44,148 bases of DNA. Source: Candidatus Andersenbacteria bacterium RIFCSPHIGHO2_12_FULL_45_11b (GTDB taxonomy: Bacteria > Patescibacteriota > Andersenbacteria > UBA10190). Below are positions 1 through 44,148 of this stretch, piece after piece. The position numbers and the translations under genes are program-made. The notes under the pieces were generated by a model, which did not search any database, was not told the DNA's origin, and worked only from the letters and a program-made list of their open reading frames with translations. Where the stretch lies: contig MHHS01000032.1 of the NCBI GenBank assembly GCA_001817115.1, forward strand, positions 11,801-55,948. The letters run 5' to 3'. Numbering within the stretch: the first letter of the stretch is position 1; each line of letters starts with the position of its first letter.

Positions 1-804
1 ATCAAAATCAGAAAATAAGCCATAGATAAATTTTTGCAATTCAGCATCGATGGTTAAAGAAAGGTCTTGTCCTGGAACTGGTCGCTTCTCTCCTAGGTTG
101 GTCTGCTCTTTGCCTGCCGCGTTTACTTCTGTATACGTAAAGCCGTGTTCGCCTCGCAAGGCTGCATCGTATTGCTGTTCAATACCCTGTTTGCCAGTGG
201 TGTCTGTGGCAATCAAGTTTGCGTTATCGTTTAGTTGTTTTGCTGTTACAGGATTCGTGTATCCAAGAACGTGTGCAAGCGATTGGCTGTATAAATATTT
301 GCGAACCAGAGATGACTCCAGAGATGTTCCAAGAATCGTTTGCGCATGTTGCTCCAACGCAAGTACGGTATTATGATCGAGGGCTTTTGCAATAAGAGTT
401 TCTTGTCCTGTTTTTCTTGTTCTAGTTAATGCTGCACGCACTCGATCTGGTTCTACTGATGGCAAAAGTGCAGCAAGGTTGTCTAGTAAATATGATTCGT
501 TTGCAACGCTGGGTAGATGGTTTGGTTTAAATACAAGGTCTGTACTGGAAATATTCTCAACAAGCTGTGTGCGATTGCGATCATAAATAACGCCACGGGG
601 CGCAGGGAGAATAATGCTATCAACTCGATTATGCTCCGCTTTCGCTCGAAACGAAGGGCCTTGCAGTATCTGTAGATATGCACCGCGACAGCCGATGACG
701 AGCAAAATGCCGATCAGTATAATATGCAACAAGCCATACCTCCTCCGCGCTGGCTTTGCAGTGGAGTGTATGTGTTCGATAATGTCGGGTGCCTGCATGT
801 TCAT
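1..804 (-). CDS. mrdA: penicillin-binding protein 2 (elongasome transpeptidase), N-terminal 268 codons; the gene runs off the left edge
   Basis: Not in the ORF track because it runs off the edge. My manual reverse-complement translation is open from ATG 804..802 to position 1: MNMQAPDIIEHIHSTAKPARRRYGLLHIILIGILLVIGCRGAYLQILQGPSFRAKAEHNRV..PRGVIYDRNRTQLV..GKQGIEQQYDAALRGEHGFTYTEVNAAG. It has a TM anchor plus the PBP dimerisation-domain pattern. It starts 2 nt after the mreD stop, in the classic mreBCD-mrdA context. Confidence 0.75.
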   Translation of the reverse strand, partial: MNMQAPDIIEHIHSTAKPARRRYGLLHIILIGILLVIGCRGAYLQILQGPSFRAKAEHNRVDSIILPAPRGVIYDRNRTQLVENISSTDLVFKPNHLPSVANESYLLDNLAALLPSVEPDRVRAALTRTRKTGQETLIAKALDHNTVLALEQHAQTILGTSLESSLVRKYLYSQSLAHVLGYTNPVTAKQLNDNANLIATDTTGKQGIEQQYDAALRGEHGFTYTEVNAAGKEQTNLGEKRPVPGQDLSLTIDAELQKFIYGLFSDFD

Positions 805-806
805 AT

Positions 807-1262
807 TTATGCGGATAGTTCATGCAAGGCAACGGCGAGTCCGTATGAGGCAATGCTTGTGCATATTATTTGCATGCTGGCAATAGGGAGCGGAATCGCA
901 TAAAGCGAAAAAGAGTGCGATATATTTTTTATAGCAATAAGAAAGGTGATTTGCAATGTTACCGTGGCGCATGTCATAAAAAAATACTTCCAAGACAGAT
1001 TTGTTTCAGGGCTTTTCCATAGCCATTGTGTGGCAAATGGCATCATGAATATAATGAGCATGGATCCGAACGGGAGCGTGCTCAAGAGTTCGAATAGAAG
1101 CGCGCTCGTTGCAATAAAGAACACTGGCGCAGGGGCAATGCTTGCGAGTATGATGGCAATTCCTGCTGGAGCAAGAAAAAGCGACACCGTATCGTAGCGG
1201 AATATGTGATGAAGCAACAGCATGCATATGATCGCGATTGTTCCTAAAAAAACCCGTTTCAT
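807..1262 (-). CDS. mreD: rod shape-determining protein MreD-like polytopic membrane protein
   Basis: 151 aa and very hydrophobic, with several predicted TM helices. Its ATG overlaps the mreC stop as ATGA, and it sits between mreC and PBP2. Confidence 0.55.
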   Translation of the reverse strand: MKRVFLGTIAIICMLLLHHIFRYDTVSLFLAPAGIAIILASIAPAPVFFIATSALLFELLSTLPFGSMLIIFMMPFATQWLWKSPETNLSWKYFFMTCATVTLQITFLIAIKNISHSFSLYAIPLPIASMQIICTSIASYGLAVALHELSA

Positions 1263-2023
1263 TTTGGGGCAAGTACTGTTACTGCTTTCACGGAATCGAT
1301 TGCGTATGGCAGCTCGATCGCTGCTTTCTGGTATGCTTCGTTCTCTGGTTTGCGTACAGAGGAGACAGCTCCCACCACTATTCCGTATGGGATTTGCTGG
1401 CCATTGCTGGTAGTAACAATGTTTTGTCCTGGAGATATTTCAGCATCTCTTGGAATCGTTTCCATGGAAAGCGATGTTTGAAAAAGGCTTATTAGAAGTC
1501 CTTGTGCGGGAGGTATTTCAGAATCTTTTGTTACTGTCTCTACTGTAATTGATGTATCTGGGTGAAATACTGTTTGTACGATTGCGGAATGCAGCGATAA
1601 TTGAGATACAAATCCTAGTAGTGCAGATCCGTGTACCACTACCACGTTGCCCGTTCCAATACCATCCGCAATGCCCTTGTTAATAACGTATTGCGCTTGC
1701 AGGGTGTCTATGGGCCTGCTGATTACATGCGCGGATATCTTGTGCATAGAATCGAATGCCGGAGCGGCTAGTTGGTCTCGAAGGCGCGCATAGTCTGCCA
1801 GCTCGCTTGTGAGCCGTATATTCTCAAGCGTAAGTCGTTTGAGTTGTTCTTCAGTTGATTGTGATGGCGAAGAGTCAGGAATGCGAAACACCTTCGATAC
1901 AACCCATATGATCTGGTCCCATGTGCGGTTTCTTGCATGTTGCATGATCGGCGTGAAGAACAATCCGGCAATAAGCAATGTGAGTCCGAATGCAGAGAGG
2001 GCGATAACAGCTGACTTTCTCAT
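1259..2023 (-). CDS. mreC: rod shape-determining protein MreC
   Basis: 254 aa with an N-terminal TM helix, a coiled coil (EEQLKRLTLENIRLTSELADYARLRDQL) and a beta-rich C-terminal domain. It lies directly downstream of mreB. Confidence 0.8.
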   Translation of the reverse strand: MRKSAVIALSAFGLTLLIAGLFFTPIMQHARNRTWDQIIWVVSKVFRIPDSSPSQSTEEQLKRLTLENIRLTSELADYARLRDQLAAPAFDSMHKISAHVISRPIDTLQAQYVINKGIADGIGTGNVVVVHGSALLGFVSQLSLHSAIVQTVFHPDTSITVETVTKDSEIPPAQGLLISLFQTSLSMETIPRDAEISPGQNIVTTSNGQQIPYGIVVGAVSSVRKPENEAYQKAAIELPYAIDSVKAVTVLAPK

Positions 2024-2032
2024 GTTCTTATA

Positions 2033-3091
2033 TTACTTGATCTTTGATCCGTGCACACTTGGCAATAACACTTCTTGTACGGCTTCAATGTCTTCTAGCA
2101 CGATACCTGTGCCTCGTACTACGGCAGTAAGCGGATCATCTGTAATATGGGTTCGTATTTGTGTGGCATCTGTGATAACGTCCGCAAGTCCTCGAAGCAA
2201 TGCTCCTCCGCCCGCCAGATAAATGCCCTGCTCAATAATGTCTGAGAGCAATTCAGGGGGAGTTTCCTCAATACATGCCCGTATAGCATCAACGATAATG
2301 CTGATAGAACGCTGCATTGCTTCTTTTGCCTGCGCGCCATTCATTACTACTTCTTTTGGCAAGCCGGTTACTAAGTCTCTTCCGCGGATCGGTGCTTCCA
2401 AGATTTCCATCGTATCCGTTGCGGAGCCAATACGAATTTTAATTTCTTCTGCAGTGCGTTCGCCGATTAACATGTTGAAATTATTGCGTGCGTATTGAAT
2501 TATATTTTCATTCAATTCATCGCCGGCAATTCGGAGCGTACGATTGGCTACGATCCCTCCTAGCGCAATAACGGATATCTCGGAAGTTCCTCCCCCGATA
2601 TCAACAATGATATTTCCCGTAGCTTCATGAATCGGCAATCGCGATCCGATAGCTGCTGCCATAGATTCTTCAATTAAAAATACTGCTCGTGCACCCGCGC
2701 GAAGGCTTGCTTCTTCAACAGCTCTTCGCTCCACTTCCGTAACGGAAGATGGAATGCCGATAACGACTCTTGGACGCGGCAGGAAATGAAATCCGTCTTC
2801 ATGTACTTTCTGAATGAAGTAAGAAAGCATTTGTTCTGTTACTTCAAAATCAGAGATAACACCGTGGCGCAAAGGGCGAATCGCGACAATGTGCGCTGGT
2901 GTTTTTCCAACCATGCGCTGCGCCTCTTTGCCGATTGCTAGAACCTCGTTTGTTTTTTTATTGATTGCAACTACGGAAGGTTCGTTAATAACAACGCCCT
3001 TTCCGCGCACGTACACGAGCGTATTTGCGGTGCCAAGATCGATACCGATATCTTGGGAGAATCGGCCGAAGAAATTATTTACGAACCCCAT
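2033..3091 (-). CDS. mreB: actin-like rod shape protein MreB
   Basis: 352 aa. Hallmark motifs are present: DIGIDLGTANTLVYVRGKGVVINEPSVVAI, DIGGGTSEISVIALGGIV and GIYLAGGGALLRGL. Confidence 0.97.
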   Translation of the reverse strand: MGFVNNFFGRFSQDIGIDLGTANTLVYVRGKGVVINEPSVVAINKKTNEVLAIGKEAQRMVGKTPAHIVAIRPLRHGVISDFEVTEQMLSYFIQKVHEDGFHFLPRPRVVIGIPSSVTEVERRAVEEASLRAGARAVFLIEESMAAAIGSRLPIHEATGNIIVDIGGGTSEISVIALGGIVANRTLRIAGDELNENIIQYARNNFNMLIGERTAEEIKIRIGSATDTMEILEAPIRGRDLVTGLPKEVVMNGAQAKEAMQRSISIIVDAIRACIEETPPELLSDIIEQGIYLAGGGALLRGLADVITDATQIRTHITDDPLTAVVRGTGIVLEDIEAVQEVLLPSVHGSKIK

Positions 3092-3095
3092 ATGC

Positions 3096-4325
3096 TCACT
3101 GCTTTAATCGGGCTATACAAGGTGCAATATCAAGTAAAGTTGATTCAGGCGAGGTTCGCTCTTTGAGCTCCACTTGCCTGTTTGTTTTTTTAGATACTAC
3201 AATGCGGTACGGTATGCCCAATAAATCGGCGTCGGAAAATTTTGCTCCCGGGGCTATGTTCCGATCGTCATACAGCGTTTCAATACCTGCTTTAGTTAAT
3301 TCCTCGTATGCTGCATCTGCCTGTTGTTTAATTTCTTCATCGTCGATGTTCAGGCCAGCCAAGTATATGGTAAACGGTGCTACGCTCTTCGGCCATATGA
3401 TGCCCTTTTCGTCATGGAATTTTTCAACCAATACGCCCATTAAACGCGAAGTGCCGATGCCGTAAGATCCCATGTATACAATCTGCTGCTTCCCCTCTTT
3501 GTTTGTATACGTATAGTCGAACGCTTTTGAAAATTTCGTATTAAGTGGAAAAATATTCCCTATTTCCGAGGCATTGTGTTGAGTAAAGTCGCCATCTTTT
3601 GGGGCAACTTCTTTATTGAACGCTTCTCCTGTTTTATTGTCGATACAGATAACATCTTCCCCGGATTCGCAAATAGCCTGAAATTCATGAGAAAATCCCG
3701 TAGTAAAATCTCCACCCGATGCCTTTGTTATTTTAGTGTCTTCCCAAATGCCGAGTCGCTTAAAGACGTTCATATATGCAATTTTTGCCGTTTCGTAAAA
3801 TGCGAGCAAGTCTTCTTCGCTTGTATGAAAGCTGTACAAGTCTTTCATGCGGAATTCTCTGCCTCGCATCAAGCCCGATTTCGCTCTTTCTTCATTGCGG
3901 AATTTTGTTTGAATTTGATAGACGGCAAAGGGAAAATCTTTATAGCTAAGTCGTCTCTTTTTTGCCAGCGGAGTAACGATTTCTTCGTGGGTTGAATTAA
4001 GAATGTATCGTCCGTCATTTCTTTTTCTTGATGCATCATTTGCACCCCGTGCTTCAAAAAGCACATCAATATCTGTTCGGCCGGTTGTTTCCCATAGCTC
4101 GACAGGAGAAAGCGCCGGCATAAGAAGTTCTGAGGCAATTGTGTCCATTTCTTCCCGTACAATATTTTCAATCTTATTTAGTACCCGCAAGCCGATCGGT
4201 AAGAACGTATACACTCCTGACATAGTTTGATCTATGAAACCGCCTTTTTGCAGAAGTGTAGCGTTTATAGAGTCAAGCTCTTTTGCATCTTTATTTGTAT
4301 GGAGAAAATATTGAGAGTATTTCAT
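3096..4325 (-). CDS. proS: prolyl-tRNA synthetase, short form
   Basis: 409 aa. Class II aaRS ProRS signatures are present: GGFIDQTMSGVYTFLPIGLRVLNKIENIVREEM, FRNEERAKSGLMRGREFRMKD and a C-terminal anticodon-binding domain. At 409 aa there is no room for the INS editing domain. Confidence 0.93.
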   Translation of the reverse strand: MKYSQYFLHTNKDAKELDSINATLLQKGGFIDQTMSGVYTFLPIGLRVLNKIENIVREEMDTIASELLMPALSPVELWETTGRTDIDVLFEARGANDASRKRNDGRYILNSTHEEIVTPLAKKRRLSYKDFPFAVYQIQTKFRNEERAKSGLMRGREFRMKDLYSFHTSEEDLLAFYETAKIAYMNVFKRLGIWEDTKITKASGGDFTTGFSHEFQAICESGEDVICIDNKTGEAFNKEVAPKDGDFTQHNASEIGNIFPLNTKFSKAFDYTYTNKEGKQQIVYMGSYGIGTSRLMGVLVEKFHDEKGIIWPKSVAPFTIYLAGLNIDDEEIKQQADAAYEELTKAGIETLYDDRNIAPGAKFSDADLLGIPYRIVVSKKTNRQVELKERTSPESTLLDIAPCIARLKQ

Positions 4326-4328
4326 ACG

Positions 4329-5405
4329 CTAGAAATAGTGACGAATGTCTTTGAAAGTAATAAAAAGCATTAGCCCAATAAGCGCGATGAAGCCGATTGT
4401 ATGAGCATATTGCTCAACGGATGCGGTTCGTTTTCTGCCTGCCAATTTTTCAATCCCCACAAACAAAATGCGCCCGCCGTCTAATGCCGGAATCGGCAAA
4501 ATGTTGATAATTGCCAAGTTGATGCTGATCATTGCAGCAAACTCGAGAAAATACGACAATCCCATAGTAACTGCCTGCTTCGTGTAGATAGCAATGCCGA
4601 TCGGCCCTGTAAGGGCTTGGCCTACTGATTGATGTTCGAATAATTTTGCAATAAGAATTCCGAATTGACTCACGATAGCCCAGATCATAATGCCTGTTCG
4701 CTCAATACCTTTGATTGGAGCAAGCCACAACGGAGTTTTTTCTAGTCCCGTTTCACTAAGGCTGATGCCAAGAGCGCCCTGGCCTTCAGGAGGATTGATG
4801 CGTGGGGTTACTATCACATCGATATCTTGACCATTTCTATCTAAGGAAATATGAAGGGGGCTACCTGCGTGGTCGCGGGTAATTTGCTGAACTGCCGTAA
4901 GAGAGGGGTCTTGTATTCCTTCGATGCTGATAATGTGATCGTATATCTGCATGCCAGCTTCTTGTGCAGGAGATCCTGGAATAATTTCAACAGCGTATGT
5001 TTTAATATCCGTTAAGGTTCCCATATTTTTATCTGTAACAAGCGTTGGCGCTCCAATAGCGCTTTCGATTGTGAGAAGAAAAGCTGCAAACAAAAGATTC
5101 ATGCCAACTCCCGCAGATAAAATTGCAATGCGCCAAAGTGCAGACTTGCTGGCGAAGCTGGTTGGTGAAGAAGAAGTCTCATCCATGTTTTCTCCTTCAA
5201 TTTTTACAAACCCGCCGATGGGAAACAGATTCAGCGAATAGAGCGTACCTCTCCATTTTTTAGACAGCAGCCTTGGTGGAAAACCGAATCCGAATTCTTC
5301 GACGGTGCACCCTGCTTTTTTTGCAACAAAGAAATGACCCCATTCATGCACCAGCACGAGGACTAATAGCATAGCTATAAAAATAGCGATGATGAGGATA
5401 GACAT
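4329..5405 (-). CDS. rseP: site-2 (M50) zinc metalloprotease RseP/RasP family
   Basis: 358 aa. It has HEWGH (HExxH) in the first TM helix, a central PDZ-like segment, and the C-terminal LDGG motif (PIPALDGGRI). Confidence 0.9.
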   Translation of the reverse strand: MSILIIAIFIAMLLVLVLVHEWGHFFVAKKAGCTVEEFGFGFPPRLLSKKWRGTLYSLNLFPIGGFVKIEGENMDETSSSPTSFASKSALWRIAILSAGVGMNLLFAAFLLTIESAIGAPTLVTDKNMGTLTDIKTYAVEIIPGSPAQEAGMQIYDHIISIEGIQDPSLTAVQQITRDHAGSPLHISLDRNGQDIDVIVTPRINPPEGQGALGISLSETGLEKTPLWLAPIKGIERTGIMIWAIVSQFGILIAKLFEHQSVGQALTGPIGIAIYTKQAVTMGLSYFLEFAAMISINLAIINILPIPALDGGRILFVGIEKLAGRKRTASVEQYAHTIGFIALIGLMLFITFKDIRHYF

Positions 5406-5465
5406 ATCCCTAAGCGTATCTTGAAACGTTCCTCGGCGCTAGTGGAATAAGGCGGTCTTTTTAGG

Positions 5466-5497
5466 TAAAAAACACCCCCGGGAATGTTGCCTGGGGG
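5466..5497 (-). terminator. rho-independent terminator downstream of the Clp_N-like gene
   Basis: The minus strand reads CCCCCAGGcaacattCCCGGGGG followed by TGTTTTTT, immediately after the TAG stop at 5508-5510. Confidence 0.6.
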
Positions 5498-5507
5498 TTG
5501 GGTGAGG

Positions 5508-6014
5508 CTATCTTTGCTTCTTGTATTGCGGAAGGCTACGGAAGCGGCGCTTGCGGGCTCCTTGTCGTACGGTTGGGCTTAAACACTGCTCGCGAACTGT
5601 TTCCAAGAATTGCTTTTCCTGGCTGCGGTTGGCAAATAGCTTGATCACCGTGCGGCTTCTCAAGAGCTCAACAATCACATCTTCTAGCAGAACAAAATTA
5701 CGGGCAGACTTGACGGCTCGCAAACGTGCGTCTTTGAGCAACTGCTGAACGGCGATTGAATTGGTCGCGCCATTTTTTTCGGGTAAATCGTTAGGCACTT
5801 CCAATGTATCGCAGATGACACTAAAGATCGACTCCAGCTGCGGACTTCTTTCCTGTTGCATGAGAATTCTTCGTTGGTATTCACGGAGCTTTCCGAACGC
5901 TCCGTACACAACATGCTGCAGTTCTATATGCTCCGCATTTTTGGCATGCGCGAATTGACTCGCAGCGTCCAATGCTTCACACAGAAAGCTTGCAGGAATT
6001 CTTTTCAACGTCAT
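5508..6014 (-). CDS. small protein with a Clp N-terminal (Clp_N/R-domain)-like double repeat
   Basis: I take the start at internal ATG 6014 because it is preceded by AAGGA; the track ORF extends to 6083. Two repeats resemble Clp_N repeats: LDAASQFAHAKNAEHIELQHVVYGA and AVKSARNFVLLEDVIVELL. This call rests on recognition only. Confidence 0.45.
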   Translation of the reverse strand: MTLKRIPASFLCEALDAASQFAHAKNAEHIELQHVVYGAFGKLREYQRRILMQQERSPQLESIFSVICDTLEVPNDLPEKNGATNSIAVQQLLKDARLRAVKSARNFVLLEDVIVELLRSRTVIKLFANRSQEKQFLETVREQCLSPTVRQGARKRRFRSLPQYKKQR

Positions 6015-6108
6015 GCGTTTTCCTTCAGTTTGAGAACGAACAAAGGTAAAGACCTCATATCTATATACGAGGTTGAAAAGCATTTGTCAATAAATTTTGA
6101 CAAGTTTC

Positions 6109-6669
6109 TTAAATTGTCTTGATCTCCTGCTCTTTGGAAGTAACTCGTGTTTGCAGTTCTTCTTGGGCCTTGCCAATTAAATCATCTAAATGCTTCTTTC
6201 CGCCATAAAAATCATCTTCTGAAAGCTTGCCTGCTTCTTTTTCATTCTTGAGGTATTTGAGCGCTTCATCCCTTCCTTTGCGCATCCGGATGCGCGTTTC
6301 CTCTGCTTTGGCGTGGAGAGCTTTGATTGTCTGATTGCGAACTTCTTCGGTAAGCGATTGAAACGCTAACCGCAACACTGCTCCATCGATTGTTGGCATT
6401 ACGCCTACATTCGCTTCGACAATGGCTTTCTCTATTGCGGGAATTGTGCTTTTATCCCACGGAGATACTACCAGCGTCCGCGCATCCATGTTAGAAACGG
6501 AAGCAACGGCCTTTATAGGGTTTCGCGATCCATATACTTCAACGGAAATATCTTCAATAATTGCCGGCTTTACTCTGCCAGAACGAAGCCCGGAAATTTC
6601 ACTTTCAAACCACCCGAATGCTTCAAGCTGTGTTTCTGCAAATAGCTCCTCTGCGTGTTTTATTGGCAT
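6109..6669 (-). CDS. frr: ribosome recycling factor
   Basis: 186 aa with a typical RRF sequence: LRSGRVKPAIIEDISVEVYGSRNPIKAVASVSNMDARTLVVSPWDKS...IRMRKGRDEALKYLK. Confidence 0.95.
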   Translation of the reverse strand: MPIKHAEELFAETQLEAFGWFESEISGLRSGRVKPAIIEDISVEVYGSRNPIKAVASVSNMDARTLVVSPWDKSTIPAIEKAIVEANVGVMPTIDGAVLRLAFQSLTEEVRNQTIKALHAKAEETRIRMRKGRDEALKYLKNEKEAGKLSEDDFYGGKKHLDDLIGKAQEELQTRVTSKEQEIKTI

Positions 6670-6671
6670 AT

Positions 6672-7385
6672 CTATACTATAGTATTTCTTAATTCTGCCA
6701 AAGACGCAAGGAGAATATCGGATGCCAGCTTGATGTTTCCGCCGGGAATTTTTTGTGTACGATAGTACTCTTTGAGCCGCAGTGCCATGCGCGCAAGCGC
6801 CGAATTCGATCCATATTGCGCTGCATAGCCATGCATGATGCGCGCAATATCTGTTAGCTCCTCCTCTGAATATGCGCTGCTCGGTCGAATCGCGGAATAT
6901 GTTGCAATGCGCTGCGGAAGATCAATATCATCGTCCATAATTTGCTCAGGCGCAAGAGGTAGTATGAGGCAGCGGGATTTAATAGTTGCAAGTATGCTTC
7001 GTTTTGCAGGTGCGCCGAGTAAAAAACGCGTGGTTGTTCCCGACTCTTCAAGTGTTTTAAGTAGCATATTTGCTGATTCCGGAAGCAGCTGCTCTGCGCG
7101 AGGAATGCACACGATGCGCTTGCCGGATATTGGGCGCGATGCGATAGTTAGTTTGAGTTGTTTGATATCTGCAACGGTAATAGTATTTTTTTCTGCCACA
7201 ATGCGTATTGTATCGGGATGGTTGCCTGCTTGCGACTGCTTGCCTGGCATAGCGTGCTGTATTGCAAAGTCGCACAATTCTTGTATGTCCGTATCGCTAT
7301 GCGAAACTGCCAGTATCGGTTGTTCTGCATGCGCTGAATCAATCCAAGAAGCTATGTGATTGCGTACAGTATCTGTGATACTCAT
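6672..7385 (-). CDS. holB: DNA polymerase III delta-prime-like clamp-loader subunit
   Basis: I take the start at ATG 7385, which overlaps the secF stop as ATGA; the longer track ORF overlaps secF. Motifs NMLLKTLEESGTTTRFLL and TIKSRC (SRC) are present, and there is no Walker A, as expected for delta-prime. Confidence 0.7.
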   Translation of the reverse strand: MSITDTVRNHIASWIDSAHAEQPILAVSHSDTDIQELCDFAIQHAMPGKQSQAGNHPDTIRIVAEKNTITVADIKQLKLTIASRPISGKRIVCIPRAEQLLPESANMLLKTLEESGTTTRFLLGAPAKRSILATIKSRCLILPLAPEQIMDDDIDLPQRIATYSAIRPSSAYSEEELTDIARIMHGYAAQYGSNSALARMALRLKEYYRTQKIPGGNIKLASDILLASLAELRNTIV

Positions 7386-8254
7386 TTTCGTTTCGAGATG
7401 TAGTACAGTAGCGGAGGCGCTACAAAGATAGAAGAATATACTCCGGTAAGCACACCGATAATGAGCGCAACGATGAACCAGCGGATAGATGCTCCGCCAA
7501 AAACCAGCGCTGCTGCTAGCGATAGCAGCGTGGTAAGCATGGTGTTTATTGATCGGCCCATCGTTGCAATAAGCGCGCGATCGATGACTTCTAAAAAGCT
7601 TTTTCCGCGGAGCGCTAGCCATTCTGATCGCAATCGGTCGAAGATAACGATCGTATCGTTTACGGAATATCCAAGAATGGCCAATTGGGCTGTTACGAAG
7701 AGCGTATCAATTTCTGCGCCCCATATTTTTCCAAACACCACAAAACATGCAGTTACTAAAAACAAGTCATGGATCAGCGCATAGATAGCGGCCACACCGA
7801 ATTTCCATGGCGCCATAAGCCCGCCTGTACTTCGGAAGGTGTATGCCAAATAGATGATCATGGCCACAAGCACCACGCCGATTGCCTGGATGGATTTAGT
7901 GCGAAGTTCTTTCCCGATAGTCGGGCCGATTTGCTCGAAGCTGATTTCGTTTTCACGCAAGATATTTGCCTCTCGAAGCGCAGTGATGATTTCTGCATGT
8001 TGCTTATCGTCAATTAATGATGTCTTAATGCGGATTGTTCCGTCTTGCGTTCCTTCTGTTTGAGCGGAAAGTTGGAATTTGCTCGCCAGTAGCTCCTTCG
8101 CTTTCGGCGCATCCTGCGCATTCGCCTGAATTTCAATAGATGATCCCCCGATAAAATCAATTCCCCAGTTCGGTTTTATAATTACAATAATGAGCGTGCT
8201 TGCAATAATTGTTGCTGCAGATATCGTCATCCAGATTTTAGGATTCTTCATCAT
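7382..8254 (-). CDS. secF: protein translocase subunit SecF
   Basis: I take the start at ATG 8254 (MMKNPKIWMTISAAT..), 2 nt after the secD stop; the track ORF is over-extended into secD. The SecD/SecF C-terminal 6-TM domain is present (YSVNDTIVIFDRLRSE). Confidence 0.9.
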   Translation of the reverse strand: MMKNPKIWMTISAATIIASTLIIVIIKPNWGIDFIGGSSIEIQANAQDAPKAKELLASKFQLSAQTEGTQDGTIRIKTSLIDDKQHAEIITALREANILRENEISFEQIGPTIGKELRTKSIQAIGVVLVAMIIYLAYTFRSTGGLMAPWKFGVAAIYALIHDLFLVTACFVVFGKIWGAEIDTLFVTAQLAILGYSVNDTIVIFDRLRSEWLALRGKSFLEVIDRALIATMGRSINTMLTTLLSLAAALVFGGASIRWFIVALIIGVLTGVYSSIFVAPPLLYYISKRK

Positions 8255-8256
8255 GG

Positions 8257-9606
8257 TTAGGTAGTGGGTTGTTTTATTGATTTTGCGCCAAGTAAAAATG
8301 ATGTATGCGTTTTTGGATTTGCAAATACAATATTGAGCATGCTTTTGCTGATTGCAATCGCTGTAAACATGGACAAAATAATGCCCAGAGAAAATGTAAG
8401 TGCGAATCCGCGAATAATAGACGTTCCGAACCCATATAACACAAACCCTGTAATAAGACTTGAGATGTTCGATGCGGAAATAGAGCTCCACGCCGCATTA
8501 AATCCTTCTTTTAGCGAGAATGGAACGGTTTTTCCATCTTTAATATTTTCCCGAAATCGTTCGAATATCAAAACGTTTGCGTCAACAGCCATTCCAATAG
8601 ACATAATAAATCCCGCAATTCCGGCAAGCGTAAGCGTTACAGGAATAAGCTTCATAATCGCGAAGAATAGTACTACGTAGATAAGTAATGCAATAGAAGC
8701 AATAACGCCCGGCAGTCGATAACGGAATATCAGCCAAGCAATTACGGCAATAATGCCTACGATGCCCGCTTTTATGCTTTTTGCGATTGCTGTTTGGCCG
8801 AGGCTTGGGTTAATAACACTCTGTCCGATAAGTGCAATTGGCACGGGCAATGCGCCGGAATTTAAATCTCTCACTTTTTGTTTTGCTTCTTCGAGAGTAT
8901 AGCTCCCAGTTATAACGGCTCGCCCATCTGGAATTGCGGATTGAACCGTTGGCGCTTGGTTTAGTTCCCCGTCAATGTAAATTGCCAGTGGCTTTCCGAT
9001 ATTTGCTTTAGTGATTTCTGCAAATAATTTTGTACCATCGCTGTCAAACAACAGCGTTATTTGAGGGGTGCCAGTTACTTGGTCGAATTCAACAGAAGCT
9101 TTTTTTAAATTTTTCCCGGAAAGTCCGGTTGGTATAAATGTGTCGCCGGTAATAGTGTTTGATCCGCTCTCCCCAAGCATTTTTTTAAGTTCATCGGTCG
9201 TTGGTTCTCTGCGAAAATCAAGCGTTGGCGTTTTTCCAATCTGCTGTTTTGCTTCTTCCGGATCCTGGACTCCCGCAAGCTCTACGATAACCCTATATTC
9301 TCCTTGTGCTACGCTCGTTTGGATCAACGGCTCTGATACGCCAAATGCATTTACTCTTCGCTCTATAACATCGCGTACGCCGGCTAGCGCTTCATTAGGG
9401 TCTTGTCCGTTTTTTGTATCCACATTCGCTCGATATTCCAGCCGAGTACCGCCTTTCAAATCAAGGCCGAGCTTTACGTTCAAATCCCTCGTAAATCCGC
9501 CAATTGCAATGCTCGGGTGCTTCGGGCTATCCACCCAAACAGCAAGACCTACTACAATTGCCAGCACAATACCCCATATCAGTGTTTTTCTCGTGCTCCG
9601 TAACAT
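8257..9606 (-). CDS. secD: protein translocase subunit SecD
   Basis: 449 aa. It has an N-terminal TM helix, a periplasmic domain (LGLDLKGGTRLEY) and a C-terminal 6-TM domain (AVDANVLIFERFRE). Confidence 0.9.
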   Translation of the reverse strand: MLRSTRKTLIWGIVLAIVVGLAVWVDSPKHPSIAIGGFTRDLNVKLGLDLKGGTRLEYRANVDTKNGQDPNEALAGVRDVIERRVNAFGVSEPLIQTSVAQGEYRVIVELAGVQDPEEAKQQIGKTPTLDFRREPTTDELKKMLGESGSNTITGDTFIPTGLSGKNLKKASVEFDQVTGTPQITLLFDSDGTKLFAEITKANIGKPLAIYIDGELNQAPTVQSAIPDGRAVITGSYTLEEAKQKVRDLNSGALPVPIALIGQSVINPSLGQTAIAKSIKAGIVGIIAVIAWLIFRYRLPGVIASIALLIYVVLFFAIMKLIPVTLTLAGIAGFIMSIGMAVDANVLIFERFRENIKDGKTVPFSLKEGFNAAWSSISASNISSLITGFVLYGFGTSIIRGFALTFSLGIILSMFTAIAISKSMLNIVFANPKTHTSFLLGAKSIKQPTT

Positions 9607-9628
9607 ACAAAGCTATTTGTACCGTGGA

Positions 9629-10195
9629 TTATAGGTTTTCTGCAAGAGTTATGTCATCCCGGGCTTGATCCGGGATCCACGTAGATTCCGGCTCCCCACT
9701 TCGCCCAAGGGCTTCGCGGGGCGCAGCGAAGGCCGAAATGATAGATAGCTTATGTTCGATGATCTTATACGTATCGTTAAATACGAATTTGCCCTCAAAT
9801 TTTTGGCTTCGCAAGAACATCGGCATCCAAAAAATGTCATCTGCCCACATCGCATCATATGGAATTTCGTTTATAGAAAACCATTGCGGTTTCATCTCGT
9901 CTGTTTCTATCGGTTCTCCGAAAAAGTTTGTTGCGCGAAAAATATGTACCTGCCATATTTGTTCTTCACCCGGCAGGGTAAAATCCAGTACGCCAACTTT
10001 TTCGGTTTCGGCAACGCTAATACCGCATTCTTCCAGCACTTCTCGCTTCGCTGCTTCTTCAATATCTTCGCCTTCTTCAACTTTTCCGCCAAATCCGTTC
10101 CATTTCCCCTCGCCTTTCCCCCGCTTCGCCAAGCCAAGCAAAATCTTATCGCCTTGTTGAATTAAGCACAGTGTGAGGAGTTTTTTGTCAGACAT
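9629..10195 (-). CDS. Nudix hydrolase (MTH1/8-oxo-dGTPase-like) with a repeat-encoded C-terminal tail
   Basis: The Nudix box is GGKVEEGEDIEEAAKREVLEECGI. The last ~35 codons (..IISAFAAPREALGRSGEPESTWIPDQARDDITLAENL) are read from the family-A element at 9652-9743. Confidence 0.8.
   Translation of the reverse strand: MSDKKLLTLCLIQQGDKILLGLAKRGKGEGKWNGFGGKVEEGEDIEEAAKREVLEECGISVAETEKVGVLDFTLPGEEQIWQVHIFRATNFFGEPIETDEMKPQWFSINEIPYDAMWADDIFWMPMFLRSQKFEGKFVFNDTYKIIEHKLSIISAFAAPREALGRSGEPESTWIPDQARDDITLAENL
9652..9743. repeat. family-A palindromic interspersed element (copy A1, degenerate right end)
   Basis: Sequence: TGTCATCCCGGgcttgatCCGGGATCCACGT...GATTCCGG...GGCCGAAATGATA. It has the same architecture as the copies at 18163, 19041, 27328 and 38192. 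Confidence 0.75.
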
Positions 10196-10539
10196 TATTT
10201 CTGAAGTATTCTGACTTTAACTTCGAGTTTCTCTATTCTTTCCTCGTGATTTTGAATTCGATCATCGTGGCGCGGAATCGGCGACAGTTTACTTTCGTTT
10301 GAAGTAACCATCTCTAAAATATCTAAAGAAATTTGTTTTAGTTCGTTCAATTGCTTTGTGTGCTGATCTAGTATTTGCGTGTGCTGATCTAGTGTGTTTG
10401 CGTGTCCTTGTTGCCCAGTCTCGAGCGACGCGATTTGCGCAGCTAAGTTGCCGCCCCATATCTCGAGGTCGTGCAATGTGGCCGGTTCCGATTTGCTGTT
10501 CATTTGTGTGCTTTTCTTCATACCGTAACTATAGCGCAT
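10195..10539 (-). CDS. hypothetical coiled-coil protein
   Basis: 114 aa with heptad-like repeats (NTLDQHTQILDQHTKQLNELKQ). It is tightly coupled to both neighbours: TAATG with the downstream Nudix gene and a 2-nt gap from the upstream Nudix stop. Confidence 0.5.
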   Translation of the reverse strand: MRYSYGMKKSTQMNSKSEPATLHDLEIWGGNLAAQIASLETGQQGHANTLDQHTQILDQHTKQLNELKQISLDILEMVTSNESKLSPIPRHDDRIQNHEERIEKLEVKVRILQK

Positions 10540-10541
10540 AT

Positions 10542-10964
10542 TTACACATCAAAAAAGTTCCTTCCGGTTTTGTATGCTTCGATGTAGTTTTCTACTACTT
10601 CAAATAAAGGACTTGGCAATGCGTCAATATCATACCAATCCCACGATTCGCATTTATCAGGCTCTAATAATTGTGGTTCTCCAGATTCCCATTCTGCAAC
10701 CATTCCTATATCTACATAATGTTTTGGAGCATATGTCTTTAAGTTCGACAGGCAAGAAAAGCGGACGTTCTTGATCTCAATTCCCGCCTCTTCGCGCGTT
10801 TCTCTTTTTATGCAATCCACAAACGATTCTAAATGTTCCAAGTGGCCTCCTGGCCCAGCATATACGTTGGCCGCATGCGCGCCTTTGCGCTTTCCTAGCA
10901 AAATTTTCTTGTCCTTAAATATAAGAACGCCCACGCCCACCTTCGGCCGTTGCTCTGGATTCAT
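10542..10964 (-). CDS. Nudix hydrolase (small MutT/dNTP pyrophosphatase-like)
   Basis: 140 aa with a clear Nudix box: GPGGHLEHLESFVDCIKRETREEAGIEI. Confidence 0.85.
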   Translation of the reverse strand: MNPEQRPKVGVGVLIFKDKKILLGKRKGAHAANVYAGPGGHLEHLESFVDCIKRETREEAGIEIKNVRFSCLSNLKTYAPKHYVDIGMVAEWESGEPQLLEPDKCESWDWYDIDALPSPLFEVVENYIEAYKTGRNFFDV

Positions 10965-10970
10965 AGATTA

Positions 10971-11273
10971 TTATGATTCATCTAAAATAATTCTTTTATC
11001 AAATCTACCACGCTTTTGAGCTTTTTCTGATTTTGTTTTTTCAATATCTTCTGACGCGAATTTTTTATATGCAATAATTGTGTCAATTACCTCGAGAATA
11101 TTCGCTACCTCTTCAACGCTTTCCGATTCAGTAAATTCTTGTACTTCTTCCGCTAATTTTTCTTTCAACTTCTCCCAATACTCGGCATCCGTAGCAATAT
11201 GCGTTATCGCCTCCCGGCCTTTGCTAGTAATAATTTCAGGAATATTGTCGCGTACGAGTTTATTGTATTTCAT
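10971..11273 (-). CDS. MazG-like / PRA-PH-like all-alpha nucleoside triphosphate pyrophosphohydrolase
   Basis: 100 aa. The MKYNKLVRDNIPEII... N-terminus and the acidic EExxE helices (LAEEVQEFTESESVEEVANILEVID) are typical of the small MazG-related house-cleaning family. The call rests on recognition only. Confidence 0.55.
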   Translation of the reverse strand: MKYNKLVRDNIPEIITSKGREAITHIATDAEYWEKLKEKLAEEVQEFTESESVEEVANILEVIDTIIAYKKFASEDIEKTKSEKAQKRGRFDKRIILDES

Positions 11274-11647
11274 ATATTAAAATTGTTTTTATATGCGTTT
11301 CCGGCTTTACGATACGCTTCAATTTCATATTTGTTATTCTGGTATCCATTTTTTAGTAATTCAATGTAGTACAGAATTGGTTGGATGATTGGCATTCTTT
11401 GATATTGCTCGATGTGTATTAACTCATGTTCCAAGTCTTTATGCTCAATATTTGGTCCTAGTATAACTAAATTTCCTACTGCTGTTGCTCTGATATTCTT
11501 CAGATAACCAAATCTCCACCATAATTTTTCAACAGTAACAATAACTGCTCCGGGGTTCTTGTGTAGCGATATTTTCTTTGGGATTGATATTAATGCTATG
11601 AGAGAGCCTAAAATAGAATACGGAAGATTAAGAATTAGTCTTATCAT
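11270..11647 (-). CDS. hypothetical small membrane-anchored protein with an HExxH motif
   Basis: 125 aa with an N-terminal hydrophobic helix and an HELIH motif (LEHELIHIEQYQ). ATGA overlaps occur at both ends. Confidence 0.4.
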   Translation of the reverse strand: MIRLILNLPYSILGSLIALISIPKKISLHKNPGAVIVTVEKLWWRFGYLKNIRATAVGNLVILGPNIEHKDLEHELIHIEQYQRMPIIQPILYYIELLKNGYQNNKYEIEAYRKAGNAYKNNFNI

Positions 11648-12198
11648 AACGCTTTTTTAATATCATCCCAGGTTATGTTGCTGATTTTCTCAATTTCTTT
11701 AAATATCTGTTGCGGTGTTTTGCTTGTGGCATCTATAAATATTATGCCCAATTCTTTTGCCTTCTGCTTAATTTCTTCAGCGTATTTTAGTGCATTTTCA
11801 AGTTGGTAGTCAGTTTTTCCCATTGGATTATTCCTACTCTCATGACGCAAATTTTTTCTGATAACATTTAATTTTACGTCTAAAAAATATACGCTATCAA
11901 ATAAATCCATGACGCTAAAAACATTTCCTGACAATCCGAATAAATATATTTCCTTTTGCTTACTTAGAAATTGTTTTAAAAATTCTTTGTTCCAAAGGAA
12001 TTCATGGGTATCAAGAAAAACTTTATCAGCATCTTCGGGATACGCAACTTTGTTTCCTTGATTATTAAACCAGCCAGATAGACCGGCAACTAAATCTGCA
12101 TCAACCGCATTAACTCCTTTCTTTTTTAGTTCGCTTGATATGTATGTCTTACCAGAGCCAGAAGGACCAATGACTAAGATTTTATTGTTATTTTCCAT
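11644..12198 (-). CDS. P-loop NTPase / nucleoside(-tide) kinase-like protein
   Basis: I take the start at ATG 12198 (MENNNKILVIGPSGSGKTYISS), 5 nt after the secA TAA; the track ORF is over-extended into secA. The Walker A motif is GPSGSGKT. Confidence 0.6.
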   Translation of the reverse strand: MENNNKILVIGPSGSGKTYISSELKKKGVNAVDADLVAGLSGWFNNQGNKVAYPEDADKVFLDTHEFLWNKEFLKQFLSKQKEIYLFGLSGNVFSVMDLFDSVYFLDVKLNVIRKNLRHESRNNPMGKTDYQLENALKYAEEIKQKAKELGIIFIDATSKTPQQIFKEIEKISNITWDDIKKAL

Positions 12199-14839
12199 GG
12201 CACTTTTTAAATTTCTTGCCTGATCCGCATGGGCATGGGTCGTTTCTGCCGACGTCTTTATACGGATTATGAAGCGGGCCTTCGGAAGACTGTTGTGCAG
12301 GCTGTGATGCGTTTTGCGCTTGTGCAGTAGGTTGGGGGGTTCCCTGTTCCGCCAAAGCATGAATGCTTGCAGCTTCAGTGTGCTGGGCTATGCCCGCAGG
12401 TTCGGCGGGGAGATTCGCATGCTGATGCTCTTCTACTCGCTCTGCGCGCAGCACCGTCTCGAGGATCGATCCCTTGATTGTACCGAGCAGTTGTTGAAAT
12501 AATCGATGTCCTTCCTTTTGATATTCAACAAGCGGGTCGCGCTGGCCATATCCGCGAAGCCCGATTCCTGTACGCAGATAATCCATCGTATCTAAATGGT
12601 CCATCCATAGCGTGTCAATAGAACGCAGCGCAATTGCCTGCTCTAGTTTTGTCATTGTGTCTTCGCTTAACTCCTCTTTTTTTGCAGTAATTTTTTGAGA
12701 AAGAATTGTACCCACTTCCGTACCTATCGCATCGCGCGCAGCATCCGGCCCAGAGGGGCTTTCTTGCGCAATAATGTCAGACAGCCTTGTGTGTATGTCT
12801 GCGGTTGGTGCATTAGTGAGCGCGTGGATAGATTCTGCAATTTCTTCTGTGTTCCAATCGTCCGTTGCGGAGCTTGCCGTATGCGTCGCAATCAACATAG
12901 CTCCCTGTTCTCGCGCCAATTCTATGATGCGAGCGTGAATGCTGAGCGCTTCTTGATTCGGTTCTTTCCATGTTCCAGACTCCAGCAACGATCTGCGCAA
13001 CGTATAGATCGCATTTCGTTGCTTATTTAATACGTTATCGTATGACAATACTTGCTTGCGCATATCGAAGTAGTATCCTTCTACCCGTTCTTGAGCTCCT
13101 TCCAATGCCTTGCTTACCAATCCGTTTTCAATCGGCTCGTCTTCTGGAATATTCAAGCGCTCCATAATGCTTTTAATTTTTGACCCGCCGAATACGCGCA
13201 TCACATCATCCTCCATGCTCACATAAAATTGCGTTTCCCCAGGGTCGCCTTGCCTGCCGGAGCGCCCGCGCAACTGATTATCGATGCGCCGCGCTTCATG
13301 GCGCTCTGTGCCCAGTACGCATAATCCGCCCAGTGCAGATACGCCATCCTCAAGCTTAATGTCAGTACCGCGCCCAGCCATGTTGGTTGAAATAGTAACC
13401 GCTCCCTTTTTTCCTGCCTGAGAAATAATTTCTGCCTCTCTGGCATGGTGCTTCGCATTTAATACTTCATGAGGCACGCCTTTTTGTTTCAGTAATTCAG
13501 AAATATATTCCGATTTTTCAATAGCAATAGTGCCTACAAGCACTGGTTGCCCATGCTCGTGGCGTTGCGCGATATCATCAACTAACTTTCTAAACTTTGC
13601 TTTTTCGTTGACGTATACGCGGTCAGGTTTATCTGAGCGGATTGTTTTTTGGTTGGTTGGAACTACTACTACATCCAAATTATATACTTGCTCGAATTCT
13701 TCTGCGGACGTTACTGCAGTTCCTGTCATCCCGCCGATGTGCTTGTATAATCGGAAAAAGTTTTGGAACGTAATAGATGCTAGCGTCCTGCTTTCTTGCT
13801 GCACTGCAACATGCTCTTTTGCTTCCAGTGCCTGATGCAGCCCCTCCGAATACCGGCGACCTTCCATGAGGCGACCGGTAAATTCATCAACAATAACAAC
13901 CTTTCCATCTTGTATGATGTAGTCTTTATCTTTGTGGTATAGCGTTTGCGCCCGCAGGGCTTGTTCCAAATGGTGAACGAATCGGATTCCTTTTTCTGCA
14001 TAAATATTTTCGATTCCTAACTGTTTTTCGACATAGGTTACTCCTGCGTCGGTGAGTGTTGCTGCTTTTCTCTTTTCATCTACGTTATAGTGTTCATCTT
14101 CGGTAAGCAGCGGAACAATGCGAGAAAATTGGTCGTATAGGGTAGTGGAGTCTGCGTCGGGAGCAGAAATAATCAGCGGCGTTCTTGCTTCATCAATCAA
14201 AATACTATCCACTTCGTCTACGAGCGCATAATACAGTTCTCGCTGTACGAGCTGTTCCAGCTGCTGTGCCATGTTATCGCGCAGGTAATCGAATCCGAAT
14301 TCGTTGTTGGTGCCGTATGTAATATCGCATGCGTATGCCGCGCGTTTTTCTTGCGGAGCTTGCCCTGCAACGATGACGCCTACAGTGAGCCCAAAAAATT
14401 CGTACACTGAGCGCATCCACTCGGCATCGCGCTGGGCCAAGTAATCATTCGCCGTTACCAGATGCGCCCCCTTTCCTGCAAGTGCATTTAATATCAGCGG
14501 TAATGTAGCAACTAAAGTTTTTCCTTCTCCCGTTTTCATTTCCGCGATGCTGTCTTTGAGTAGCGCTAAGCCTCCGATTAATTGCACGTCAAAGTGGCGC
14601 ATATTGAGCGTTCGCTTTGCAGCTTCGCGGATGCCCGCAAAAACTTCCGGAATATGCGCGTCGATTTCCCCCCTGTTTTTTCCTTGATATTGTCCGACGT
14701 ATTTTTTTAATTCTTCATGAGAAAGCTTAGAGACTATCCCCTCTAGCGCATTAATCTGCGTAACCACTGGCCGATACGCCTCAGCGGCCTTTTCGTGGCG
14801 CGAAGCTCCGCGAAAAGGTATAAAATCAAATATTCCCAT
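12188..14839 (-). CDS. secA: preprotein translocase ATPase SecA
   Basis: 883 aa. It has DEAD-like motor motifs (MKTGEGKTLVATLP, LVDEVDSILIDEARTPLIIS, TNMAGRGTDI) and the C-terminal zinc finger CPCGSGKKFKKCHG. Confidence 0.97.
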   Translation of the reverse strand: MGIFDFIPFRGASRHEKAAEAYRPVVTQINALEGIVSKLSHEELKKYVGQYQGKNRGEIDAHIPEVFAGIREAAKRTLNMRHFDVQLIGGLALLKDSIAEMKTGEGKTLVATLPLILNALAGKGAHLVTANDYLAQRDAEWMRSVYEFFGLTVGVIVAGQAPQEKRAAYACDITYGTNNEFGFDYLRDNMAQQLEQLVQRELYYALVDEVDSILIDEARTPLIISAPDADSTTLYDQFSRIVPLLTEDEHYNVDEKRKAATLTDAGVTYVEKQLGIENIYAEKGIRFVHHLEQALRAQTLYHKDKDYIIQDGKVVIVDEFTGRLMEGRRYSEGLHQALEAKEHVAVQQESRTLASITFQNFFRLYKHIGGMTGTAVTSAEEFEQVYNLDVVVVPTNQKTIRSDKPDRVYVNEKAKFRKLVDDIAQRHEHGQPVLVGTIAIEKSEYISELLKQKGVPHEVLNAKHHAREAEIISQAGKKGAVTISTNMAGRGTDIKLEDGVSALGGLCVLGTERHEARRIDNQLRGRSGRQGDPGETQFYVSMEDDVMRVFGGSKIKSIMERLNIPEDEPIENGLVSKALEGAQERVEGYYFDMRKQVLSYDNVLNKQRNAIYTLRRSLLESGTWKEPNQEALSIHARIIELAREQGAMLIATHTASSATDDWNTEEIAESIHALTNAPTADIHTRLSDIIAQESPSGPDAARDAIGTEVGTILSQKITAKKEELSEDTMTKLEQAIALRSIDTLWMDHLDTMDYLRTGIGLRGYGQRDPLVEYQKEGHRLFQQLLGTIKGSILETVLRAERVEEHQHANLPAEPAGIAQHTEAASIHALAEQGTPQPTAQAQNASQPAQQSSEGPLHNPYKDVGRNDPCPCGSGKKFKKCHGK

Positions 14840-14845
14840 AGATTT

Positions 14846-15151
14846 TCACGAATGTTGCTTTCTTTTGTCGTGATCGGAAGCAAGCTCAGACTTGAGTGCG
14901 GCGCACACCGCGTCTATTGCATTTTGTACGGTATCTTCTGAACGCTCTGCTCGATATACCTTTTTCCCATGTTCGATCATGATAATGCATCGAATAATGT
15001 TGCCCTTAAGGTGATGGGTGTCTTGTATGATTGATACGTCCGTTACAAATGGCGGTTCAACATGCTTTTCTAAGCGATTTAGGCAATCTTCTAGTTTTTC
15101 CTTGTCCTGGCTTGTAAGTTTAATATGTTCTGTTCGAAGTGAGTATTTCAT
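14846..15151 (-). CDS. hpf: ribosome hibernation promoting factor / RaiA family, short form
   Basis: 101 aa. The pattern MKYSLRTEHIKLTSQDKEKLEDCLNRLEKH...RAERSEDTVQNAIDAVCAALKSEL matches the sigma-54 modulation/HPF fold. The position upstream of secA is common synteny. Confidence 0.8.
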   Translation of the reverse strand: MKYSLRTEHIKLTSQDKEKLEDCLNRLEKHVEPPFVTDVSIIQDTHHLKGNIIRCIIMIEHGKKVYRAERSEDTVQNAIDAVCAALKSELASDHDKRKQHS

Positions 15152-15160
15152 AGTAGTACA

Positions 15161-16303
15161 TTAAGTATTCCTTAGTTTCAGCAGATATTCAACTTGCCTT
15201 GTAATATCTTGACGGAATCTGTTTGTAGCAAATTTCATCCCCTGTTTTTGGAGATTTCCAGGGTCAAACGCCCGCTCAATGCGAAGAAAGTTCCGAATGG
15301 CTTCCGCAAGCGTTTCAGGGAGCTGTTCTTGGTATAAAATGCCATGTACGCCGCTGCGCACTATTTCTCTCGCCCCGCCCGTCCCATATGCGATTACGGG
15401 CGTACCGCAAGCAAGAGCTTCAGCAGCCGTCATGCCAAAATCTTCAATGCCCGGCTGAATCAATGCGCGTGCTCCGCGATACAGCTCCCGTAACTGTTCG
15501 CGCGAAACCGATCCGGCAAACGTTGTGTGTTTGCCTGCAAGGCGTTCTAGTTGCGCTCGATCGCTGCCTGTTCCAGCGATTATAAGTTTTAACCCCAACT
15601 TTTCTGCAACGGTGATTGCGTGGTCGAATTTCTTCTCGCGAGTCAACCTGCCAACGCATAGAAAATACGATTTGCGGGTAGGGCCAGGCTAGTAAAACTG
15701 CGTGTCAATCGGCGGATAAATAACAACACTCTCTTTCTGATAGTATGTTTTTATTTTTTGCTGCGTGTACTGCGAGTTTGCAACGTATGAAGTTGGGCGC
15801 TGCGCAGCCGCAAAATCTATCATGCGCAAAAAATGAAACAGCGCTCCTAATATGAAGCGAGAATGCGGACGACTCGCGAGAGCCGAACGCGATGCATCCC
15901 ATAAGTATCGTGTTGGCGTATGGCAATAGCACAAGTGAGGTATGTGCGATCTCGTAATAACGCCTTTTGCAAATCCGCTCGCACTGCTGATTACGATGTC
16001 ATACTTCGACAAATCAAATTGCTCTACTGCCTGCGGAAGAAATGGAAGCATTCTTCCGGGGTGTTTGCGAAACCATGCGGGCCATGCTTGCAGTGATGAA
16101 GTATGAACATCGTATGTTCTTCCATCAACGGTCAGCTTGGGAATATTTCCCGCATACAGCGCATATATATCAGCTTGCGGATACATGCGAATTAGTTCTT
16201 CTAGTACCAGCTCCGCTCCGCCTCTGCGTACCAGCTCATCGTGCACAATTGCAACCCGCAGGTTGCCCTGAGCTTGTCGAATGGGCGATTCTTTAAACAT
16301 CAT
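15161..16303 (-). pseudogene. GT4 (GT-B fold) glycosyltransferase interrupted by a single in-frame TAG at 15689-15691
   Basis: The N-terminal half (16303..15692) and the C-terminal half are in the same frame. Read-through gives ..VVIYPPIDTQFY*PGPTRKSYFLCVGRLTREKKFDHAI.., continuous across the usual inter-domain linker of GT4 enzymes. The C-terminal half carries the Glycos_transf_1 pattern (FGMTAAEALACGTPVIAYGTGGAREIV). TAG is a genuine stop elsewhere in the window. Confidence 0.7.
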
Positions 16304-16339
16304 TGCATCGTATCGCTTTCTGTTCGTTGATGCAATATA

Positions 16340-18946
16340 TTATTTAATCCGCTCGTAAAACGTTATGGTATTAGATCCGTTAGAAATACCGTGGACGGAT
16401 TTCCAGTTCGCTTTGAGATCGTTATTGATATCGTCATATTCATTTAAGTATGAAAATTGAGTTTGCGCATCCAAAACAAACCAGTGCGAATCTTTAAAGG
16501 CCTGCACGAGGTTTTTCGTAGGCGGCAAAAACGTCTCGATGCGCGTTGGATTCGTCCGTGTAAATTCGTACGCATACCAGCGCGGATGAGAGATATTCAA
16601 AGCTGTTTGGTATCCGGCAAGGTATGGGATAAGCGTTGCGCCGGTAAATACTGATTCCCCGGTCGGAATATTTTGTTGCATCCATGCAGCAGCATCGTAT
16701 GCAGCCTGTTGCGAGAATGTTCCTGTGTGTTGAAATGAGTACGTAATAAAACTGGAAGCGGTTGCTGCCCATACGGAAATAATCAGGAATATCAAAAGCG
16801 ACGCGTATTTCAAAACGAGTGTTTTAGTGTGAAGGCTTCGCGCAATAAATGCTTCAAGCCCCACGCCAGCGATAATAGTAAGCGGCGGAATGAACTCGGA
16901 AATATAGTTTGCATGGAATTTGATCCACTTCGCGTAAAAGAACATCATGCTGCCAATCCATATGAGGCCGATGAGGCCACGCGTCCATGCGTTGCCTCTC
17001 CCTCCCCTCCCAGCCTCCCCTCGGGCAGGGGAGGAGTCGCGTTCTCTCCCCCTTACCAAGGGGGAATTGGAGGGGGTCAGATGCGGCAAGAAAATTGCTC
17101 CTACAAGCACCGCCCCAAACAGCCACCACAGTTCCGTAATCCCATATTTCATAAACTTTGCCCCTTCATATTGCGAGAAAAAATCCCAAGCCCACCAGAA
17201 GATGCTTAAAGGAATAAGCCATGCAAAGCGCGATAACCACGACCAGACCCCCTCGCGCTCCCCATTAGTAAGGGGGAGAAATAACGACTTAATCGCATCT
17301 TGCAAATAAAACCCAATACCCAGCATCGACAATAAAATTATCGGCAATGACTCTCTGAAAAATGGCGTCATGCCTTTGAGCGAATACTCACGTATCTGCT
17401 CAACTTGATCAGGATCGATGCTTGAAATGCCGTCCTCTGCGGAATTGATTCCAAGCGCTTCTGTAATACCTACGCCACCATATACGCTATATGCGTAGGT
17501 GAGAAACAAGGCGAGCACTCCCAAAAATCCTATTCCAACAAACACCGTATTTCTTAACCGTGCATTCCAGCTTTTCGATTGCGTAATGAGAAGTAGGATA
17601 ACCGTAAGCCCGAGCGCCAGCATGCTTTTGCGCGATGCTACGGCAAGTCCGATAATGCAACCGGCGAGGATGAGCCATTTTCGAGAAGCTTGCTTTTCTC
17701 GCAACGCATAAGCTAGTAATGCTATTCCAGACACGCCGAAGAACATGGCAACCGGTTGTGTGTGAACATATATCGTTGAAACAACTGCTGTCCCCATGCA
17801 TGCCCATAGCGCTGCAGAAATAAGCGCTGCTCGCGTTGTCCAAATACTTCTGACTAATAAAAATATTGGATACACGAGCGCAGAACCCGCGATAATAGAC
17901 GATAGGCGCCCTGCGAATGCGGTATGGCCAAGAATAGCTTCCCACAGCGCTATCCACGCAATCACGAGAGGCGCTTTCACATACCCGTCCCCTCCTGCAA
18001 AATGCCCGTGCAGTATCGACCATGCGTCATATAAATAATTTCCCTCATCGTCTGTAAATGGCAATGATAATGCGTAAAATATTCTTATAGTAACCGCGAT
18101 GATAGTCAGTACAAGAAGAATAATCCACGGCTTTATTTGTAATTTGCCAATATACCAGTCGCTGTCATCCCGGACTTGATCCGGGATCCACGTCGTCGAT
18201 TTTCTGGATTCCGGCTCGGAGGCCGGAATGACACGGCGAAATAATAACCAACATAAAAATATGCAGAAAATGCTCGGCAAAAATGCACCGGTCCATAGCG
18301 TGTACATGTGACGATTGTCTTGCCATGTATTTATAAACGTATGAATTGCGTTGCTGATGCTATGGTAGATGAATGTTCCTAGCGGCACCGAATATAGCGT
18401 TTGAAATGCAACGTCAATACTTTGCTTTCCAGATTTTTGAATAATGTCATCTGTAGCTGGCGCATTGTTAGATGCGCGGATGATATATGCCGTACCTTGT
18501 AAATATGTATCTTTATTATTCAAATCAATTGCAATCGCATTGCCTTTAACGCTTTCCGGAGAGTCAACCAAAAAGAAATATGTTTTCCCTTTGGAGTTTG
18601 CAATTGGAGGAAAAGAGAAGTTGTAAAATTGGTTATCACCGAACTTGCTTGCAGGAACAGATACTGTGCGAATATCGTTGCCCGATCGTACAGAATCTCG
18701 AAGATGTAATACAACAGGATGTGTATTATCGCGCCCGGAATATGTGGCAATCATTACTCCAATTCCAGCAAGGTCGTTCCGCTGTGCGACGATTGTTTGA
18801 CCAATAGATGAAGTACCGGTCAGTTCGCCGGAATTCAAGCTATGCTCTTCTTGCCTCTCTCCTACTTCCGGAACGTGAATAGCAACCAGCGCAATGGCAA
18901 TAATGAAAGCAACCCCAAAAGCAGTCTTTTTCCGCGATATTTGCAT
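16340..18946 (-). CDS. large membrane glycosyltransferase: N-terminal module fused to a GT39/ArnT-PMT-like polytopic domain
   Basis: 868 aa. From about residue 265 it shows the typical GT-C start (WIILLVLTIIAVTIRIFYALSLPFTDDEGNYLYDAW), followed by many TM helices and a C-terminal soluble domain. It contains three in-frame repeat insertions, listed as separate repeat features. Confidence 0.7.
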   Translation of the reverse strand: MQISRKKTAFGVAFIIAIALVAIHVPEVGERQEEHSLNSGELTGTSSIGQTIVAQRNDLAGIGVMIATYSGRDNTHPVVLHLRDSVRSGNDIRTVSVPASKFGDNQFYNFSFPPIANSKGKTYFFLVDSPESVKGNAIAIDLNNKDTYLQGTAYIIRASNNAPATDDIIQKSGKQSIDVAFQTLYSVPLGTFIYHSISNAIHTFINTWQDNRHMYTLWTGAFLPSIFCIFLCWLLFRRVIPASEPESRKSTTWIPDQVRDDSDWYIGKLQIKPWIILLVLTIIAVTIRIFYALSLPFTDDEGNYLYDAWSILHGHFAGGDGYVKAPLVIAWIALWEAILGHTAFAGRLSSIIAGSALVYPIFLLVRSIWTTRAALISAALWACMGTAVVSTIYVHTQPVAMFFGVSGIALLAYALREKQASRKWLILAGCIIGLAVASRKSMLALGLTVILLLITQSKSWNARLRNTVFVGIGFLGVLALFLTYAYSVYGGVGITEALGINSAEDGISSIDPDQVEQIREYSLKGMTPFFRESLPIILLSMLGIGFYLQDAIKSLFLPLTNGEREGVWSWLSRFAWLIPLSIFWWAWDFFSQYEGAKFMKYGITELWWLFGAVLVGAIFLPHLTPSNSPLVRGRERDSSPARGEAGRGGRGNAWTRGLIGLIWIGSMMFFYAKWIKFHANYISEFIPPLTIIAGVGLEAFIARSLHTKTLVLKYASLLIFLIISVWAATASSFITYSFQHTGTFSQQAAYDAAAWMQQNIPTGESVFTGATLIPYLAGYQTALNISHPRWYAYEFTRTNPTRIETFLPPTKNLVQAFKDSHWFVLDAQTQFSYLNEYDDINNDLKANWKSVHGISNGSNTITFYERIK
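16994..17078. repeat. family-B G/C-tract double-hairpin element (B1), inside the GT39 ORF
   Basis: Two hairpins are present: CCTCCCCtcgggcaGGGGAGG (17014-17034) and TCCCCCttaccaaGGGGGA (17047-17065). They are translated as PSNSPLVRGRERDSSPARGEAGRGGRGN. Confidence 0.7.
17248..17280. repeat. family-B single hairpin (B2), inside the GT39 ORF
   Basis: The hairpin CTCCCCattagtaaGGGGAG is translated as PLTNGEREGVW. Confidence 0.55.
18163..18233. repeat. family-A palindromic element (A2), inside the GT39 ORF
   Basis: Sequence: TGTCATCCCGGacttgatCCGGGATCCACGTCGTCGATTTTCTGGATTCCGGctcggagGCCGGAATGACA. It is translated as VIPASEPESRKSTTWIPDQVRDDS. Confidence 0.85.
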
Positions 18947-18975
18947 GGGTTTAGTATAACGGCAGGTTAGTAAGT

Positions 18976-19110
18976 TGTCATTGCGCGTCGCTTCCCCTCT
19001 CCTGTTCTGGGAGAGGGCGGGGGGGAGGGGCGTTCGGCGGTGTCATCCTGAACTTGATTCAGGATCCAGAAAATGGTGCCGTGGATCACAGCTCACGGGC
19101 CGGGATGACA
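18976..19110. repeat. composite intergenic repeat cluster (families C + B + A)
   Basis: Three pieces abut: TGTCATTGCGCGTCGC (C), CCCTCTCCtgttctgGGAGAGGG plus a G-tract (B3), and TGTCATCCTGaacttgattCAGGATCCAG...GGGCCGGGATGACA (A3, 19041-19110). The cluster lies between the rpsI stop and the GT39 start. Confidence 0.8.
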
Positions 19111-19115
19111 CTGTA

Positions 19116-19508
19116 TTATCGCTTGCTGAACTGCGGCGCCCTTCGAGCTCCTTTGAGGCCGGGCTTTTTTCGTTCTTTTGTTCGAGAATCTCGCGACAAA
19201 AGCCCTGCTTGCTTGAGCTGTTTGCGAAACCCTTCATCGATTCCAATCAATGCACGCGCAATGCCAAGCGAAATTGCTTCTGCCTGTGCGTTTTTGCCGC
19301 TTCCGCTCACTTTTATTTTTAGTCCGTATTCGGAATCTTGGCTAGCAAGCTTCAGTGCGCGCAAGGCGGTATTTTGCAATACTTCCGTTGATAAATATTG
19401 CTCAAACGGAATATCATTAATTGTTCGAGAATCTTTTTCTTCGGTAAGAAGAACTTTTGCAACTGCAGTTTTTCTTCGGCCTAATCCGTGATGAAGTGGT
19501 GATGTCAT
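19116..19508 (-). CDS. rpsI: 30S ribosomal protein S9
   Basis: 130 aa with the canonical C-terminus: GLLSRDSRTKERKKPGLKGARRAPQFSKR. Confidence 0.95.
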   Translation of the reverse strand: MTSPLHHGLGRRKTAVAKVLLTEEKDSRTINDIPFEQYLSTEVLQNTALRALKLASQDSEYGLKIKVSGSGKNAQAEAISLGIARALIGIDEGFRKQLKQAGLLSRDSRTKERKKPGLKGARRAPQFSKR

Positions 19509-19921
19509 AATGCTGGTGTGTTGATTTGAGCCATATGAGGATGCTCAGCCCCTGGATAAATATATAAATTATGAAGTCGATCGTCTCGCAGGTTATTCTT
19601 CGGCAGCATTCCGGAAACAGATTGTCGGATTACAAACGTGCAGTCGCGCTCCATTTGCTCATTCATCGTGCGCTCGCGGAGCCCTCCGGGATATCCGGAA
19701 TATTTGCGATACATTTTCTGCTCTTTCTTTTTGCCTGTTACTACTAACGACTCCGCATTGATAACCACAACACGCACCGGAGCAACAGTATGCTTTGCAG
19801 AACCAGTTAAATGCTTGCCAAGCAAAAGCGATGCAATTTCCGTGGACATTCGCCCAAGCGTGGTGCTCTTCGCATCAAATAAATGCCATTCTGCTTTTGG
19901 TAGTATTGTTTCTTTTTTCAT
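19505..19921 (-). CDS. rplM: 50S ribosomal protein L13
   Basis: 138 aa. The sequence WHLFDAKSTTLGRMSTEIASLLLGKH...YRKYSGYPGG is typical of L13. ATGA overlaps occur with both neighbours. Confidence 0.95.
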   Translation of the reverse strand: MKKETILPKAEWHLFDAKSTTLGRMSTEIASLLLGKHLTGSAKHTVAPVRVVVINAESLVVTGKKKEQKMYRKYSGYPGGLRERTMNEQMERDCTFVIRQSVSGMLPKNNLRDDRLHNLYIYPGAEHPHMAQINTPAL

Positions 19922-20268
19922 AGAATTTCAACGTGAGCCATATGCGCAGCATCGGATCGGGTTACTGGGAGTTTTGTGATTCGCAAGTATCCGCCTGGGC
20001 GTTTTTTGTTTTTCTTTGCAACTTCGAGCAATTGAGGCAGCTCCGCCTTATCTGCAAGCTTTGCAATCAGCATCCTTCGGTTTGTAAGCGTAAGTTCTGC
20101 TTTTGCGCGAGTTACAAGCGGTTCGAAATGGCGGCGAAGCTCTTTTGCCTTCGCTTCGCTCGTATTAATTGCCCCGTGCTCTAAAAGAGAGCTGGTTAAA
20201 AGGCGCATCAAATGCAGCCGCTCGTCAGCGGATCGCCCTAGGATTCTGTTGGAGACCTTTTTACGCAT
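19918..20268 (-). CDS. rplQ: 50S ribosomal protein L17
   Basis: I take the start at ATG 20268 (MRKKVSNRILGRSADERLHLMR), just after the rpoA TAA; the track ORF is over-extended into rpoA. Confidence 0.9.
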   Translation of the reverse strand: MRKKVSNRILGRSADERLHLMRLLTSSLLEHGAINTSEAKAKELRRHFEPLVTRAKAELTLTNRRMLIAKLADKAELPQLLEVAKKNKKRPGGYLRITKLPVTRSDAAHMAHVEIL

Positions 20269-21232
20269 GGGGTGTATCTTGCTCTTCCTTTGATTTTTTT
20301 GCAAACTCGTCTCGTGCAGCAGCTACGTCTTGCACTGCCTTTGCTCCCAAGCCTGGGATGTCGCTGATTTGCTCGTCAGTTAAGTCGAGAACCTGCTCAA
20401 CGGTCATAATTCCAACGCGTTCTAATGCGTTATGCACTCTTGATGGAAGCTGGAGCAAGTTCAACGTGTTCTCTGGCATACTTGGCTCTTCAATTACTTC
20501 TTCCTCGATAACTGCTACGGGCCGGTTTGCGGTAAGAAGATCAGCAAAATCTCCTGCAAGCTGGGTGAAGTGGTCGCGCAAAATAGAAGATGCCTGTTGC
20601 AATGCATCTTTAGGTGTAATGCTTCCGTTTGTTGCAATTTGCATAATAAGGCTATGGTAATCTGTTGCTTGCCCTACGCGAACATTTTCAACAGAGAAGC
20701 TTACGCGTTCAACGGGAGTAAAGGTTGCATCTAGCGCAATTGTCCCAATAGCGCGGAGTTTGGCATCTTGTGTTTCGGAAGGAACGTATCCTCGTCCTCG
20801 TTCGATAGTACATGTCATTTCCAGGGTCGCGTCTTTTTCTGTGATGTGAGCCACTACGTGGTCTGGGTTGATAATCTTTACTTCAGGCGGAACGGAGAAA
20901 TCTCCTGCAGTTACTGCGCCAACGCCCTTTTTCTCCAATTTAATTTCAATAGGATCGTCGCTAGTGGAAGATACGCGGATCCCTTTGATGTTCAGCATAA
21001 TAGAAACAATGTCCTCCTGGATTCCCGGAAGCGCAGAAAATTCATGATCGATTTTTTCGATCTTCATTTGGGTAATCGCCGCTCCTGGCAATGAAGATAA
21101 CAGCACTCGTCGAAGCGCGTTGCCTACCGTGGGGCCGTATCCGGGATGGTATGGCTTAATGGTGAACGTAGCGGTGTTTGGAGTATCCTCCTTGATGTCT
21201 ACTTCTCCTGGTAAATATATTTCTTGCAACAT
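20261..21232 (-). CDS. rpoA: DNA-directed RNA polymerase alpha subunit
   Basis: 323 aa. It has an N-terminal dimerisation/assembly domain (GYGPTVGNALRRVLLSSLPGAAIT) and a C-terminal HhH domain (LPSRVHNALERVGIMTVEQVL). Confidence 0.97.
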   Translation of the reverse strand: MLQEIYLPGEVDIKEDTPNTATFTIKPYHPGYGPTVGNALRRVLLSSLPGAAITQMKIEKIDHEFSALPGIQEDIVSIMLNIKGIRVSSTSDDPIEIKLEKKGVGAVTAGDFSVPPEVKIINPDHVVAHITEKDATLEMTCTIERGRGYVPSETQDAKLRAIGTIALDATFTPVERVSFSVENVRVGQATDYHSLIMQIATNGSITPKDALQQASSILRDHFTQLAGDFADLLTANRPVAVIEEEVIEEPSMPENTLNLLQLPSRVHNALERVGIMTVEQVLDLTDEQISDIPGLGAKAVQDVAAARDEFAKKSKEEQDTPHA

Positions 21233-21264
21233 AGTAATAAAATTATGAAATGAATGGGTTTATG

Positions 21265-21867
21265 TTAGTGCGCAAAGAATTCTAGAACCGCTCGAATATC
21301 TACTCCTACGTTCGCTTCTTCATACGCCGGGAGCGATTGAACTTTGAAGCTGAACTCTTCTGGATTAATCAGAATCCACGACGGAGTAGATGCGTTCTGC
21401 ATGCGCTTTTCAAAAGAAGAGAAGTATGATTTGTTCCGCTTGCTTTCTCGCACAGATACTACGTCCCCCGTTTTTAATTCGTAGGAAGGAACATCTACCG
21501 CTCGTCCGTTTACTGCAAATAATCGATGGGTTGCCATTTGGCGTGCTTGCGGCCGCGTTTGTGCAAATCCTGCTCTGAAGATTGCGTTATCAAGCCGTCG
21601 TTCTAAAAGAGAAATAAGCATGGGGCCTGTCTGTCCTCGTGTTTTTAGCGCTTGTGCGTAATACTTTCTCAATTGGCCGTCTCGAATCCCGAATAGTTCT
21701 TTTAAATTCTGCTTTTCAGAAAGTTGCTGGCCATAGCGGCTCTTTTGGCGGGGGCGTCGGCCTTGCTGGCGCTGCCCGCCCTGTCCTGGGCGGTTTGCGG
21801 TGCGAGGGTCGGCAGTTGGTGCAGCTTTTGCTGGTGCCGGTGCTTGTGTTGTTGGTGCTGGTGACAT
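21265..21867 (-). CDS. rpsD: 30S ribosomal protein S4 with an atypical Ala/Pro/Gln-rich N-terminus
   Basis: 200 aa. The S4 core is present (YGQQLSEKQNLKELFGIRDGQLRKYY, LERRLDNAIFRAGFAQTRPQARQMATHRLFAVNGRAVDVPSY). The first ~40 residues are low-complexity: MSPAPTTQAPAPAKAAPTADPRTANRPGQGGQRQQG. Confidence 0.9.
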   Translation of the reverse strand: MSPAPTTQAPAPAKAAPTADPRTANRPGQGGQRQQGRRPRQKSRYGQQLSEKQNLKELFGIRDGQLRKYYAQALKTRGQTGPMLISLLERRLDNAIFRAGFAQTRPQARQMATHRLFAVNGRAVDVPSYELKTGDVVSVRESKRNKSYFSSFEKRMQNASTPSWILINPEEFSFKVQSLPAYEEANVGVDIRAVLEFFAH

Positions 21868-21877
21868 ATGTAGAAAA

Positions 21878-22285
21878 TTAAATCCTTCTGCGACGAGGAG
21901 GTCGTACTCCGTTATGAGGAATGGGCGTCATGTCGCGGATTGCAGTAATGTTTACTCCTGCAGCACTCACGCCGCGGACAGCAGCATCGCGCGCGCTCCC
22001 AACTCCTTTTACGATGATGCTCGCTTCTTCTAACCCGAATTGCTTTACCTGCTCCATAAGGCTTGTTACTGCCTGTGTTGCTGCGTATGGAGTTGATTTT
22101 CGTGTTCCGGAAAATCCAACGCGGCCAGAGCTGGATGATGCGATAACGTTCCCTTGCTGATCGGTAATTGTAATTAAGGTGTTGTTGAACGTAGCTTTAA
22201 TATGAACAACGCCTGCTTTTACTTTGCGTCGAGCCTTCGATTTCTTAGCTTTGGTTGCCTTCTGTTTTGTTGCTGGTTTTGCCAT
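21878..22285 (-). CDS. rpsK: 30S ribosomal protein S11
   Basis: 135 aa. Typical S11 sequence: GVVHIKATFNNTLITITDQQGNVIASSSSG...GVRPPRRRRI. Confidence 0.95.
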   Translation of the reverse strand: MAKPATKQKATKAKKSKARRKVKAGVVHIKATFNNTLITITDQQGNVIASSSSGRVGFSGTRKSTPYAATQAVTSLMEQVKQFGLEEASIIVKGVGSARDAAVRGVSAAGVNITAIRDMTPIPHNGVRPPRRRRI

Positions 22286-22294
22286 AGGAAAATA

Positions 22295-22687
22295 TTATGT
22301 CTTTTCGTTGCTAGATTTTCGACCGCTTCCTGCAGTTTTGCGTACGTTTCCTCGAACGGTTCGAGAATTCGTTTTTGTCCGCTGTCCTCGAACGGGCAGA
22401 TGCTTTGCATGCCGAACGCCTCGGTATGAACCGATATCTCGGTGGCGTTTGATATTCATTGCGATTTCGCGGCGCAGTTCTCCTTCTACGCGCATGTTCT
22501 TTTCAATATGTTCGCGAAGCGCTTGCTCTTCTTTTTCTGTAAGTTCCCGAGTCGGAACGGAGGGGTCAATTCCGAGTTCCTGCAAAATCTTTGCCGCCAT
22601 TGGCCGACCAATCCCATAGATATCTGTGAGGGCAAATAAAATATGTTTTTTGTCTTGGAGGGTTACTCCGGAAATTCGCATAGCCAT
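22295..22687 (-). CDS. rpsM: 30S ribosomal protein S13
   Basis: 130 aa. Typical S13 sequence: MRISGVTL...ALTDIYGIGRPMAAKILQELGI...YRGVRHAKHLPVRGQRTKTNSRT. Confidence 0.95.
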   Translation of the reverse strand: MAMRISGVTLQDKKHILFALTDIYGIGRPMAAKILQELGIDPSVPTRELTEKEEQALREHIEKNMRVEGELRREIAMNIKRHRDIGSYRGVRHAKHLPVRGQRTKTNSRTVRGNVRKTAGSGRKSSNEKT

Positions 22688-22690
22688 AGG

Positions 22691-22804
22691 TTATAGTTGA
22701 CGCTGCTTATGTTTCGGATTTTCGCAAATCACAACCACCTTGCCTTTTCGGCGCGTTGTTTTGCACTTTGCACACATTTTTTTTACTGATGCTCGTACTT
22801 TCAT
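22691..22804 (-). CDS. rpmJ: 50S ribosomal protein L36
   Basis: Not in the ORF track because it is too short. My manual translation is [37 protein letters not shown] (37 aa, CxxC...C..H zinc ribbon). Confidence 0.9.
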
Positions 22805-22826
22805 GGTGTTATTTATATATTTTAAA

Positions 22827-23045
22827 TTACTGCAGGCGAAGAATAATTCGTCCTTTAGTGAGGTCGTATGCGGACATTGCTACCCGTACCCGATCCCCTG
22901 GCATTACGCGGATTCTATGAATGCGCATTTTGCCGGAAAGGTGGCCAATAATGGTTTGGCCGGTGTCTAATTGTACTTTGAATTGGGTATTTGGGAGGGT
23001 TTCCTCAATCTCCCCGTCTACCTCAACGGTATCTTGCTTTGACAG
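22827..23045 (-). CDS. infA: translation initiation factor IF-1, apparently starting at CTG
   Basis: Not in the ORF track. My manual translation is (CTG)[71 protein letters not shown], 72 codons. It is collinear with E. coli IF-1 ([20 protein letters not shown]...). There is no ATG, GTG, TTG or ATN in frame between the upstream TAG and the conserved SKQD. Confidence 0.85.
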
Positions 23046-23133
23046 ATGAAAAAGCTTAGTGAATAAAACACCTGCATTCTACTACTTTGGTCGCTAATCA
23101 GCCCGAAGTCTTGAGAAAGCGCAGATGAAGAGT

Positions 23134-23162
23134 ATTGTAAACAATCATGAATATCCTGTCAA
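23134..23162 (-). promoter_or_regulatory. near-consensus sigma-70-type promoter for the infA-rpmJ-rpsM... operon
   Basis: The minus strand has TTGACA (23162..23157), a 17-nt spacer, and TACAAT (23139..23134). It sits directly after a terminator and about 90 nt upstream of infA. Confidence 0.55.
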
Positions 23163-23179
23163 ACCCGCTTTTTAGGGTA

Positions 23180-23214
23180 AGAAAAATGCCCGGGGAGAAA
23201 GTTCTCCGCGGGCG
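23180..23214 (-). terminator. rho-independent terminator after the 169-aa orphan gene
   Basis: The minus strand reads GCCCGCGGAGAActtTCTCCCCGGGC (about 11 bp, one mismatch) followed by ATTTTTCTT. It begins 9 nt after the TGA at 23224-23226. Confidence 0.65.
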
Positions 23215-23223
23215 TGTGGATGC

Positions 23224-23733
23224 TCAAAGTGAGCTTGCCGGCAATTTCCACAAAAACTGGTTTAGTTTGTTTCGGACAGTTTTCAGGTCGTATGTATACG
23301 AATACAGCCATAATCCGCGTTCGTTACATTCAACGCTCAATAGATGAGATTGATTGTCATTTTTTAGGACGGGATTCATAGCAACAATAAAGCGCTCACC
23401 CATTGGCTGATCTGTATATTCCAGACGGAATTGCAGCACTTCTTCTAATGAACAGTATTCAAGACGCGCAATACCATGGCCCATTGCGAGGGTGGTCTGC
23501 AATGTATAGCAGCTTGGGCAATCGAGATCGGCGTTAGATGCTGCGATTAACGATGTTTGCACGGCACGATCTACTGCGGGAAGAGAGATGTCTTCTAGGA
23601 GTGTTCGCACTATTTTTCCGATACGGATTCCTTGTTTTTCAAATGCTCGAACATAATATGTGCCAGATCGTTCTTTTTTTCGGGTGCGTATTACTATTGT
23701 TCGCACAACATTCGACCGCCAATCGGTTATCAT
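23224..23733 (-). CDS. hypothetical protein (orphan)
   Basis: I take the start at ATG 23733 (MITDWRSNVV..) because it is preceded by AAGGAG with 6-nt spacing; the track ORF starts 8 codons earlier without an SD. I recognise no domain. Confidence 0.5.
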   Translation of the reverse strand: MITDWRSNVVRTIVIRTRKKERSGTYYVRAFEKQGIRIGKIVRTLLEDISLPAVDRAVQTSLIAASNADLDCPSCYTLQTTLAMGHGIARLEYCSLEEVLQFRLEYTDQPMGERFIVAMNPVLKNDNQSHLLSVECNERGLWLYSYTYDLKTVRNKLNQFLWKLPASSL

Positions 23734-23811
23734 TACTCGCTCCTTGTAAAAGGGCATTCAAAACATGGGAAGTATTATGTATACACCCATCCTATATGCA
23801 TGTCTAACTAT

Positions 23812-25284
23812 CTACCTATCCGGATTTATGGTGATGTTGACGCGCTGGCCGATAGAGGGAATGCTTCGCACCCAGAATGGCCATAGTTTGATGTTTACCG
23901 TCTGTACTCCTGAAAGGTTCTGCAGATACGTGGTAGCCTCGTCCTGGCTGCGGCCGACGAGCTTATCTCGCAGAGTATCGATAGAAATATTCGGTATGGT
24001 TGTGTGTGTTACGCGGGCAGTGACAGATGCGGACTCTTTATCCCAATCTACGGATTCAACGGATTTTGTAAACGAGATTGGTGCAGGAAATAGGGTAGAG
24101 CTTGGGTCCAAGTGCTCGGAAAGCGCAGTATCAAGAATTTTTCCAAGCGCGCTGTCTTCATACGCGAACACTCGAGCAGTTGCATCCGCGGTAAACGAAA
24201 TTGTATCAGCCTTATCGCCCGTTTTTTGCCCGGGGGCAAAATTGGAGAGCTGTACATCCCAGCTTTCATCTAGAATTGACCAGCCCGATTGCAATTGTCC
24301 ATGAGCAGCTGCTTCCACTTGCGCTTTCGCCTGCGCTTTTGCCGCTTCATGCGCTTGGTCAATATCGGAGTCTGCGACTACTTTTACTTCTTGGCCGCTG
24401 CCCCCAGTTAATGTGCTTTCTGCTTGCCCATATACGACCGTTTGCGCAGAACTATCCAGCGCCGCAAAATTCAAGTGTTGCGGGGTAATATTTCCTTTCT
24501 CTCCTGCCTCTGCAGCCTCGACTTCTACCGTTGCGCTGGCAATGTTTGAATCTGAAGACGCGGGAATAATTTCGGAGCCGAGCATGTAAAAGAGCGTACC
24601 GTCTTTTGTGACCAGCCGGCTTTTCTCTTTAATTTTTTGTACGTCGAATGTTTTATTAAATATGCGTACGGTTCCTTTTGCTTTTGTACCCACAATTTCC
24701 GTAGTAGTAACAGGAGAAGCGCCCTCTACGCGTATTTGTTGAGAAAAAACTGTTCCGGGCACCGTATTGGGTTCGCTAGCCGTATTGCTTGCAATAGTGA
24801 GTTTTTGGTCAACAAGAAGCGGCGCTGTTTGGAGACGCAAATCAATAGTCGCGGAAGGAAGGAAAATAAATGCGGCAATGCCGGCGGTAAGCAGCACTAC
24901 TGCCAAGAGTGATAGCGCGATTTTTGTTTCTTTTGTTCCCAGCATCATAGCAGCCTTGCTAGGCTTTTTCTTCTTGGCTTTCTTTTGCTGGGGGGCAATG
25001 TTGTCAACAACTGCAAACAAAGGCCGTTTTTCCGTATCCACGTCTTCCTCGTTTTCCTGCTGTCGTGAAGCTGGTTTTTCTGGAAGAGTCTGCTTAGGTA
25101 TGTGCACGTTTGTAATGGGAATTTGAGATCCAGTAAAACGTCTGCTTGAAGTTTTTGCACTGGATTTTCTCGCAGCAGCCTTCTCTGCATGCTTCTCATA
25201 CAATTTTTTCGCTTCCGGCGGAAGTTCTTCCGGAATATCTTTTCGGGAAAACGATGGCTTTTGAGATGGGGTTATGTCGCGCAT
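23812..25284 (-). CDS. hypothetical membrane-anchored protein: disordered K/E/P-rich N-terminus, one TM helix, large extracytoplasmic beta-rich domain
   Basis: 490 aa. The TM helix is IALSLLAVVLLTAGIAAFIFL, at about residue 120. The remainder is Thr/Ser/Ala/Val-rich. I cannot assign a family with confidence. Confidence 0.6.
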   Translation of the reverse strand: MRDITPSQKPSFSRKDIPEELPPEAKKLYEKHAEKAAARKSSAKTSSRRFTGSQIPITNVHIPKQTLPEKPASRQQENEEDVDTEKRPLFAVVDNIAPQQKKAKKKKPSKAAMMLGTKETKIALSLLAVVLLTAGIAAFIFLPSATIDLRLQTAPLLVDQKLTIASNTASEPNTVPGTVFSQQIRVEGASPVTTTEIVGTKAKGTVRIFNKTFDVQKIKEKSRLVTKDGTLFYMLGSEIIPASSDSNIASATVEVEAAEAGEKGNITPQHLNFAALDSSAQTVVYGQAESTLTGGSGQEVKVVADSDIDQAHEAAKAQAKAQVEAAAHGQLQSGWSILDESWDVQLSNFAPGQKTGDKADTISFTADATARVFAYEDSALGKILDTALSEHLDPSSTLFPAPISFTKSVESVDWDKESASVTARVTHTTIPNISIDTLRDKLVGRSQDEATTYLQNLSGVQTVNIKLWPFWVRSIPSIGQRVNITINPDR

Positions 25285-25299
25285 TGAGTGTAAGTATAC

Positions 25300-25386
25300 G
25301 CTAGTTTCCTTCTCCTTGCCAAGGAAAAGGGGGATGAGGTGATAATAAAGACACGGCGTGGATTCCGGATCAAGTCCGGAATGACA
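25300..25386. repeat. composite repeat (family-B-like hairpin plus a family-A right half, A4)
   Basis: TCCTTCTCCTTGCCAAGGAAAAGGGGGATGAGG is followed by ACGGCGTGGATTCCGGatcaagtCCGGAATGACA. The A half overlaps the last codons and the TGA stop of alaS. Confidence 0.7.
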
Positions 25387-27298
25387 AGTTCTCTAACACC
25401 GCCTTAATGCGACGTACTCCGGCGGACGCGGATTCTTCCTTAGTGATTTTGAATTTCCCCAGCACGCCTGTGTGCTCCACGTGCGGGCCGCCGCAAATCT
25501 CGCACGAAAAATCACCCATAGTATATATAGAAACTGTATCGCCATATTTATGTTCAAATAATCCGAGTGCGCCCTTTTCTTTTGCTTGTGCAACAGACAT
25601 TTCTTCGCGCGTAACGGTCATATCTTTTTGAATTTGCTCGTTTACTAAGTTTTCTGTCTGCTTGATTTCTTCTGGCGTCATTTTCTCTGGATGTGAAAAG
25701 TCGAATCGTAATCGTTCTGGTGTTATATTGCTGCCTTTTTGCTGAACGTGATCGCCTAATACAGTTTTAAGAGCTTTGTGCAATAAATGCGTTGCAGTAT
25801 GATATTTTACGGACATATCGGAATGGTCTGCCAGCCCGCCTTTGAATTTGCCCGATGATGCTGTTCGAGATAAATCCTGATGTTTTTTCATGTTCGCATC
25901 AAATTCTTTTTGGAATCCGGCAGTATCAACTGTTTTGCCTTGTCGCTGTGCTTCCTCGATAATTAATTCAATTGGGAATCCATATGTTGCATATAAATCA
26001 AATGCCTGCTCGCCGTTAACATCGTCTCTATTCTGAAAAATCTGATCAAACTTGAGCAGCCCAGTACGTAATGTTTTACTGAACTTATTTTCCTCTTTTA
26101 AAATTTCCGACAAAATGATTTCTTGGCGTTCAAGTAAATTCGAATAGGCATTAGAGTAGGATTGAATAACAGATATCGCTAATTGTGATAAAAATGGCTT
26201 TTCTATTTCAAGAAATCGTCCGAAGCGCACTGCTCGGCGAATTAATCTGCGCGCGAAATATCCCTGGTCTTTTTTATCCGGAACTACTCCATCGCCAATG
26301 AGAAATGTTACGGCACGAATGTGATCAATAATAACTCTGAAATATTGGATATTTGCGTCTGCATATTTTTTCCCAGATATTTTTTCTAATATCGCAATCA
26401 TCGGCGCGAAAATATCTATAGTAAAAATATCTTGTGTATCATTTGCTGCGGCAGTTAATCGTTCTAGCCCTCCTCCGAAATCAACGTTTCTTTGCGGCAA
26501 TTCTATAAACCCTTGCTCGGTTTTAATGTATTGCATAAAAACGTTGTTGCCAATTTCCATAAATCGTCCGCAATCGCAATTCACGTGGCAAGGCTGATTT
26601 GCGTACACAGATGCCGCGTGAATGGGTTCGGGCAATTCGTTATCGTTCAACCCGCCAGTCCGGCGGGTGGAAGCCAAAGGGCTTCCAAAGTCCCAGAACA
26701 TTTCTGTGTCCGGGCCACCAGGCTCGCCTACGGGCATATTTTCAGGAATTCCTGCGCGCGACCACCAATTTTTTTTCTCGCCGTATGAAAAAATGCGCCC
26801 ACCCTGCATTCCATTTGTTTCGCAATCATCAACAATGTCAGCAGTAATACCGACAGATTGAAATTCATTTTTCCAGATTCTCCCGCTCTCCGTGTCTTTT
26901 GGAATGCCGATTTCATCATTTCCGGCAAAAATAGTGACATATATTCTATTGGGATCAAGCTCCAATTCTTTTGTTAAAAAATCGAACATCCATGGGATTT
27001 GCTGCTCTTTAAAATAATCGCCAAGCGACCAATTCCCAAGCATTTCGAAGAACGTCGTATGTCGGTTATCTCCTATGTCATCGATATCCTGTACGCGCAA
27101 GCATTTTTGCGAATCAGCGAGGCGGGAGCCTTCAGGATGTTTTTGCCCGAGCAAGTAGGCGATCATTGGCTGCATCCCAGAGCCTGTGAACAGTGTTGTG
27201 GAATCATTCTCTGGAACTAGTCGAGAAGACGGAATAATCGCATGTTGTTTAGATGCAAAAAAGTCGATATATTTTTTTCGGACATCGTTGAGAGTCAT
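25370..27298 (-). CDS. alaS: alanyl-tRNA synthetase, short form
   Basis: I take the start at ATG 27298 (MTLNDVRKKYIDFFASKQHAIIPSSRLVP..DSTTLFTGSGMQP). The 46 upstream codons in the track ORF are read from repeat A5. The class II catalytic core and the editing-domain HxxxH/CxxxH motifs (HTATHLLH, CGGPHV) are present. At 642 aa there is no room for a C-Ala domain. Confidence 0.93.
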   Translation of the reverse strand: MTLNDVRKKYIDFFASKQHAIIPSSRLVPENDSTTLFTGSGMQPMIAYLLGQKHPEGSRLADSQKCLRVQDIDDIGDNRHTTFFEMLGNWSLGDYFKEQQIPWMFDFLTKELELDPNRIYVTIFAGNDEIGIPKDTESGRIWKNEFQSVGITADIVDDCETNGMQGGRIFSYGEKKNWWSRAGIPENMPVGEPGGPDTEMFWDFGSPLASTRRTGGLNDNELPEPIHAASVYANQPCHVNCDCGRFMEIGNNVFMQYIKTEQGFIELPQRNVDFGGGLERLTAAANDTQDIFTIDIFAPMIAILEKISGKKYADANIQYFRVIIDHIRAVTFLIGDGVVPDKKDQGYFARRLIRRAVRFGRFLEIEKPFLSQLAISVIQSYSNAYSNLLERQEIILSEILKEENKFSKTLRTGLLKFDQIFQNRDDVNGEQAFDLYATYGFPIELIIEEAQRQGKTVDTAGFQKEFDANMKKHQDLSRTASSGKFKGGLADHSDMSVKYHTATHLLHKALKTVLGDHVQQKGSNITPERLRFDFSHPEKMTPEEIKQTENLVNEQIQKDMTVTREEMSVAQAKEKGALGLFEHKYGDTVSIYTMGDFSCEICGGPHVEHTGVLGKFKITKEESASAGVRRIKAVLENLSFRT

Positions 27299-27327
27299 GA
27301 CGATAGCGTAGCAGGCCACATAATAGT

Positions 27328-27426
27328 TGTCATCCCGGCCTCTGAGCCGGGATCCAGAAATAACGACGTGGATTCCGGGTCCAGCCTTCGCCAAGGCTAC
27401 GGCCGGCAGGCAAGCCCGGAATGACA
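27328..27426. repeat. family-A palindromic element, long variant (A5)
   Basis: Sequence: TGTCATCCCGGcctctgaGCCGGGATCCAG...ACGTGGATTCCGGG-tccagccttcgccaaggctacggccggcaggcaag-CCCGGAATGACA. It is intergenic, 30 nt upstream of the alaS ATG. Confidence 0.85.
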
Positions 27427-27432
27427 AATTAT

Positions 27433-28050
27433 TCAATCCGGCTGCTGGGTGACCATCGTATCTTGGTTATTCGGCAATATGGTTGGCGTAAATTGCAGGG
27501 AATCCCGATAAGGGTTCGGCCATGAGGCATGAATAGGGCCTTCAAATTTCTCCATAAAATCGCGCGCTTGCTCAATTGTTTTCTTTTCAATAGCAATTTC
27601 GTGAGCAAGGTTAAGTATAAGCGTATTCGTGTGCTCATTCTCGCAAAACGCAGTCATTTCCCCGCGTGTTTTATCGAGCAGGATGCTGCCGTCGAATGCT
27701 GCAATTTCATCATGTTTATCTGTCGGAATCATTGCGTCTACTGTTTGCTCGAGCAGATCGATATGCGGATGCGGCACATTATGGCGCACTCCTTCGCGAT
27801 GCAATACGGTTCGTTTCCATGGGCCGTTGTAGTGCCATATCAGCATCGTCTGCGTGGCTTCGTGCGGCATGCCATAGGAATGAATAAGGATACTTGCCAT
27901 TTTGCGGGAAGCGTTCGGCCAGCTGGAAATAAGATCCTGTACTGCAGATCCTTGAATGCGAGGTGCCTTAATTCTTGTCATGCCATGCATACCTTCACTA
28001 TTCATATATTGCAAGAGTCTGTCAATGCTGCAGGCGAAGTATTTCGACAA
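27433..28050 (-). CDS. hypothetical protein (orphan); start uncertain
   Basis: 205-aa ORF whose first codon is TTG; the internal ATGs at codons 16, 21 and 24 are alternative starts. I recognise no domain. Confidence 0.45.
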   Translation of the reverse strand: MSKYFACSIDRLLQYMNSEGMHGMTRIKAPRIQGSAVQDLISSWPNASRKMASILIHSYGMPHEATQTMLIWHYNGPWKRTVLHREGVRHNVPHPHIDLLEQTVDAMIPTDKHDEIAAFDGSILLDKTRGEMTAFCENEHTNTLILNLAHEIAIEKKTIEQARDFMEKFEGPIHASWPNPYRDSLQFTPTILPNNQDTMVTQQPD

Positions 28051-28064
28051 GAAACTCTGACAAA

Positions 28065-28754
28065 TTAAAAATACTTGCGCTCTTTTGAATCTTTAATAAC
28101 TGCAAATGCTTCTTCTGGTGTCTCGACGATAGTGTAGAGAGTTGTGTCCTCTGCGGAAATTGTTTTAAACGTCTGCACTAATGAAGTGCGAATCCAAGTA
28201 TCGAGTGGTTCCCAGAATTCTCTCCCCACGCATATAACGGGAACGCTGTTCATTTTTTTTGTTTGAATTAATGTGATCATTTCGAAAAACTCATCCAGAG
28301 TACCGAACCCGCCTGGGAAAAATACATATGCCTGCGCCGATGCAGACAACATGACTTTGCGCGTAAAAAAATAGTGAAACCCAATCCCCTTTTTCACATA
28401 CGCATTGCGGCGCTGTTCTGTTGGCAGCTGGATATCGAGACCGATGGATTCCCCTCCGCCTTCATATGCTCCCCTGTTCCCTGCCTCCATAATTCCGGGT
28501 CCGCCTCCTGTGATGATGGTAAACTGCTCTTCTGCAAGTAGGCGCCCCAGCTTGCGTGCAACTCCATACCACTTATCTGTTTCTGGAAGCCGCGCAGATC
28601 CGAAAAAGGTTACTTCTTTGCGGAGCGGATAGAGAAATTCGAATCCATCCACAAATTCCGCCATGATGCGGAAAATTCTCCAGTTTGCATCTTCAGAAAA
28701 ATCAAATGGCCTATCAATCGGGAATTTATTTTGATCCGCATGATCATATCGCAT
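28065..28754 (-). CDS. LOG family / TIGR00730 Rossmann-fold nucleotide phosphoribohydrolase
   Basis: 229 aa with hallmark motifs TGGGPGIMEAGNRGA and PGGFGTLDEFFE. Confidence 0.9.
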   Translation of the reverse strand: MRYDHADQNKFPIDRPFDFSEDANWRIFRIMAEFVDGFEFLYPLRKEVTFFGSARLPETDKWYGVARKLGRLLAEEQFTIITGGGPGIMEAGNRGAYEGGGESIGLDIQLPTEQRRNAYVKKGIGFHYFFTRKVMLSASAQAYVFFPGGFGTLDEFFEMITLIQTKKMNSVPVICVGREFWEPLDTWIRTSLVQTFKTISAEDTTLYTIVETPEEAFAVIKDSKERKYF

Positions 28755-28774
28755 GCAGACATTGTATCACAGTC

Positions 28775-30628
28775 TTAGATTTTCGGCGGTTTAGGCGGTG
28801 TGTAATTCGAAATAGGGTTTATTTTTGACGGAGCGATTGGCGGTAGAGGAACGCTTGTTTGTTGCTCGTCTCGCGATTCTCTCCCACCCCCTCTAACTCC
28901 CCCTCGGGCAGGGGGAGAAACTCTCTCCTTTTTCCGCTTATCGAAACATTCTTTGCAGAATACTTCCTTTTCCGGATCTGGTTTGAATGGCACTTCTGTT
29001 TGTTTTCCGCAATTCGAACAAATTGCTGGGTAAAGCTGTATAGTCTTTTTTGGTATTCGCGCCTCCTCAACACCTGGTGTTCTACCGTTAACACCAGGTG
29101 TTTTCCCGGCGCTTGCATCGTCCTTCTTCCCTCCCAATAATGTCGATAAATCCGTAATCACTTCCTGTTTTGCAGGAGAAATGACGACGTCTTCCAGTTC
29201 GTTTTCTTTGATAGGTTGAGGTTGTGTTTGCTGAGGTTTATTTAGCGTGTTTATAGGACGCGAGTTTTGCTGTAGTTGGCTATTTTGTGGTTGTCCTTGC
29301 TTGCCAAGGAAAATCTGTGGCTTAGTGGATTGCCGACCATCCTCTTGCACGTCCATTGTTGAGCTGCTCCACCGCGCAATTTTATCTTCAATTTCTTTTC
29401 GAGGAGACCCGTACCGCTCTCTGGATACGCGCAAAACTTTTTCTTTGCTATTATATGTATCTGATACAGGCGGAATAGTTTCCATTGAGAACGGCGCACT
29501 TGTAGCTCCCTGAATCATGAGCTTGATGTATGCATTGTATTTATCCAAATTTACTAAATCGGTCTGCGTAAAATACGGCATAAATTCTTTTTCCAGATAT
29601 TCTGCATCGAATGCGCCGACTCGAAAGGAGATGATAGTACCCACGTTTCCGAATACAGCATCGCGAACAACTTCCTCCATCTGCGTGATATATTGGTGGG
29701 CGATAATAAGGTTTAAGCGATATTTGCGGGCTTCAGACAAAATGGTCGCGAACGATTCCGTGGCAAAATTTTGGAATTCATCCACGTATAAATAGAAATC
29801 TTTTCGGTCGGCTTCCGGAATGCTTGCCCTATCCATTGCGGCCAGCTGGAGCTTAGTGATAAGCATGGCGCCTAAGAGGGCGGAGTTATCTTCCCCAATT
29901 CTTCCCTTTGATACGTTGATGAGAAGAATTTTTCCGTTATCCATAATATCTTTCATATCAATGGTGCTTTTCGGCTGGGCGACGATATTGCGAATAATAG
30001 AGGAGCTTAAAAATTGCCCCACTTTATTTTGGATCGGGGATATCGCCTCGCTTCGGAATCGTTCGTTGTAGTTTGCGAATTCATTTTCCCAAAAGGCCTT
30101 TACTACAGGGTCCGATATATAATCAACGACCTTTTTCCGATACCCTTTATCGGAAAGCATGCGCATGATTCCAAGCATAGTACTCGAGGGGTAATCAAGA
30201 AGCGCTAAAATCACGTTGCGTAAAATATACTCCAAACGAGGCCCCCAAGAATCGGCCCAAATTTTCTTTAACGAGCTTACCAGGCCAGATGCGACGAGGT
30301 ATTTGTATTGCGGATCGACAGATTCAAGCGGATTAAACGCTACGGGGAAATCAATATCTGCAGGGTCGAAATATACCACGTCATTGATTCTTTCTGGCGG
30401 AATGGCATCTGCTATTTTCTCCGCAACGTCGCCATGGGGGTCTACGAGAGCAAGGCCTCGCCCCATTTTTACGTCCTGTAAAATCATGTTTTCCAAAAGC
30501 GTAGTTTTTCCTACTCCAGTTTTTCCAATCACGTATACGTGGCGTCGGCGATCGTCCGTGTAAATGCCGAATGGCCTGCGTTGGTGTCGGAAATTTGTTT
30601 GTCCTATGACGGTTATCTCTTCAGGCAT
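28775..30628 (-). CDS. VirD4/TraD/TraG-like (T4SS coupling-protein-like, FtsK-HerA superfamily) P-loop ATPase fused to a C-terminal CxxC-x17-CxxC zinc ribbon
   Basis: 617 aa. It has Walker A (GKTGVGKTT), Walker B (FYLYVDEFQNF) and ARKYRLNLIIAHQYITQM, then a Q/P-rich linker and CSNCGKQTEVPFKPDPEKEVFCKEC (exactly 17 residues between the CxxC pairs). There is no N-terminal TM segment. Confidence 0.75.
   Translation of the reverse strand: MPEEITVIGQTNFRHQRRPFGIYTDDRRRHVYVIGKTGVGKTTLLENMILQDVKMGRGLALVDPHGDVAEKIADAIPPERINDVVYFDPADIDFPVAFNPLESVDPQYKYLVASGLVSSLKKIWADSWGPRLEYILRNVILALLDYPSSTMLGIMRMLSDKGYRKKVVDYISDPVVKAFWENEFANYNERFRSEAISPIQNKVGQFLSSSIIRNIVAQPKSTIDMKDIMDNGKILLINVSKGRIGEDNSALLGAMLITKLQLAAMDRASIPEADRKDFYLYVDEFQNFATESFATILSEARKYRLNLIIAHQYITQMEEVVRDAVFGNVGTIISFRVGAFDAEYLEKEFMPYFTQTDLVNLDKYNAYIKLMIQGATSAPFSMETIPPVSDTYNSKEKVLRVSRERYGSPRKEIEDKIARWSSSTMDVQEDGRQSTKPQIFLGKQGQPQNSQLQQNSRPINTLNKPQQTQPQPIKENELEDVVISPAKQEVITDLSTLLGGKKDDASAGKTPGVNGRTPGVEEARIPKKTIQLYPAICSNCGKQTEVPFKPDPEKEVFCKECFDKRKKERVSPPARGGVRGGGRESRDEQQTSVPLPPIAPSKINPISNYTPPKPPKI
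28876..28930. repeat. family-B hairpin element (B5) inside the ATPase 3' end
   Basis: The hairpin CTCCCCCtcgggcaGGGGGAG has the same loop as B1. It is translated as RVSPPARGGVRGGGRE, immediately after the zinc ribbon. Confidence 0.65.
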
Positions 30629-30636
30629 AGCAATGG

Positions 30637-31914
30637 TTATGCGTAGGGCAAATTAGCAGGAGGGTTCTTGTGCCCAGACTTTGCACGGGCAACGCCTGGA
30701 GCGGAAACGTATTTTACAGGGAAGTGGTAAATAGTTGCCAGCTCTTCTGCATTGAGCATTTGTCCAGAATCTACACCGAAGAAATCTCTCCATTGAAAGT
30801 TTAGAAAGGCGTTGCGTTCTCGCAGGTATCGTCGGCGATCTTTCATGATAAAACTAGGGCCGTTTGTTTTTGTTTCCCCGTCTGGCTTGAAGGAGTTTAA
30901 GTGCGATGCTGCAAATTGTTTGAATATGCCGAAGCCTCGAGCGATATTCGGTTTCTTTAGCTGGCCTACCGGAGCAATATGCACGATGCGGATTTTTGTT
31001 TTATAGCAATTTCCTGAAATCTTTTGCAAAATACTTTTCATCTTTGCGTCATCTACCGGATTGAAAAAACGGAGCACTTTTTCTTCTTTCTTATCTTCTA
31101 GCACAATCGGTCCGCTGAAAATAGCTCTGAAAAATTCACCCGGCAAGGCAGACATCAATGCTTGTGCGTTCTCCCACATGCCTGGCTTAGCTTTCTTCGC
31201 CTGGCCGGAAATTTCAGCGATGCGCTGTTCTCCTTCTTGCTCCCATTTCTTGATTCGTTTGCCGTCAACGGGCCGAACTAATACCTGCACCCAAAACTCT
31301 TCCCCAGGTTCTACGTTCGTGAGCGCTTCTACGATAATTTGCATCGGGTCTACAAACGGAATTTCTTCTGCCAAATTTGCTTCGAATTCCCGGTATGTTT
31401 TTATCGGAAGGATATCATCTTCAGTGAGCACAACGTCGCCCCCCCACATTTCAAATGTAGTGCGCAAACCTTCTACGTTGTACCGCTGGGTGTAATCCTC
31501 AACTTCTTGAATATCTGCTTTCGGGTATTGCGCATAAATGATTCCCTCGAACAATTGCCGGTGCGCCGTGGGCACCACGACAACGAATTTTGCGGAATGT
31601 TGCGTGCAATAAATTTCAAAGCTGGCCCAGGGTTCTAAATATCCATCGAAGTATTTTTCATTGAAATCGGGGCTTTTATGCATTCCACCCATCACCTCGA
31701 AGATAACTTCCATTGATCGGGGAGTTTCTTCCGACTCTTCCGGCAAAGTAACCTGGTAGAACGTCCATTCAATAGCGCTTACGTAGTCGATCATTTTTAG
31801 GAGGAGGTACGTTTTCCATGCGATCCACATAATCATCCAAACAACAAGGAGCCAGCCGAACGTGAGCATGGTTGGCCCGAAGTCCCTGGCAAAGTCAGCG
31901 AAAGAATAACCCAT
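30637..31914 (-). CDS. hypothetical membrane protein (N-terminal TM hairpin plus a ~370-aa cytoplasmic domain), partner of the T4CP-like ATPase
   Basis: 425 aa. The TM region is MLTFGWLLVVWMIMWIAWKTYLLL. Its stop lies 8 nt upstream of the ATPase ATG. I cannot name a domain with confidence. Confidence 0.6.
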   Translation of the reverse strand: MGYSFADFARDFGPTMLTFGWLLVVWMIMWIAWKTYLLLKMIDYVSAIEWTFYQVTLPEESEETPRSMEVIFEVMGGMHKSPDFNEKYFDGYLEPWASFEIYCTQHSAKFVVVVPTAHRQLFEGIIYAQYPKADIQEVEDYTQRYNVEGLRTTFEMWGGDVVLTEDDILPIKTYREFEANLAEEIPFVDPMQIIVEALTNVEPGEEFWVQVLVRPVDGKRIKKWEQEGEQRIAEISGQAKKAKPGMWENAQALMSALPGEFFRAIFSGPIVLEDKKEEKVLRFFNPVDDAKMKSILQKISGNCYKTKIRIVHIAPVGQLKKPNIARGFGIFKQFAASHLNSFKPDGETKTNGPSFIMKDRRRYLRERNAFLNFQWRDFFGVDSGQMLNAEELATIYHFPVKYVSAPGVARAKSGHKNPPANLPYA

Positions 31915-31948
31915 GTCCTGTATTGTACTGCAAAAATTCGATTAGTGC

Positions 31949-32968
31949 TTATGCAAGCGCGTACAGGTCGTTTTCTAATTTTCTAAACTTAGTGTTGTTT
32001 TGCAGGCTCAATAATACGGTGTTTTTCTTCACCATTCGCTGCTTCAGGACTGCTTGTACTAGCTCATCTTTTGACATCGGCTTAGTTGCTTCGCGCAAAA
32101 TAGATGCCAATACATCAGCGACAGTCCCTGCCATAAAGCCCCACTCTTTGAGACCGTACAGTCCGCGTCCTACTAATACGAATCGTCCATCTTTGATCAG
32201 TTCATTGTGAACTGTTTGCGGGTTTGCCTTTTTGTGATCGAATTCGGCGCTATTGATCATTTGAGTAATGTCTCGAAAATGTGCGGGCTTTCCGTGGCGT
32301 CGAAGAACGGCAAATGCTTTATCGCCAACTCCGCGAGGAGATGTTTCTGCCCAGCCCACTAATCCCCAATCTCCAAATGCTGTTGGAGAAATATTTTTGC
32401 TTGCATGCAATGCGGCATGAATATGAGTATTTGGAACTACTGCCCCCTGTGCTTGTGCTCGGATTTCATTTACTAGCTGCTCTAGTGCGATGGGAGCATT
32501 GTTCTTCTTAAGCACTTCCATTGCCATAACGACAATTTTTTCGATGTTATCGTGCAGCGATGCCGGGTGCTGCCAATGCGTCTCAAATAAAGAGTTTGGA
32601 GGTACGGGCGTAAATGATGGCAAAATTGTTAGGAAGAAATGAATGGTATGCGGATCAATTGGCATGCCGGTACGTTCTTCGACAACAGAGACAATGTGGC
32701 TTTCAGACATAAGACCGCCGTGCTCTGCAAAAATTTCAGCAAGCAAAAGCTCCGCTCCCCCAAGAATGTCTTGCATGGAAGTGAGTTCCTTCTTCGCGTT
32801 TGCTTCAATTTGGCGCACGCGTTCGCGAGTAATTCGATACTCTTTGCCAATGCTTTCGAGCGTCTCTTTCTCGTCTTTTTCAATGCCAAAACGGCGTACG
32901 ATAATATCGCGAGATCGGGCGTCGAGTCTCTGTAATGCGTCTTCGGTTAGCTGAGAAAAATTAATCAT
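31949..32968 (-). CDS. sigma-70 region-4-like HTH protein with C-terminal HARE-HTH-like winged-helix modules
   Basis: 339 aa. The N-terminus matches sigma region 4.2: RRFGIEKDEKETLESIGKEYRITRERVRQIEANAKKEL. The C-terminus has FRDITQMI...VHNELIKDGRFVLVGRGLYGLKEWGF, typical of HARE-HTH (RNAP delta-like). Sigma regions 2 and 3 are absent. Confidence 0.65.
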   Translation of the reverse strand: MINFSQLTEDALQRLDARSRDIIVRRFGIEKDEKETLESIGKEYRITRERVRQIEANAKKELTSMQDILGGAELLLAEIFAEHGGLMSESHIVSVVEERTGMPIDPHTIHFFLTILPSFTPVPPNSLFETHWQHPASLHDNIEKIVVMAMEVLKKNNAPIALEQLVNEIRAQAQGAVVPNTHIHAALHASKNISPTAFGDWGLVGWAETSPRGVGDKAFAVLRRHGKPAHFRDITQMINSAEFDHKKANPQTVHNELIKDGRFVLVGRGLYGLKEWGFMAGTVADVLASILREATKPMSKDELVQAVLKQRMVKKNTVLLSLQNNTKFRKLENDLYALA

Positions 32969-33077
32969 AATATTTTTTTAGCATATCATGTAAATATTGT
33001 CAATATAATACCAACAACTTATGACTATACTAAGTATTCTTTATTCTGTCTACTATGGTTGATAGTAATATTGTCAA
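32969..33077 (-). promoter_or_regulatory. AT-rich murC/HTH intergenic region with duplicated TTGACAATATT boxes and candidate promoters
   Basis: On the minus strand, TTGACAATATT occurs at 33077..33067 (overlapping the murC stop) and at 33003..32993. Candidate 1 is TTGACA(33003..32998)-17-TAAAAA(32980..32975), which would place the transcription start about at the ATG and give a leaderless mRNA. Candidate 2 is TAGACA(33052..33047)-17-TATAGT(33029..33024). Confidence 0.35.
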
Positions 33078-34318
33078 GATTGTTTGACAATAGCCCGCAT
33101 TCGCTCATCTAGCGTCCCTGCGCTGAATAATATGCCTATACTAGGCTGTTTATTAGCCAATAAGCCGGAAAGCTCGTTGTCGTCAAATTGGCATACGGCT
33201 GGCGTATTTTGCTGCGAAATTGCTTCTGCCAGCCTGTATGCATCCCGCAGGGTTTGCTCGTCTCTCCCTGCTGGAGTGAATGGTTTTGTAATAATTACTT
33301 CATCTGCTTGTGCAAGTGCAGACGCAAAATCATCGAAAAATGCATGGAGGCGTTGAGGCATATGAGCCTCGAAAATAGCTATAATGCGCGTTTCTGGCGC
33401 AAATTCACGCGCTCCTTGCAACGTTGCTCGTATTTCCGCGGGGTGATGGCCATAATCTGAGCGAATTACCGTATTCCCTATGTCTCCAATATATTCAAAT
33501 CTGCGACCTAGGCCTGGAAATGTTTTTAGTGATGAAACTGCTTGCGCGCGCGGAACTCCGATTTTTTCTGCAAGTGCAACTGCAAGCGACGCATTTGTTC
33601 TCATGTGCGCACCTGGAATGAGCACTGCAACATCAGCTGCTTGATCGGCTGGGATTGGGTGCGTAGATTCGGGCCATGCAATAGTTTGATGTGCTCGATA
33701 TTCTATTTCCGGAACAAATACCGCTCCTTTGCTTTGCAATTGCTGCATGAAATGCTCATACGATTTTTCAACATCTTGCAAAGAGGAAAATGCATCAGGA
33801 TGGTCATAGTCTATGGATGTAATAATAATTTCGCTGGGGTGCAGTTCGTAAAAATGATTGCGGTACTCATCTGCTTCCACAATAAAGTAAGCTCCTTTTC
33901 CTAATTGCGCGTGTTTACCCGCAAGCGATGGCATAGAAGCGCCAAGCAAAACGGTTGGGTCAAGGCCGGCCGAGATAAGAATGTGGGCTAAAAAGGCCGT
34001 AGTAGAAGACTTTCCGTGTGTGCCTGTTACTGCCAGCGTTGCGTATCGCTGAGAAAATTTCCCGAGCGCTTCGTGGTATCCGTATTCTGGAATCTTATGT
34101 GCGCGCGCTGCGGCGCGCAACACATGATCCTTTGGAGCTGCGTCGGTATACACAACATATTGTGCTGTGTGCATTGCATCAGTTGCCTCTGCGAGCGTGC
34201 ATCGAGTGAGCCCAGGAGCGTCGTCGTACCCGATAATGCAATTTCCTTGCTGTTCAAGAAGATACGCTAATCCGCGCATGCCCGAACCGCCGATTCCGAT
34301 AAAAAGTATTGGTTGCAT
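33074..34318 (-). CDS. murC: UDP-N-acetylmuramate--L-alanine ligase
   Basis: 414 aa. Mur ligase motifs are present (FIGIGGSGMRGLAYLL, VTGTHGKSSTTAFLAHIL). It lies downstream of murG in a dcw arrangement. Confidence 0.88.
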   Translation of the reverse strand: MQPILFIGIGGSGMRGLAYLLEQQGNCIIGYDDAPGLTRCTLAEATDAMHTAQYVVYTDAAPKDHVLRAAARAHKIPEYGYHEALGKFSQRYATLAVTGTHGKSSTTAFLAHILISAGLDPTVLLGASMPSLAGKHAQLGKGAYFIVEADEYRNHFYELHPSEIIITSIDYDHPDAFSSLQDVEKSYEHFMQQLQSKGAVFVPEIEYRAHQTIAWPESTHPIPADQAADVAVLIPGAHMRTNASLAVALAEKIGVPRAQAVSSLKTFPGLGRRFEYIGDIGNTVIRSDYGHHPAEIRATLQGAREFAPETRIIAIFEAHMPQRLHAFFDDFASALAQADEVIITKPFTPAGRDEQTLRDAYRLAEAISQQNTPAVCQFDDNELSGLLANKQPSIGILFSAGTLDERMRAIVKQS

Positions 34319-34321
34319 AGG

Positions 34322-35497
34322 CTATTTGCTGCTTGGAAGGTACCCGCTTGCAAGTTCGAGCGCAAGGGTAGCAATATCCTTAGCGGCATTGGGGAAATCA
34401 AGCGCCTCGATATTTTTTATAATGGCAGTGCGCAATTCCTGATCAGTAATAAGTCGTTCAATGTCCTGCGATAACAAATGCGTTGTAACATTGCTGGGGT
34501 CTAATACAAGCGCTGCTCCTGCTGCCTCGAAAGCCAGTGCATTTTTTCTTTGATGATCATTCGCGGCGCCTGCAAGCGGGATGATGAGTGCAGGTATTTT
34601 CATGCGCGCAATTTCTGCAAGGCTGCTCGCCCCCGCGCGTGTCACCGCACTATCGCTTGCCATCAGTGCACGAGTCATATCAGCGCCCTTCAAGCGTGCA
34701 AAGGCCTTATACATCTGTTTGCGAGGTGATTGTGCAAGAAATTCTTCCGCAACCTTTGCGATAGCAACATGATGCGCTTCCCCCGTGATATGGATAATCG
34801 CCATGTCTTTGATGAGCGTAGGGAGCGAAGTAATGAGAGTGTCGTTGATTTGCTGTGCGCCTTGACTGCCCCCCATAACCAATAGCACGTGTTCAGATTC
34901 TGCAAAGCCAAAGGATTTTTTCGATTCTTTCTTTTGATCATGTGCAAGAAGTGTTCGAGTAGGCGTTCCTGTGACGAATATTTTTTTCAGGTATGGCTGT
35001 AAATATTCTCGCGAAACTGCAAATCCCAGGGTAATTGCTGAAGCAAAGCGCATCGTAAACGCATTAGCCCTGCCAGGCGTCGCATCGGATTCGTGCAACA
35101 GTATTGGGATTCTGTAAAATATTGCTGACAGAATAACAGGAATGCTTCCGTATCCTCCCTTGCTTACCACGACATCGGGCATAATGCTCCACATGCGCGC
35201 TAAGGCAACAAGGGTGCCGAAGGGCAGTTTGAAAGCAATATCAATAATATTCATCCCCGACGCATACCTTCGTAATTTCCCAGAGGGGATGTTGTGTATC
35301 GCAACGCCATAGCGATCAAAAAATTCTTTCCCTTCAGGAGTTACTACTCCTAAAAAAGAAAGCTCCAATACTTCTGGATCGGTAAAGCTCGGAATTGAGT
35401 GCTGTTTTTCCGTGTATTGCATACGGATCGCCTCAATAATAGATTCGAATGGCATAATGTGCCCGCCCGTTCCTCCGCCTGTAAATACAATGCGCAT
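34322..35497 (-). CDS. murG: lipid II-forming UDP-GlcNAc transferase MurG
   Basis: 391 aa. It has the N-terminal GGTGGH motif, a C-terminal GT28 domain (VLLVMGGSQGAQQIN, RAGASSLAEI) and dcw context. Confidence 0.92.
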   Translation of the reverse strand: MRIVFTGGGTGGHIMPFESIIEAIRMQYTEKQHSIPSFTDPEVLELSFLGVVTPEGKEFFDRYGVAIHNIPSGKLRRYASGMNIIDIAFKLPFGTLVALARMWSIMPDVVVSKGGYGSIPVILSAIFYRIPILLHESDATPGRANAFTMRFASAITLGFAVSREYLQPYLKKIFVTGTPTRTLLAHDQKKESKKSFGFAESEHVLLVMGGSQGAQQINDTLITSLPTLIKDMAIIHITGEAHHVAIAKVAEEFLAQSPRKQMYKAFARLKGADMTRALMASDSAVTRAGASSLAEIARMKIPALIIPLAGAANDHQRKNALAFEAAGAALVLDPSNVTTHLLSQDIERLITDQELRTAIIKNIEALDFPNAAKDIATLALELASGYLPSSK

Positions 35498-35500
35498 AGT

Positions 35501-36619
35501 TTATTTAGAGATGTGCTTAGAGATATTTAACAACACTCCTGACGCAAAGAGAAGGGTTATAAGTGCCGATCCGCCGTAGCTGATGAATGGCAGTGGAATT
35601 CCGGTAAGAGGGGTGATGGCTAATACAGAAGCCATATTTACAAATGCTTGTATTAAAATCCATGACGTAATGCCCGTTGCAAGAAGGCGTCCGAATGTAT
35701 CAGGAGCAGCCTCCGCGATTTTATATCCGCGATATACAATTACTGCAAAGGTGAGCAGCAATATGAGTATTCTGATAAAACCGAGCTCTTCCGACATGAT
35801 TGCAAAAATTGTATCCCCTGCCGGTTCCGGAAGATAGCTGTATTTTTGCCTGCTTCTGCCAAATCCTAATCCCCATAATCCACCTGTGCCCACCGCAAGC
35901 AATGCCTGATTAATTTGATATCCGATGCCTTGCGGGTCAAGCTCTGGATGCAAATATACAAATAACCGCGCAAGTCGATATTGTGCCGTGCTGACTAAAA
36001 TGGAAAATGCAGCCACGCCGCCTAGTCCGATAAGTGCTAAATGTCGCAGGCGAAAACCAGCAGAAAACACCATTGTGGCTCCGATTACGGTAATAGTAAA
36101 TAAGGTTCCGATGTCTGGCTGTAAGATAATAAGCAAGCTGATAACTCCAGTAATAACTAAGAACGGTACTACGCTTTTTTTGAAATCTTTGATGTCGGAT
36201 CCCTTTCGTTCGAGCAGCGCAGCTAGGTAAAGAATAAATCCAAGCTTTGCGATTTCACTTGGCTGTACGGTGATAGGTCCAACTCCGATCCAGCGAGCAG
36301 ACCCTCCGGATACTACTTTTAATCCCGGAACGAATACGAGGACGAGCAAAACTAATGCCATCAAAATGGCGGGTACCGCAACTGTGCGAAGTTTTGTGTA
36401 TGGCGTGTAAAATCCTATGAGAAATGCCACAACTCCAAACAGGAATCCGTATAGTAGCTGATGTTTTAGAAAGTAGAACGGATCATCTCTGAATTGCTCT
36501 GCTAACACGGAAGATGCTGAGCCAACCATAATAAGCCCGAATACCACAAGTCCGAAGATTGCCACTAAAAGGATTCCGTCTGCCCGCCCCTTTGCATGAG
36601 CCATGCTGGTAGTATACAT
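35501..36619 (-). CDS. ftsW: SEDS-family peptidoglycan polymerase FtsW
   Basis: 372 aa with about 10 TM helices and SEDS motifs (QPSEIAKLGFILYLA, LPEPAGDTIFAIMSEELGF, ISYGGSALI). It sits between murD and murG. ATG 36604 is an alternative start. Confidence 0.88.
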   Translation of the reverse strand: MYTTSMAHAKGRADGILLVAIFGLVVFGLIMVGSASSVLAEQFRDDPFYFLKHQLLYGFLFGVVAFLIGFYTPYTKLRTVAVPAILMALVLLVLVFVPGLKVVSGGSARWIGVGPITVQPSEIAKLGFILYLAALLERKGSDIKDFKKSVVPFLVITGVISLLIILQPDIGTLFTITVIGATMVFSAGFRLRHLALIGLGGVAAFSILVSTAQYRLARLFVYLHPELDPQGIGYQINQALLAVGTGGLWGLGFGRSRQKYSYLPEPAGDTIFAIMSEELGFIRILILLLTFAVIVYRGYKIAEAAPDTFGRLLATGITSWILIQAFVNMASVLAITPLTGIPLPFISYGGSALITLLFASGVLLNISKHISK

Positions 36620-36620
36620 G

Positions 36621-36650
36621 AAAAAACCCCGGGCGGATTGCGCGGGGTTT
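36621..36650 (-). terminator. rho-independent terminator after the 119-aa orphan, abutting the ftsW start codon
   Basis: The minus strand reads CCCCGCGCaatccGCCCGGGG (7 bp plus one mismatch) followed by TTTTTT. The T-tract ends 1 nt before the ftsW ATG at 36619. Confidence 0.55.
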
Positions 36651-36656
36651 GACAGC

Positions 36657-37016
36657 TTACTCTACGGTCTCGACGCGGCAGAATCTGTTGAACTCAGGAC
36701 AGTTCATACTCACAACTCGATGCAATGCAGTATGCTTGAATTTGTCGTAAAGATAGTTAATCACTGCAAATGCCGTCAGTTCAAGTCGCAGACGTTGTTC
36801 GTACCCCGGTTTATTCGCAAGTTCAATTTGTATGACTGCCAAGTGTTTGTATAGCCAGTTTGTGTCGCTATACGGCATATTGGATACATTTTGCCTTGCT
36901 TGGTTAAGGGCGTTATGGCGATCTCGTTGATAGCCCGAACCCTCTTTTCGTAATATCCAAGCCCCATCAAAGCGTTCAAGGTATTTCGAAATCGGCGAAA
37001 CCGTTTGTGTGGACAT
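36657..37016 (-). CDS. hypothetical protein (orphan) inserted in the dcw cluster
   Basis: I take the start at ATG 37016 (MSTQTVSPISKYLERF..), preceded by GAGGG; the track ORF starts 2 codons earlier at TTG. I recognise no domain. Confidence 0.45.
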   Translation of the reverse strand: MSTQTVSPISKYLERFDGAWILRKEGSGYQRDRHNALNQARQNVSNMPYSDTNWLYKHLAVIQIELANKPGYEQRLRLELTAFAVINYLYDKFKHTALHRVVSMNCPEFNRFCRVETVE

Positions 37017-37071
37017 CTGCAAGTTCCCTCTATTTTTTACTACAATGTGCGATCAGTGAAAACCCGAAGCA

Positions 37072-37100
37072 AGTATGCATACGGCATACAAAAAAGTCAA
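37072..37100 (-). promoter_or_regulatory. candidate promoter of the 119-aa orphan
   Basis: The minus strand has TTGACT (37100..37095), a 17-nt spacer, and CATACT (37077..37072). The -35 box overlaps the T-tract of the upstream terminator. Confidence 0.35.
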
Positions 37101-37134
37101 AAAAATCCCCCTGAACATCCGTGTTCGAAGGGGG
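37097..37134 (-). terminator. rho-independent terminator after the 130-aa orphan
   Basis: The minus strand reads CCCCCT-tc-GAACAcggaTGTTC-AGGGGG (6+5 bp) followed by ATTTTTTTGACTTTTTT. It starts 9 nt after the TAA at 37143-37145. Confidence 0.65.
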
Positions 37135-37142
37135 CTCGTGGA

Positions 37143-37535
37143 TTACTGGATTGGATGATTCTCCAAAAGCTCTCGCACCGTAGGGCAATGGCAGGCTATT
37201 CCAATTTGCTGAATTATTTTACGGGCATACACAGAGCCAGGTGTCGGTTCAAGGTATGCTCTAATAAACATGGATAATAGTACGCATTGAGTATAGTATT
37301 GTTCCGTTTCATCGGGATTTGTTCGGAGTATTTCAACGCTTTCCGCTGCTCCCTCGATAAGATTCAGCAAAACATTCTGGTCTTCAATTCTTGCCTCGAT
37401 AATCGGTAGGGCGCGTTTGATGTTAAAATACACAGAAATTTCTAGGCGCCCGCCGTGCATTTTTGATTGTGAAACTCTATTCCACAAAACGCTTCTCATC
37501 GCTTTACCGAAGTGCGGAGACAATTGAATCGCCAT
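37143..37535 (-). CDS. hypothetical protein (orphan) inserted in the dcw cluster
   Basis: 130 aa. The ATG is preceded by AAGGAG with 7-nt spacing. I recognise no domain. Confidence 0.5.
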   Translation of the reverse strand: MAIQLSPHFGKAMRSVLWNRVSQSKMHGGRLEISVYFNIKRALPIIEARIEDQNVLLNLIEGAAESVEILRTNPDETEQYYTQCVLLSMFIRAYLEPTPGSVYARKIIQQIGIACHCPTVRELLENHPIQ

Positions 37536-37587
37536 CGTATCGCTCCTTGATTAGTGATGGAAAGGACAGTTCGTACCCAGTAGTTTT

Positions 37588-37615
37588 ACTATACTCTCCT
37601 ATCGCAATTGTTCAA
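37588..37615 (-). promoter_or_regulatory. candidate promoter of the 130-aa orphan, overlapping the murD stop codon
   Basis: The minus strand has TTGAAC (37615..37610), a 16-nt spacer, and TATAGT (37593..37588). Confidence 0.4.
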
Positions 37616-39059
37616 CAGTGGAAATAAATGCATCCCCTCGATCGAATTCATGGAGAAATAATCCAAAGCTAGTAGCTCCTGGGGAAAGGATTACCGCATC
37701 GCCCGCTTGAGCTAATTTTTGCGCAAGTATTACTGCTTCTTGCATAGTAGCTATGTCATGCATTTGCGCGCTGGTATGCGAACGAATCGCTTGCTGCATG
37801 CGGAGCGTCGCTGTTCCTGGGAGCCAGATGAGATGCTTTAGATTTTTATGCTCAGATATAGCATGCGCAAGACTTGTAAATTCAAGAGCCTTATCAGAAC
37901 CCCCAAGAATAAGGATGAGAGGTTTCTCTTGCATCGTGGTAAGCGCGGCTATCGTCGCATCGGGCATTGTTGCCGTCGTGTCGTTAATATATTGCACGCC
38001 GTTCAATTCTCGGACCAATTGCATGCGATGTTGCAGCTGCGGAATTGAGCGTACCGTTTGCTGTATGGTTTCTGGCGATGCGCCAAACAATACTGCGAGC
38101 AATATGGCCGGCAACTTGTTGCGAAGCTCATGCGGCGATGTGTGGGGGATGTCGGAGACTTTGCAGATTTTTGCAGATGTTTTGCTGGTGTTGTTATGCC
38201 CGACCTGATCGGGCATCCACGTCGTCGATTCCTGGATTCCCGCCTTCGCGGGAATGACATTGCCACAGACACTATCATTATCAATCCAAATCCCTCGCAA
38301 ATTACTTGGCAATGGCTTTAGTGAATACCAGTATAATTCCCCTCGTACATCCTGTTCCCATGTTCGGATAATTTCATCATCATAATTTAAAATCGCAATG
38401 TCGTTTTCTGTTTGATCTGCAATAATTTGTTTTTTTGCCTGAATATAATCCTCGTACGAATTGTATGTATTCAAATGGTCTTGATATATGGATGTGCATA
38501 TTGCAATGTGCGGGCTGGCATGAACTTCTTGCAAGGCTTCTAAGCGCCAGCTAGAAAGTTCAAAGACGATGGGAGCAGAGGAGAGGAGTGTTAGCGTCCC
38601 CAACGGCGATACGCCGTCTACGCCAACTGCTATTGTCTCTGAAATAATGCTTTTTAATATGTGATAGATTGCATGCGACGTAGTTGTTTTGCCTTTCGAT
38701 CCGGTAATGCCGATAATGCGTTTTCTGCCGACTTGATCGAAGAATATATTGCTGTCCATTACAACGGGGATATTTTTTTCACGGGCCTTTTGTAGAATAA
38801 CGGCTTTGCGCGGAACTGCCGGATTTCGCAAAATCATATCAACGCCATCTAAACTAATTTCATCTTGACTACCAAATAGATATTCTATACCAGGTATATT
38901 TGAAAGTTTTTGAATAGACGTTTCTAGTTGTTCTCGTGATTTTGTATCTGAAACAGTAATGCGCGCGCCTTGCGATGCAAGCCATGTAATATTTCCCACT
39001 GCTCCACCATGTAAACCTAATCCGAGAACGAGGACATGCTTGCCGGAAAAAGAACCCAT
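37599..39059 (-). CDS. murD: UDP-N-acetylmuramoylalanine--D-glutamate ligase with an in-frame repeat insertion
   Basis: I prefer the start at ATG 39059 (MGSFSGKHVLVLGLGLHGG), 1 nt after the mraY stop; the track start at 39077 is a TTG. Mur ligase motifs are present (GITGSKGKTTTSHAIYHIL, NDTTATMPDATIAAL). Residues VIPAKAGIQESTTWMPDQVGHNN are encoded by repeat A6. Confidence 0.9.
   Translation of the reverse strand: MGSFSGKHVLVLGLGLHGGAVGNITWLASQGARITVSDTKSREQLETSIQKLSNIPGIEYLFGSQDEISLDGVDMILRNPAVPRKAVILQKAREKNIPVVMDSNIFFDQVGRKRIIGITGSKGKTTTSHAIYHILKSIISETIAVGVDGVSPLGTLTLLSSAPIVFELSSWRLEALQEVHASPHIAICTSIYQDHLNTYNSYEDYIQAKKQIIADQTENDIAILNYDDEIIRTWEQDVRGELYWYSLKPLPSNLRGIWIDNDSVCGNVIPAKAGIQESTTWMPDQVGHNNTSKTSAKICKVSDIPHTSPHELRNKLPAILLAVLFGASPETIQQTVRSIPQLQHRMQLVRELNGVQYINDTTATMPDATIAALTTMQEKPLILILGGSDKALEFTSLAHAISEHKNLKHLIWLPGTATLRMQQAIRSHTSAQMHDIATMQEAVILAQKLAQAGDAVILSPGATSFGLFLHEFDRGDAFISTVEQLR
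38192..38259. repeat. family-A palindromic element (A6) inside murD
   Basis: Sequence: TGTTATGCCCGacctgatCGGGCATCCACGTCGTCGATTCCTGGATTCCCGccttcgCGGGAATGACA. The core CCACGTCGTCGATT..CTGGATTCC is nearly identical to copy A2. Confidence 0.85.
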
Positions 39060-39060
39060 A

Positions 39061-40128
39061 TTACGAACCCATTCCAAGCAAGCCGATCACTAGCCCGATG
39101 CTCGCAGATACGGCAGACAAAATCCAGAACCGCATCGTTACTTTTGTCTCCGGCCATCCGAGCGCTTCAAAATGATGATGAATGGGCGTAGAAAGAAACA
39201 CTTTTGAGTGAAATAGCTTTTTCGATGTCATTTGAATGATGACAGATAAAGATTCTATGACCAGGGGAAATGCAATAATCGGGAGCACGAGCGCAGAATT
39301 CGTAAGCATCGCGATAATTCCCAACGTAGTGCCTAGGCTCATGGCGCCCGTATCGCCCATAAAGAATCGTGCGGGATATACGTTAAACCATAAAAAAGCT
39401 AGAATGCCGCCTCCTATTGCGGCGCAGAGCATAGAAAGTTCAATTCTGCCCATCGCAAATGCTAACGCAGTGTATGCTCCGAAGGAAAACAGCAAAACGC
39501 CGCCTGCCAGGCCATCTAGCCCGTCTGTTTCGTTCACAGAAAATGCAGTAGAAACGATGACGAGCATGAATAGAGGAATGTACCACCAGCCGATTTCAAA
39601 ATCCCCGATTCCCGGAACGTGTATAGTGCTCCAATCAAGCTTAGTGTAAAACCACCACGCGCCGAATGCTGCAACCATTACATAGAGCAAAAGGCGATGC
39701 TTCATGCGCAGCCCACCGCCGTGCGGGCCTTTTCCGCGTACATTCAAGTAATCGTCAACAAGCCCCACGAGCGCAGAAGCCACAAGCGCGCCGAGCGGAA
39801 GCAGGGTTTGCGGTCTGCTTAAAAAGCTTAGCGCATGCGTAAAGCTGGATGGAAATAATTCGTTGAGCACCCAAAAGAGCAGTGCAAGCAGAGCTACTGT
39901 ACCCCAAATAATAATGCCTCCGCCCACAGGCGTACCCGCCTTTTTTGCGTGAAGTTTAGAGTATAATGGCGTGTTCCCTGTATTTCTGATATTCTTTCCG
40001 AATTTATAAATATAGAGCACGTTGGTGAGTGCCGGTGTCAAAATAAACGCAAGTAAAAACGTCAGCGTGCCGATTCCTACAACGCGAGTGACGTTTACTA
40101 CTAAATATGGATCCGAAAATGCAATCAT
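39061..40128 (-). CDS. mraY: phospho-N-acetylmuramoyl-pentapeptide transferase MraY
   Basis: I prefer the start at ATG 40128, which forms an ATGA overlap with the upstream stop; the track start at 40134 is a GTG. The protein is polytopic with MraY motifs (VDDYLNVRGKG, NETDGLDGLAGG, GDTGAMSLG, HHHFEALGWPE). Confidence 0.94.
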   Translation of the reverse strand: MIAFSDPYLVVNVTRVVGIGTLTFLLAFILTPALTNVLYIYKFGKNIRNTGNTPLYSKLHAKKAGTPVGGGIIIWGTVALLALLFWVLNELFPSSFTHALSFLSRPQTLLPLGALVASALVGLVDDYLNVRGKGPHGGGLRMKHRLLLYVMVAAFGAWWFYTKLDWSTIHVPGIGDFEIGWWYIPLFMLVIVSTAFSVNETDGLDGLAGGVLLFSFGAYTALAFAMGRIELSMLCAAIGGGILAFLWFNVYPARFFMGDTGAMSLGTTLGIIAMLTNSALVLPIIAFPLVIESLSVIIQMTSKKLFHSKVFLSTPIHHHFEALGWPETKVTMRFWILSAVSASIGLVIGLLGMGS

Positions 40129-41018
40129 GGCCACGTGTAATTTCTGTAGATGTACTCTACAACAATCTTCATGTCTTGAAAACGATCATCGCTTCCTAAG
40201 ATTACTGCGCCTATTTTCTGCCCCTTTGGCCCTACAGTTATAATTGCAAGGTTCTCTTTTGCGGCGAGTGTGTATCCCGTTTTTGCCGCAAGTATGGGCA
40301 TGTATGTTCCTAATAATTTATCGGTGGATACGAACGTGTGCTTGCTTCCTTCGAATGATATAACCTCACCTTTTCCTTGAGATAAGAATGGGCGCAGATA
40401 CGAATCGTTGTATGCGATCATTAACATGCGCATGACGTCGTGTGCAGTTGAATGCTGTGTCCCCCCTTGCAGCCCAGTGGAGTTTGCGAGCACAGTGTGA
40501 AAGAGTCCGTGCGATGCGGCATATTCATTTGCGTATGCGACAAAATCGCTTTCAGATCCTTTTGTCGCTATTGCGAGCGCTACCATTGCATCGTTTGCAG
40601 AAGGAATAAGGCTTGCCGCAAATAACGAACCCGCTGTTACGTGTTCCCCTGGGATAAGCTTAATGCCTACGCCCTCGCGTTGCGCTTTGCGTACATCTGG
40701 CGGAATGGTGACGGTAGCATTGGGCGAGATGAGCGACCGGGCAATAACTGTTGAGAGGAGCTTGTTTAAGCTAGCAATTGGCCGCTCTTCATTTGCACTG
40801 CGTTCATACAGCACGGTATCCGTTTCTATGTCCCACACCAGCGCAGATTGCGCAGTAAGGTCGACATCAATGGCATCCCCCGTTTTTTGGGGGATATGCG
40901 CCGATTGTGTTTCCAGCGCGGGCTGCTGAGATACGCCGTATGGAACACAGCTTGTAACGGGCTGCTGCATTATCATGCAGCCCACAATCGTGGCGATGCC
41001 TTGGAAAATCGAAATCAT
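40125..41018 (-). CDS. D-alanyl-D-alanine carboxypeptidase (S11, PBP5/6-like low-MW PBP)
   Basis: 297 aa with an N-terminal hydrophobic anchor or signal and the SxxK (ASLNKLLS), SxN (PSANDA) and KTG (KTGYT) active-site motifs. Confidence 0.85.
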   Translation of the reverse strand: MISIFQGIATIVGCMIMQQPVTSCVPYGVSQQPALETQSAHIPQKTGDAIDVDLTAQSALVWDIETDTVLYERSANEERPIASLNKLLSTVIARSLISPNATVTIPPDVRKAQREGVGIKLIPGEHVTAGSLFAASLIPSANDAMVALAIATKGSESDFVAYANEYAASHGLFHTVLANSTGLQGGTQHSTAHDVMRMLMIAYNDSYLRPFLSQGKGEVISFEGSKHTFVSTDKLLGTYMPILAAKTGYTLAAKENLAIITVGPKGQKIGAVILGSDDRFQDMKIVVEYIYRNYTWP

Positions 41019-41545
41019 TTGCTTGAGTTGAGAAGTTGGTCTATATGCTCGCTCTTGGATAGAGCCTCAAATTGCGGTAATTCTTTTTTGTTCGTGATGC
41101 CTAGCTGCATAAGCGCATCTTCGGAAATGTCATACAACGATGCATGCGCAGCCGTTCGTGTTTGATGCAGGAGCCCGCGGAGGAGAAGCTGGCGAATCAT
41201 TCGCCTGGAATCTACGCCTCGGATAGCATCAATATCATATCGAGATATCGGCCCGCGATATGCAATTACGGAAAGTGTTTCCATCGCAGCGCGGGAAAGC
41301 TCTTTGCCGTCCTGGCCGGCAAATTGCGCAAGGAACTCCGCAACAGATCCGCTTGTTACGAGCTGTGCATGTGTTGCGGTTGTGACCAGCGCTAATGCAT
41401 GGCCTTCCAAATGCTGCGCCAATTCCCCAAGAGCAGCTTGAACATCTTGTTCTGGAGCGCTAAGTAGCTGCGCAAGGTCGGAAATACTTACTGCTTCTCC
41501 GGCAGTAAACAGCAGCGCTTCAATATGCTGGGTGAGGCTTGTCAT
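41015..41545 (-). CDS. scpB: segregation and condensation protein B
   Basis: 176 aa. Typical ScpB winged-helix repeats are present (IEALLFTAGEAVSISDLAQLL, LSRAAMETLSVIAYRGPISRYDIDAIRGV). ATGA overlaps occur at both ends. Confidence 0.9.
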   Translation of the reverse strand: MTSLTQHIEALLFTAGEAVSISDLAQLLSAPEQDVQAALGELAQHLEGHALALVTTATHAQLVTSGSVAEFLAQFAGQDGKELSRAAMETLSVIAYRGPISRYDIDAIRGVDSRRMIRQLLLRGLLHQTRTAAHASLYDISEDALMQLGITNKKELPQFEALSKSEHIDQLLNSSK

Positions 41546-42249
41546 ATTTTATGCACCGTAAGTGTACTAAATGCTTCTTCTTGTTCCAAGCGAACAGAAT
41601 TATTGCGTGCCATTTCCAGCACTGCTAAAAAGGATACGGCCTGATCTTGGCGAGAAGATCCATGAACAGTTTCTTGGAATATCAGTTTTTTGACGCGGTC
41701 GAGCCGGTCTTGGAACATCGCAAATAATTCTTTTATAGATCGGCCTCGCCTTGTGAGATGAGCAGAAGGTTTTGGCGGCGGCGGTATTCTGCCAATAAGG
41801 TTTTGCAATGCGTCGTGCAGGAGTTCTGATGAGATATTCGGCATGAAAGCCTCGCTCCCCGGTTCTTGAAATTCCCCTTCTGCAAAATGATGAGCTGGCA
41901 AGAGCGGTTTTGTATTCCAGCGAGCGGCGAGTATCTCTGATACAGCGCGGAATTTTTCGTACAGTGCAAGCCGGTGATGCAGATCGGAAATTTCTTCTTC
42001 CTCTTCGTGCGCTAAAGATGGCACCATTTGGCGCACTTTGATTAATAATAGTGTAGATGCAACAACAAGAAACGACCCCATAATCTCTGGATCAATTTCA
42101 CGCTCTTTAATGTATGTTAAAAATGAATCCGTTAAGCTCTGTAAAGAAATTTCAGAAAGTCTGATTTGCTCTTTTTTTGCAAGCTCAACAAGCAGGTCGT
42201 ATGGCCCTTCATACTGCTCAATATGGACGTTTGGAAGCGTTGATTGCAT
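41542..42249 (-). CDS. scpA: segregation and condensation protein A (kleisin)
   Basis: 235 aa. The sequence FEGPYDLLVELAKKEQIRLSEISLQSLTDSFLTYI and the C-terminal winged helix (AVSFLAVLEMAR) are typical of ScpA. Confidence 0.9.
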   Translation of the reverse strand: MQSTLPNVHIEQYEGPYDLLVELAKKEQIRLSEISLQSLTDSFLTYIKEREIDPEIMGSFLVVASTLLLIKVRQMVPSLAHEEEEEISDLHHRLALYEKFRAVSEILAARWNTKPLLPAHHFAEGEFQEPGSEAFMPNISSELLHDALQNLIGRIPPPPKPSAHLTRRGRSIKELFAMFQDRLDRVKKLIFQETVHGSSRQDQAVSFLAVLEMARNNSVRLEQEEAFSTLTVHKI

Positions 42250-42277
42250 AAAAGTAAGTGTAGCATATTAAGAGTTT

Positions 42278-42373
42278 CCTCTCTCCCTGCATAGGGAGAG
42301 AGCTAGAGAGAGGGTTAGTGCGAACGCATGACGAAACCCTCTTCCCCGCCTTCTCCCTATCCAGGGAGAAGGG
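42278..42373. repeat. family-B three-hairpin element (B6)
   Basis: Hairpin 1 is CTCTCTCCCTgcatAGGGAGAGAG (42279-42302). Hairpin 2 is GAGGGTT..18 nt..AACCCTC (42310-42341). Hairpin 3 is CCTTCTCCCTatccAGGGAGAAGG (42349-42372). It lies between the GT2 stop and the scpA start. Confidence 0.8.
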
Positions 42374-42378
42374 AGCAC

Positions 42379-43182
42379 TCACTCATGTTTCGGCATTTCT
42401 TTTCCTCGGAATTTCCAAAAATATTTAATTGCGGATTTGATGTGTTCGCGGGTCGGGCGATTGGTGAGCACGCCGATAATTGCATTGCGCTCGCTGCTTC
42501 GCTGATGAAAATGGGAAAATACTGCAGAAGGCACATACATAACGCGCCAGCCGCCTTCCCAAAATCTGCGGCACCAATCAACGTCTTCAAAATAGAGGAA
42601 AAATTGCTCATCCATTTTCCCTATTTTTTCTATGGCTTTTTTGCGAACCATGAGGCATGCGCCCATCAGCCAATCCACATCTTTTATTTCTGCATGGTCG
42701 AAATCTTTCATTAAAAAATTCCGAATAGTCTGCTTGCCCATCGCCGTTTTTCCTAAAAATGTTCGGCGATAAATGATCGTCATGATGGTATAGAACCGGT
42801 AGCACGAATATTGCAGTTTTCCATTCGGAGAAATTAATTTTCCGCCAGATACTCCAACTTCCGGATTTTTATCCATAAAGTCAATAAGTGTTTGTACTGC
42901 TCCGGGCAACGCAACCATGTCCGGGTTGAGTATCAAATAGTAGGATCCCTTCGCTTTTTTCAGAGCCATATTTACGCCCGCAGCCAAGCCCATATTTTCC
43001 GGGTTATCAAGAACGGTAATTTCAGGGAAATCAGAACGGAGCAGATATACGCTATCGTCTCCCGAATTATTATCAACGACGATAATTTCTGTAGATTTCG
43101 GCAAGTCTTTCAGCAGCGACTCAACAAGCGCTCGCGTAAGCTGCCACATTTTATAATTTACGATAATAATTGACAATTTCAC
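42379..43182 (-). CDS. family 2 glycosyltransferase
   Basis: 267 aa with a GTG start. The GT-A N-terminus (LSIIIVNYKMWQLT, IIVVDNNSGD) and the DxD-like FYFEDVDWCRR motif are present. Confidence 0.85.
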   Translation of the reverse strand: MKLSIIIVNYKMWQLTRALVESLLKDLPKSTEIIVVDNNSGDDSVYLLRSDFPEITVLDNPENMGLAAGVNMALKKAKGSYYLILNPDMVALPGAVQTLIDFMDKNPEVGVSGGKLISPNGKLQYSCYRFYTIMTIIYRRTFLGKTAMGKQTIRNFLMKDFDHAEIKDVDWLMGACLMVRKKAIEKIGKMDEQFFLYFEDVDWCRRFWEGGWRVMYVPSAVFSHFHQRSSERNAIIGVLTNRPTREHIKSAIKYFWKFRGKEMPKHE

Positions 43183-43198
43183 AGAATAGGAGTATAAT
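43170..43198 (+). promoter_or_regulatory. perfect-consensus sigma-70-type promoter for the only plus-strand gene
   Basis: TTGACA (43170-43175), exactly 17 nt, then TATAAT (43193-43198). The -35 box lies inside the first codons of the divergent GT2 gene. Confidence 0.6.
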
Positions 43199-43227
43199 TG
43201 AGAGTTAGTGCCAAAAAGGTGCTACTG

Positions 43228-43242
43228 GTGCCACAGTGGCAC
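43228..43242. promoter_or_regulatory. 15-bp perfect palindrome (candidate operator or 5'-UTR hairpin)
   Basis: GTGCCAC-A-GTGGCAC lies about 30 nt downstream of the -10 box. Additional GTGCC/GGTGC half-site-like copies occur at 43208-43212 and 43219-43223. Confidence 0.35.
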
Positions 43243-43282
43243 AAAAACGTTCGAAACGCAAACAGAAGGAGGTTCTTTGAAA

Positions 43283-43594
43283 ATGGAAGCGACGACCCAA
43301 GAGATCGAATTGAGTAAAGAGACGGCCTTCGAACAAGGTAAACTTTTTGGAAAACATGCTGGCTACTTCAATTGCCACGATCAAACCGTCACTTTTCTGT
43401 TTAAGCCGAAATCAGCATCTTCGGCAGCGAATATGGACGAGATGGTTGCGTCGTACATTGGGGGTGTCTTGTTGGGCTTTGCGGATGGGCAAGAGCCCAA
43501 TAAACATCGCGTGCTGACAATCACCTCGTTCGCACGTATTTCCCGAGCCTTCGAATTCAACTTTATAACTACGGTTGATCAGGGGGAAGAATAG
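43283..43594 (+). CDS. hypothetical small protein (orphan)
   Basis: I take the start at ATG 43283 (MEATTQEIELSKE..), preceded by AAGGAGG (43266-43272); the track ORF begins upstream at GTG 43208 inside the 5' UTR. It is 103 aa, with no TM helix or domain that I recognise. Confidence 0.55.
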   Translation: MEATTQEIELSKETAFEQGKLFGKHAGYFNCHDQTVTFLFKPKSASSAANMDEMVASYIGGVLLGFADGQEPNKHRVLTITSFARISRAFEFNFITTVDQGEE

Positions 43595-43607
43595 TCATCA
43601 TCATACT

Positions 43608-43645
43608 CGCGCACCCGCCCTTTCGGCCGGTGCGCGATTTTTATT
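43608..43645 (+). terminator. rho-independent terminator of the plus-strand orphan
   Basis: CGCGCACC-c-GCCctttcGGC-c-GGTGCGCG (8+3 bp) is followed by ATTTTTATT, 14 nt after the TAG stop. Confidence 0.7.
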
Positions 43646-43656
43646 GTCGTAGTTTC

Positions 43657-43756
43657 CCTTCCCCCCAATTGGGGGGAAGGAGGGGATGGGGGCAGAACAT
43701 GCGGCATCACGTTTCACCAGCCCCCACCCTAACCCTCCCCCTGATTAGGGGGAGGG
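43657..43756. repeat. family-B three-hairpin element (B7)
   Basis: Hairpin 1 is CCTTCCCCCCaattGGGGGGAAGG (43657-43680). Hairpin 2 is GGGGGC..26 nt..GCCCCC (43688-43725). Hairpin 3 is CCCTCCCCCtgattaGGGGGAGGG (43733-43756). The architecture matches B6 with different stem sequences. Confidence 0.8.
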
Positions 43757-43764
43757 GAAATTCG

Positions 43765-43795
43765 CCAAGATTGCTTCGCTATGCTCGCAATGACA
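43765..43795. repeat. family-C short element (C2)
   Basis: CCAAGATTGCTTCGCTATGCTCGCAATGACA shares the TGTCATTGCG(A/C)G end with 18976-18991. It supplies the last codons (..VSLRA*) and the TAG stop of the partial GT2 gene. Confidence 0.55.
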
Positions 43796-44148
43796 CTGCT
43801 CTCCCCGTACTTTTTCCTTTCTCCCTCATCATCTTCAATCCAGCAAAAGTTTCTTTCCAAACACCAAATAATTCTTTCGAAAATAAAGATAGAACAAAAA
43901 AGACGAGCAGTCGCATTTTAACAAACGGCCAGTACAAAAAAATTTGTTTCGTGGATGCATTTTTTGCAATCATCCATACATAATTTCGTAACGACCAACG
44001 AGTACGTGGACTATTGACGCGTTTTTTAATTTCAGAAATATTTAATCCCCAGTTTAAAAATCCTCGTTTGCCGAGCGTGCGTGCATGATAGCTTGCGAGT
44101 ACGGGAATATATTGCACCTGCCAGCCCGCATTGTTTAACCGCCAGCCT
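43779..44148 (-). CDS. family 2 glycosyltransferase, C-terminal part; the gene starts beyond the right edge
   Basis: The frame is open from the window edge: GWRLNNAGWQVQYIPVLASYHARTLGKRGF..., the typical GT2 'R..aGw.i.y.P.a...H' segment, followed by a hydrophobic C-terminal helix. The track lists only the GTG-initiated sub-ORF 43779..44117. Confidence 0.7.
   Translation of the reverse strand, partial: GWRLNNAGWQVQYIPVLASYHARTLGKRGFLNWGLNISEIKKRVNSPRTRWSLRNYVWMIAKNASTKQIFLYWPFVKMRLLVFFVLSLFSKELFGVWKETFAGLKMMREKGKSTGRAVSLRA

What the first reader, a model, noticed from the sequence alone, without database searches (positions are those of the whole stretch)
16994..18233. One membrane glycosyltransferase ORF carries three in-frame repeat insertions, one at a possible gene-fusion junction
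The 868-aa ORF reads through three elements:
- family-A copy A2 (18163-18233), translated as VIPASEPESRKSTTWIPDQVRDDS
- family-B double hairpin B1 (16994-17078), translated as PSNSPLVRGRERDSSPARGEAGRGGRGN
- family-B hairpin B2 (17248-17280), translated as PLTNGEREGVW

A2 lies exactly between a ~240-aa N-terminal module (TM helix, soluble domain, TM helix) and the point where GT39/ArnT-like proteins normally begin (..WIILLVLTIIAVTIRIFYALSLPFTDDEGNY). The element may therefore have fused two formerly separate ORFs, or replaced a stop/start junction. The two B insertions fall in predicted loops between TM helices.
Basis: partly seen in the sequence, partly recalled or inferred. Interest (0 to 1): 0.6.

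Follow-up and report, generated by a model that had tools for sequence, protein, structure and literature searches.

The report
Repeat DNA inserted in glycosyltransferase gene
An intact membrane glycosyltransferase gene of a tiny "candidate phyla" bacterium carries three in-frame insertions of the genome's own hairpin repeats in short predicted cytoplasmic loops; this is a known kind of selfish-DNA insertion, and it did not fuse two genes.

Summary
The 868-aa ORF (16340-18946, minus strand) reads through three repeat elements at the stated coordinates, with the stated translations.

The fusion reading does not hold. All 116 other full-length homologues aligned are single ORFs with the same N-terminal module plus GT-C core. 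The 28 orthologues of the near clade have a plain 12-15 residue turn where A2 sits. A separate-gene arrangement exists only in a distant relative of the same class, so the fusion is far older than A2.

- **Family A** fits every sequence feature of CGTC/TGTC-tagged REPs (Di Nocera 2013), the class that includes Rickettsia RPE-4 and RPE-6. A2 is an inverted dimer.
- **Family B** is a hairpin plus mirror G-tail, the intrastrand-triplex motif type (Holder 2015). B1 is an inverted dimer and B2 a single unit.

Both families are abundant here (about 70 and 116 units in 884 kb). About a fifth of family A loci and over a third of B units lie inside ORFs, including murD, pheT, uvrC and tRNA synthetase genes. 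The nearest relative has almost none, and its orthologue lacks all three inserts.

The inserts land in three very short, K/R-rich, predicted cytoplasmic turns and are modelled as disordered. The B1 loop carries such units at four or more separate places in the orthologue tree.

This scan has already reported the same phenomenon on other DNA, including murD of this genome. It is a new member of a known kind.

The parts
16340..18946 (-). Host gene: 868-aa membrane glycosyltransferase. It has an N-terminal TM helix, a beta-sandwich domain and a second TM helix (aa 1-239), then a GT-C/GT39-like core with a C-terminal soluble domain.
   Evidence: ORF. Pfam PMT_2 at aa 325-483, E 5e-13, 50 bits against a cut-off of 26.1. 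AlphaFold model with pTM 0.73. Foldseek matches to AglB, ArnT, PglB and STT3. Conserved DDEGNY motif (D300, E301 and G302 invariant in alignment A1).
18163..18233 (.). A2: a 71-nt inverted dimer of two TGTC-tagged REP units. The units are 18163-18190 (read on +) and 18205-18233 (read on -), with tags outward, CCA tails inward and a 14-nt spacer. Translated as VIPASEPESRKSTTWIPDQVRDD.
   Evidence: Unit anatomy is TGTC / ATCCCGGA-CTTGA-TCCGGGAT / CCA and TGTC / ATTCCGGC-CTCCGA-GCCGGAAT / CCA. nhmmer E 3e-18. RNA fold -31.9 kcal/mol, z -3.4. Absent from all orthologues.
18146..18162 (-). Extra 16-17 nt (GCGACTGGTATATTGG, encoding DWYIG). Together with A2 it makes up the 87-nt (29-codon) insertion relative to orthologues. 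Its origin is unexplained.
   Evidence: The DNA alignment gap is 87 nt against L004 and L005. No other A copy has a matching flank, and there is no target-site duplication.
16994..17078 (.). B1: an inverted dimer of two triplex-motif (hairpin plus mirror G-tail) units. The units are 17047-17077 (read on +) and 17003-17034 (read on -, the coding strand). Translated as TPSNSPLVRGRERDSSPARGEAGRGGRG.
   Evidence: Both units pass the motif search for C-arm, loop, G-arm, spacer and mirror tail. RNA fold -47 kcal/mol. There is a 17-residue gap in the G006 orthologue. pLDDT is below 50 for aa 626-648.
17248..17280 (-). B2: a single triplex-motif unit on the coding strand (TCTCCCCC-TTACTAAT-GGGGAG-CGC-GAGGGG). 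Translated as FLPLTNGEREGV. It replaces the KKTKA turn of the orthologues.
   Evidence: Motif search gives 17249-17279. Net +21 nt against L004 and L005. The same peptide type, LPLTKGELEGV, recurs in other genes.
19041..19111 (.). Intergenic A-family dimer directly downstream of rpsI (S9) and upstream of the glycosyltransferase gene.
   Evidence: E 5.5e-17. The S9-to-GT spacer is 169 nt here against 46-47 nt in L002 and L017.
18995..19028 (+). Intergenic triplex-motif unit (CCCTCTCC-TGTTCTG-GGAGAGGG-CGG-GGGGGAGG) between the A dimer and the gene start.
   Evidence: Motif search.

Best explanation
The three elements are passenger insertions of two families of small hairpin-forming dispersed repeats that have proliferated in this Candidatus Andersenbacteria (Patescibacteria/CPR) genome.

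**What the families are**
- Family A is a CGTC/TGTC-tagged REP. A2 is an inverted REP dimer.
- Family B is a hairpin followed by a mirror-image G-rich tail, a potential intrastrand-triplex motif. B1 is an inverted dimer and B2 a monomer.

**How they came to be in the gene**
The elements enter DNA by a mechanism that is still unknown. No transposase gene in this genome is flanked by them. Inside a needed gene, only copies that keep the frame, contain no stop codon and fall in a structurally permissive place survive.

Here all three sit in what are, in insert-free orthologues, very short (5, 6 and 10 residue) K/R-rich turns between transmembrane helices. These turns lie on the predicted cytoplasmic face, away from the extracytoplasmic catalytic loop (DDEGNY) and the C-terminal domain. 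The elements are translated into hydrophilic, probably disordered loop extensions of 29, 7 and about 17 residues.

The two-module architecture (N-terminal TM, beta domain, TM, then the GT-C core) is ancestral to the family and was not created by A2.

**Shown:** the repeat families and their anatomy, insertion relative to orthologues, a preserved frame in independent assemblies, and low model confidence over A2 and B1.

**Inferred:** cytoplasmic placement, neutrality of the inserts, and the selective filter.
For: **Family A anatomy**
- Tag TGTC in 55 units and CGTC in 18, an 8-bp stem starting AT, a loop mostly of 5 nt, and the tail CCA in 66 of 79 units.
- At least 13 different stem sequences recur.
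- This matches the written definition of CGTC REPs (PMC3733652, section 6).

**Family B anatomy**
- 116 units against 1 in a shuffled genome.
- Same three-segment plan as the TMECO consensus CCCTCNCCC-N3-6-GGGNGAGGG-N3-GGGNGAGGG (PMC4666352).

**Orthologues lack the inserts**
- Protein and DNA alignments.
- The genome-wide empty-site comparison with the nearest species G006 shows gaps of 29, 7 and 17 residues at A2, B2 and B1. It shows similar gaps in murD, uvrC, pheT, the G6PD gene and others.
- G006 has 0 B units and 1 A unit. Both families are patchy within the genus.

**Other real genes carry in-frame copies.** pheT, a G6PD-6PGD fusion, a class I tRNA synthetase, uvrC, GT4, Wzy_C proteins and cysS.

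**Structure.** pLDDT is below 50 over aa 240-269 and 626-648. Aa 557-564 form a coil between helices.

**Topology**
- GT-C fold.
- A 13-TM count anchored on the external DDEGNY loop and C-terminal domain.
- In insert-free P0003, the loops assigned as inside hold 15 K/R in 46 residues. The loops assigned as outside hold 8 in 114.

**The sequence is real.** An identical independent assembly and a second allele both carry all three inserts.

**No dedicated transposase.** The only Y1 transposase genes are flanked by other hairpins.
Against: - No transcript or protein data are available, so translation of the inserts is assumed from the intact frame and from the Rickettsia precedent.
- A2 itself is 71 nt, not a multiple of three. 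The extra 16 nt that restore the frame are unexplained.
- The topology is inferred from helix counting and charge bias, not from a dedicated predictor or an experiment.
- At the B1 loop several orthologues carry similar units or remnants. B1 may therefore be a renewed or converted old insertion rather than a fresh one.
- The neutrality of the inserts is not tested.
Confidence: 0.85

Rival explanations
1. A2 created the gene. The element fused a formerly separate N-terminal-module gene and a GT-C gene, or overwrote their stop/start junction.
For: A2 lies exactly at the module boundary. In one distant relative of the same class (G025) the two modules are separate genes overlapping by 11 nt, of 225 aa and 565 aa.
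Against: All 116 other full-length homologues aligned are single ORFs with both modules and no A element at the junction. In the same-genus genomes where both modules were found, one open frame spans them, and the alignment breaks only at query residues 238-270. The fused state extends to the sister family f2, with single ORFs of 819-836 aa.
Confidence: 0.02
2. The loop sequences are ancestral and were deleted in relatives. At B1 at least, an old insertion has been kept or renewed (by gene conversion from other copies or by re-insertion) rather than newly acquired.
For: **At the B1 loop**
- P0002, P0018, P0019, P0021, P0022, P0025 and P0028 carry triplex-motif units.
- P0026 and P0030 carry remnant-like peptides of the type TPS..SP..GEKS, in the same orientation and frame.
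- The insert-free P0003 loop (TAQESKSERRN) weakly resembles a decayed unit.

**Elsewhere in G006.** Although G006 is now almost repeat-free, it holds REP-like remnant peptides such as PRLDSRLRGNDK at a site where G000 has two B units.
Against: - For A2 and B2, none of the near-clade orthologues shows any trace of the elements.
- At B1 the units in different lineages belong to different subfamilies and differ in number. They sit at four or more separate places in the tree.
- The B1 unit 17047-17077 keeps a perfect 7-bp stem and is close in sequence to other copies in the genome, although the orthologues have diverged by 20-50% in protein sequence.
Confidence: 0.15
3. The inserts are functional additions selected in this lineage. 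They might add Arg/Gly-rich cytoplasmic loops that bind a partner, or mRNA hairpins placed after TM segments that slow translation or stabilise the transcript.
For: - All three lie on the same predicted face of the protein, directly after TM helices.
- A2 and B1 can form strong mRNA structures, -31.9 and -47 kcal/mol.
- The same loops are used repeatedly in relatives.
Against: - The closest orthologues do without the inserts.
- The same elements sit in unrelated soluble enzymes and in intergenic DNA.
- B2 removes the conserved KKxK turn rather than adding to it.
- The elements are no more stop-free than random windows. They are therefore not built for coding.
- The fold z-scores of B1 and B2 are unremarkable, -1.8 and 0.1.
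Confidence: 0.08
4. Assembly artefact: repeat-induced misjoins of metagenomic reads produced an apparent read-through ORF.
For: The genome is a 51-contig metagenome-assembled genome, and repeats often break or misjoin assemblies. Read-level checks were not possible.
Against: The same 868-aa protein is found on 7 contigs, and its cluster entry lists NCBI, JGI/IMG and ENA among the sources. A one-residue variant on 3 more contigs keeps all inserts. The ENA contig L001 is identical across the gene yet differs at one base nearby, so it is a separate assembly. All three inserts keep the frame.
Confidence: 0.02

Closest known systems
CGTC-tagged REP repeats (families CGTC-1 and CGTC-2; Di Nocera, De Gregorio and Rocco 2013, PMC3733652), including Neisseria dRS3 and Rickettsia conorii RPE-6 and RPE-4
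   Same: - Terminal tag CGTC or its TGTC variant, an 8-bp stem beginning AT, a 4-5 nt loop and a CCA tail.
- Inverted dimers, high copy number and varied stems.
- No dedicated transposase.
- Copies inside genes, where dimers encode 20-30 residues. Some ORFs carry more than one insert, and repair and tRNA synthetase genes are among the hosts.
   Different: - The host is a Patescibacteria (CPR) genome. The paper lists five phyla, mostly Alphaproteobacteria.
- TGTC is the main tag here, and one A2 loop is 6 nt.
- I did not compare the sequences directly with Rickettsia or Neisseria copies.
Rickettsia palindromic elements (RPEs; Ogata et al. 2000, as summarised in PMC10969869)
   Same: Palindromic repeats inserted in frame in unrelated housekeeping genes of a small-genome bacterium. 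They are tolerated because they fall in surface or loop regions.
   Different: The classic RPE-1 type elements are about 150 bp and encode a conserved peptide. The elements here are 33-85 nt, belong to two different families, and are read in several frames.
Intrastrand triplex motifs TMECO / BoxC / PIT elements of E. coli (Holder et al. 2015, PMC4666352; Hoyne and Maher, as cited there)
   Same: - Three-segment plan: pyrimidine arm, loop, complementary purine arm, a 2-5 nt loop, and a mirror purine arm.
- G/C-rich.
- Frequent inverted pairs of two unit types.
- Strong over-representation.
- Association with locally variable sequence.
   Different: - In E. coli K-12 the 23 copies are all intergenic. 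Here 45 of 116 units lie inside crude ORF calls, and three lie in this one gene.
- The arms are 7-9 nt (CTCCCCC or CCCCTCC) rather than CCCTCNCCC.
- Triplex formation is untested for these sequences.
REPINs mobilised by RAYT transposases (as discussed in PMC3733652)
   Same: Inverted REP doublets able to fold into one long hairpin. Copy number is bloom-like and differs between close relatives.
   Different: No RAYT flanked by these repeats was found. The one RAYT-like gene (contig C24) is flanked by a different palindrome, and the other Y1 gene is an IS200-type element with its own hairpins.
GT-C fold glycosyltransferases of the ArnT / PMT (GT39, Pfam PMT_2) type (the host protein)
   Same: Pfam PMT_2 match, GT-C fold by Foldseek (ArnT TM-score 0.53 on the target), an acidic motif in the first external loop, about 13 core TM helices and a C-terminal soluble domain.
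   Different: There is an extra N-terminal module (TM helix, beta-sandwich domain, TM helix) with no Pfam match. Donor and acceptor substrates are unknown, and no PDB sequence match was found.

Membership tests
CGTC-tagged REP (Di Nocera 2013) | Unpaired terminal tetranucleotide CGTC (TGTC or CCTC variants allowed) | tested here: met
   Both A2 units carry TGTC. Genome-wide the tags are TGTC 55 and CGTC 18, out of 79 units. The definition was read.
CGTC-tagged REP (Di Nocera 2013) | Stem of 8-9 bp with A and T in the first and second positions | tested here: met
   The A2 stems are ATCCCGGA/TCCGGGAT and ATTCCGGC/GCCGGAAT, both perfect 8-bp stems. At least 13 stem variants, all starting AT, recur in the genome. 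The search itself required AT at the start of the stem.
CGTC-tagged REP (Di Nocera 2013) | Loop of 4 nt (family 1) or 5 nt (families 2-4) | tested here: met
   The A2 loops are 5 nt (CTTGA) and 6 nt (CTCCGA). Genome-wide, loop lengths are 5 nt in 44 units, 6 nt in 19 and 4 nt in 11. The best fit is CGTC-2, with some longer loops.
CGTC-tagged REP (Di Nocera 2013) | Short unpaired tail, consensus CCA | tested here: met
   CCA in 66 of 79 units and in both A2 units.
CGTC-tagged REP (Di Nocera 2013) | Units mostly arranged as inverted dimers | tested here: met
   A2 and 31 of the 49 nhmmer loci span both units. I could not tell whether the paper's 'HH' label corresponds to the tags-outward arrangement seen here.
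Rickettsia palindromic elements | Palindromic repeat inserted in frame in protein-coding genes, absent from orthologues | tested here: met
Rickettsia palindromic elements | Sequence relatedness to a named RPE family | not tested
   No Rickettsia sequences were compared. The link rests on the paper's statement that RPE-6 and RPE-4 are CGTC-1 and CGTC-4.
Intrastrand triplex motif repeats (TM / TMECO / PIT) | Pyrimidine arm, loop, complementary purine arm, short loop, then a third purine arm that mirrors the second | tested here: met
   All three B units in the gene pass this search with at most one mismatch. There are 116 units in the genome against 1 in a shuffle. The consensus was read.
Intrastrand triplex motif repeats (TM / TMECO / PIT) | Forms an intramolecular triplex as single-stranded DNA | not testable with these tools
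   This needs CD or NMR on oligonucleotides, as in PMC4666352.
MITE (miniature inverted-repeat transposable element) | Terminal inverted repeats with a target-site duplication | tested here: not met
   The whole A2 element is an inverted repeat. However, the longest direct repeat between its two flanks is 5 nt, and no flank is shared with other copies.
REPIN / RAYT system | A RAYT (Y1 transposase) gene flanked by the same REPs | tested here: not met
   There are two Y1_Tnp matches. C51 is IS200-like with its own subterminal hairpins. C24 is flanked by TTCTAACACCGGGTGTTAGAA. Neither is flanked by A or B units.
GT-C / GT39 (Pfam PMT_2) glycosyltransferase (host gene) | PMT_2 profile match above the curated cut-off, and a GT-C fold | tested here: met
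   50 bits against a cut-off of 26.1. Foldseek E 8e-8 to 5e-5 against AglB, ArnT, STT3 and PglB.
GT-C / GT39 (Pfam PMT_2) glycosyltransferase (host gene) | Conserved acidic motif in the first extracytoplasmic loop | tested here: met
   DDEGNY at 299-304, with D300, E301, G302, N303 and Y304 invariant in 19 sequences. Its catalytic role is inferred from the family, not tested.

The most novel reading that the evidence does not exclude
The repeats may not land at random and then get filtered. Particular short loop-coding sites may be colonised again and again by an undescribed targeting or copy-renewal mechanism. Candidates are insertion at A-rich Lys-codon tracts or at remnants of earlier copies, or gene conversion between dispersed copies.

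Three observations prompt this reading:
- The B1 loop holds different triplex-motif units at four or more separate places in the orthologue tree.
- One site holds two B units in this genome but a REP-like remnant in its nearest relative.
- In the empty alleles, all three target sites in this gene are K/R-rich turns, and two of them read as A-rich Lys-codon runs in the DNA alignment (AAAAAAATG, AAGAAAACAAAAG).

If true, these elements would be a mobile system that lives largely inside coding loops of CPR genomes, with a mobilising enzyme still to be found.
Probability: 0.2. Interest if true: 0.6.

Novelty: new member of a known kind. Interest (0 to 1): 0.3.

Why it matters
**Annotation.** The 868-aa ORF is one real gene, and its odd low-complexity stretches are repeat-derived loop extensions. 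They should not be read as domain linkers, fusion scars or frameshift artefacts. The same applies to dozens of other genes in this genome.

**Biology.**
- This adds a clear case from a membrane protein. It carries three inserts, all in minimal turns on the predicted cytoplasmic side, and an essentially repeat-free sister species supplies the empty sites.
- It extends the picture that CGTC-type REPs and triplex-motif repeats colonise coding loops in very small Patescibacteria genomes.
- I found no paper in the searched library that reports this for the group.
- The pair G000/G006 is a convenient natural experiment for studying how such repeats spread and decay.

The phenomenon itself is known, from Rickettsia RPEs and from intragenic REPs. 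This scan has already reported it several times, including for murD in this same genome.

Tried and rejected
- **Rfam.** A scan of the whole window at gathering thresholds gave no match.
- **PDB by sequence.** A profile of the orthologues gave no match. The fold search was needed instead.
- **Read support.** Independent assemblies were used instead.
- **Dedicated transposase.** I searched for Y1 transposases. Neither gene is flanked by A or B units, so a REPIN/RAYT reading was rejected.
- **A2 flanks.** I looked for a target-site duplication or a shared flank that would explain the extra 16 nt next to A2. Only chance-level matches turned up.
- **Coding design.** I asked whether the elements are built to be stop-free. 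Open frames are no more frequent than in random windows (A dimers 0.44 against 0.47, B units 0.69 against 0.70), so this was rejected.
- **TM topology.** A straight count of model helices from both ends gave an odd/even conflict. I resolved it by treating helix 326-339 as an interfacial helix of the first external loop, as in ArnT. This step is an inference.
- **Crude ORF calls.** The calls used for the census include some doubtful ORFs made largely of repeats. Examples are several of about 315 aa, some of which have no counterpart in G006. The count of 45 intragenic B units is therefore an upper estimate.
- **Promoter and terminator scan.** The scan around the gene gave nothing above the shuffles.
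Full report
**1. The observation**

The minus-strand ORF 16340..18946 encodes 868 residues. Pfam places a PMT_2 (GT39/ArnT-like) match at residues 325-483, with 50 bits against a cut-off of 26.1. All named homologues are from Candidatus Andersenbacteria, Patescibacteria or unclassified bacteria. The assembly is 883,870 bases in 51 contigs with 45% G+C.

**2. The host protein and the fusion question**

I aligned 116 other full-length homologues of 768-935 aa; most cover 94 to 100% of the query, and the lowest covers 68%.

- Each is a single protein with the same N-terminal module.
- In an alignment of 19 of them, the 18 homologues have a gap of 29 columns exactly at A2 (...LFRR[VIPAS...DWYIG]KLQIKPW against ...LFRF-KKMPKTW).
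- In the wider alignment, the 28 orthologues of the near clade have a 12-15 residue stretch here, 15 in 27 of them. More distant ones have an unrelated 11-33 residue loop, most often 24.
- Six-frame searches of 30 relatives found both modules in one open frame in all 13 same-genus genomes. The match is interrupted only at query residues 238-270.

A2 therefore did not fuse two genes.

In G025, a different family of the same class, a 225-aa gene (TM helix, beta domain, TM helix) overlaps by 11 nt the start of a separate 565-aa GT-C gene beginning MKNKKEPYIIISVVF.... The fusion, or the fission in G025, is thus old and unrelated to A2.

An AlphaFold model built on the alignment (mean pLDDT 74.6, pTM 0.73) gives:
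- helix 5-22;
- a beta domain at 24-188;
- helices 189-206 and 212-239;
- a helical bundle to residue 737;
- a mixed C-terminal domain.

Foldseek finds the GT-C enzymes AglB, ArnT, STT3 and PglB.

**3. Family A**

Each unit reads TGTC, then an 8-bp stem starting AT, a 4-6 nt loop, the complementary arm and CCA.

A2 is two such units in inverted orientation, with the tags outward and a 14-nt spacer, 71 nt in all.

Genome-wide counts:
- 79 such units against 16 in a shuffled genome;
- tags TGTC 55 and CGTC 18;
- tail CCA in 66;
- 13 or more different stems that recur. The search required pairing (at most one mismatch in 8), so the complementarity itself is not an independent finding.

This matches, feature by feature, the written definition of CGTC-tagged REPs. 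[quoted passage not shown]

That paper also equates CGTC-1 and CGTC-4 with Rickettsia RPE-6 and RPE-4. It reports intragenic copies whose dimers encode 20-30 residues, sometimes twice in one ORF, and notes that CGTC REPs lack a dedicated transposase.

Here the only Y1 transposase genes are an IS200-like element and a RAYT-like gene, each flanked by unrelated hairpins.

The pattern GTCATYCC...GGRATCCA occurs in 54 of 201 sampled Patescibacteria genomes, with no hit for the reversed control. This genome has 45 copies and its nearest relative G006 has none.

**4. Family B**

Each unit is a C-rich arm, a 4-9 nt loop, the complementary G-rich arm, a 1-5 nt spacer and a G-rich tail that mirrors the second arm. 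An example is CTCCCCC-TTACCAA-GGGGGAG-CTG-GAGGGGG.

A search for exactly this architecture finds 116 units in the genome and 1 in a shuffled genome. It picks up 17047-17077 (+), 17003-17034 (-) and 17249-17279 (-). B1 is therefore an inverted dimer and B2 a monomer.

The plan is that of the intrastrand triplex motifs of Holder et al. 2015. Their TMECO consensus is CCCTCNCCC-N3-6-GGGNGAGGG-N3-GGGNGAGGG. These motifs often occur as inverted pairs of two types, and in E. coli K-12 they are always intergenic (PMC4666352). The lead to this paper came from earlier notes of this scan. I checked the architecture myself. Triplex formation cannot be tested here.

Within the order the exact pattern is patchy. 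There are 54 copies here, 60 in G001, 34 in G008, none in G006 and one in G002.

**5. The elements are insertions**

DNA alignment with the two closest species shows an 87-nt gap at A2, a net 21 nt at B2 and about 50 nt at B1.

I retrieved the whole G006 genome piecewise (913,537 bases). By my own searches it has no B unit and one A unit with a CCA tail.

Aligning each repeat-bearing ORF of this genome with its G006 counterpart gave the following:
- Gaps at A2 (29 residues), B2 (7) and B1 (17).
- Gaps at the elements in murD, uvrC, pheT, the G6PD-6PGD gene, Wzy-type genes and many others.
- A few sites in G006 hold short remnant-like peptides. For example, PRLDSRLRGNDK sits where this genome has two B units.

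The families are therefore old in the genus and go through gain and decay.

Pfam confirms that several hosts are real genes: pheT, G6PD-6PGD, a class I tRNA synthetase, uvrC, GT4, Wzy_C proteins and cysS.

With crude ORF calls covering 87% of the genome, 11 of 49 A loci and 45 of 116 B units are internal to ORFs. This gene carries the most of any clearly real gene. The count is an upper estimate, because some ORFs are doubtful.

**6. Where the inserts sit**

The model has pLDDT below 50 for 240-269 (A2) and 626-648 (B1). Residues 557-564 (B2) form a coil between two long helices.

I anchored the topology on established GT-C features: the acidic first loop and the C-terminal domain lie outside, and the core has 13 TM helices as in ArnT. 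On that basis A2 falls in the loop before core TM1, B2 between TM8 and TM9, and B1 between TM10 and TM11. All three are on the cytoplasmic side.

In the insert-free orthologue P0003 these three loops are only 5, 6 and 10 residues long (KKMPK, KKTKAL, AQESKSERRN). The loops assigned as inside hold 15 K/R in 46 residues, against 8 in 114 for the short loops assigned as outside. The placement is an inference, because one model helix had to be treated as interfacial to make the count consistent.

**7. Chance, frame and structure**

- The elements are no more stop-free than random windows of the same length. Three of six frames are open for A2, five for B1 and four for B2. Read-through is therefore best explained by selection removing disruptive insertions, not by a coding design.
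- The same peptides recur in other genes. LPLTKGELEGV, TPSSSPLVRGR and VIPA...W(I/M)PDQ each appear repeatedly.
- A2 is 71 nt. The 16 further nucleotides that complete 29 codons have no counterpart elsewhere, and there is no target duplication. This remains unexplained.
- As RNA, A2 and B1 can form long hairpins of -31.9 kcal/mol (z -3.4) and -47 kcal/mol (z -1.8). B2 is unremarkable.

**8. The B1 loop is reused**

DNA of same-genus orthologues shows triplex-motif units of other subfamilies in this same loop. L017 has one unit, L006 an inverted pair, and L007 and L009 one unit each, while L004, L005 and L008 have none.

On a maximum-likelihood tree of 31 orthologues, with the three loops masked, the unit-bearing proteins fall at four or more separate places. 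These are P0001 alone, P0002 alone, the pair P0022/P0025, and a clade where the unit looks ancestral and decays.

Repeated gain is the simpler reading. An old insertion with renewal is not excluded.

**9. Reliability of the sequence**

The protein is found on 7 contigs, and its cluster entry lists NCBI, JGI/IMG and ENA among the sources. A one-residue variant on three more contigs keeps all inserts.

The ENA contig L001 is identical over the gene and differs from the window at one base in about 4.1 kb.

**10. Verdict**

- The fusion interpretation is not supported.
- The elements belong to two described kinds of bacterial repeats, and in-frame residence of such repeats is known from Rickettsia and from intragenic REPs (PMC3733652; PMC10969869).
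- I found no paper reporting it for Patescibacteria.
- This scan has already noted it on other DNA and for murD of this same genome.

The finding is a well-documented new member of a known kind. Its one open point of interest is the repeated use of the same loops.

Noticed in passing
window 15690 (gene 15161-16303, minus strand): The downstream GT4 glycosyltransferase is split into two ORFs (204 aa and 161 aa) by a single-base difference from the independent assembly L001. The window reads TAG and L001 reads TCG (Ser), which gives one 380-aa gene there. This is either a strain-level nonsense allele or a base error.
   Followed up: partly
L028 (G025:C3:8500-15000), ORFs 2180..2857 (-) and 493..2190 (-): In a relative of the same class but another family, the N-terminal module (225 aa) and the GT-C core (565 aa) are separate genes overlapping by 11 nt. 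Two further stand-alone GT-C paralogues lie next to them. I could not tell whether this is an ancestral split, a fission or a frameshift.
   Followed up: partly
window 18380-18875 (aa 24-188 of the ORF); also G000:C41:1402-1632: The N-terminal extracytoplasmic beta-sandwich domain has no Pfam match. It recurs at the N-terminus of other large ORFs (about 640-890 aa) in this genome and in relatives. Its weak fold matches are to phage baseplate, capsid jelly-roll and lectin-like domains.
   Followed up: no
G000:C24:1489-2200 and G000:C51:16500-17020: C24 holds a RAYT-like Y1 transposase gene bracketed by identical palindromes (TTCTAACACCGGGTGTTAGAA). C51 holds an IS200-like element with CCACGGGCTTACGCCCGTGGCATG-type subterminal hairpins. 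Neither is related to families A or B.
   Followed up: partly
G000:C25:4204-4280 against the G006 orthologue: The same codon position in a 702-aa protein of unknown family holds two triplex-motif units in this genome. In the otherwise repeat-free G006 it holds a REP-like remnant peptide (PRLDSRLRGNDK). Two different repeat families have therefore used one site.
   Followed up: partly
Genome-wide, for example G000:C6:421-495, C8:28809-28886 and C29:1720-1797: The usual full B element is an inverted heterodimer of two unit types (CTCCCCC...GGGGGAG...GAGGGGG and CCCCTCC...GGAGGGG...GGGGAGG) about 15 nt apart. This echoes the type A plus type B pairs described for E. coli TMECO.
   Followed up: partly
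window 43657-43759 and G000:C1:2991-3080, C8:24354-24442: A further B subfamily has an AATT-centred hairpin followed by three or four G-runs (for example CCCCAATTGGGGAGAGGGAGGGGGTGAGGG). It could also form a G-quadruplex.
   Followed up: no
window 18953-18981 (minus strand): A promoter-like site (ATGACA-17 nt-TATACT, 10 of 12 matches) ends 7 nt before the ATG of the glycosyltransferase gene. It lies between the intergenic repeat copies and the start codon. The number of such sites in the region is not above the shuffles.
   Followed up: no
window 16829-17309 (plus strand): Two antisense ORFs of 126 and 120 aa overlap B1 and B2. They probably exist only because the G/C-rich repeats lack stop codons, so they should not be annotated as genes.
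   Followed up: no

Follow-up and report, generated by a model that had tools for sequence, protein, structure and literature searches.

Among the closest described counterparts of this locus are the type IV coupling protein (T4CP) homologues that Quinonero-Coronel et al. 2025 (PMC12102498) reported in 2,918 of 3,035 Patescibacteria genomes (96%). As the main text of that paper describes them, these orphan homologues match VirD4-type profiles and are encoded far from virB4, with only 148 of 5,713 lying near it. The same text puts VirB4 at 80% of Patescibacteria genomes, describes relaxases as rare in this group, and raises the possibility of exaptation. It deals with the ATPase only. The word "sigma" does not occur in it, and it appears to mention neither a split architecture nor synteny with sec genes.

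We analyzed a 44-kb window (the whole stretch of 44,148 nucleotides), which consists entirely of housekeeping genes. Three co-directional genes in it are separated by gaps of 34 nt (genes 1 and 2) and 8 nt (genes 2 and 3), in agreement with the preliminary description (Table 1). The gene 1 protein is 100% identical to a Candidatus Andersenbacteria entry (P0389). The module is preceded by mraY-murD-ftsW-murG-murC and followed by LOG, a hypothetical ORF, and alaS. Neither the window nor 81 related loci have a T4SS, relaxase, or channel gene near the module. The module had been placed between murC and LOG and called chromosomal rather than mobile, and both statements hold. The locus belongs to the core chromosome and is neither an ICE nor a phage. 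The AT-rich stretch noted ahead of the module corresponds to the murC-HTH spacer, a candidate promoter with two 10-of-12 sigma-70-like sites (33052..33024 and 32994..32967). Over the whole region, the count of such sites did not exceed shuffle expectation, so these two are positional evidence only.

Table 1. Features of the three-gene module and its upstream spacer (positions in the window)
Feature	Coordinates	Strand	Basis
Candidate promoter of the module: AT-rich spacer, 105 nt, between murC and the HTH gene	32969..33073	-	TTGACA-type hexamers
Gene 1: 339-aa DNA-binding protein, sigma-70 region 4 then winged-helix/HARE-HTH domain(s)	31949..32968	-	ORF and profile searches
Sigma-70 region 4 (4.2 HTH), residues about 4-64	32777..32959	-	Pfam PF04545, E=8e-13
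HARE-HTH winged helix, residues 217-276	32141..32320	-	PF05066, E=7.8e-14
Gene 2: 425-aa DUF8128 protein, putative membrane-anchored N-terminal half of a split coupling protein	30637..31914	-	ORF and homology
Single N-terminal transmembrane helix, residues 13-39	31798..31878	-	Kyte-Doolittle scan, one segment
Conserved C-terminal DUF8128 signature (LNAEELATIYHFP...AP...PPxNLPYA), residues 386-425	30640..30759	-	Alignment
Gene 3: 617-aa soluble T4CP-type ATPase, putative motor half of a split coupling protein	28775..30628	-	ORF and homology
ATPase core, P-loop domain and helical insert, residues 1-420	29369..30628	-	hhalign, invariant residues
Walker A (G35KTGVGKT)	30503-30526	-	Invariant in alignment
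Walker B (D283 E284)	29777-29794	-	Invariant in alignment
Variable Q/P-rich low-complexity linker, residues 421-530	29039..29368	-	Ends in conserved ELEDVV...ITDL element, alignment
CxxC-x17-CxxC treble-clef zinc ribbon, residues 531-566	28931..29038	-	PF23477, E=1.7e-14; TIGR04272, E=1.6e-15

The ATPase itself is not new, because 96% of Patescibacteria genomes were already known to carry orphan T4CP homologues (PMC12102498), and gene 3 probably belongs to the same ATPase family. Its protein scored above the Pfam cut-offs for TrwB_AAD_bind, T4SS-DNA_transf, DUF87, and TraG-D_C, and its only PDB sequence matches were TrwB and DotL. In common with canonical T4CPs (VirD4/TrwB/TraD/TraG), it has a P-loop motor with Walker A and B motifs. 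Its core aligned with the soluble part of TrwB (residues 118-393) at a probability of 94% in hhalign. A helical region at about residues 107-217, between Walker A and B, is predicted in a low-confidence AF2 model. This model (pLDDT 49) was too poor for use, and the hexamer and pore were therefore assumed from the family. The motor is T4CP-like, not VirB4-like: hhalign matched VirB4 over the P-loop only, and AAA_10, CagE, and TraC_F_IV gave no Pfam matches. However, gene 3 differs from canonical T4CPs in several respects. It is very distant from them (E about 1e-5 to TrwB), falls far under every NCBIfam equivalog cut-off, has a zinc ribbon and a Pro-rich tail, lacks relaxase/T4SS genes nearby, and is conserved far above the usual T4CP level. 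Its chain has no membrane domain of its own, and a hydropathy scan found no hydrophobic segment in it. The picture of a T4CP-like ATPase that lacks a membrane anchor and carries a zinc ribbon was thus confirmed. The ribbon (zf_Tbcl_2/TIGR04272) has the cysteines C537-x2-C540-x17-C558-x2-C561, with the motif at 28946-29020; of the 65 complete module ATPases, 40 carry it.

Gene 2 had been described as having an N-terminal transmembrane hairpin and as belonging to no recognizable family, and both descriptions need correction. The hydropathy scan gave one hydrophobic segment, and the AF2 model (pLDDT 80) has a single long helix there (residues 5 to 47); we therefore rejected the hairpin in favor of one transmembrane helix. 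Homologues of the protein carry PF26449, which places it in DUF8128, an uncharacterized Pfam family for which a full-text search of the literature found no papers. Six residues of the signature are invariant (E391, H397, P399, P406, P419, and P423). The signature also aligns in phage G gp156 and in an Embleya fusion protein, N-terminal to the ATPase domain. [quoted passage not shown] The 13 best PDB structural matches were R388 TrwK/VirB4 chains (E values of 2e-5 to 2e-3), and the first unrelated fold appeared at E about 9e-3. In BFVD, the model also matched the VirB4-like gp155 of phage G (E=1.9e-6). The match presumably falls on the N-terminal half of VirB4, and the order of an N-domain followed by a RecA-like motor in VirB4 is mirrored by DUF8128 plus the ATPase. 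The structural search proposed earlier for this protein thus found a VirB4-like fold, but the likeness is confined to structure (TM-score about 0.35, 8% identity): DUF8128 sequence profiles had no match in TrwK, gp155, or the Embleya VirB4-like protein.

The two proteins have counterparts in single polypeptides, namely, Bacillus phage G gp156, phage JL gp150, an Embleya plasmid protein, and, by tblastn coverage, proteins of C. botulinum plasmids, all of them uncharacterized. Four independent routes led to these fusions. In BFVD, the DUF8128 model matched phage G Gp156 (E=3e-18), phage JL S5MSQ0 (E=1.5e-16), and a protein of phage Slash. By tblastn, the ATPase sequence matched gp156 (1e-41) and JL gp150 (3e-23). 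In hhalign, DUF8128 aligned with gp156 residues 34 to 320 (probability 96.7%, E=3.6e-10) and the ATPase with residues 379 to 781 (probability 99.9%, E=2.9e-32). Finally, DUF8128 residues 92 to 313 and ATPase residues 25 to 421 matched phrog_5156, the PHROG of phage G gp156 and phage JL gp150, collinearly, at positions 74 to 286 (E=1e-6) and 408 to 808 (E=2e-62). By sequence comparison, these proteins are related to DUF8128 by descent in their N-terminal half and to the ATPase in their C-terminal half. The 812-aa Embleya protein has a transmembrane segment (residues 34 to 56) followed by RRRR, a DUF8128-like region that includes the signature motif (residues 77 to 398, E=1.2e-4), and then the ATPase. 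On C. botulinum and C. sporogenes plasmids, the matches to gp156 cover residues 53 to 776 and span both halves. Because such single-chain proteins exist with the matching N-to-C order, we regard the membrane protein and the anchor-less ATPase as halves of one machine. The Embleya form even shares the single N-terminal transmembrane helix, which supports the membrane-docked, split translocase proposed in the preliminary description; the phage forms lack this helix.

The phage G, phage JL, and Embleya fusions occupy the coupling protein's place in monoderm DNA-transfer clusters, with neighbors of the VirB4-like, PrgI/VirB3, TrbL/VirB6, or Replic_Relax relaxase type. The order is TrbL_4 gp153, VirB4-like gp155, and gp156 in phage G; a ParM-like protein, gp150, and Replic_Relax in phage JL; and PrgI, VirB4-like, the fusion, Replic_Relax, and an SLT+NlpC/P60 hydrolase on the Embleya plasmid. 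We consider it reasonably probable that the products of genes 2 and 3 together make up a T4CP that is split in two and belongs to a separate, "long" class. In this scenario, DUF8128 would insert through its one transmembrane helix, N-out and C-in, and its cytoplasmic domain would hold the soluble ATPase at the membrane. This motor, presumably a hexamer by analogy with TrwB, would use the energy of ATP to drive a substrate into a channel in the membrane. Both the cargo and the channel we only infer. The channel would most likely be the VirB4/VirB6 type IV secretion apparatus; most Patescibacteria have the genes for it at another locus, in a cluster that would itself lack a coupling protein. The T4SS cluster of S. 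epibionticum has no recognizable coupling protein (PMC10633639). However, some observations count against a split T4CP that feeds a T4SS. One is the absence of T4SS, relaxase, and channel genes near the module, and a second is the higher prevalence of T4CP homologues than of VirB4. Another is that the main text of PMC12102498 reports the T4SS of S. epibionticum as essential and its T4CP homologue, which may not be of the DUF8128-linked type, as non-essential.

Outside this genome, many Patescibacteria lineages have the three families together. DUF8128 is present in at least 569 species genomes and in 3,488 clusters at 50% identity. The ATPase gene adjoins it in 70 of 77 Patescibacteria loci. 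In 57 of 80 (71%), from many named lineages, the HTH gene is the next gene upstream and has the same orientation, and 52 loci have both adjacent. The gene 1 protein combines a sigma region-4.2 HTH with a HARE-HTH, as had been described, but the HARE-HTH modules are not plural: only one scored above threshold, and other winged helices (WH_Rok and TBPIP) were weak. Sigma70_r4 matched residues 11 to 60 (48 bits against a cut-off of 24), and the best PDB matches were to SigA/RpoD region 4 (E about 4e-16), a group-1-like region 4 shared with sigma-70. The HARE-HTH scored 52 bits against a cut-off of 26 and passed the RNAP-delta model TIGR04567 (53.7 bits against 42), but the acidic C-terminal tail of delta (RpoE) is absent. 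Profile searches found no match to sigma region 2 or 3. Because these regions are absent, the protein cannot be a sigma factor; the preliminary description had already set it apart from conventional sigma factors.

Most plausibly, the HTH protein would be a DNA-binding adaptor or regulator, by analogy with the accessory proteins of relaxosomes. Of all the elements of the split coupling protein model, its inclusion in the machine is the weakest. It may well be, at somewhat less than even chances, an unrelated neighbor, such as a general RNAP-associated factor or an operon regulator, so that the machine comprises genes 2 and 3 only. The gene is absent from 22 of 80 loci, which counts against a three-gene machine, and in several of these a roughly 130-aa multi-TM protein stands in its place. 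The zinc ribbon does not co-vary with it (12/13 loci without the HTH gene versus 25/41 with it), and no such protein exists in or beside the phage G, phage JL, and Embleya fusions. However, the frequent same-strand position directly upstream argues for a connection, and the gene keeps this position in our window, where the preceding genes differ from the usual secDF.

A different function for the pair is possible but rather unlikely: an exapted, T4SS-independent translocase with its own housekeeping role at the membrane, for example, in handling chromosomal or incoming DNA or nucleoprotein, with the sigma-4/HARE-HTH protein as its DNA-targeting subunit. The median identity of the ATPase core across classes is 65%, higher than that of SecA (46%), SecD (49%), or AlaS (47%); this level is atypical for coupling proteins and counts against the split T4CP reading. 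The invariable core-genome surroundings of the module, its frequent HTH neighbor, and the reported prevalence gap, distance from virB4, scarcity of relaxases, and exaptation proposal (PMC12102498) point the same way. However, the difference between 96% and 80% may be due in part to incomplete genomes, no alternative channel gene lies beside the pair, and DNA as the substrate is an assumption of this explanation. Moreover, the single-chain relatives in phage G, phage JL, and Embleya are all found in a T4SS-type or relaxase setting.

Some T4CPs act on proteins; DotL is one of them. The usual gene order is secA-secD-secF-HTH-DUF8128-ATPase, without T4SS or mobile-element genes nearby; of 81 loci, 54 have secD/secF directly before the module, and 13 have SecA farther upstream. 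This order could reflect an accessory motor for translocation of proteins or membrane proteins, and DotL is among the PDB matches of the ATPase. We find such a role improbable: in the window's lineage, secA/secDF are 15 to 20 kb off and the module follows murC, the synteny of housekeeping genes may simply be inherited, and we identified no motif for interaction with Sec. The least credible explanation is an FtsK-like translocase for chromosome segregation or division, since the position after ftsW-murG-murC at the end of the dcw cluster is confined to the window and its three closest loci (L006-L008) while most others have secDF upstream, Pfam FtsK_SpoIIIE matched the P-loop only (E=0.07), and Saccharibacterium TM7x has a separate annotated ftsK, even though the Q/P-rich linker and the conservation level recall FtsK.

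We return to the split coupling protein as the preferred reading. The layout of the "long" coupling protein is a transmembrane anchor, a DUF8128 domain, and a T4CP motor. The single-chain forms are carried by phages or mobile elements and have neither the zinc ribbon nor the HTH partner, whereas in Patescibacteria the protein is divided over two chromosomal genes and conserved by vertical descent. There, the DUF8128-ATPase pair belongs to the core chromosome as a unit and is very strongly constrained.

The preliminary description had recorded a compact module of three consecutive genes, and we confirmed it by re-deriving the open reading frames (ORFs), their strand, their spacing, and their domains (see the table). 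The gene encoding the sigma-70 region 4 plus HARE-HTH protein (HTH) is followed after 34 nt by the gene for the membrane protein DUF8128, and after a further 8 nt by the gene for the ATPase, a motor resembling the type IV coupling proteins (T4CPs). The organism is a Candidatus Andersenbacteria bacterium, and database entries for identical or near-identical proteins exist.

Coordinates of the module genes and other features discussed in the text (window positions unless another locus is named)
Feature	Sequence	Position	Strand	Size
HTH ORF (gene 1)	window	32968..31949	minus	339 aa
DUF8128 ORF (gene 2)	window	31914..30637	minus	425 aa
ATPase ORF (gene 3)	window	30628..28775	minus	617 aa
Pro-rich tail of DUF8128, PPxNLPYA	window	30640-30660
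Pro-rich tail of ATPase, F-x-GP-x-PP-x-L	window	28775-28930
secA and secDF	window	7382-9606, 12188-14839	minus
Low-GC stretch with four same-strand ORFs	window	10195-11647		114, 140, 100, 125 aa
ORF with sub-threshold Baseplate_J match	window	23812-25284		490 aa
ORF between LOG and alaS	window	27433-28050		205 aa
Small membrane protein upstream of DUF8128	L009	4784-5173
Small membrane protein upstream of DUF8128	L018	1806-2204
Small membrane protein upstream of DUF8128	L046	1402-1827
Small membrane protein upstream of DUF8128	L084	5597-5881
Partial match on a viral contig	L087	60-461
Plasmid-like block of phage JL	L089	1913-7404
ATPase relative on Sulfitobacter mediterraneus plasmid	L090	6989-8176

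The FtsK/HerA-superfamily P-loop domain of the ATPase is intact, and its Walker A (G35KTGVGKT) and Walker B (D283-E284) motifs are invariant in 30 sequences. The protein exceeded the Pfam cut-offs of TrwB_AAD_bind (32.6 bits; cut-off, 20.5), T4SS-DNA_transf (28.9 bits; 20.1), TraG-D_C (26.3 bits; 22), and DUF87. TrwB and DotL were the sole matches among PDB sequences, and hhalign aligned the ATPase to TrwB residues 118 to 393, the soluble part past the membrane domain, with a probability of 94%. None of the named T4CP equivalogs of NCBIfam (TraD, CD1115, TrbC, CedD) was reached; the best scores were 47 bits for SXT_TraD (cut-off, 366) and 46 bits for CD1115 (cut-off, 250). These sequence comparisons place the family in the T4CP group as a separate and distant branch. 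We rejected an assignment to the VirB4 motors, because TIGR00929 and hhalign align at the P-loop only; Pfam gave no match to the VirB4-type domains AAA_10, CagE_TrbE_VirB, TraC_F_IV, or P-loop_TraG. An FtsK/SpoIIIE identity was also rejected (FtsK_SpoIIIE, E = 0.07 and 12.9 bits, below the cut-off of 24, with the match limited to the P-loop), and an FtsK-like role of the module is one of the weaker alternatives.

A usual T4CP of the VirD4/TrwB kind has an N-terminal transmembrane (TM) domain in the same polypeptide. However, the ATPase has no hydrophobic segment and thus no TM domain in its own chain, and the anchor here comes from the upstream DUF8128 gene. Residues 531 to 566 of the ATPase form a four-Cys treble-clef zinc ribbon of the CxxC-x17-CxxC type (TIGR04272, 56.6 bits with a cut-off of 36; PF23477, 53.7 bits with a cut-off of 27). 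Of 65 complete ATPases, 40 carry the ribbon, and the C-terminal extension is variable. The AF2 monomer of the ATPase had a pLDDT of only 49, probably from a shallow alignment, and we therefore left it out of the fold search. The ATPase core has relatives on 467 plasmid records, spread over Pseudomonas, Streptomyces, Bacillus, Clostridium, haloarchaea, and Sulfolobus. The nearest one outside Patescibacteria is a 395-aa standalone protein on a Sulfitobacter mediterraneus plasmid (L090; 41% identity, E = 9e-106), which has no DUF8128 partner and adjoins transposases and a DUF3768 gene; the N terminus of a 1,193-aa haloarchaeal relative is not detectably DUF8128.

Several relatives carry both halves in a single chain. 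With the ATPase core alone, tblastn found gp156 of Bacillus phage G (1e-41) and gp150 of phage JL (3e-23), aligned over their C-terminal halves. On gp156, hhalign placed the DUF8128 profile at residues 34 to 320 (probability 96.7%, E = 3.6e-10), the signature LNxEE...HxP included, and the ATPase profile at residues 379 to 781 (probability 99.9%, E = 2.9e-32). The family phrog_5156 (824 positions) is collinear with the pair: DUF8128 residues 92 to 313 map to positions 74 to 286, and ATPase residues 25 to 421 map to positions 408 to 808. Its members thus hold in one chain the same halves that the window encodes as two adjacent genes. An 812-aa plasmid protein from Embleya (Actinomycetota) has a single TM segment (residues 34 to 56) followed by RRRR, then a DUF8128-like region (77 to 398; E = 1.2e-4) in which the motif reads ELAALAHLP...AP...PP...IP, and then the ATPase. 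It is the single-chain counterpart of the Patescibacteria pair, down to the anchor. On large plasmids of C. botulinum and C. sporogenes, gp156 aligned over residues 53 to 776, that is, over both halves. These comparisons show that a "long" coupling protein is split here between genes 2 and 3, with one half in each. The earlier suggestion of a split, membrane-docked translocase is supported by these collinear single-chain relatives, of which the Embleya protein is TM anchored. An apparent 1,016-aa DUF8128-ATPase fusion in a Patescibacteria metagenome-assembled genome (MAG; L059) was discarded as an artefact, in which a masked run of N, translated as X, bridges the genes. There were no fused proteins among the 150 best matches of a profile search of 1.84 billion proteins, a range that the fusions are too divergent to reach.

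The gene order around the fused forms defines their setting. In phage G, a VirB6-like TrbL_4 protein (gp153) and a VirB4-like protein (gp155; P-loop_TraG, AAA_10) precede gp156. In phage JL, gp150 lies between a ParM-like protein and a Replic_Relax protein. The Embleya order is PrgI/VirB3, a VirB4-like protein (P-loop_TraG, AAA_10, TraC_F_IV), the fusion, Replic_Relax, and an SLT+NlpC/P60 hydrolase. In each of these three elements, the fused protein stands where a monoderm DNA-transfer module has its coupling protein. The region of phage JL (Herelleviridae; L089) is a plasmid-like block comprising the ParM-like actin (ALP_N/MreB-like_C), the gp150 fusion, and the Replic_Relax protein gp149. 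MOB-suite typed most replicons with a fused protein (Embleya NZ_CP108778.1, locus L091, and Clostridium records H66-H83) as non-mobilizable, the Embleya plasmid despite its PrgI-VirB4-T4CP-Replic_Relax-hydrolase cluster. Standard plasmid typing may miss this class of T4CP and relaxase.

The DUF8128 protein had been described as having a TM hairpin and no recognizable family, and neither point held. It has one hydrophobic segment (residues 13 to 39), and the anchor is not a hairpin because the AF2 model gives a single long helix at the N terminus. Precomputed annotation assigns PF26449 (DUF8128) to almost every homologue, the 100%-identical P0001 among them. Our own Pfam scan of the window protein and 44 aligned homologues returned nothing relevant, the scanned model set probably lacking PF26449. 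The family comprises 3,488 clusters at 50% identity, 1,107 of them with E <= 1e-30, and a full-text literature search found no mention of DUF8128.

The AF2 model of DUF8128 (pLDDT 80, pTM 0.76) gave a provisional indication of its fold. In a Foldseek search of the PDB, the best 13 matches were all TrwK, the VirB4 of R388 (E, 2e-5 to 2e-3), and the first unrelated fold followed at about 9e-3. The TM-score was only about 0.35 at 8% identity, and the part of VirB4 that was matched could not be read from the output. Sequence profiles found nothing when compared with TrwK, phage G gp155, the Embleya VirB4-like protein, or all PDB sequences, and the link to VirB4 therefore stays structural only. Provisionally, the predicted DUF8128 fold appears akin to that of TrwK/VirB4. 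Matches in a viral structure library were much stronger than those in the PDB: phage G Gp156 (825 aa) at E = 3e-18 and phage JL S5MSQ0 (913 aa) at E = 1.5e-16 and a TM-score of 0.55, with further matches to phage Slash, phage G Gp155, and a "component of type IV transporter system." In alignments A1 and A2, DUF8128 and the ATPase each end in a short, conserved Pro-rich tail, and an ELEDVV...ITDL element is conserved on the N-terminal side of the ATPase zinc ribbon. Judged from these alignments, the tails and the element may be docking motifs for a common partner.

The pair is widespread in Patescibacteria. DUF8128 occurs in at least 569 species genomes, with lineages including Magasanik-, Uhr-, Kuenen-, Falkow-, Buchanan-, Kerfeld-, Moran-, Portnoy-, Terry-, Lipton-, and Wolfe-bacteria and Minisyncoccales. 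The possibility, raised earlier, that the three families keep company only in this genome does not hold. Of the 81 loci compared, 77 have room for a gene directly 3' of DUF8128, and in 70 of these it is the ATPase gene; the HTH gene lies directly 5' in 57 of 80, and 52 loci have both. Eight MAG records (L013, L017, L031, L033, L047, L056, L059, and L069) carry the Patescibacteria-type module under other titles ("uncultured Gammaproteobacteria," "Bdellovibrionales," "Candidatus Binatia," "Acutalibacteraceae"), which are probably placeholder or wrong labels, or else contaminating contigs. Loci of the Magasanikbacteria type without HTH have, immediately upstream of DUF8128, a protein of ~95 to 140 aa with several hydrophobic segments. 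The two that we scanned had no Pfam match, and the protein may be a further membrane partner, conceivably of a VirB3-like kind.

Clustering of all neighboring ORFs gave the wider order secA-secD-secF-(HTH)-DUF8128-ATPase-(efp, mnmA, or alaS), which most Patescibacteria lineages retain (for example, L021, L041, and L050), secDF being the next genes upstream in 54 of 81 loci. A Sec-linked role of the module is another of the weaker alternatives. The window and its three closest loci (L006-L008) have ftsW-murG-murC upstream instead of secDF; in the window, secA and secDF share the module's strand but lie 15 to 20 kb downstream of it, and alaS stays with the module. Therefore, a rearrangement split the sec genes from the module in these four loci. 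The median identity of the window protein to other Patescibacteria lineages was 65% for the ATPase core, against 49% for SecD, 47% for AlaS, 46% for SecA, 38% for SecF, 35% for HTH, and 30% for DUF8128. Together, the data show that the DUF8128-ATPase pair is core, chromosomal, and strongly constrained.

A T4CP is usually encoded with relaxase and/or mating-pair-formation genes, but the 44-kb window contains no relaxase, mating-pair-formation, or type IV secretion system (T4SS) gene. The module is preceded by mraY-murD-ftsW-murG-murC and followed by LOG, a hypothetical ORF, and alaS, and the remaining window genes are housekeeping (mreBC, rseP, frr, holB, secDF, secA, rpoA, rpsD). The module region has no tRNA, no Rfam match, and a flat GC content. 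A location inside an integrative conjugative element, which the preliminary description had left as a possible alternative, was not borne out: T4SS, relaxase, integrase, and phage genes do not recur among the neighbors of the 81 loci. We reject such an origin, or a phage origin: the neighbors are all housekeeping genes, with no integrase, relaxase, T4SS, or phage structural gene among them, and there is neither a tRNA target nor a shift in composition. Among 2.9 million viral contigs of IMG/VR, there was a single partial match at a contig edge (L087, IMGVR_UViG_3300009537_000513), covering the 3' end of DUF8128 and the first 91 residues of the ATPase homologue; this contig is probably a misclassified cellular fragment. 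A role in anti-phage defense was rejected, since the PADLOC matches were weak (mad8/HerA, P-loop type) and the MzaA match was confined to region 4. Elsewhere in the window, a stretch with a GC content of 0.33 against ~0.45, bounded by a NUDIX gene on one side and a kinase-like gene (AAA_18) on the other, holds four small ORFs, by eye one NUDIX-like and one MazG-like, and may be a small acquired islet. For the 490-aa ORF, the sole family match is to Baseplate_J, below threshold (E = 3e-4), and PHROGs gave none; the 205-aa ORF between LOG and alaS has no Pfam or PHROGs family.

In HTH, Sigma70_r4 (residues 11 to 60) and HARE-HTH (residues 217 to 276) both exceeded the Pfam cut-offs. Region 2 or 3 gave no match in Pfam or NCBIfam, all sigma-factor NCBIfam scores were far under the cut-offs, and region 4 of SigA/RpoD was all that the family profile matched in the PDB (E of about 4e-16). 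HTH is therefore not a sigma-70 family sigma factor, because it has region 4 without region 2. The HARE-HTH domain scored 53.7 bits against TIGR04567, the RNA polymerase (RNAP) delta model (cut-off, 42). However, RNAP delta (RpoE) has an N-terminal HARE-HTH and a long acidic C-terminal tail. In HTH, the domain lies far into the chain and the acidic tail is absent, so this identity was rejected as well. A literature search for HARE-HTH combined with sigma found nothing relevant. HTH would act as an adaptor or regulator of the split motor, or it may be an unrelated neighbor of the pair. The zinc ribbon was considered as the part that binds HTH, and a co-variation check gave no positive association with the HTH gene.

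A large part of bacterial diversity belongs to the Patescibacteria, which are dependent on host cells. In a recent survey, VirD4-type T4CP homologues occur in 2,918 of 3,035 Patescibacteria genomes and VirB4 in 2,417, and only 148 of the 5,713 T4CP homologues lie near virB4 (Quinonero-Coronel et al. 2025, PMC12102498). The survey reports the T4CP homologue of S. epibionticum as non-essential, raises exaptation as possible, and leaves thousands of orphan homologues unexplained; the word "sigma" does not occur in the main text (PMC12102498). In the sole species tested, the Patescibacteria T4SS is essential, and its cluster has no recognizable coupling or relaxase proteins (Wang et al. 2023, PMC10633639).

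We suggest that DUF8128 would tether the motor to the membrane and that the motor would feed a substrate into a channel, most likely a T4SS encoded elsewhere in the genome. The main rival is that the split coupling protein was exapted for a T4SS-independent role. Its prevalence, conservation, and genomic context favor exaptation, but every fused relative that we examined stands in a T4SS context. We consider it unlikely, though worth entertaining, that the pair became a core T4SS-independent membrane translocase, targeted to DNA by HTH and moving DNA or nucleoprotein. Such a translocase could help to maintain the genome, salvage nucleic acids, or serve exchange between host and episymbiont. 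If this were true, it would be a previously unrecognized housekeeping motor across a very large bacterial radiation, and an extant intermediate linking the architectures of VirB4 and T4CPs.

The split coupling protein itself reveals a neglected "long" class of coupling proteins, found on actinomycete plasmids, on C. botulinum toxin plasmids, and in Bacillus phages, and it exposes an unusual constraint, with the motor conserved more strongly than SecA. That DUF8128, with a predicted fold like that of VirB4, is paired with a motor of the T4CP type may bear on how the two T4SS ATPases diverged. Recognizing the orphan ATPase as half of a split coupling protein with a membrane anchor assigns a role to DUF8128 and provides a defined unit for study.

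Follow-up and report, generated by a model that had tools for sequence, protein, structure and literature searches.

Short palindromic repeats are dispersed in many bacterial genomes, and those most similar to the element considered here are the CGTC-tagged REP sequences (CGTC-REPs). This superfamily, described by Di Nocera, De Gregorio and Rocco in 2013 (PMC3733652), unites the dRS3 repeat of Neisseria with two palindromic elements of Rickettsia conorii, RPE-6 (corresponding to CGTC-1) and RPE-4 (corresponding to CGTC-4). A CGTC-REP carries at one end of a hairpin an unpaired 4-nt tag, CGTC or its variants TGTC and CCTC, followed by a stem of 8-9 bp that opens with an A-T and a T-A pair, a loop of 4-5 nt (with loop variants in some families) and an unpaired 3-nt tail with the consensus CCA. 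The repeats are dispersed and mostly form head-to-head dimers, and intragenic in-frame dimers encode 20-30 aa (PMC3733652). More recently, the hairpins named NTS and SRM (Ssn-related motifs) were linked to Ssn, a nuclease of the GIY-YIG type (cd10448) with single-stranded DNA as its substrate, whose gene is typically flanked by the motif (PMC11893778, published in 2025). Binding and cutting of the hairpins by Ssn were demonstrated, while movement of the hairpins is not among the results of that study; in Neisseria, NTS repeats act with SsnA to modulate how transforming DNA is integrated, and SRMs are enriched in symbionts (PMC11893778).

Here we analysed an element of this kind in a Patescibacteria (CPR) genome, within a window of 44 kb (by window we mean the whole 44,148-nt stretch of DNA under study). 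Its host gene, murD (37599-39077, minus strand), encodes a UDP-N-acetylmuramoylalanine--D-glutamate ligase of 492 aa and is an intact ORF containing MurD-like_N, Mur_ligase_M and Mur_ligase_C domains. The original prediction, that a palindromic element of about 68 bp lies in frame inside an unbroken murD, was confirmed: positions 38192-38259 (minus strand) are occupied by a 68-bp head-to-head dimer of two CGTC-type hairpin units, with the tags directed outward. The murD-strand sequence of the element is TGTCATTCCCGCGAAGGCGGGAATCCAGGAATCGACGACGTGGATGCCCGATCAGGTCGGGCATAACA, which encodes VIPAKAGIQESTTWMPDQVGHN(N), where VIPAKAGIQESTTWMPDQVGHN represents MurD residues 274-295 and the complete 23-aa insert residues 274-296. 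Unit 1 (38233-38259, minus strand), composed of TGTC / ATTCCCGC / GAAG / GCGGGAAT / CCA, has the geometry of CGTC-1, i.e. an 8-bp stem and a 4-nt loop. Unit 2 (38192-38219, plus strand), composed of TGTT / ATGCCCGA / CCTGA / TCGGGCAT / CCA, combines an 8-bp stem with a 5-nt loop, and its tag shows a C-to-T mutation (TGTT). The units are separated by a spacer (38220-38232; CGTCGTCGATTCC on the plus strand), which is near-identical in the copy at 18163. As DNA, the element folds into two 8-bp hairpins (-18.8 kcal/mol, z = -4.3; 0/200 shuffles fold as well), in agreement with the predicted inverted ends and two internal hairpins, and the core CCACGTCGTCGATT..CTGGATTCC, anticipated to be nearly the same in the murD and 18163 copies, is indeed common to both.

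All five further copies listed in the original prediction (at 9652, 18163, 19041, 25352 and 27328) exist, although their extents had to be corrected. Together with the murD copy they amount to 11 units, arranged as five dimers, all head-to-head with outward tags, and one singleton. A dimer at 18163-18233 (minus strand) lies in frame within an ORF for a PMT_2/GT39-like glycosyltransferase (16340-18946), where it encodes VIPASEPESRKSTTWIPDQVRDD (aa 239-261). Another, at 9652-9743 (minus strand), encodes aa 151-182 of a 188-aa Nudix ORF product, a C-terminal tail lying outside the NUDIX domain match, which covers residues 10-119; one of its units has an expanded loop with a nested hairpin and the tag TATC. 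The intergenic dimer at 19041-19110, whose right unit is degenerate, lies 5 nt 3' of the rpsI stop codon; its length leaves a remainder of 1 when divided by three, and stop codons are present in 5/6 of its frames. The presumed half copy proved to be a single unit (25359-25386, minus strand) across the 3' end of alaS, and the TGA in its loop (CTTGA) serves as the stop codon of this gene (...ENLSFRT*). The last dimer, at 27328-27426, with one expanded-loop unit, separates the upstream ORF 27433-28050 from the probable alaS start; its length is divisible by three, and since it lies upstream of the likely start of alaS it is non-coding.

The units are anatomically uniform. TGTC is the tag of 9/11 units, the exceptions being TGTT (38192) and TATC (9743), and the tail is CCA in 10/11 and CTA in 1/11. 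Loops comprise 4 or 5 nt in six units, 6 nt in two, and 35-39 nt with nested hairpins in another two, with one unit being degenerate. The stems of 12 aligned units are all 8 bp long and start with AT; 99% of the alignment cells are paired and 5/8 pairs show compensatory changes, a degree of covariation equalled in none of 500 shuffles. The window contains seven perfect units, compared with 0.0 in 300 dinucleotide shuffles, and three matches to the published SRM pattern (9652, 18163 and 38232), compared with 0.09 expected. Unit 1 with the next base (38232-38259, minus strand) agrees at 27/28 positions with the 28-nt Neisseria NTS consensus CGTCATTCCCGCGMAVGCGGGAATCYRG. Anatomy and sequence therefore show the window elements to be CGTC-tagged REPs, alias SRMs. 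The exact unit 1 27-mer is present at at least 120 loci in GTDB species genomes of many phyla and also in predicted viral contigs, and plasmid or megaplasmid records of Azospirillum and Sphingobium contain almost the entire 27-mer without a mismatch. A search of the whole window against Rfam at gathering thresholds gave no match.

The resemblance to the CGTC-1 and CGTC-2 families (PMC3733652) includes the CGTC/TGTC tag, the 8-bp stem starting with AT, the 4- or 5-nt loop (in six of the window units), the CCA tail, the head-to-head dimers, the conserved spacers and the lack of an adjacent transposase. It extends to location, as CGTC-REPs reside mostly just 3' of ORFs, at times supplying the stop codon, and a minority are in-frame intragenic dimers adding 20-30 aa, also in tRNA synthetase genes. 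What differs is the host, a Patescibacteria/CPR genome, the loops of some window units, which are 6 nt long or much enlarged and then enclose nested hairpins, and the short spacers (about 13 nt). The same holds for the dRS3/NTS/SRM repeats with SsnA: unit 1 and the three SRM matches fit them closely, but PMC11893778 mentions neither Patescibacteria nor in-frame intragenic copies, and NTS repeats of Neisseria cluster around genes and modulate transformation.

Rickettsia palindromic elements (RPEs) had been proposed as the precedent for the murD element. This comparison was sound but too weak, since RPE-4 and RPE-6 belong to the same superfamily (PMC3733652) and unit 1 is so close to NTS. In both cases a palindromic repeat is inserted in frame, including in essential genes, of a host-dependent bacterium with a reduced genome; RPEs are tolerated as extra loops, and the murD insert may be as well. 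The murD insert likewise leaves its gene intact and is absent from orthologues, and the PMT_2 gene of the window has a further in-frame copy. Moreover, the IleRS ORF of a Rickettsia endosymbiont (L021) contains a dimer of the same 27-mer unit and a second dimer built from other units. The differences lie in the phylum and the reading frames, while the classic RPE-1, at more than 100 bp, represents a separate sequence family. The murD element is thus related to RPE-4 and RPE-6 through the CGTC superfamily and is not itself an RPE, a name that refers to the genus Rickettsia. The original prediction knew of no formal description of such elements for CPR-like genomes, and our literature searches likewise found no description of CGTC-REP/SRM repeats in Patescibacteria/CPR. 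New here are the Andersenbacteria-like CPR host, murD as the host gene and the repeated insertion of hairpins into the same loops of MurD. The murD case extends a known repeat phenomenon to a new host, without revealing any new type of element or mechanism.

The murD segment, as judged from sequence comparisons, is a lineage-specific insertion and not ancestral sequence. Residues 274-296 are missing from 27/27 aligned orthologues (58-73% identity), and among the 120 best MurD hits the repeat-derived peptide motifs used as queries match only P0001, the protein of this lineage. A syntenic locus (L001) presents an empty site at the corresponding murD position; as identity to this closest empty site is no more than about 70%, the insertion ends are not nucleotide-precise. 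An ENA contig from an independent assembly (L125), 99.95% identical over 12.6 kb, differs from the window by six SNPs, two of which fall inside the 68-bp insert (P = 4e-4). They include a Pro-to-Ser change and a change that weakens a stem, and the excess suggests that constraint on the insert is weak.

In our opinion, the murD segment is probably a head-to-head CGTC-REP/SRM dimer that entered murD and has persisted there as selfish or neutral DNA filtered by selection, without having become a new functional part of MurD. The copy would have entered the central domain, at a turn that connects two beta-strands. Its persistence could be explained, partly by inference, by three properties: the reading frame is preserved across the net insertion of about 23 codons, no stop codon occurs in the frame used, and the extra residues would form a floppy loop that leaves the fold undisturbed. 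The murD-type units would most likely spread as single-stranded DNA hairpins on which an enzyme specific for hairpins acts, its gene being located in another part of the genome. An Ssn-type GIY-YIG single-strand nuclease would be the best candidate for such an enzyme; it cleaves immediately 5' of such motifs, so that a head-to-head dimer would receive one cut per strand, both at its outer edges. Family and mobility mechanism, both regarded as open questions in the original prediction, are therefore less open, as the family has been described (PMC3733652) and so has a candidate partner enzyme, Ssn (PMC11893778).

The association of the unit with Ssn-like genes is visible in other phyla, where the 27-mer adjoins or flanks genes for GIY-YIG proteins of about 95 aa. 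Such ORFs directly adjoin the unit in 8/120 genome loci listed, and at one locus (L029) units are present on both sides of the gene. The seed of our Ssn search was a consensus that we take to be Ssn-like, and it recovered GIY-YIG ORFs beside units that were confirmed with Pfam. Searches of the 44-kb window with Pfam and, across the ORFs of all six frames, with an Ssn profile detected no ssn homologue, nor was one found in about 100 kb representing 14 unit-bearing Patescibacteria loci, and no Ssn named as CPR appeared among the best 120 of at least 8000 matches to the profile. Pfam analysis of the window ORFs scanned revealed no transposase, in agreement with the original prediction, and neither a GIY-YIG gene nor a Y1/HUH domain.

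The fact that a partner enzyme was not found in the CPR data examined favours enzyme-free spread, i.e. template switching, repair of breaks off other copies, or homologous or illegitimate recombination after DNA uptake. A horizontal supply of copies is plausible, because the 27-mer occurs in many phyla, predicted viral contigs and plasmid records, and unrelated hairpin families are inserted in the same MurD loops of other lineages. We nevertheless regard this explanation as rather improbable: the unpaired tag and the CCA tail are conserved besides the stem, which points to recognition by a protein, and in other phyla units and ssn genes are strongly associated (PMC11893778).

Enzymatic spread of a selfish or neutral dimer, which we favour, leaves the question of whether the insert has become useful, for example as a regulatory loop, a translational pause site or a control signal for recombination or transformation. 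The modulation of transforming-DNA integration by NTS and SsnA in Neisseria (PMC11893778) offers a parallel, the predicted folding of the mRNA surrounding the insert is slightly more stable than that of shuffled sequences (z = -2.6), and all five CPR coding copies use one frame. A selected addition to MurD or its mRNA is very unlikely, given the absence of the segment from every aligned orthologue and the enrichment of SNPs, with the Pro-to-Ser and stem-weakening changes, within it. The structural model points in the same direction. In an AlphaFold model of MurD (mean pLDDT 85) the insert appears as a coil between strands 269-273 and 302-306, with block pLDDT values of 69, 52 and 48 across residues 271-300, compared with 96 preceding and 91 following this region; the stretch 243-302, insert included, could not be aligned to solved MurD chains. 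The insert thus occupies in the model a low-confidence coil between two confident strands, its position in a surface loop being putative.

The frame bias does not help the case for function. The murD, GT39 and Nudix copies do share one frame (GTC-ATY-CCN), as had been noted, the Nudix copy doing so as a C-terminal tail outside the domain match, and the same frame is used in 5/5 coding copies in CPR. The claim derived from this, that only one frame is tolerated or selected, is weak: stop codons close 3/6 frames of the element, the observed frame represents two of the three open ones, and agreement of five out of five has a chance probability of about P = 0.13. Moreover, one dimer made of the same units in the Rickettsia IleRS gene is read in another frame (CHSREGGNP...LDSRLRGND). 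Frame preference was therefore rejected as a sign of selection, being not significant and partly due to stop codons. A host-level role of the units, such as an effect on recombination or mRNA structure, may nevertheless exist.

Just as unlikely as a selected addition is the assignment of the murD dimer to the GTAG-type REP/BIME elements, with mobility due to a REP-associated tyrosine transposase (RAYT). The architecture is shared: both consist of short tagged hairpins and inverted dimers, are mostly intergenic, create no target duplication (PMC3733652) and have a proposed single-stranded hairpin intermediate. But the tag here is TGTC/CGTC and not GTAG, the stems follow other rules, no RAYT is associated (the scanned window ORFs lack the Y1/HUH transposase domain), and the 2013 survey reported no RAYT gene flanked by CGTC repeats (PMC3733652). 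Still harder to accept is a classical MITE, i.e. a deletion derivative of an insertion sequence that has terminal inverted repeats and is mobilised in trans by a DDE transposase. The element is small, has several copies, and its ends resemble imperfect inverted repeats (TGTTATGCCCG versus TGTCATTCCCG, 9/11). These apparent inverted ends, however, are the tags and stems of two independent units, which also occur singly (25359-25386 and many loci); inspection of the flanks revealed no target-site duplication at any of 7 copies, and neither an insertion sequence with matching ends nor a transposase was found in the window. Finally, although repeats can seed misassembly and reduced genomes accumulate pseudogenes, an assembly artefact, a chimera or a decaying pseudogene is next to impossible, since the two independent assemblies carry the insert with the same junctions, the intact ORF retains its three Mur ligase domains and all columns invariant across the family alignment, and the conserved cell-wall/division cluster in which it lies (mraY-murD-...-ftsW-murG-murC) has the same gene order in relatives.

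Dimers of the type that, in our preferred reading, entered murD as selfish or neutral DNA are also found in relatives. In L002, a GT2 gene harbours a pair of these same unit types in frame, and its shorter L001 orthologue is devoid of the segment; the stem of unit 2 in murD differs from its L002 homologue (ATCCCCGA/TCGGGGAT) by one compensatory pair. A metagenome scan with the dimer junction ATCCACGTCGTCGATTNNCTGGAT, a highly specific query, gave a single match, a groundwater contig (L124) with a related dimer in frame in a PMT_2 gene, so that this exact junction subfamily seems to be rare in the scanned collection. It is tempting to speculate that Patescibacteria constitute a second "Rickettsia-like" case, in which at least two unrelated hairpin families, the SRM/CGTC units and a CTCCCCC...GGGGGAG family, have colonised surface loops of essential proteins, hitting the same permissive MurD loops repeatedly across lineages, perhaps driven by an Ssn-like or other hairpin-handling enzyme and possibly tied to an episymbiont lifestyle dependent on DNA uptake. 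We consider this broader picture doubtful. If true, the link with uptake could be control of the integration of incoming single-stranded DNA, and CPR genomes would be a natural system for the generation of protein insertions by selfish hairpins.

The widespread NTS/SRM (CGTC-REP) hairpins thus reach ultra-small CPR genomes, where an essential gene, murD being an example, may harbour them and yet keep its ORF intact. This adds a symbiotic lineage with a reduced genome to those rich in these repeats and fits the enrichment of SRMs in symbionts (PMC11893778). The two MurD loops reused by different hairpin families constitute a small natural experiment on protein sites that tolerate insertions. 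The finding also matters for annotation: peptides such as VIPAKAGIQ, WIPDQVRDD and DSRLRGND in CPR proteins are repeat-derived, which can lead to errors in alignments and phylogenies, in domain boundaries, and in the calling of starts and stops. In Rickettsia, proteins bearing RPEs have been shown to be expressed. As regards translation of the murD insert, AGIQESTTWMPDQVGHNNTSK is the predicted tryptic peptide that bears on it.

The palindromic sequence at 38192-38259 was borne out as originally described. It lies within an ORF (37599-39077, minus strand, 492 aa) whose product carries the domains MurD-like_N, Mur_ligase_M and Mur_ligase_C and whose top matches are the MurD proteins of Candidatus Andersenbacteria (CPR/Patescibacteria); the G+C content of the window is 45.6%. 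Its sequence in the orientation of the gene is TGTCATTCCCGCGAAGGCGGGAATCCAGGAATCGACGACGTGGATGCCCGATCAGGTCGGGCATAACA, which encodes VIPAKAGIQESTTWMPDQVGHN(N), i.e. residues 274-296 of MurD. It folds into two separate 8-bp hairpins (-18.8 kcal/mol, DNA; z = -4.3), and none of 200 shuffles folded equally well.

A full-text search with the unit sequence retrieved the papers on the family to which this element belongs. A CGTC-tagged REP has a tag of unpaired CGTC or TGTC, a stem of 8-9 bp that begins with AT, a 4-5-nt loop and a CCA tail, and most occur as head-to-head dimers with outward tags (PMC3733652). In the same study (2013), CGTC-1 was identified as Neisseria dRS3 and as RPE-6 of R. conorii, and CGTC-4 as RPE-4; intragenic in-frame copies were recorded in several species, with dimers encoding 20-30 aa, and no dedicated transposase was found (PMC3733652). 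More recently (2025), dRS3 was extended to the 28-nt NTS (CGTCATTCCCGCGMAVGCGGGAATCYRG) and a degenerate "Ssn-related motif" (SRM), whose hairpins are bound by SsnA, a GIY-YIG protein of ~94 aa that cuts just 5' of them in single-stranded DNA only (PMC11893778). The motif often flanks ssn genes, motif-rich genomes usually have ssn, and enrichment is seen in symbionts, e.g. Rickettsia and Wolbachia (PMC11893778). Loop length aside, the window units fit the CGTC-tagged REP/SRM description unit for unit (e.g. TGTC / ATTCCCGC / GAAG / GCGGGAAT / CCA). The murD unit at 38232-38259 agrees with the NTS consensus in 27 of the 28 positions. Three window units fit the strict SRM pattern, compared with 0.09 expected. 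None of the seven copies examined is flanked by a target-site duplication, which argues against a classical MITE. The original prediction, which took the Rickettsia palindromic elements as precedent, was right in spirit, but the family, including RPE-4/-6 and dRS3/NTS, had already been catalogued. The family and its mobility mechanism, which the prediction called open questions as it knew of no formal description for CPR-like genomes, are less open than that, since both a catalogue (PMC3733652) and a candidate partner enzyme (PMC11893778, 2025) have been published. The novel aspects are the occurrence in a CPR bacterium and in its murD gene, and the repeated insertion of hairpins into the same MurD loops.

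All of the other copies listed originally are present in the window, where a unit finder recognized 11 hairpin units, of which one stands alone and the others form five inverted dimers. Besides the murD element, dimers are located at the 3' end of a Nudix ORF (9652-9743), within a PMT_2/GT39-like ORF (18163-18233), 5 nt past the rpsI stop (19041-19110) and upstream of alaS (27328-27426), while the single unit (25359-25386) overlaps the alaS stop. Seven units are perfect, compared with 0.0 in 300 dinucleotide-preserving shuffles, a copy number far above chance, and the tags point outward in all five dimers. In 12 aligned units, taken from the window and from two related contigs, 99% of the stem cells are paired and compensatory double changes occur at five of the eight stem pairs, a level reached by 0/500 shuffles; thus, the conserved feature is a hairpin with an unpaired tag and a tail, not a specific stem sequence.

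The alaS gene is bracketed by units: the dimer shortly precedes its probable ATG and would be read through if translation began at the mechanically called ORF start, 27436, and the single unit provides its last four codons and stop (SFRT-stop, with the TGA derived from the CTTGA loop). Units with expanded loops (26-39 nt) were observed in the window (9682-9743 and 27369-27426) and in three GTDB loci (L027, 7446-7503; L036, 2256-2315; L057, 3329-3377). They retain the tag, 8-bp stem and tail, and at least some of their loops contain a further nested hairpin, as if DNA had been inserted into the loop of a pre-existing unit.

The murD element is a lineage-specific insertion and not an old part of MurD. 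Its 23 residues are missing from all 27 aligned orthologues (58-73% identity), and in a motif scan of the best 120 MurD matches a peptide of this repeat type was found only in the protein of the window lineage (P0001). Moreover, the site is empty at the syntenic locus L001, which comes from a contig of 541 kb. Misassembly is ruled out, since the insert is also present in an independent ENA assembly (L125, 12.6 kb, 99.95% identical). The window and L125 show six differences, two of them inside the 68 bp (binomial P = 4e-4). Both are transitions (window 38247 and 38252; L125 5372 and 5367), one of which converts a stem C-G into the weaker T-G pair and replaces Pro with Ser, while the other lies in the loop. 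This excess, including the stem-weakening substitution, suggests that the insert is under weak constraint; possible causes are relaxed constraint, mutation associated with the hairpins, or conversion from other copies.

An AlphaFold model of MurD, built from the orthologue alignment (mean pLDDT 85), places the insert in a loop, as coil that links strand 269-273 to strand 302-306. Across residues 271-300 the block pLDDT values are 69, 52 and 48, compared with 96 before and 91 after, and solved MurD chains align on either side of residues 243-302, none across. A second, unrelated family of hairpin repeats translated in frame (CTCCCCC-N3-7-GGGGGAG, e.g. CTCCCCCTCGGGCAGGGGGAG) occurs in the window at 16996-17289 (PMT_2/GT39 ORF, within aa 553-651), 28879-28920 (C-terminal region of a TraG/VirD4-like ORF, aa 570-584) and 43724-43758, as well as in murD of the relative L002 (gene at 7544-9010), L174 (aa 276-316 and 159-170) and L175 (aa 290-318 and 168-182). 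In other Andersenbacteria this family occupies two MurD loops, the one that holds the SRM dimer here and another near residue 165. Both loops are therefore recurrent hot spots of insertion.

Insertion sites differ between relatives, a sign of turnover. There is no SRM unit in murD of L002 (MurD 71% identical), and its GT2 gene carries an in-frame pair of the same unit types as the murD element; the GT2 orthologue of L001 is 64 aa shorter and lacks the repeat segment, and the unit finder detected zero units in 21 kb of L001. In a groundwater contig (L124), a PMT_2 gene harbours a related dimer that keeps the reading frame.

All five coding copies observed in CPR (three in the window, in murD, PMT_2 and Nudix; one in GT2 of L002; one in PMT_2 of L124) have a length of 2 mod 3 and are read GTC-ATY-CCN. 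The original observation that the coding copies share a frame holds, but the suggestion drawn from it, that only one frame is tolerated or selected, is weak, and no special tolerance is needed: at this length one frame is always stopped by the TGA of ...ATGACA and another by the CTTGA loop, three of six frames are open, and two of these three give the observed frame, so that five of five has P ~0.13. Other frames are also used, since the IleRS of a Rickettsia endosymbiont reads a dimer of the same 27-mer units as CHSREGGNP...LDSRLRGND, and the window alaS reads its unit in a third frame, with the stop codon supplied by the unit. The pattern is explained by stop-codon filtering.

At least 120 loci in genomes of GTDB species contain the exact 27-mer of the murD unit, TGTCATTCCCGCGAAGGCGGGAATCCA, without change. 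Those listed represent Proteobacteria, Planctomycetota, Chloroflexota, Bacteroidota, Nitrospirota, Cyanobacteria, Spirochaetota, Actinomycetota, Omnitrophota and others, and include a Rickettsia endosymbiont and 14 loci labelled Patescibacteria, Falkow-, Uhr-, Morani-, Nomura- or Saccharibacteria. When the listed loci of all phyla are taken together, elements mostly fall outside long ORFs, with ~1/6 embedded in them; the intragenic state is thus a minority case, in agreement with the published pattern. A search of these loci with an Ssn-like seed and then a profile revealed ORFs of ~95 aa (Pfam GIY-YIG confirmed) adjoining the unit in 8 of the 120 listed, one of them (L029) with units on both sides of the gene, which reproduces the published ssn-motif association. 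Profile searches found no Ssn-like gene in the 44-kb window or in the 14 CPR loci, and no CPR-named protein among the best 120 of at least 8000 matches. The Ssn-like proteins beside the 27-mer (Beta- and Deltaproteobacteria, Rickettsiaceae) share 53-63% identity; together with a 27-mer unchanged in many phyla, this suggests that the nuclease-motif pair spreads horizontally. Phages or prophages may be a vehicle for the unit: 48 IMG/VR contigs classed as viral carry the exact 27-mer, and on two of them (L130, 922-1263; L155, 8631-8981) strong Ssn-like GIY-YIG ORFs adjoin it, although contamination of the viral set possibly lies behind these matches. Plasmid or megaplasmid records of Azospirillum and Sphingobium contain identical copies of nearly the whole 27-mer. 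An unclassified "bacterium" MAG (L101) encodes, ~1 kb from SRM units, a small GIY-YIG protein (3401-3685; MYYTYSIKS...) that belongs to a different subtype and matches the Ssn profile with an E value of only 4e-4.

We infer that the copies move as hairpin intermediates of single-stranded DNA, which a hairpin-specific enzyme would process; the most plausible candidate is an Ssn-type nuclease whose gene would lie elsewhere in the genome. Each strand of a head-to-head dimer would present one unit oriented for cleavage, with the tag outermost, so that cuts 5' of each tag would bracket the element. Selection would retain only frame-preserving, stop-free insertions in permissive loops.

Between ftsW and murD the window contains two small ORFs (36657-37022, 121 aa; 37143-37535, 130 aa), neither with a Pfam match. 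Two small unannotated genes occupy this position in L002 and L125, and two ORFs, of 236 aa (opposite strand) and 129 aa, in L001; in L174 ftsW directly follows murD. At 28775-31914, the TraG/VirD4-like coupling-protein ORF, which has a treble-clef zinc finger, adjoins a 425-aa ORF whose counterpart in relatives is annotated DUF8128, and the position of this pair beside the cell-wall gene cluster is kept in L001 and L002.
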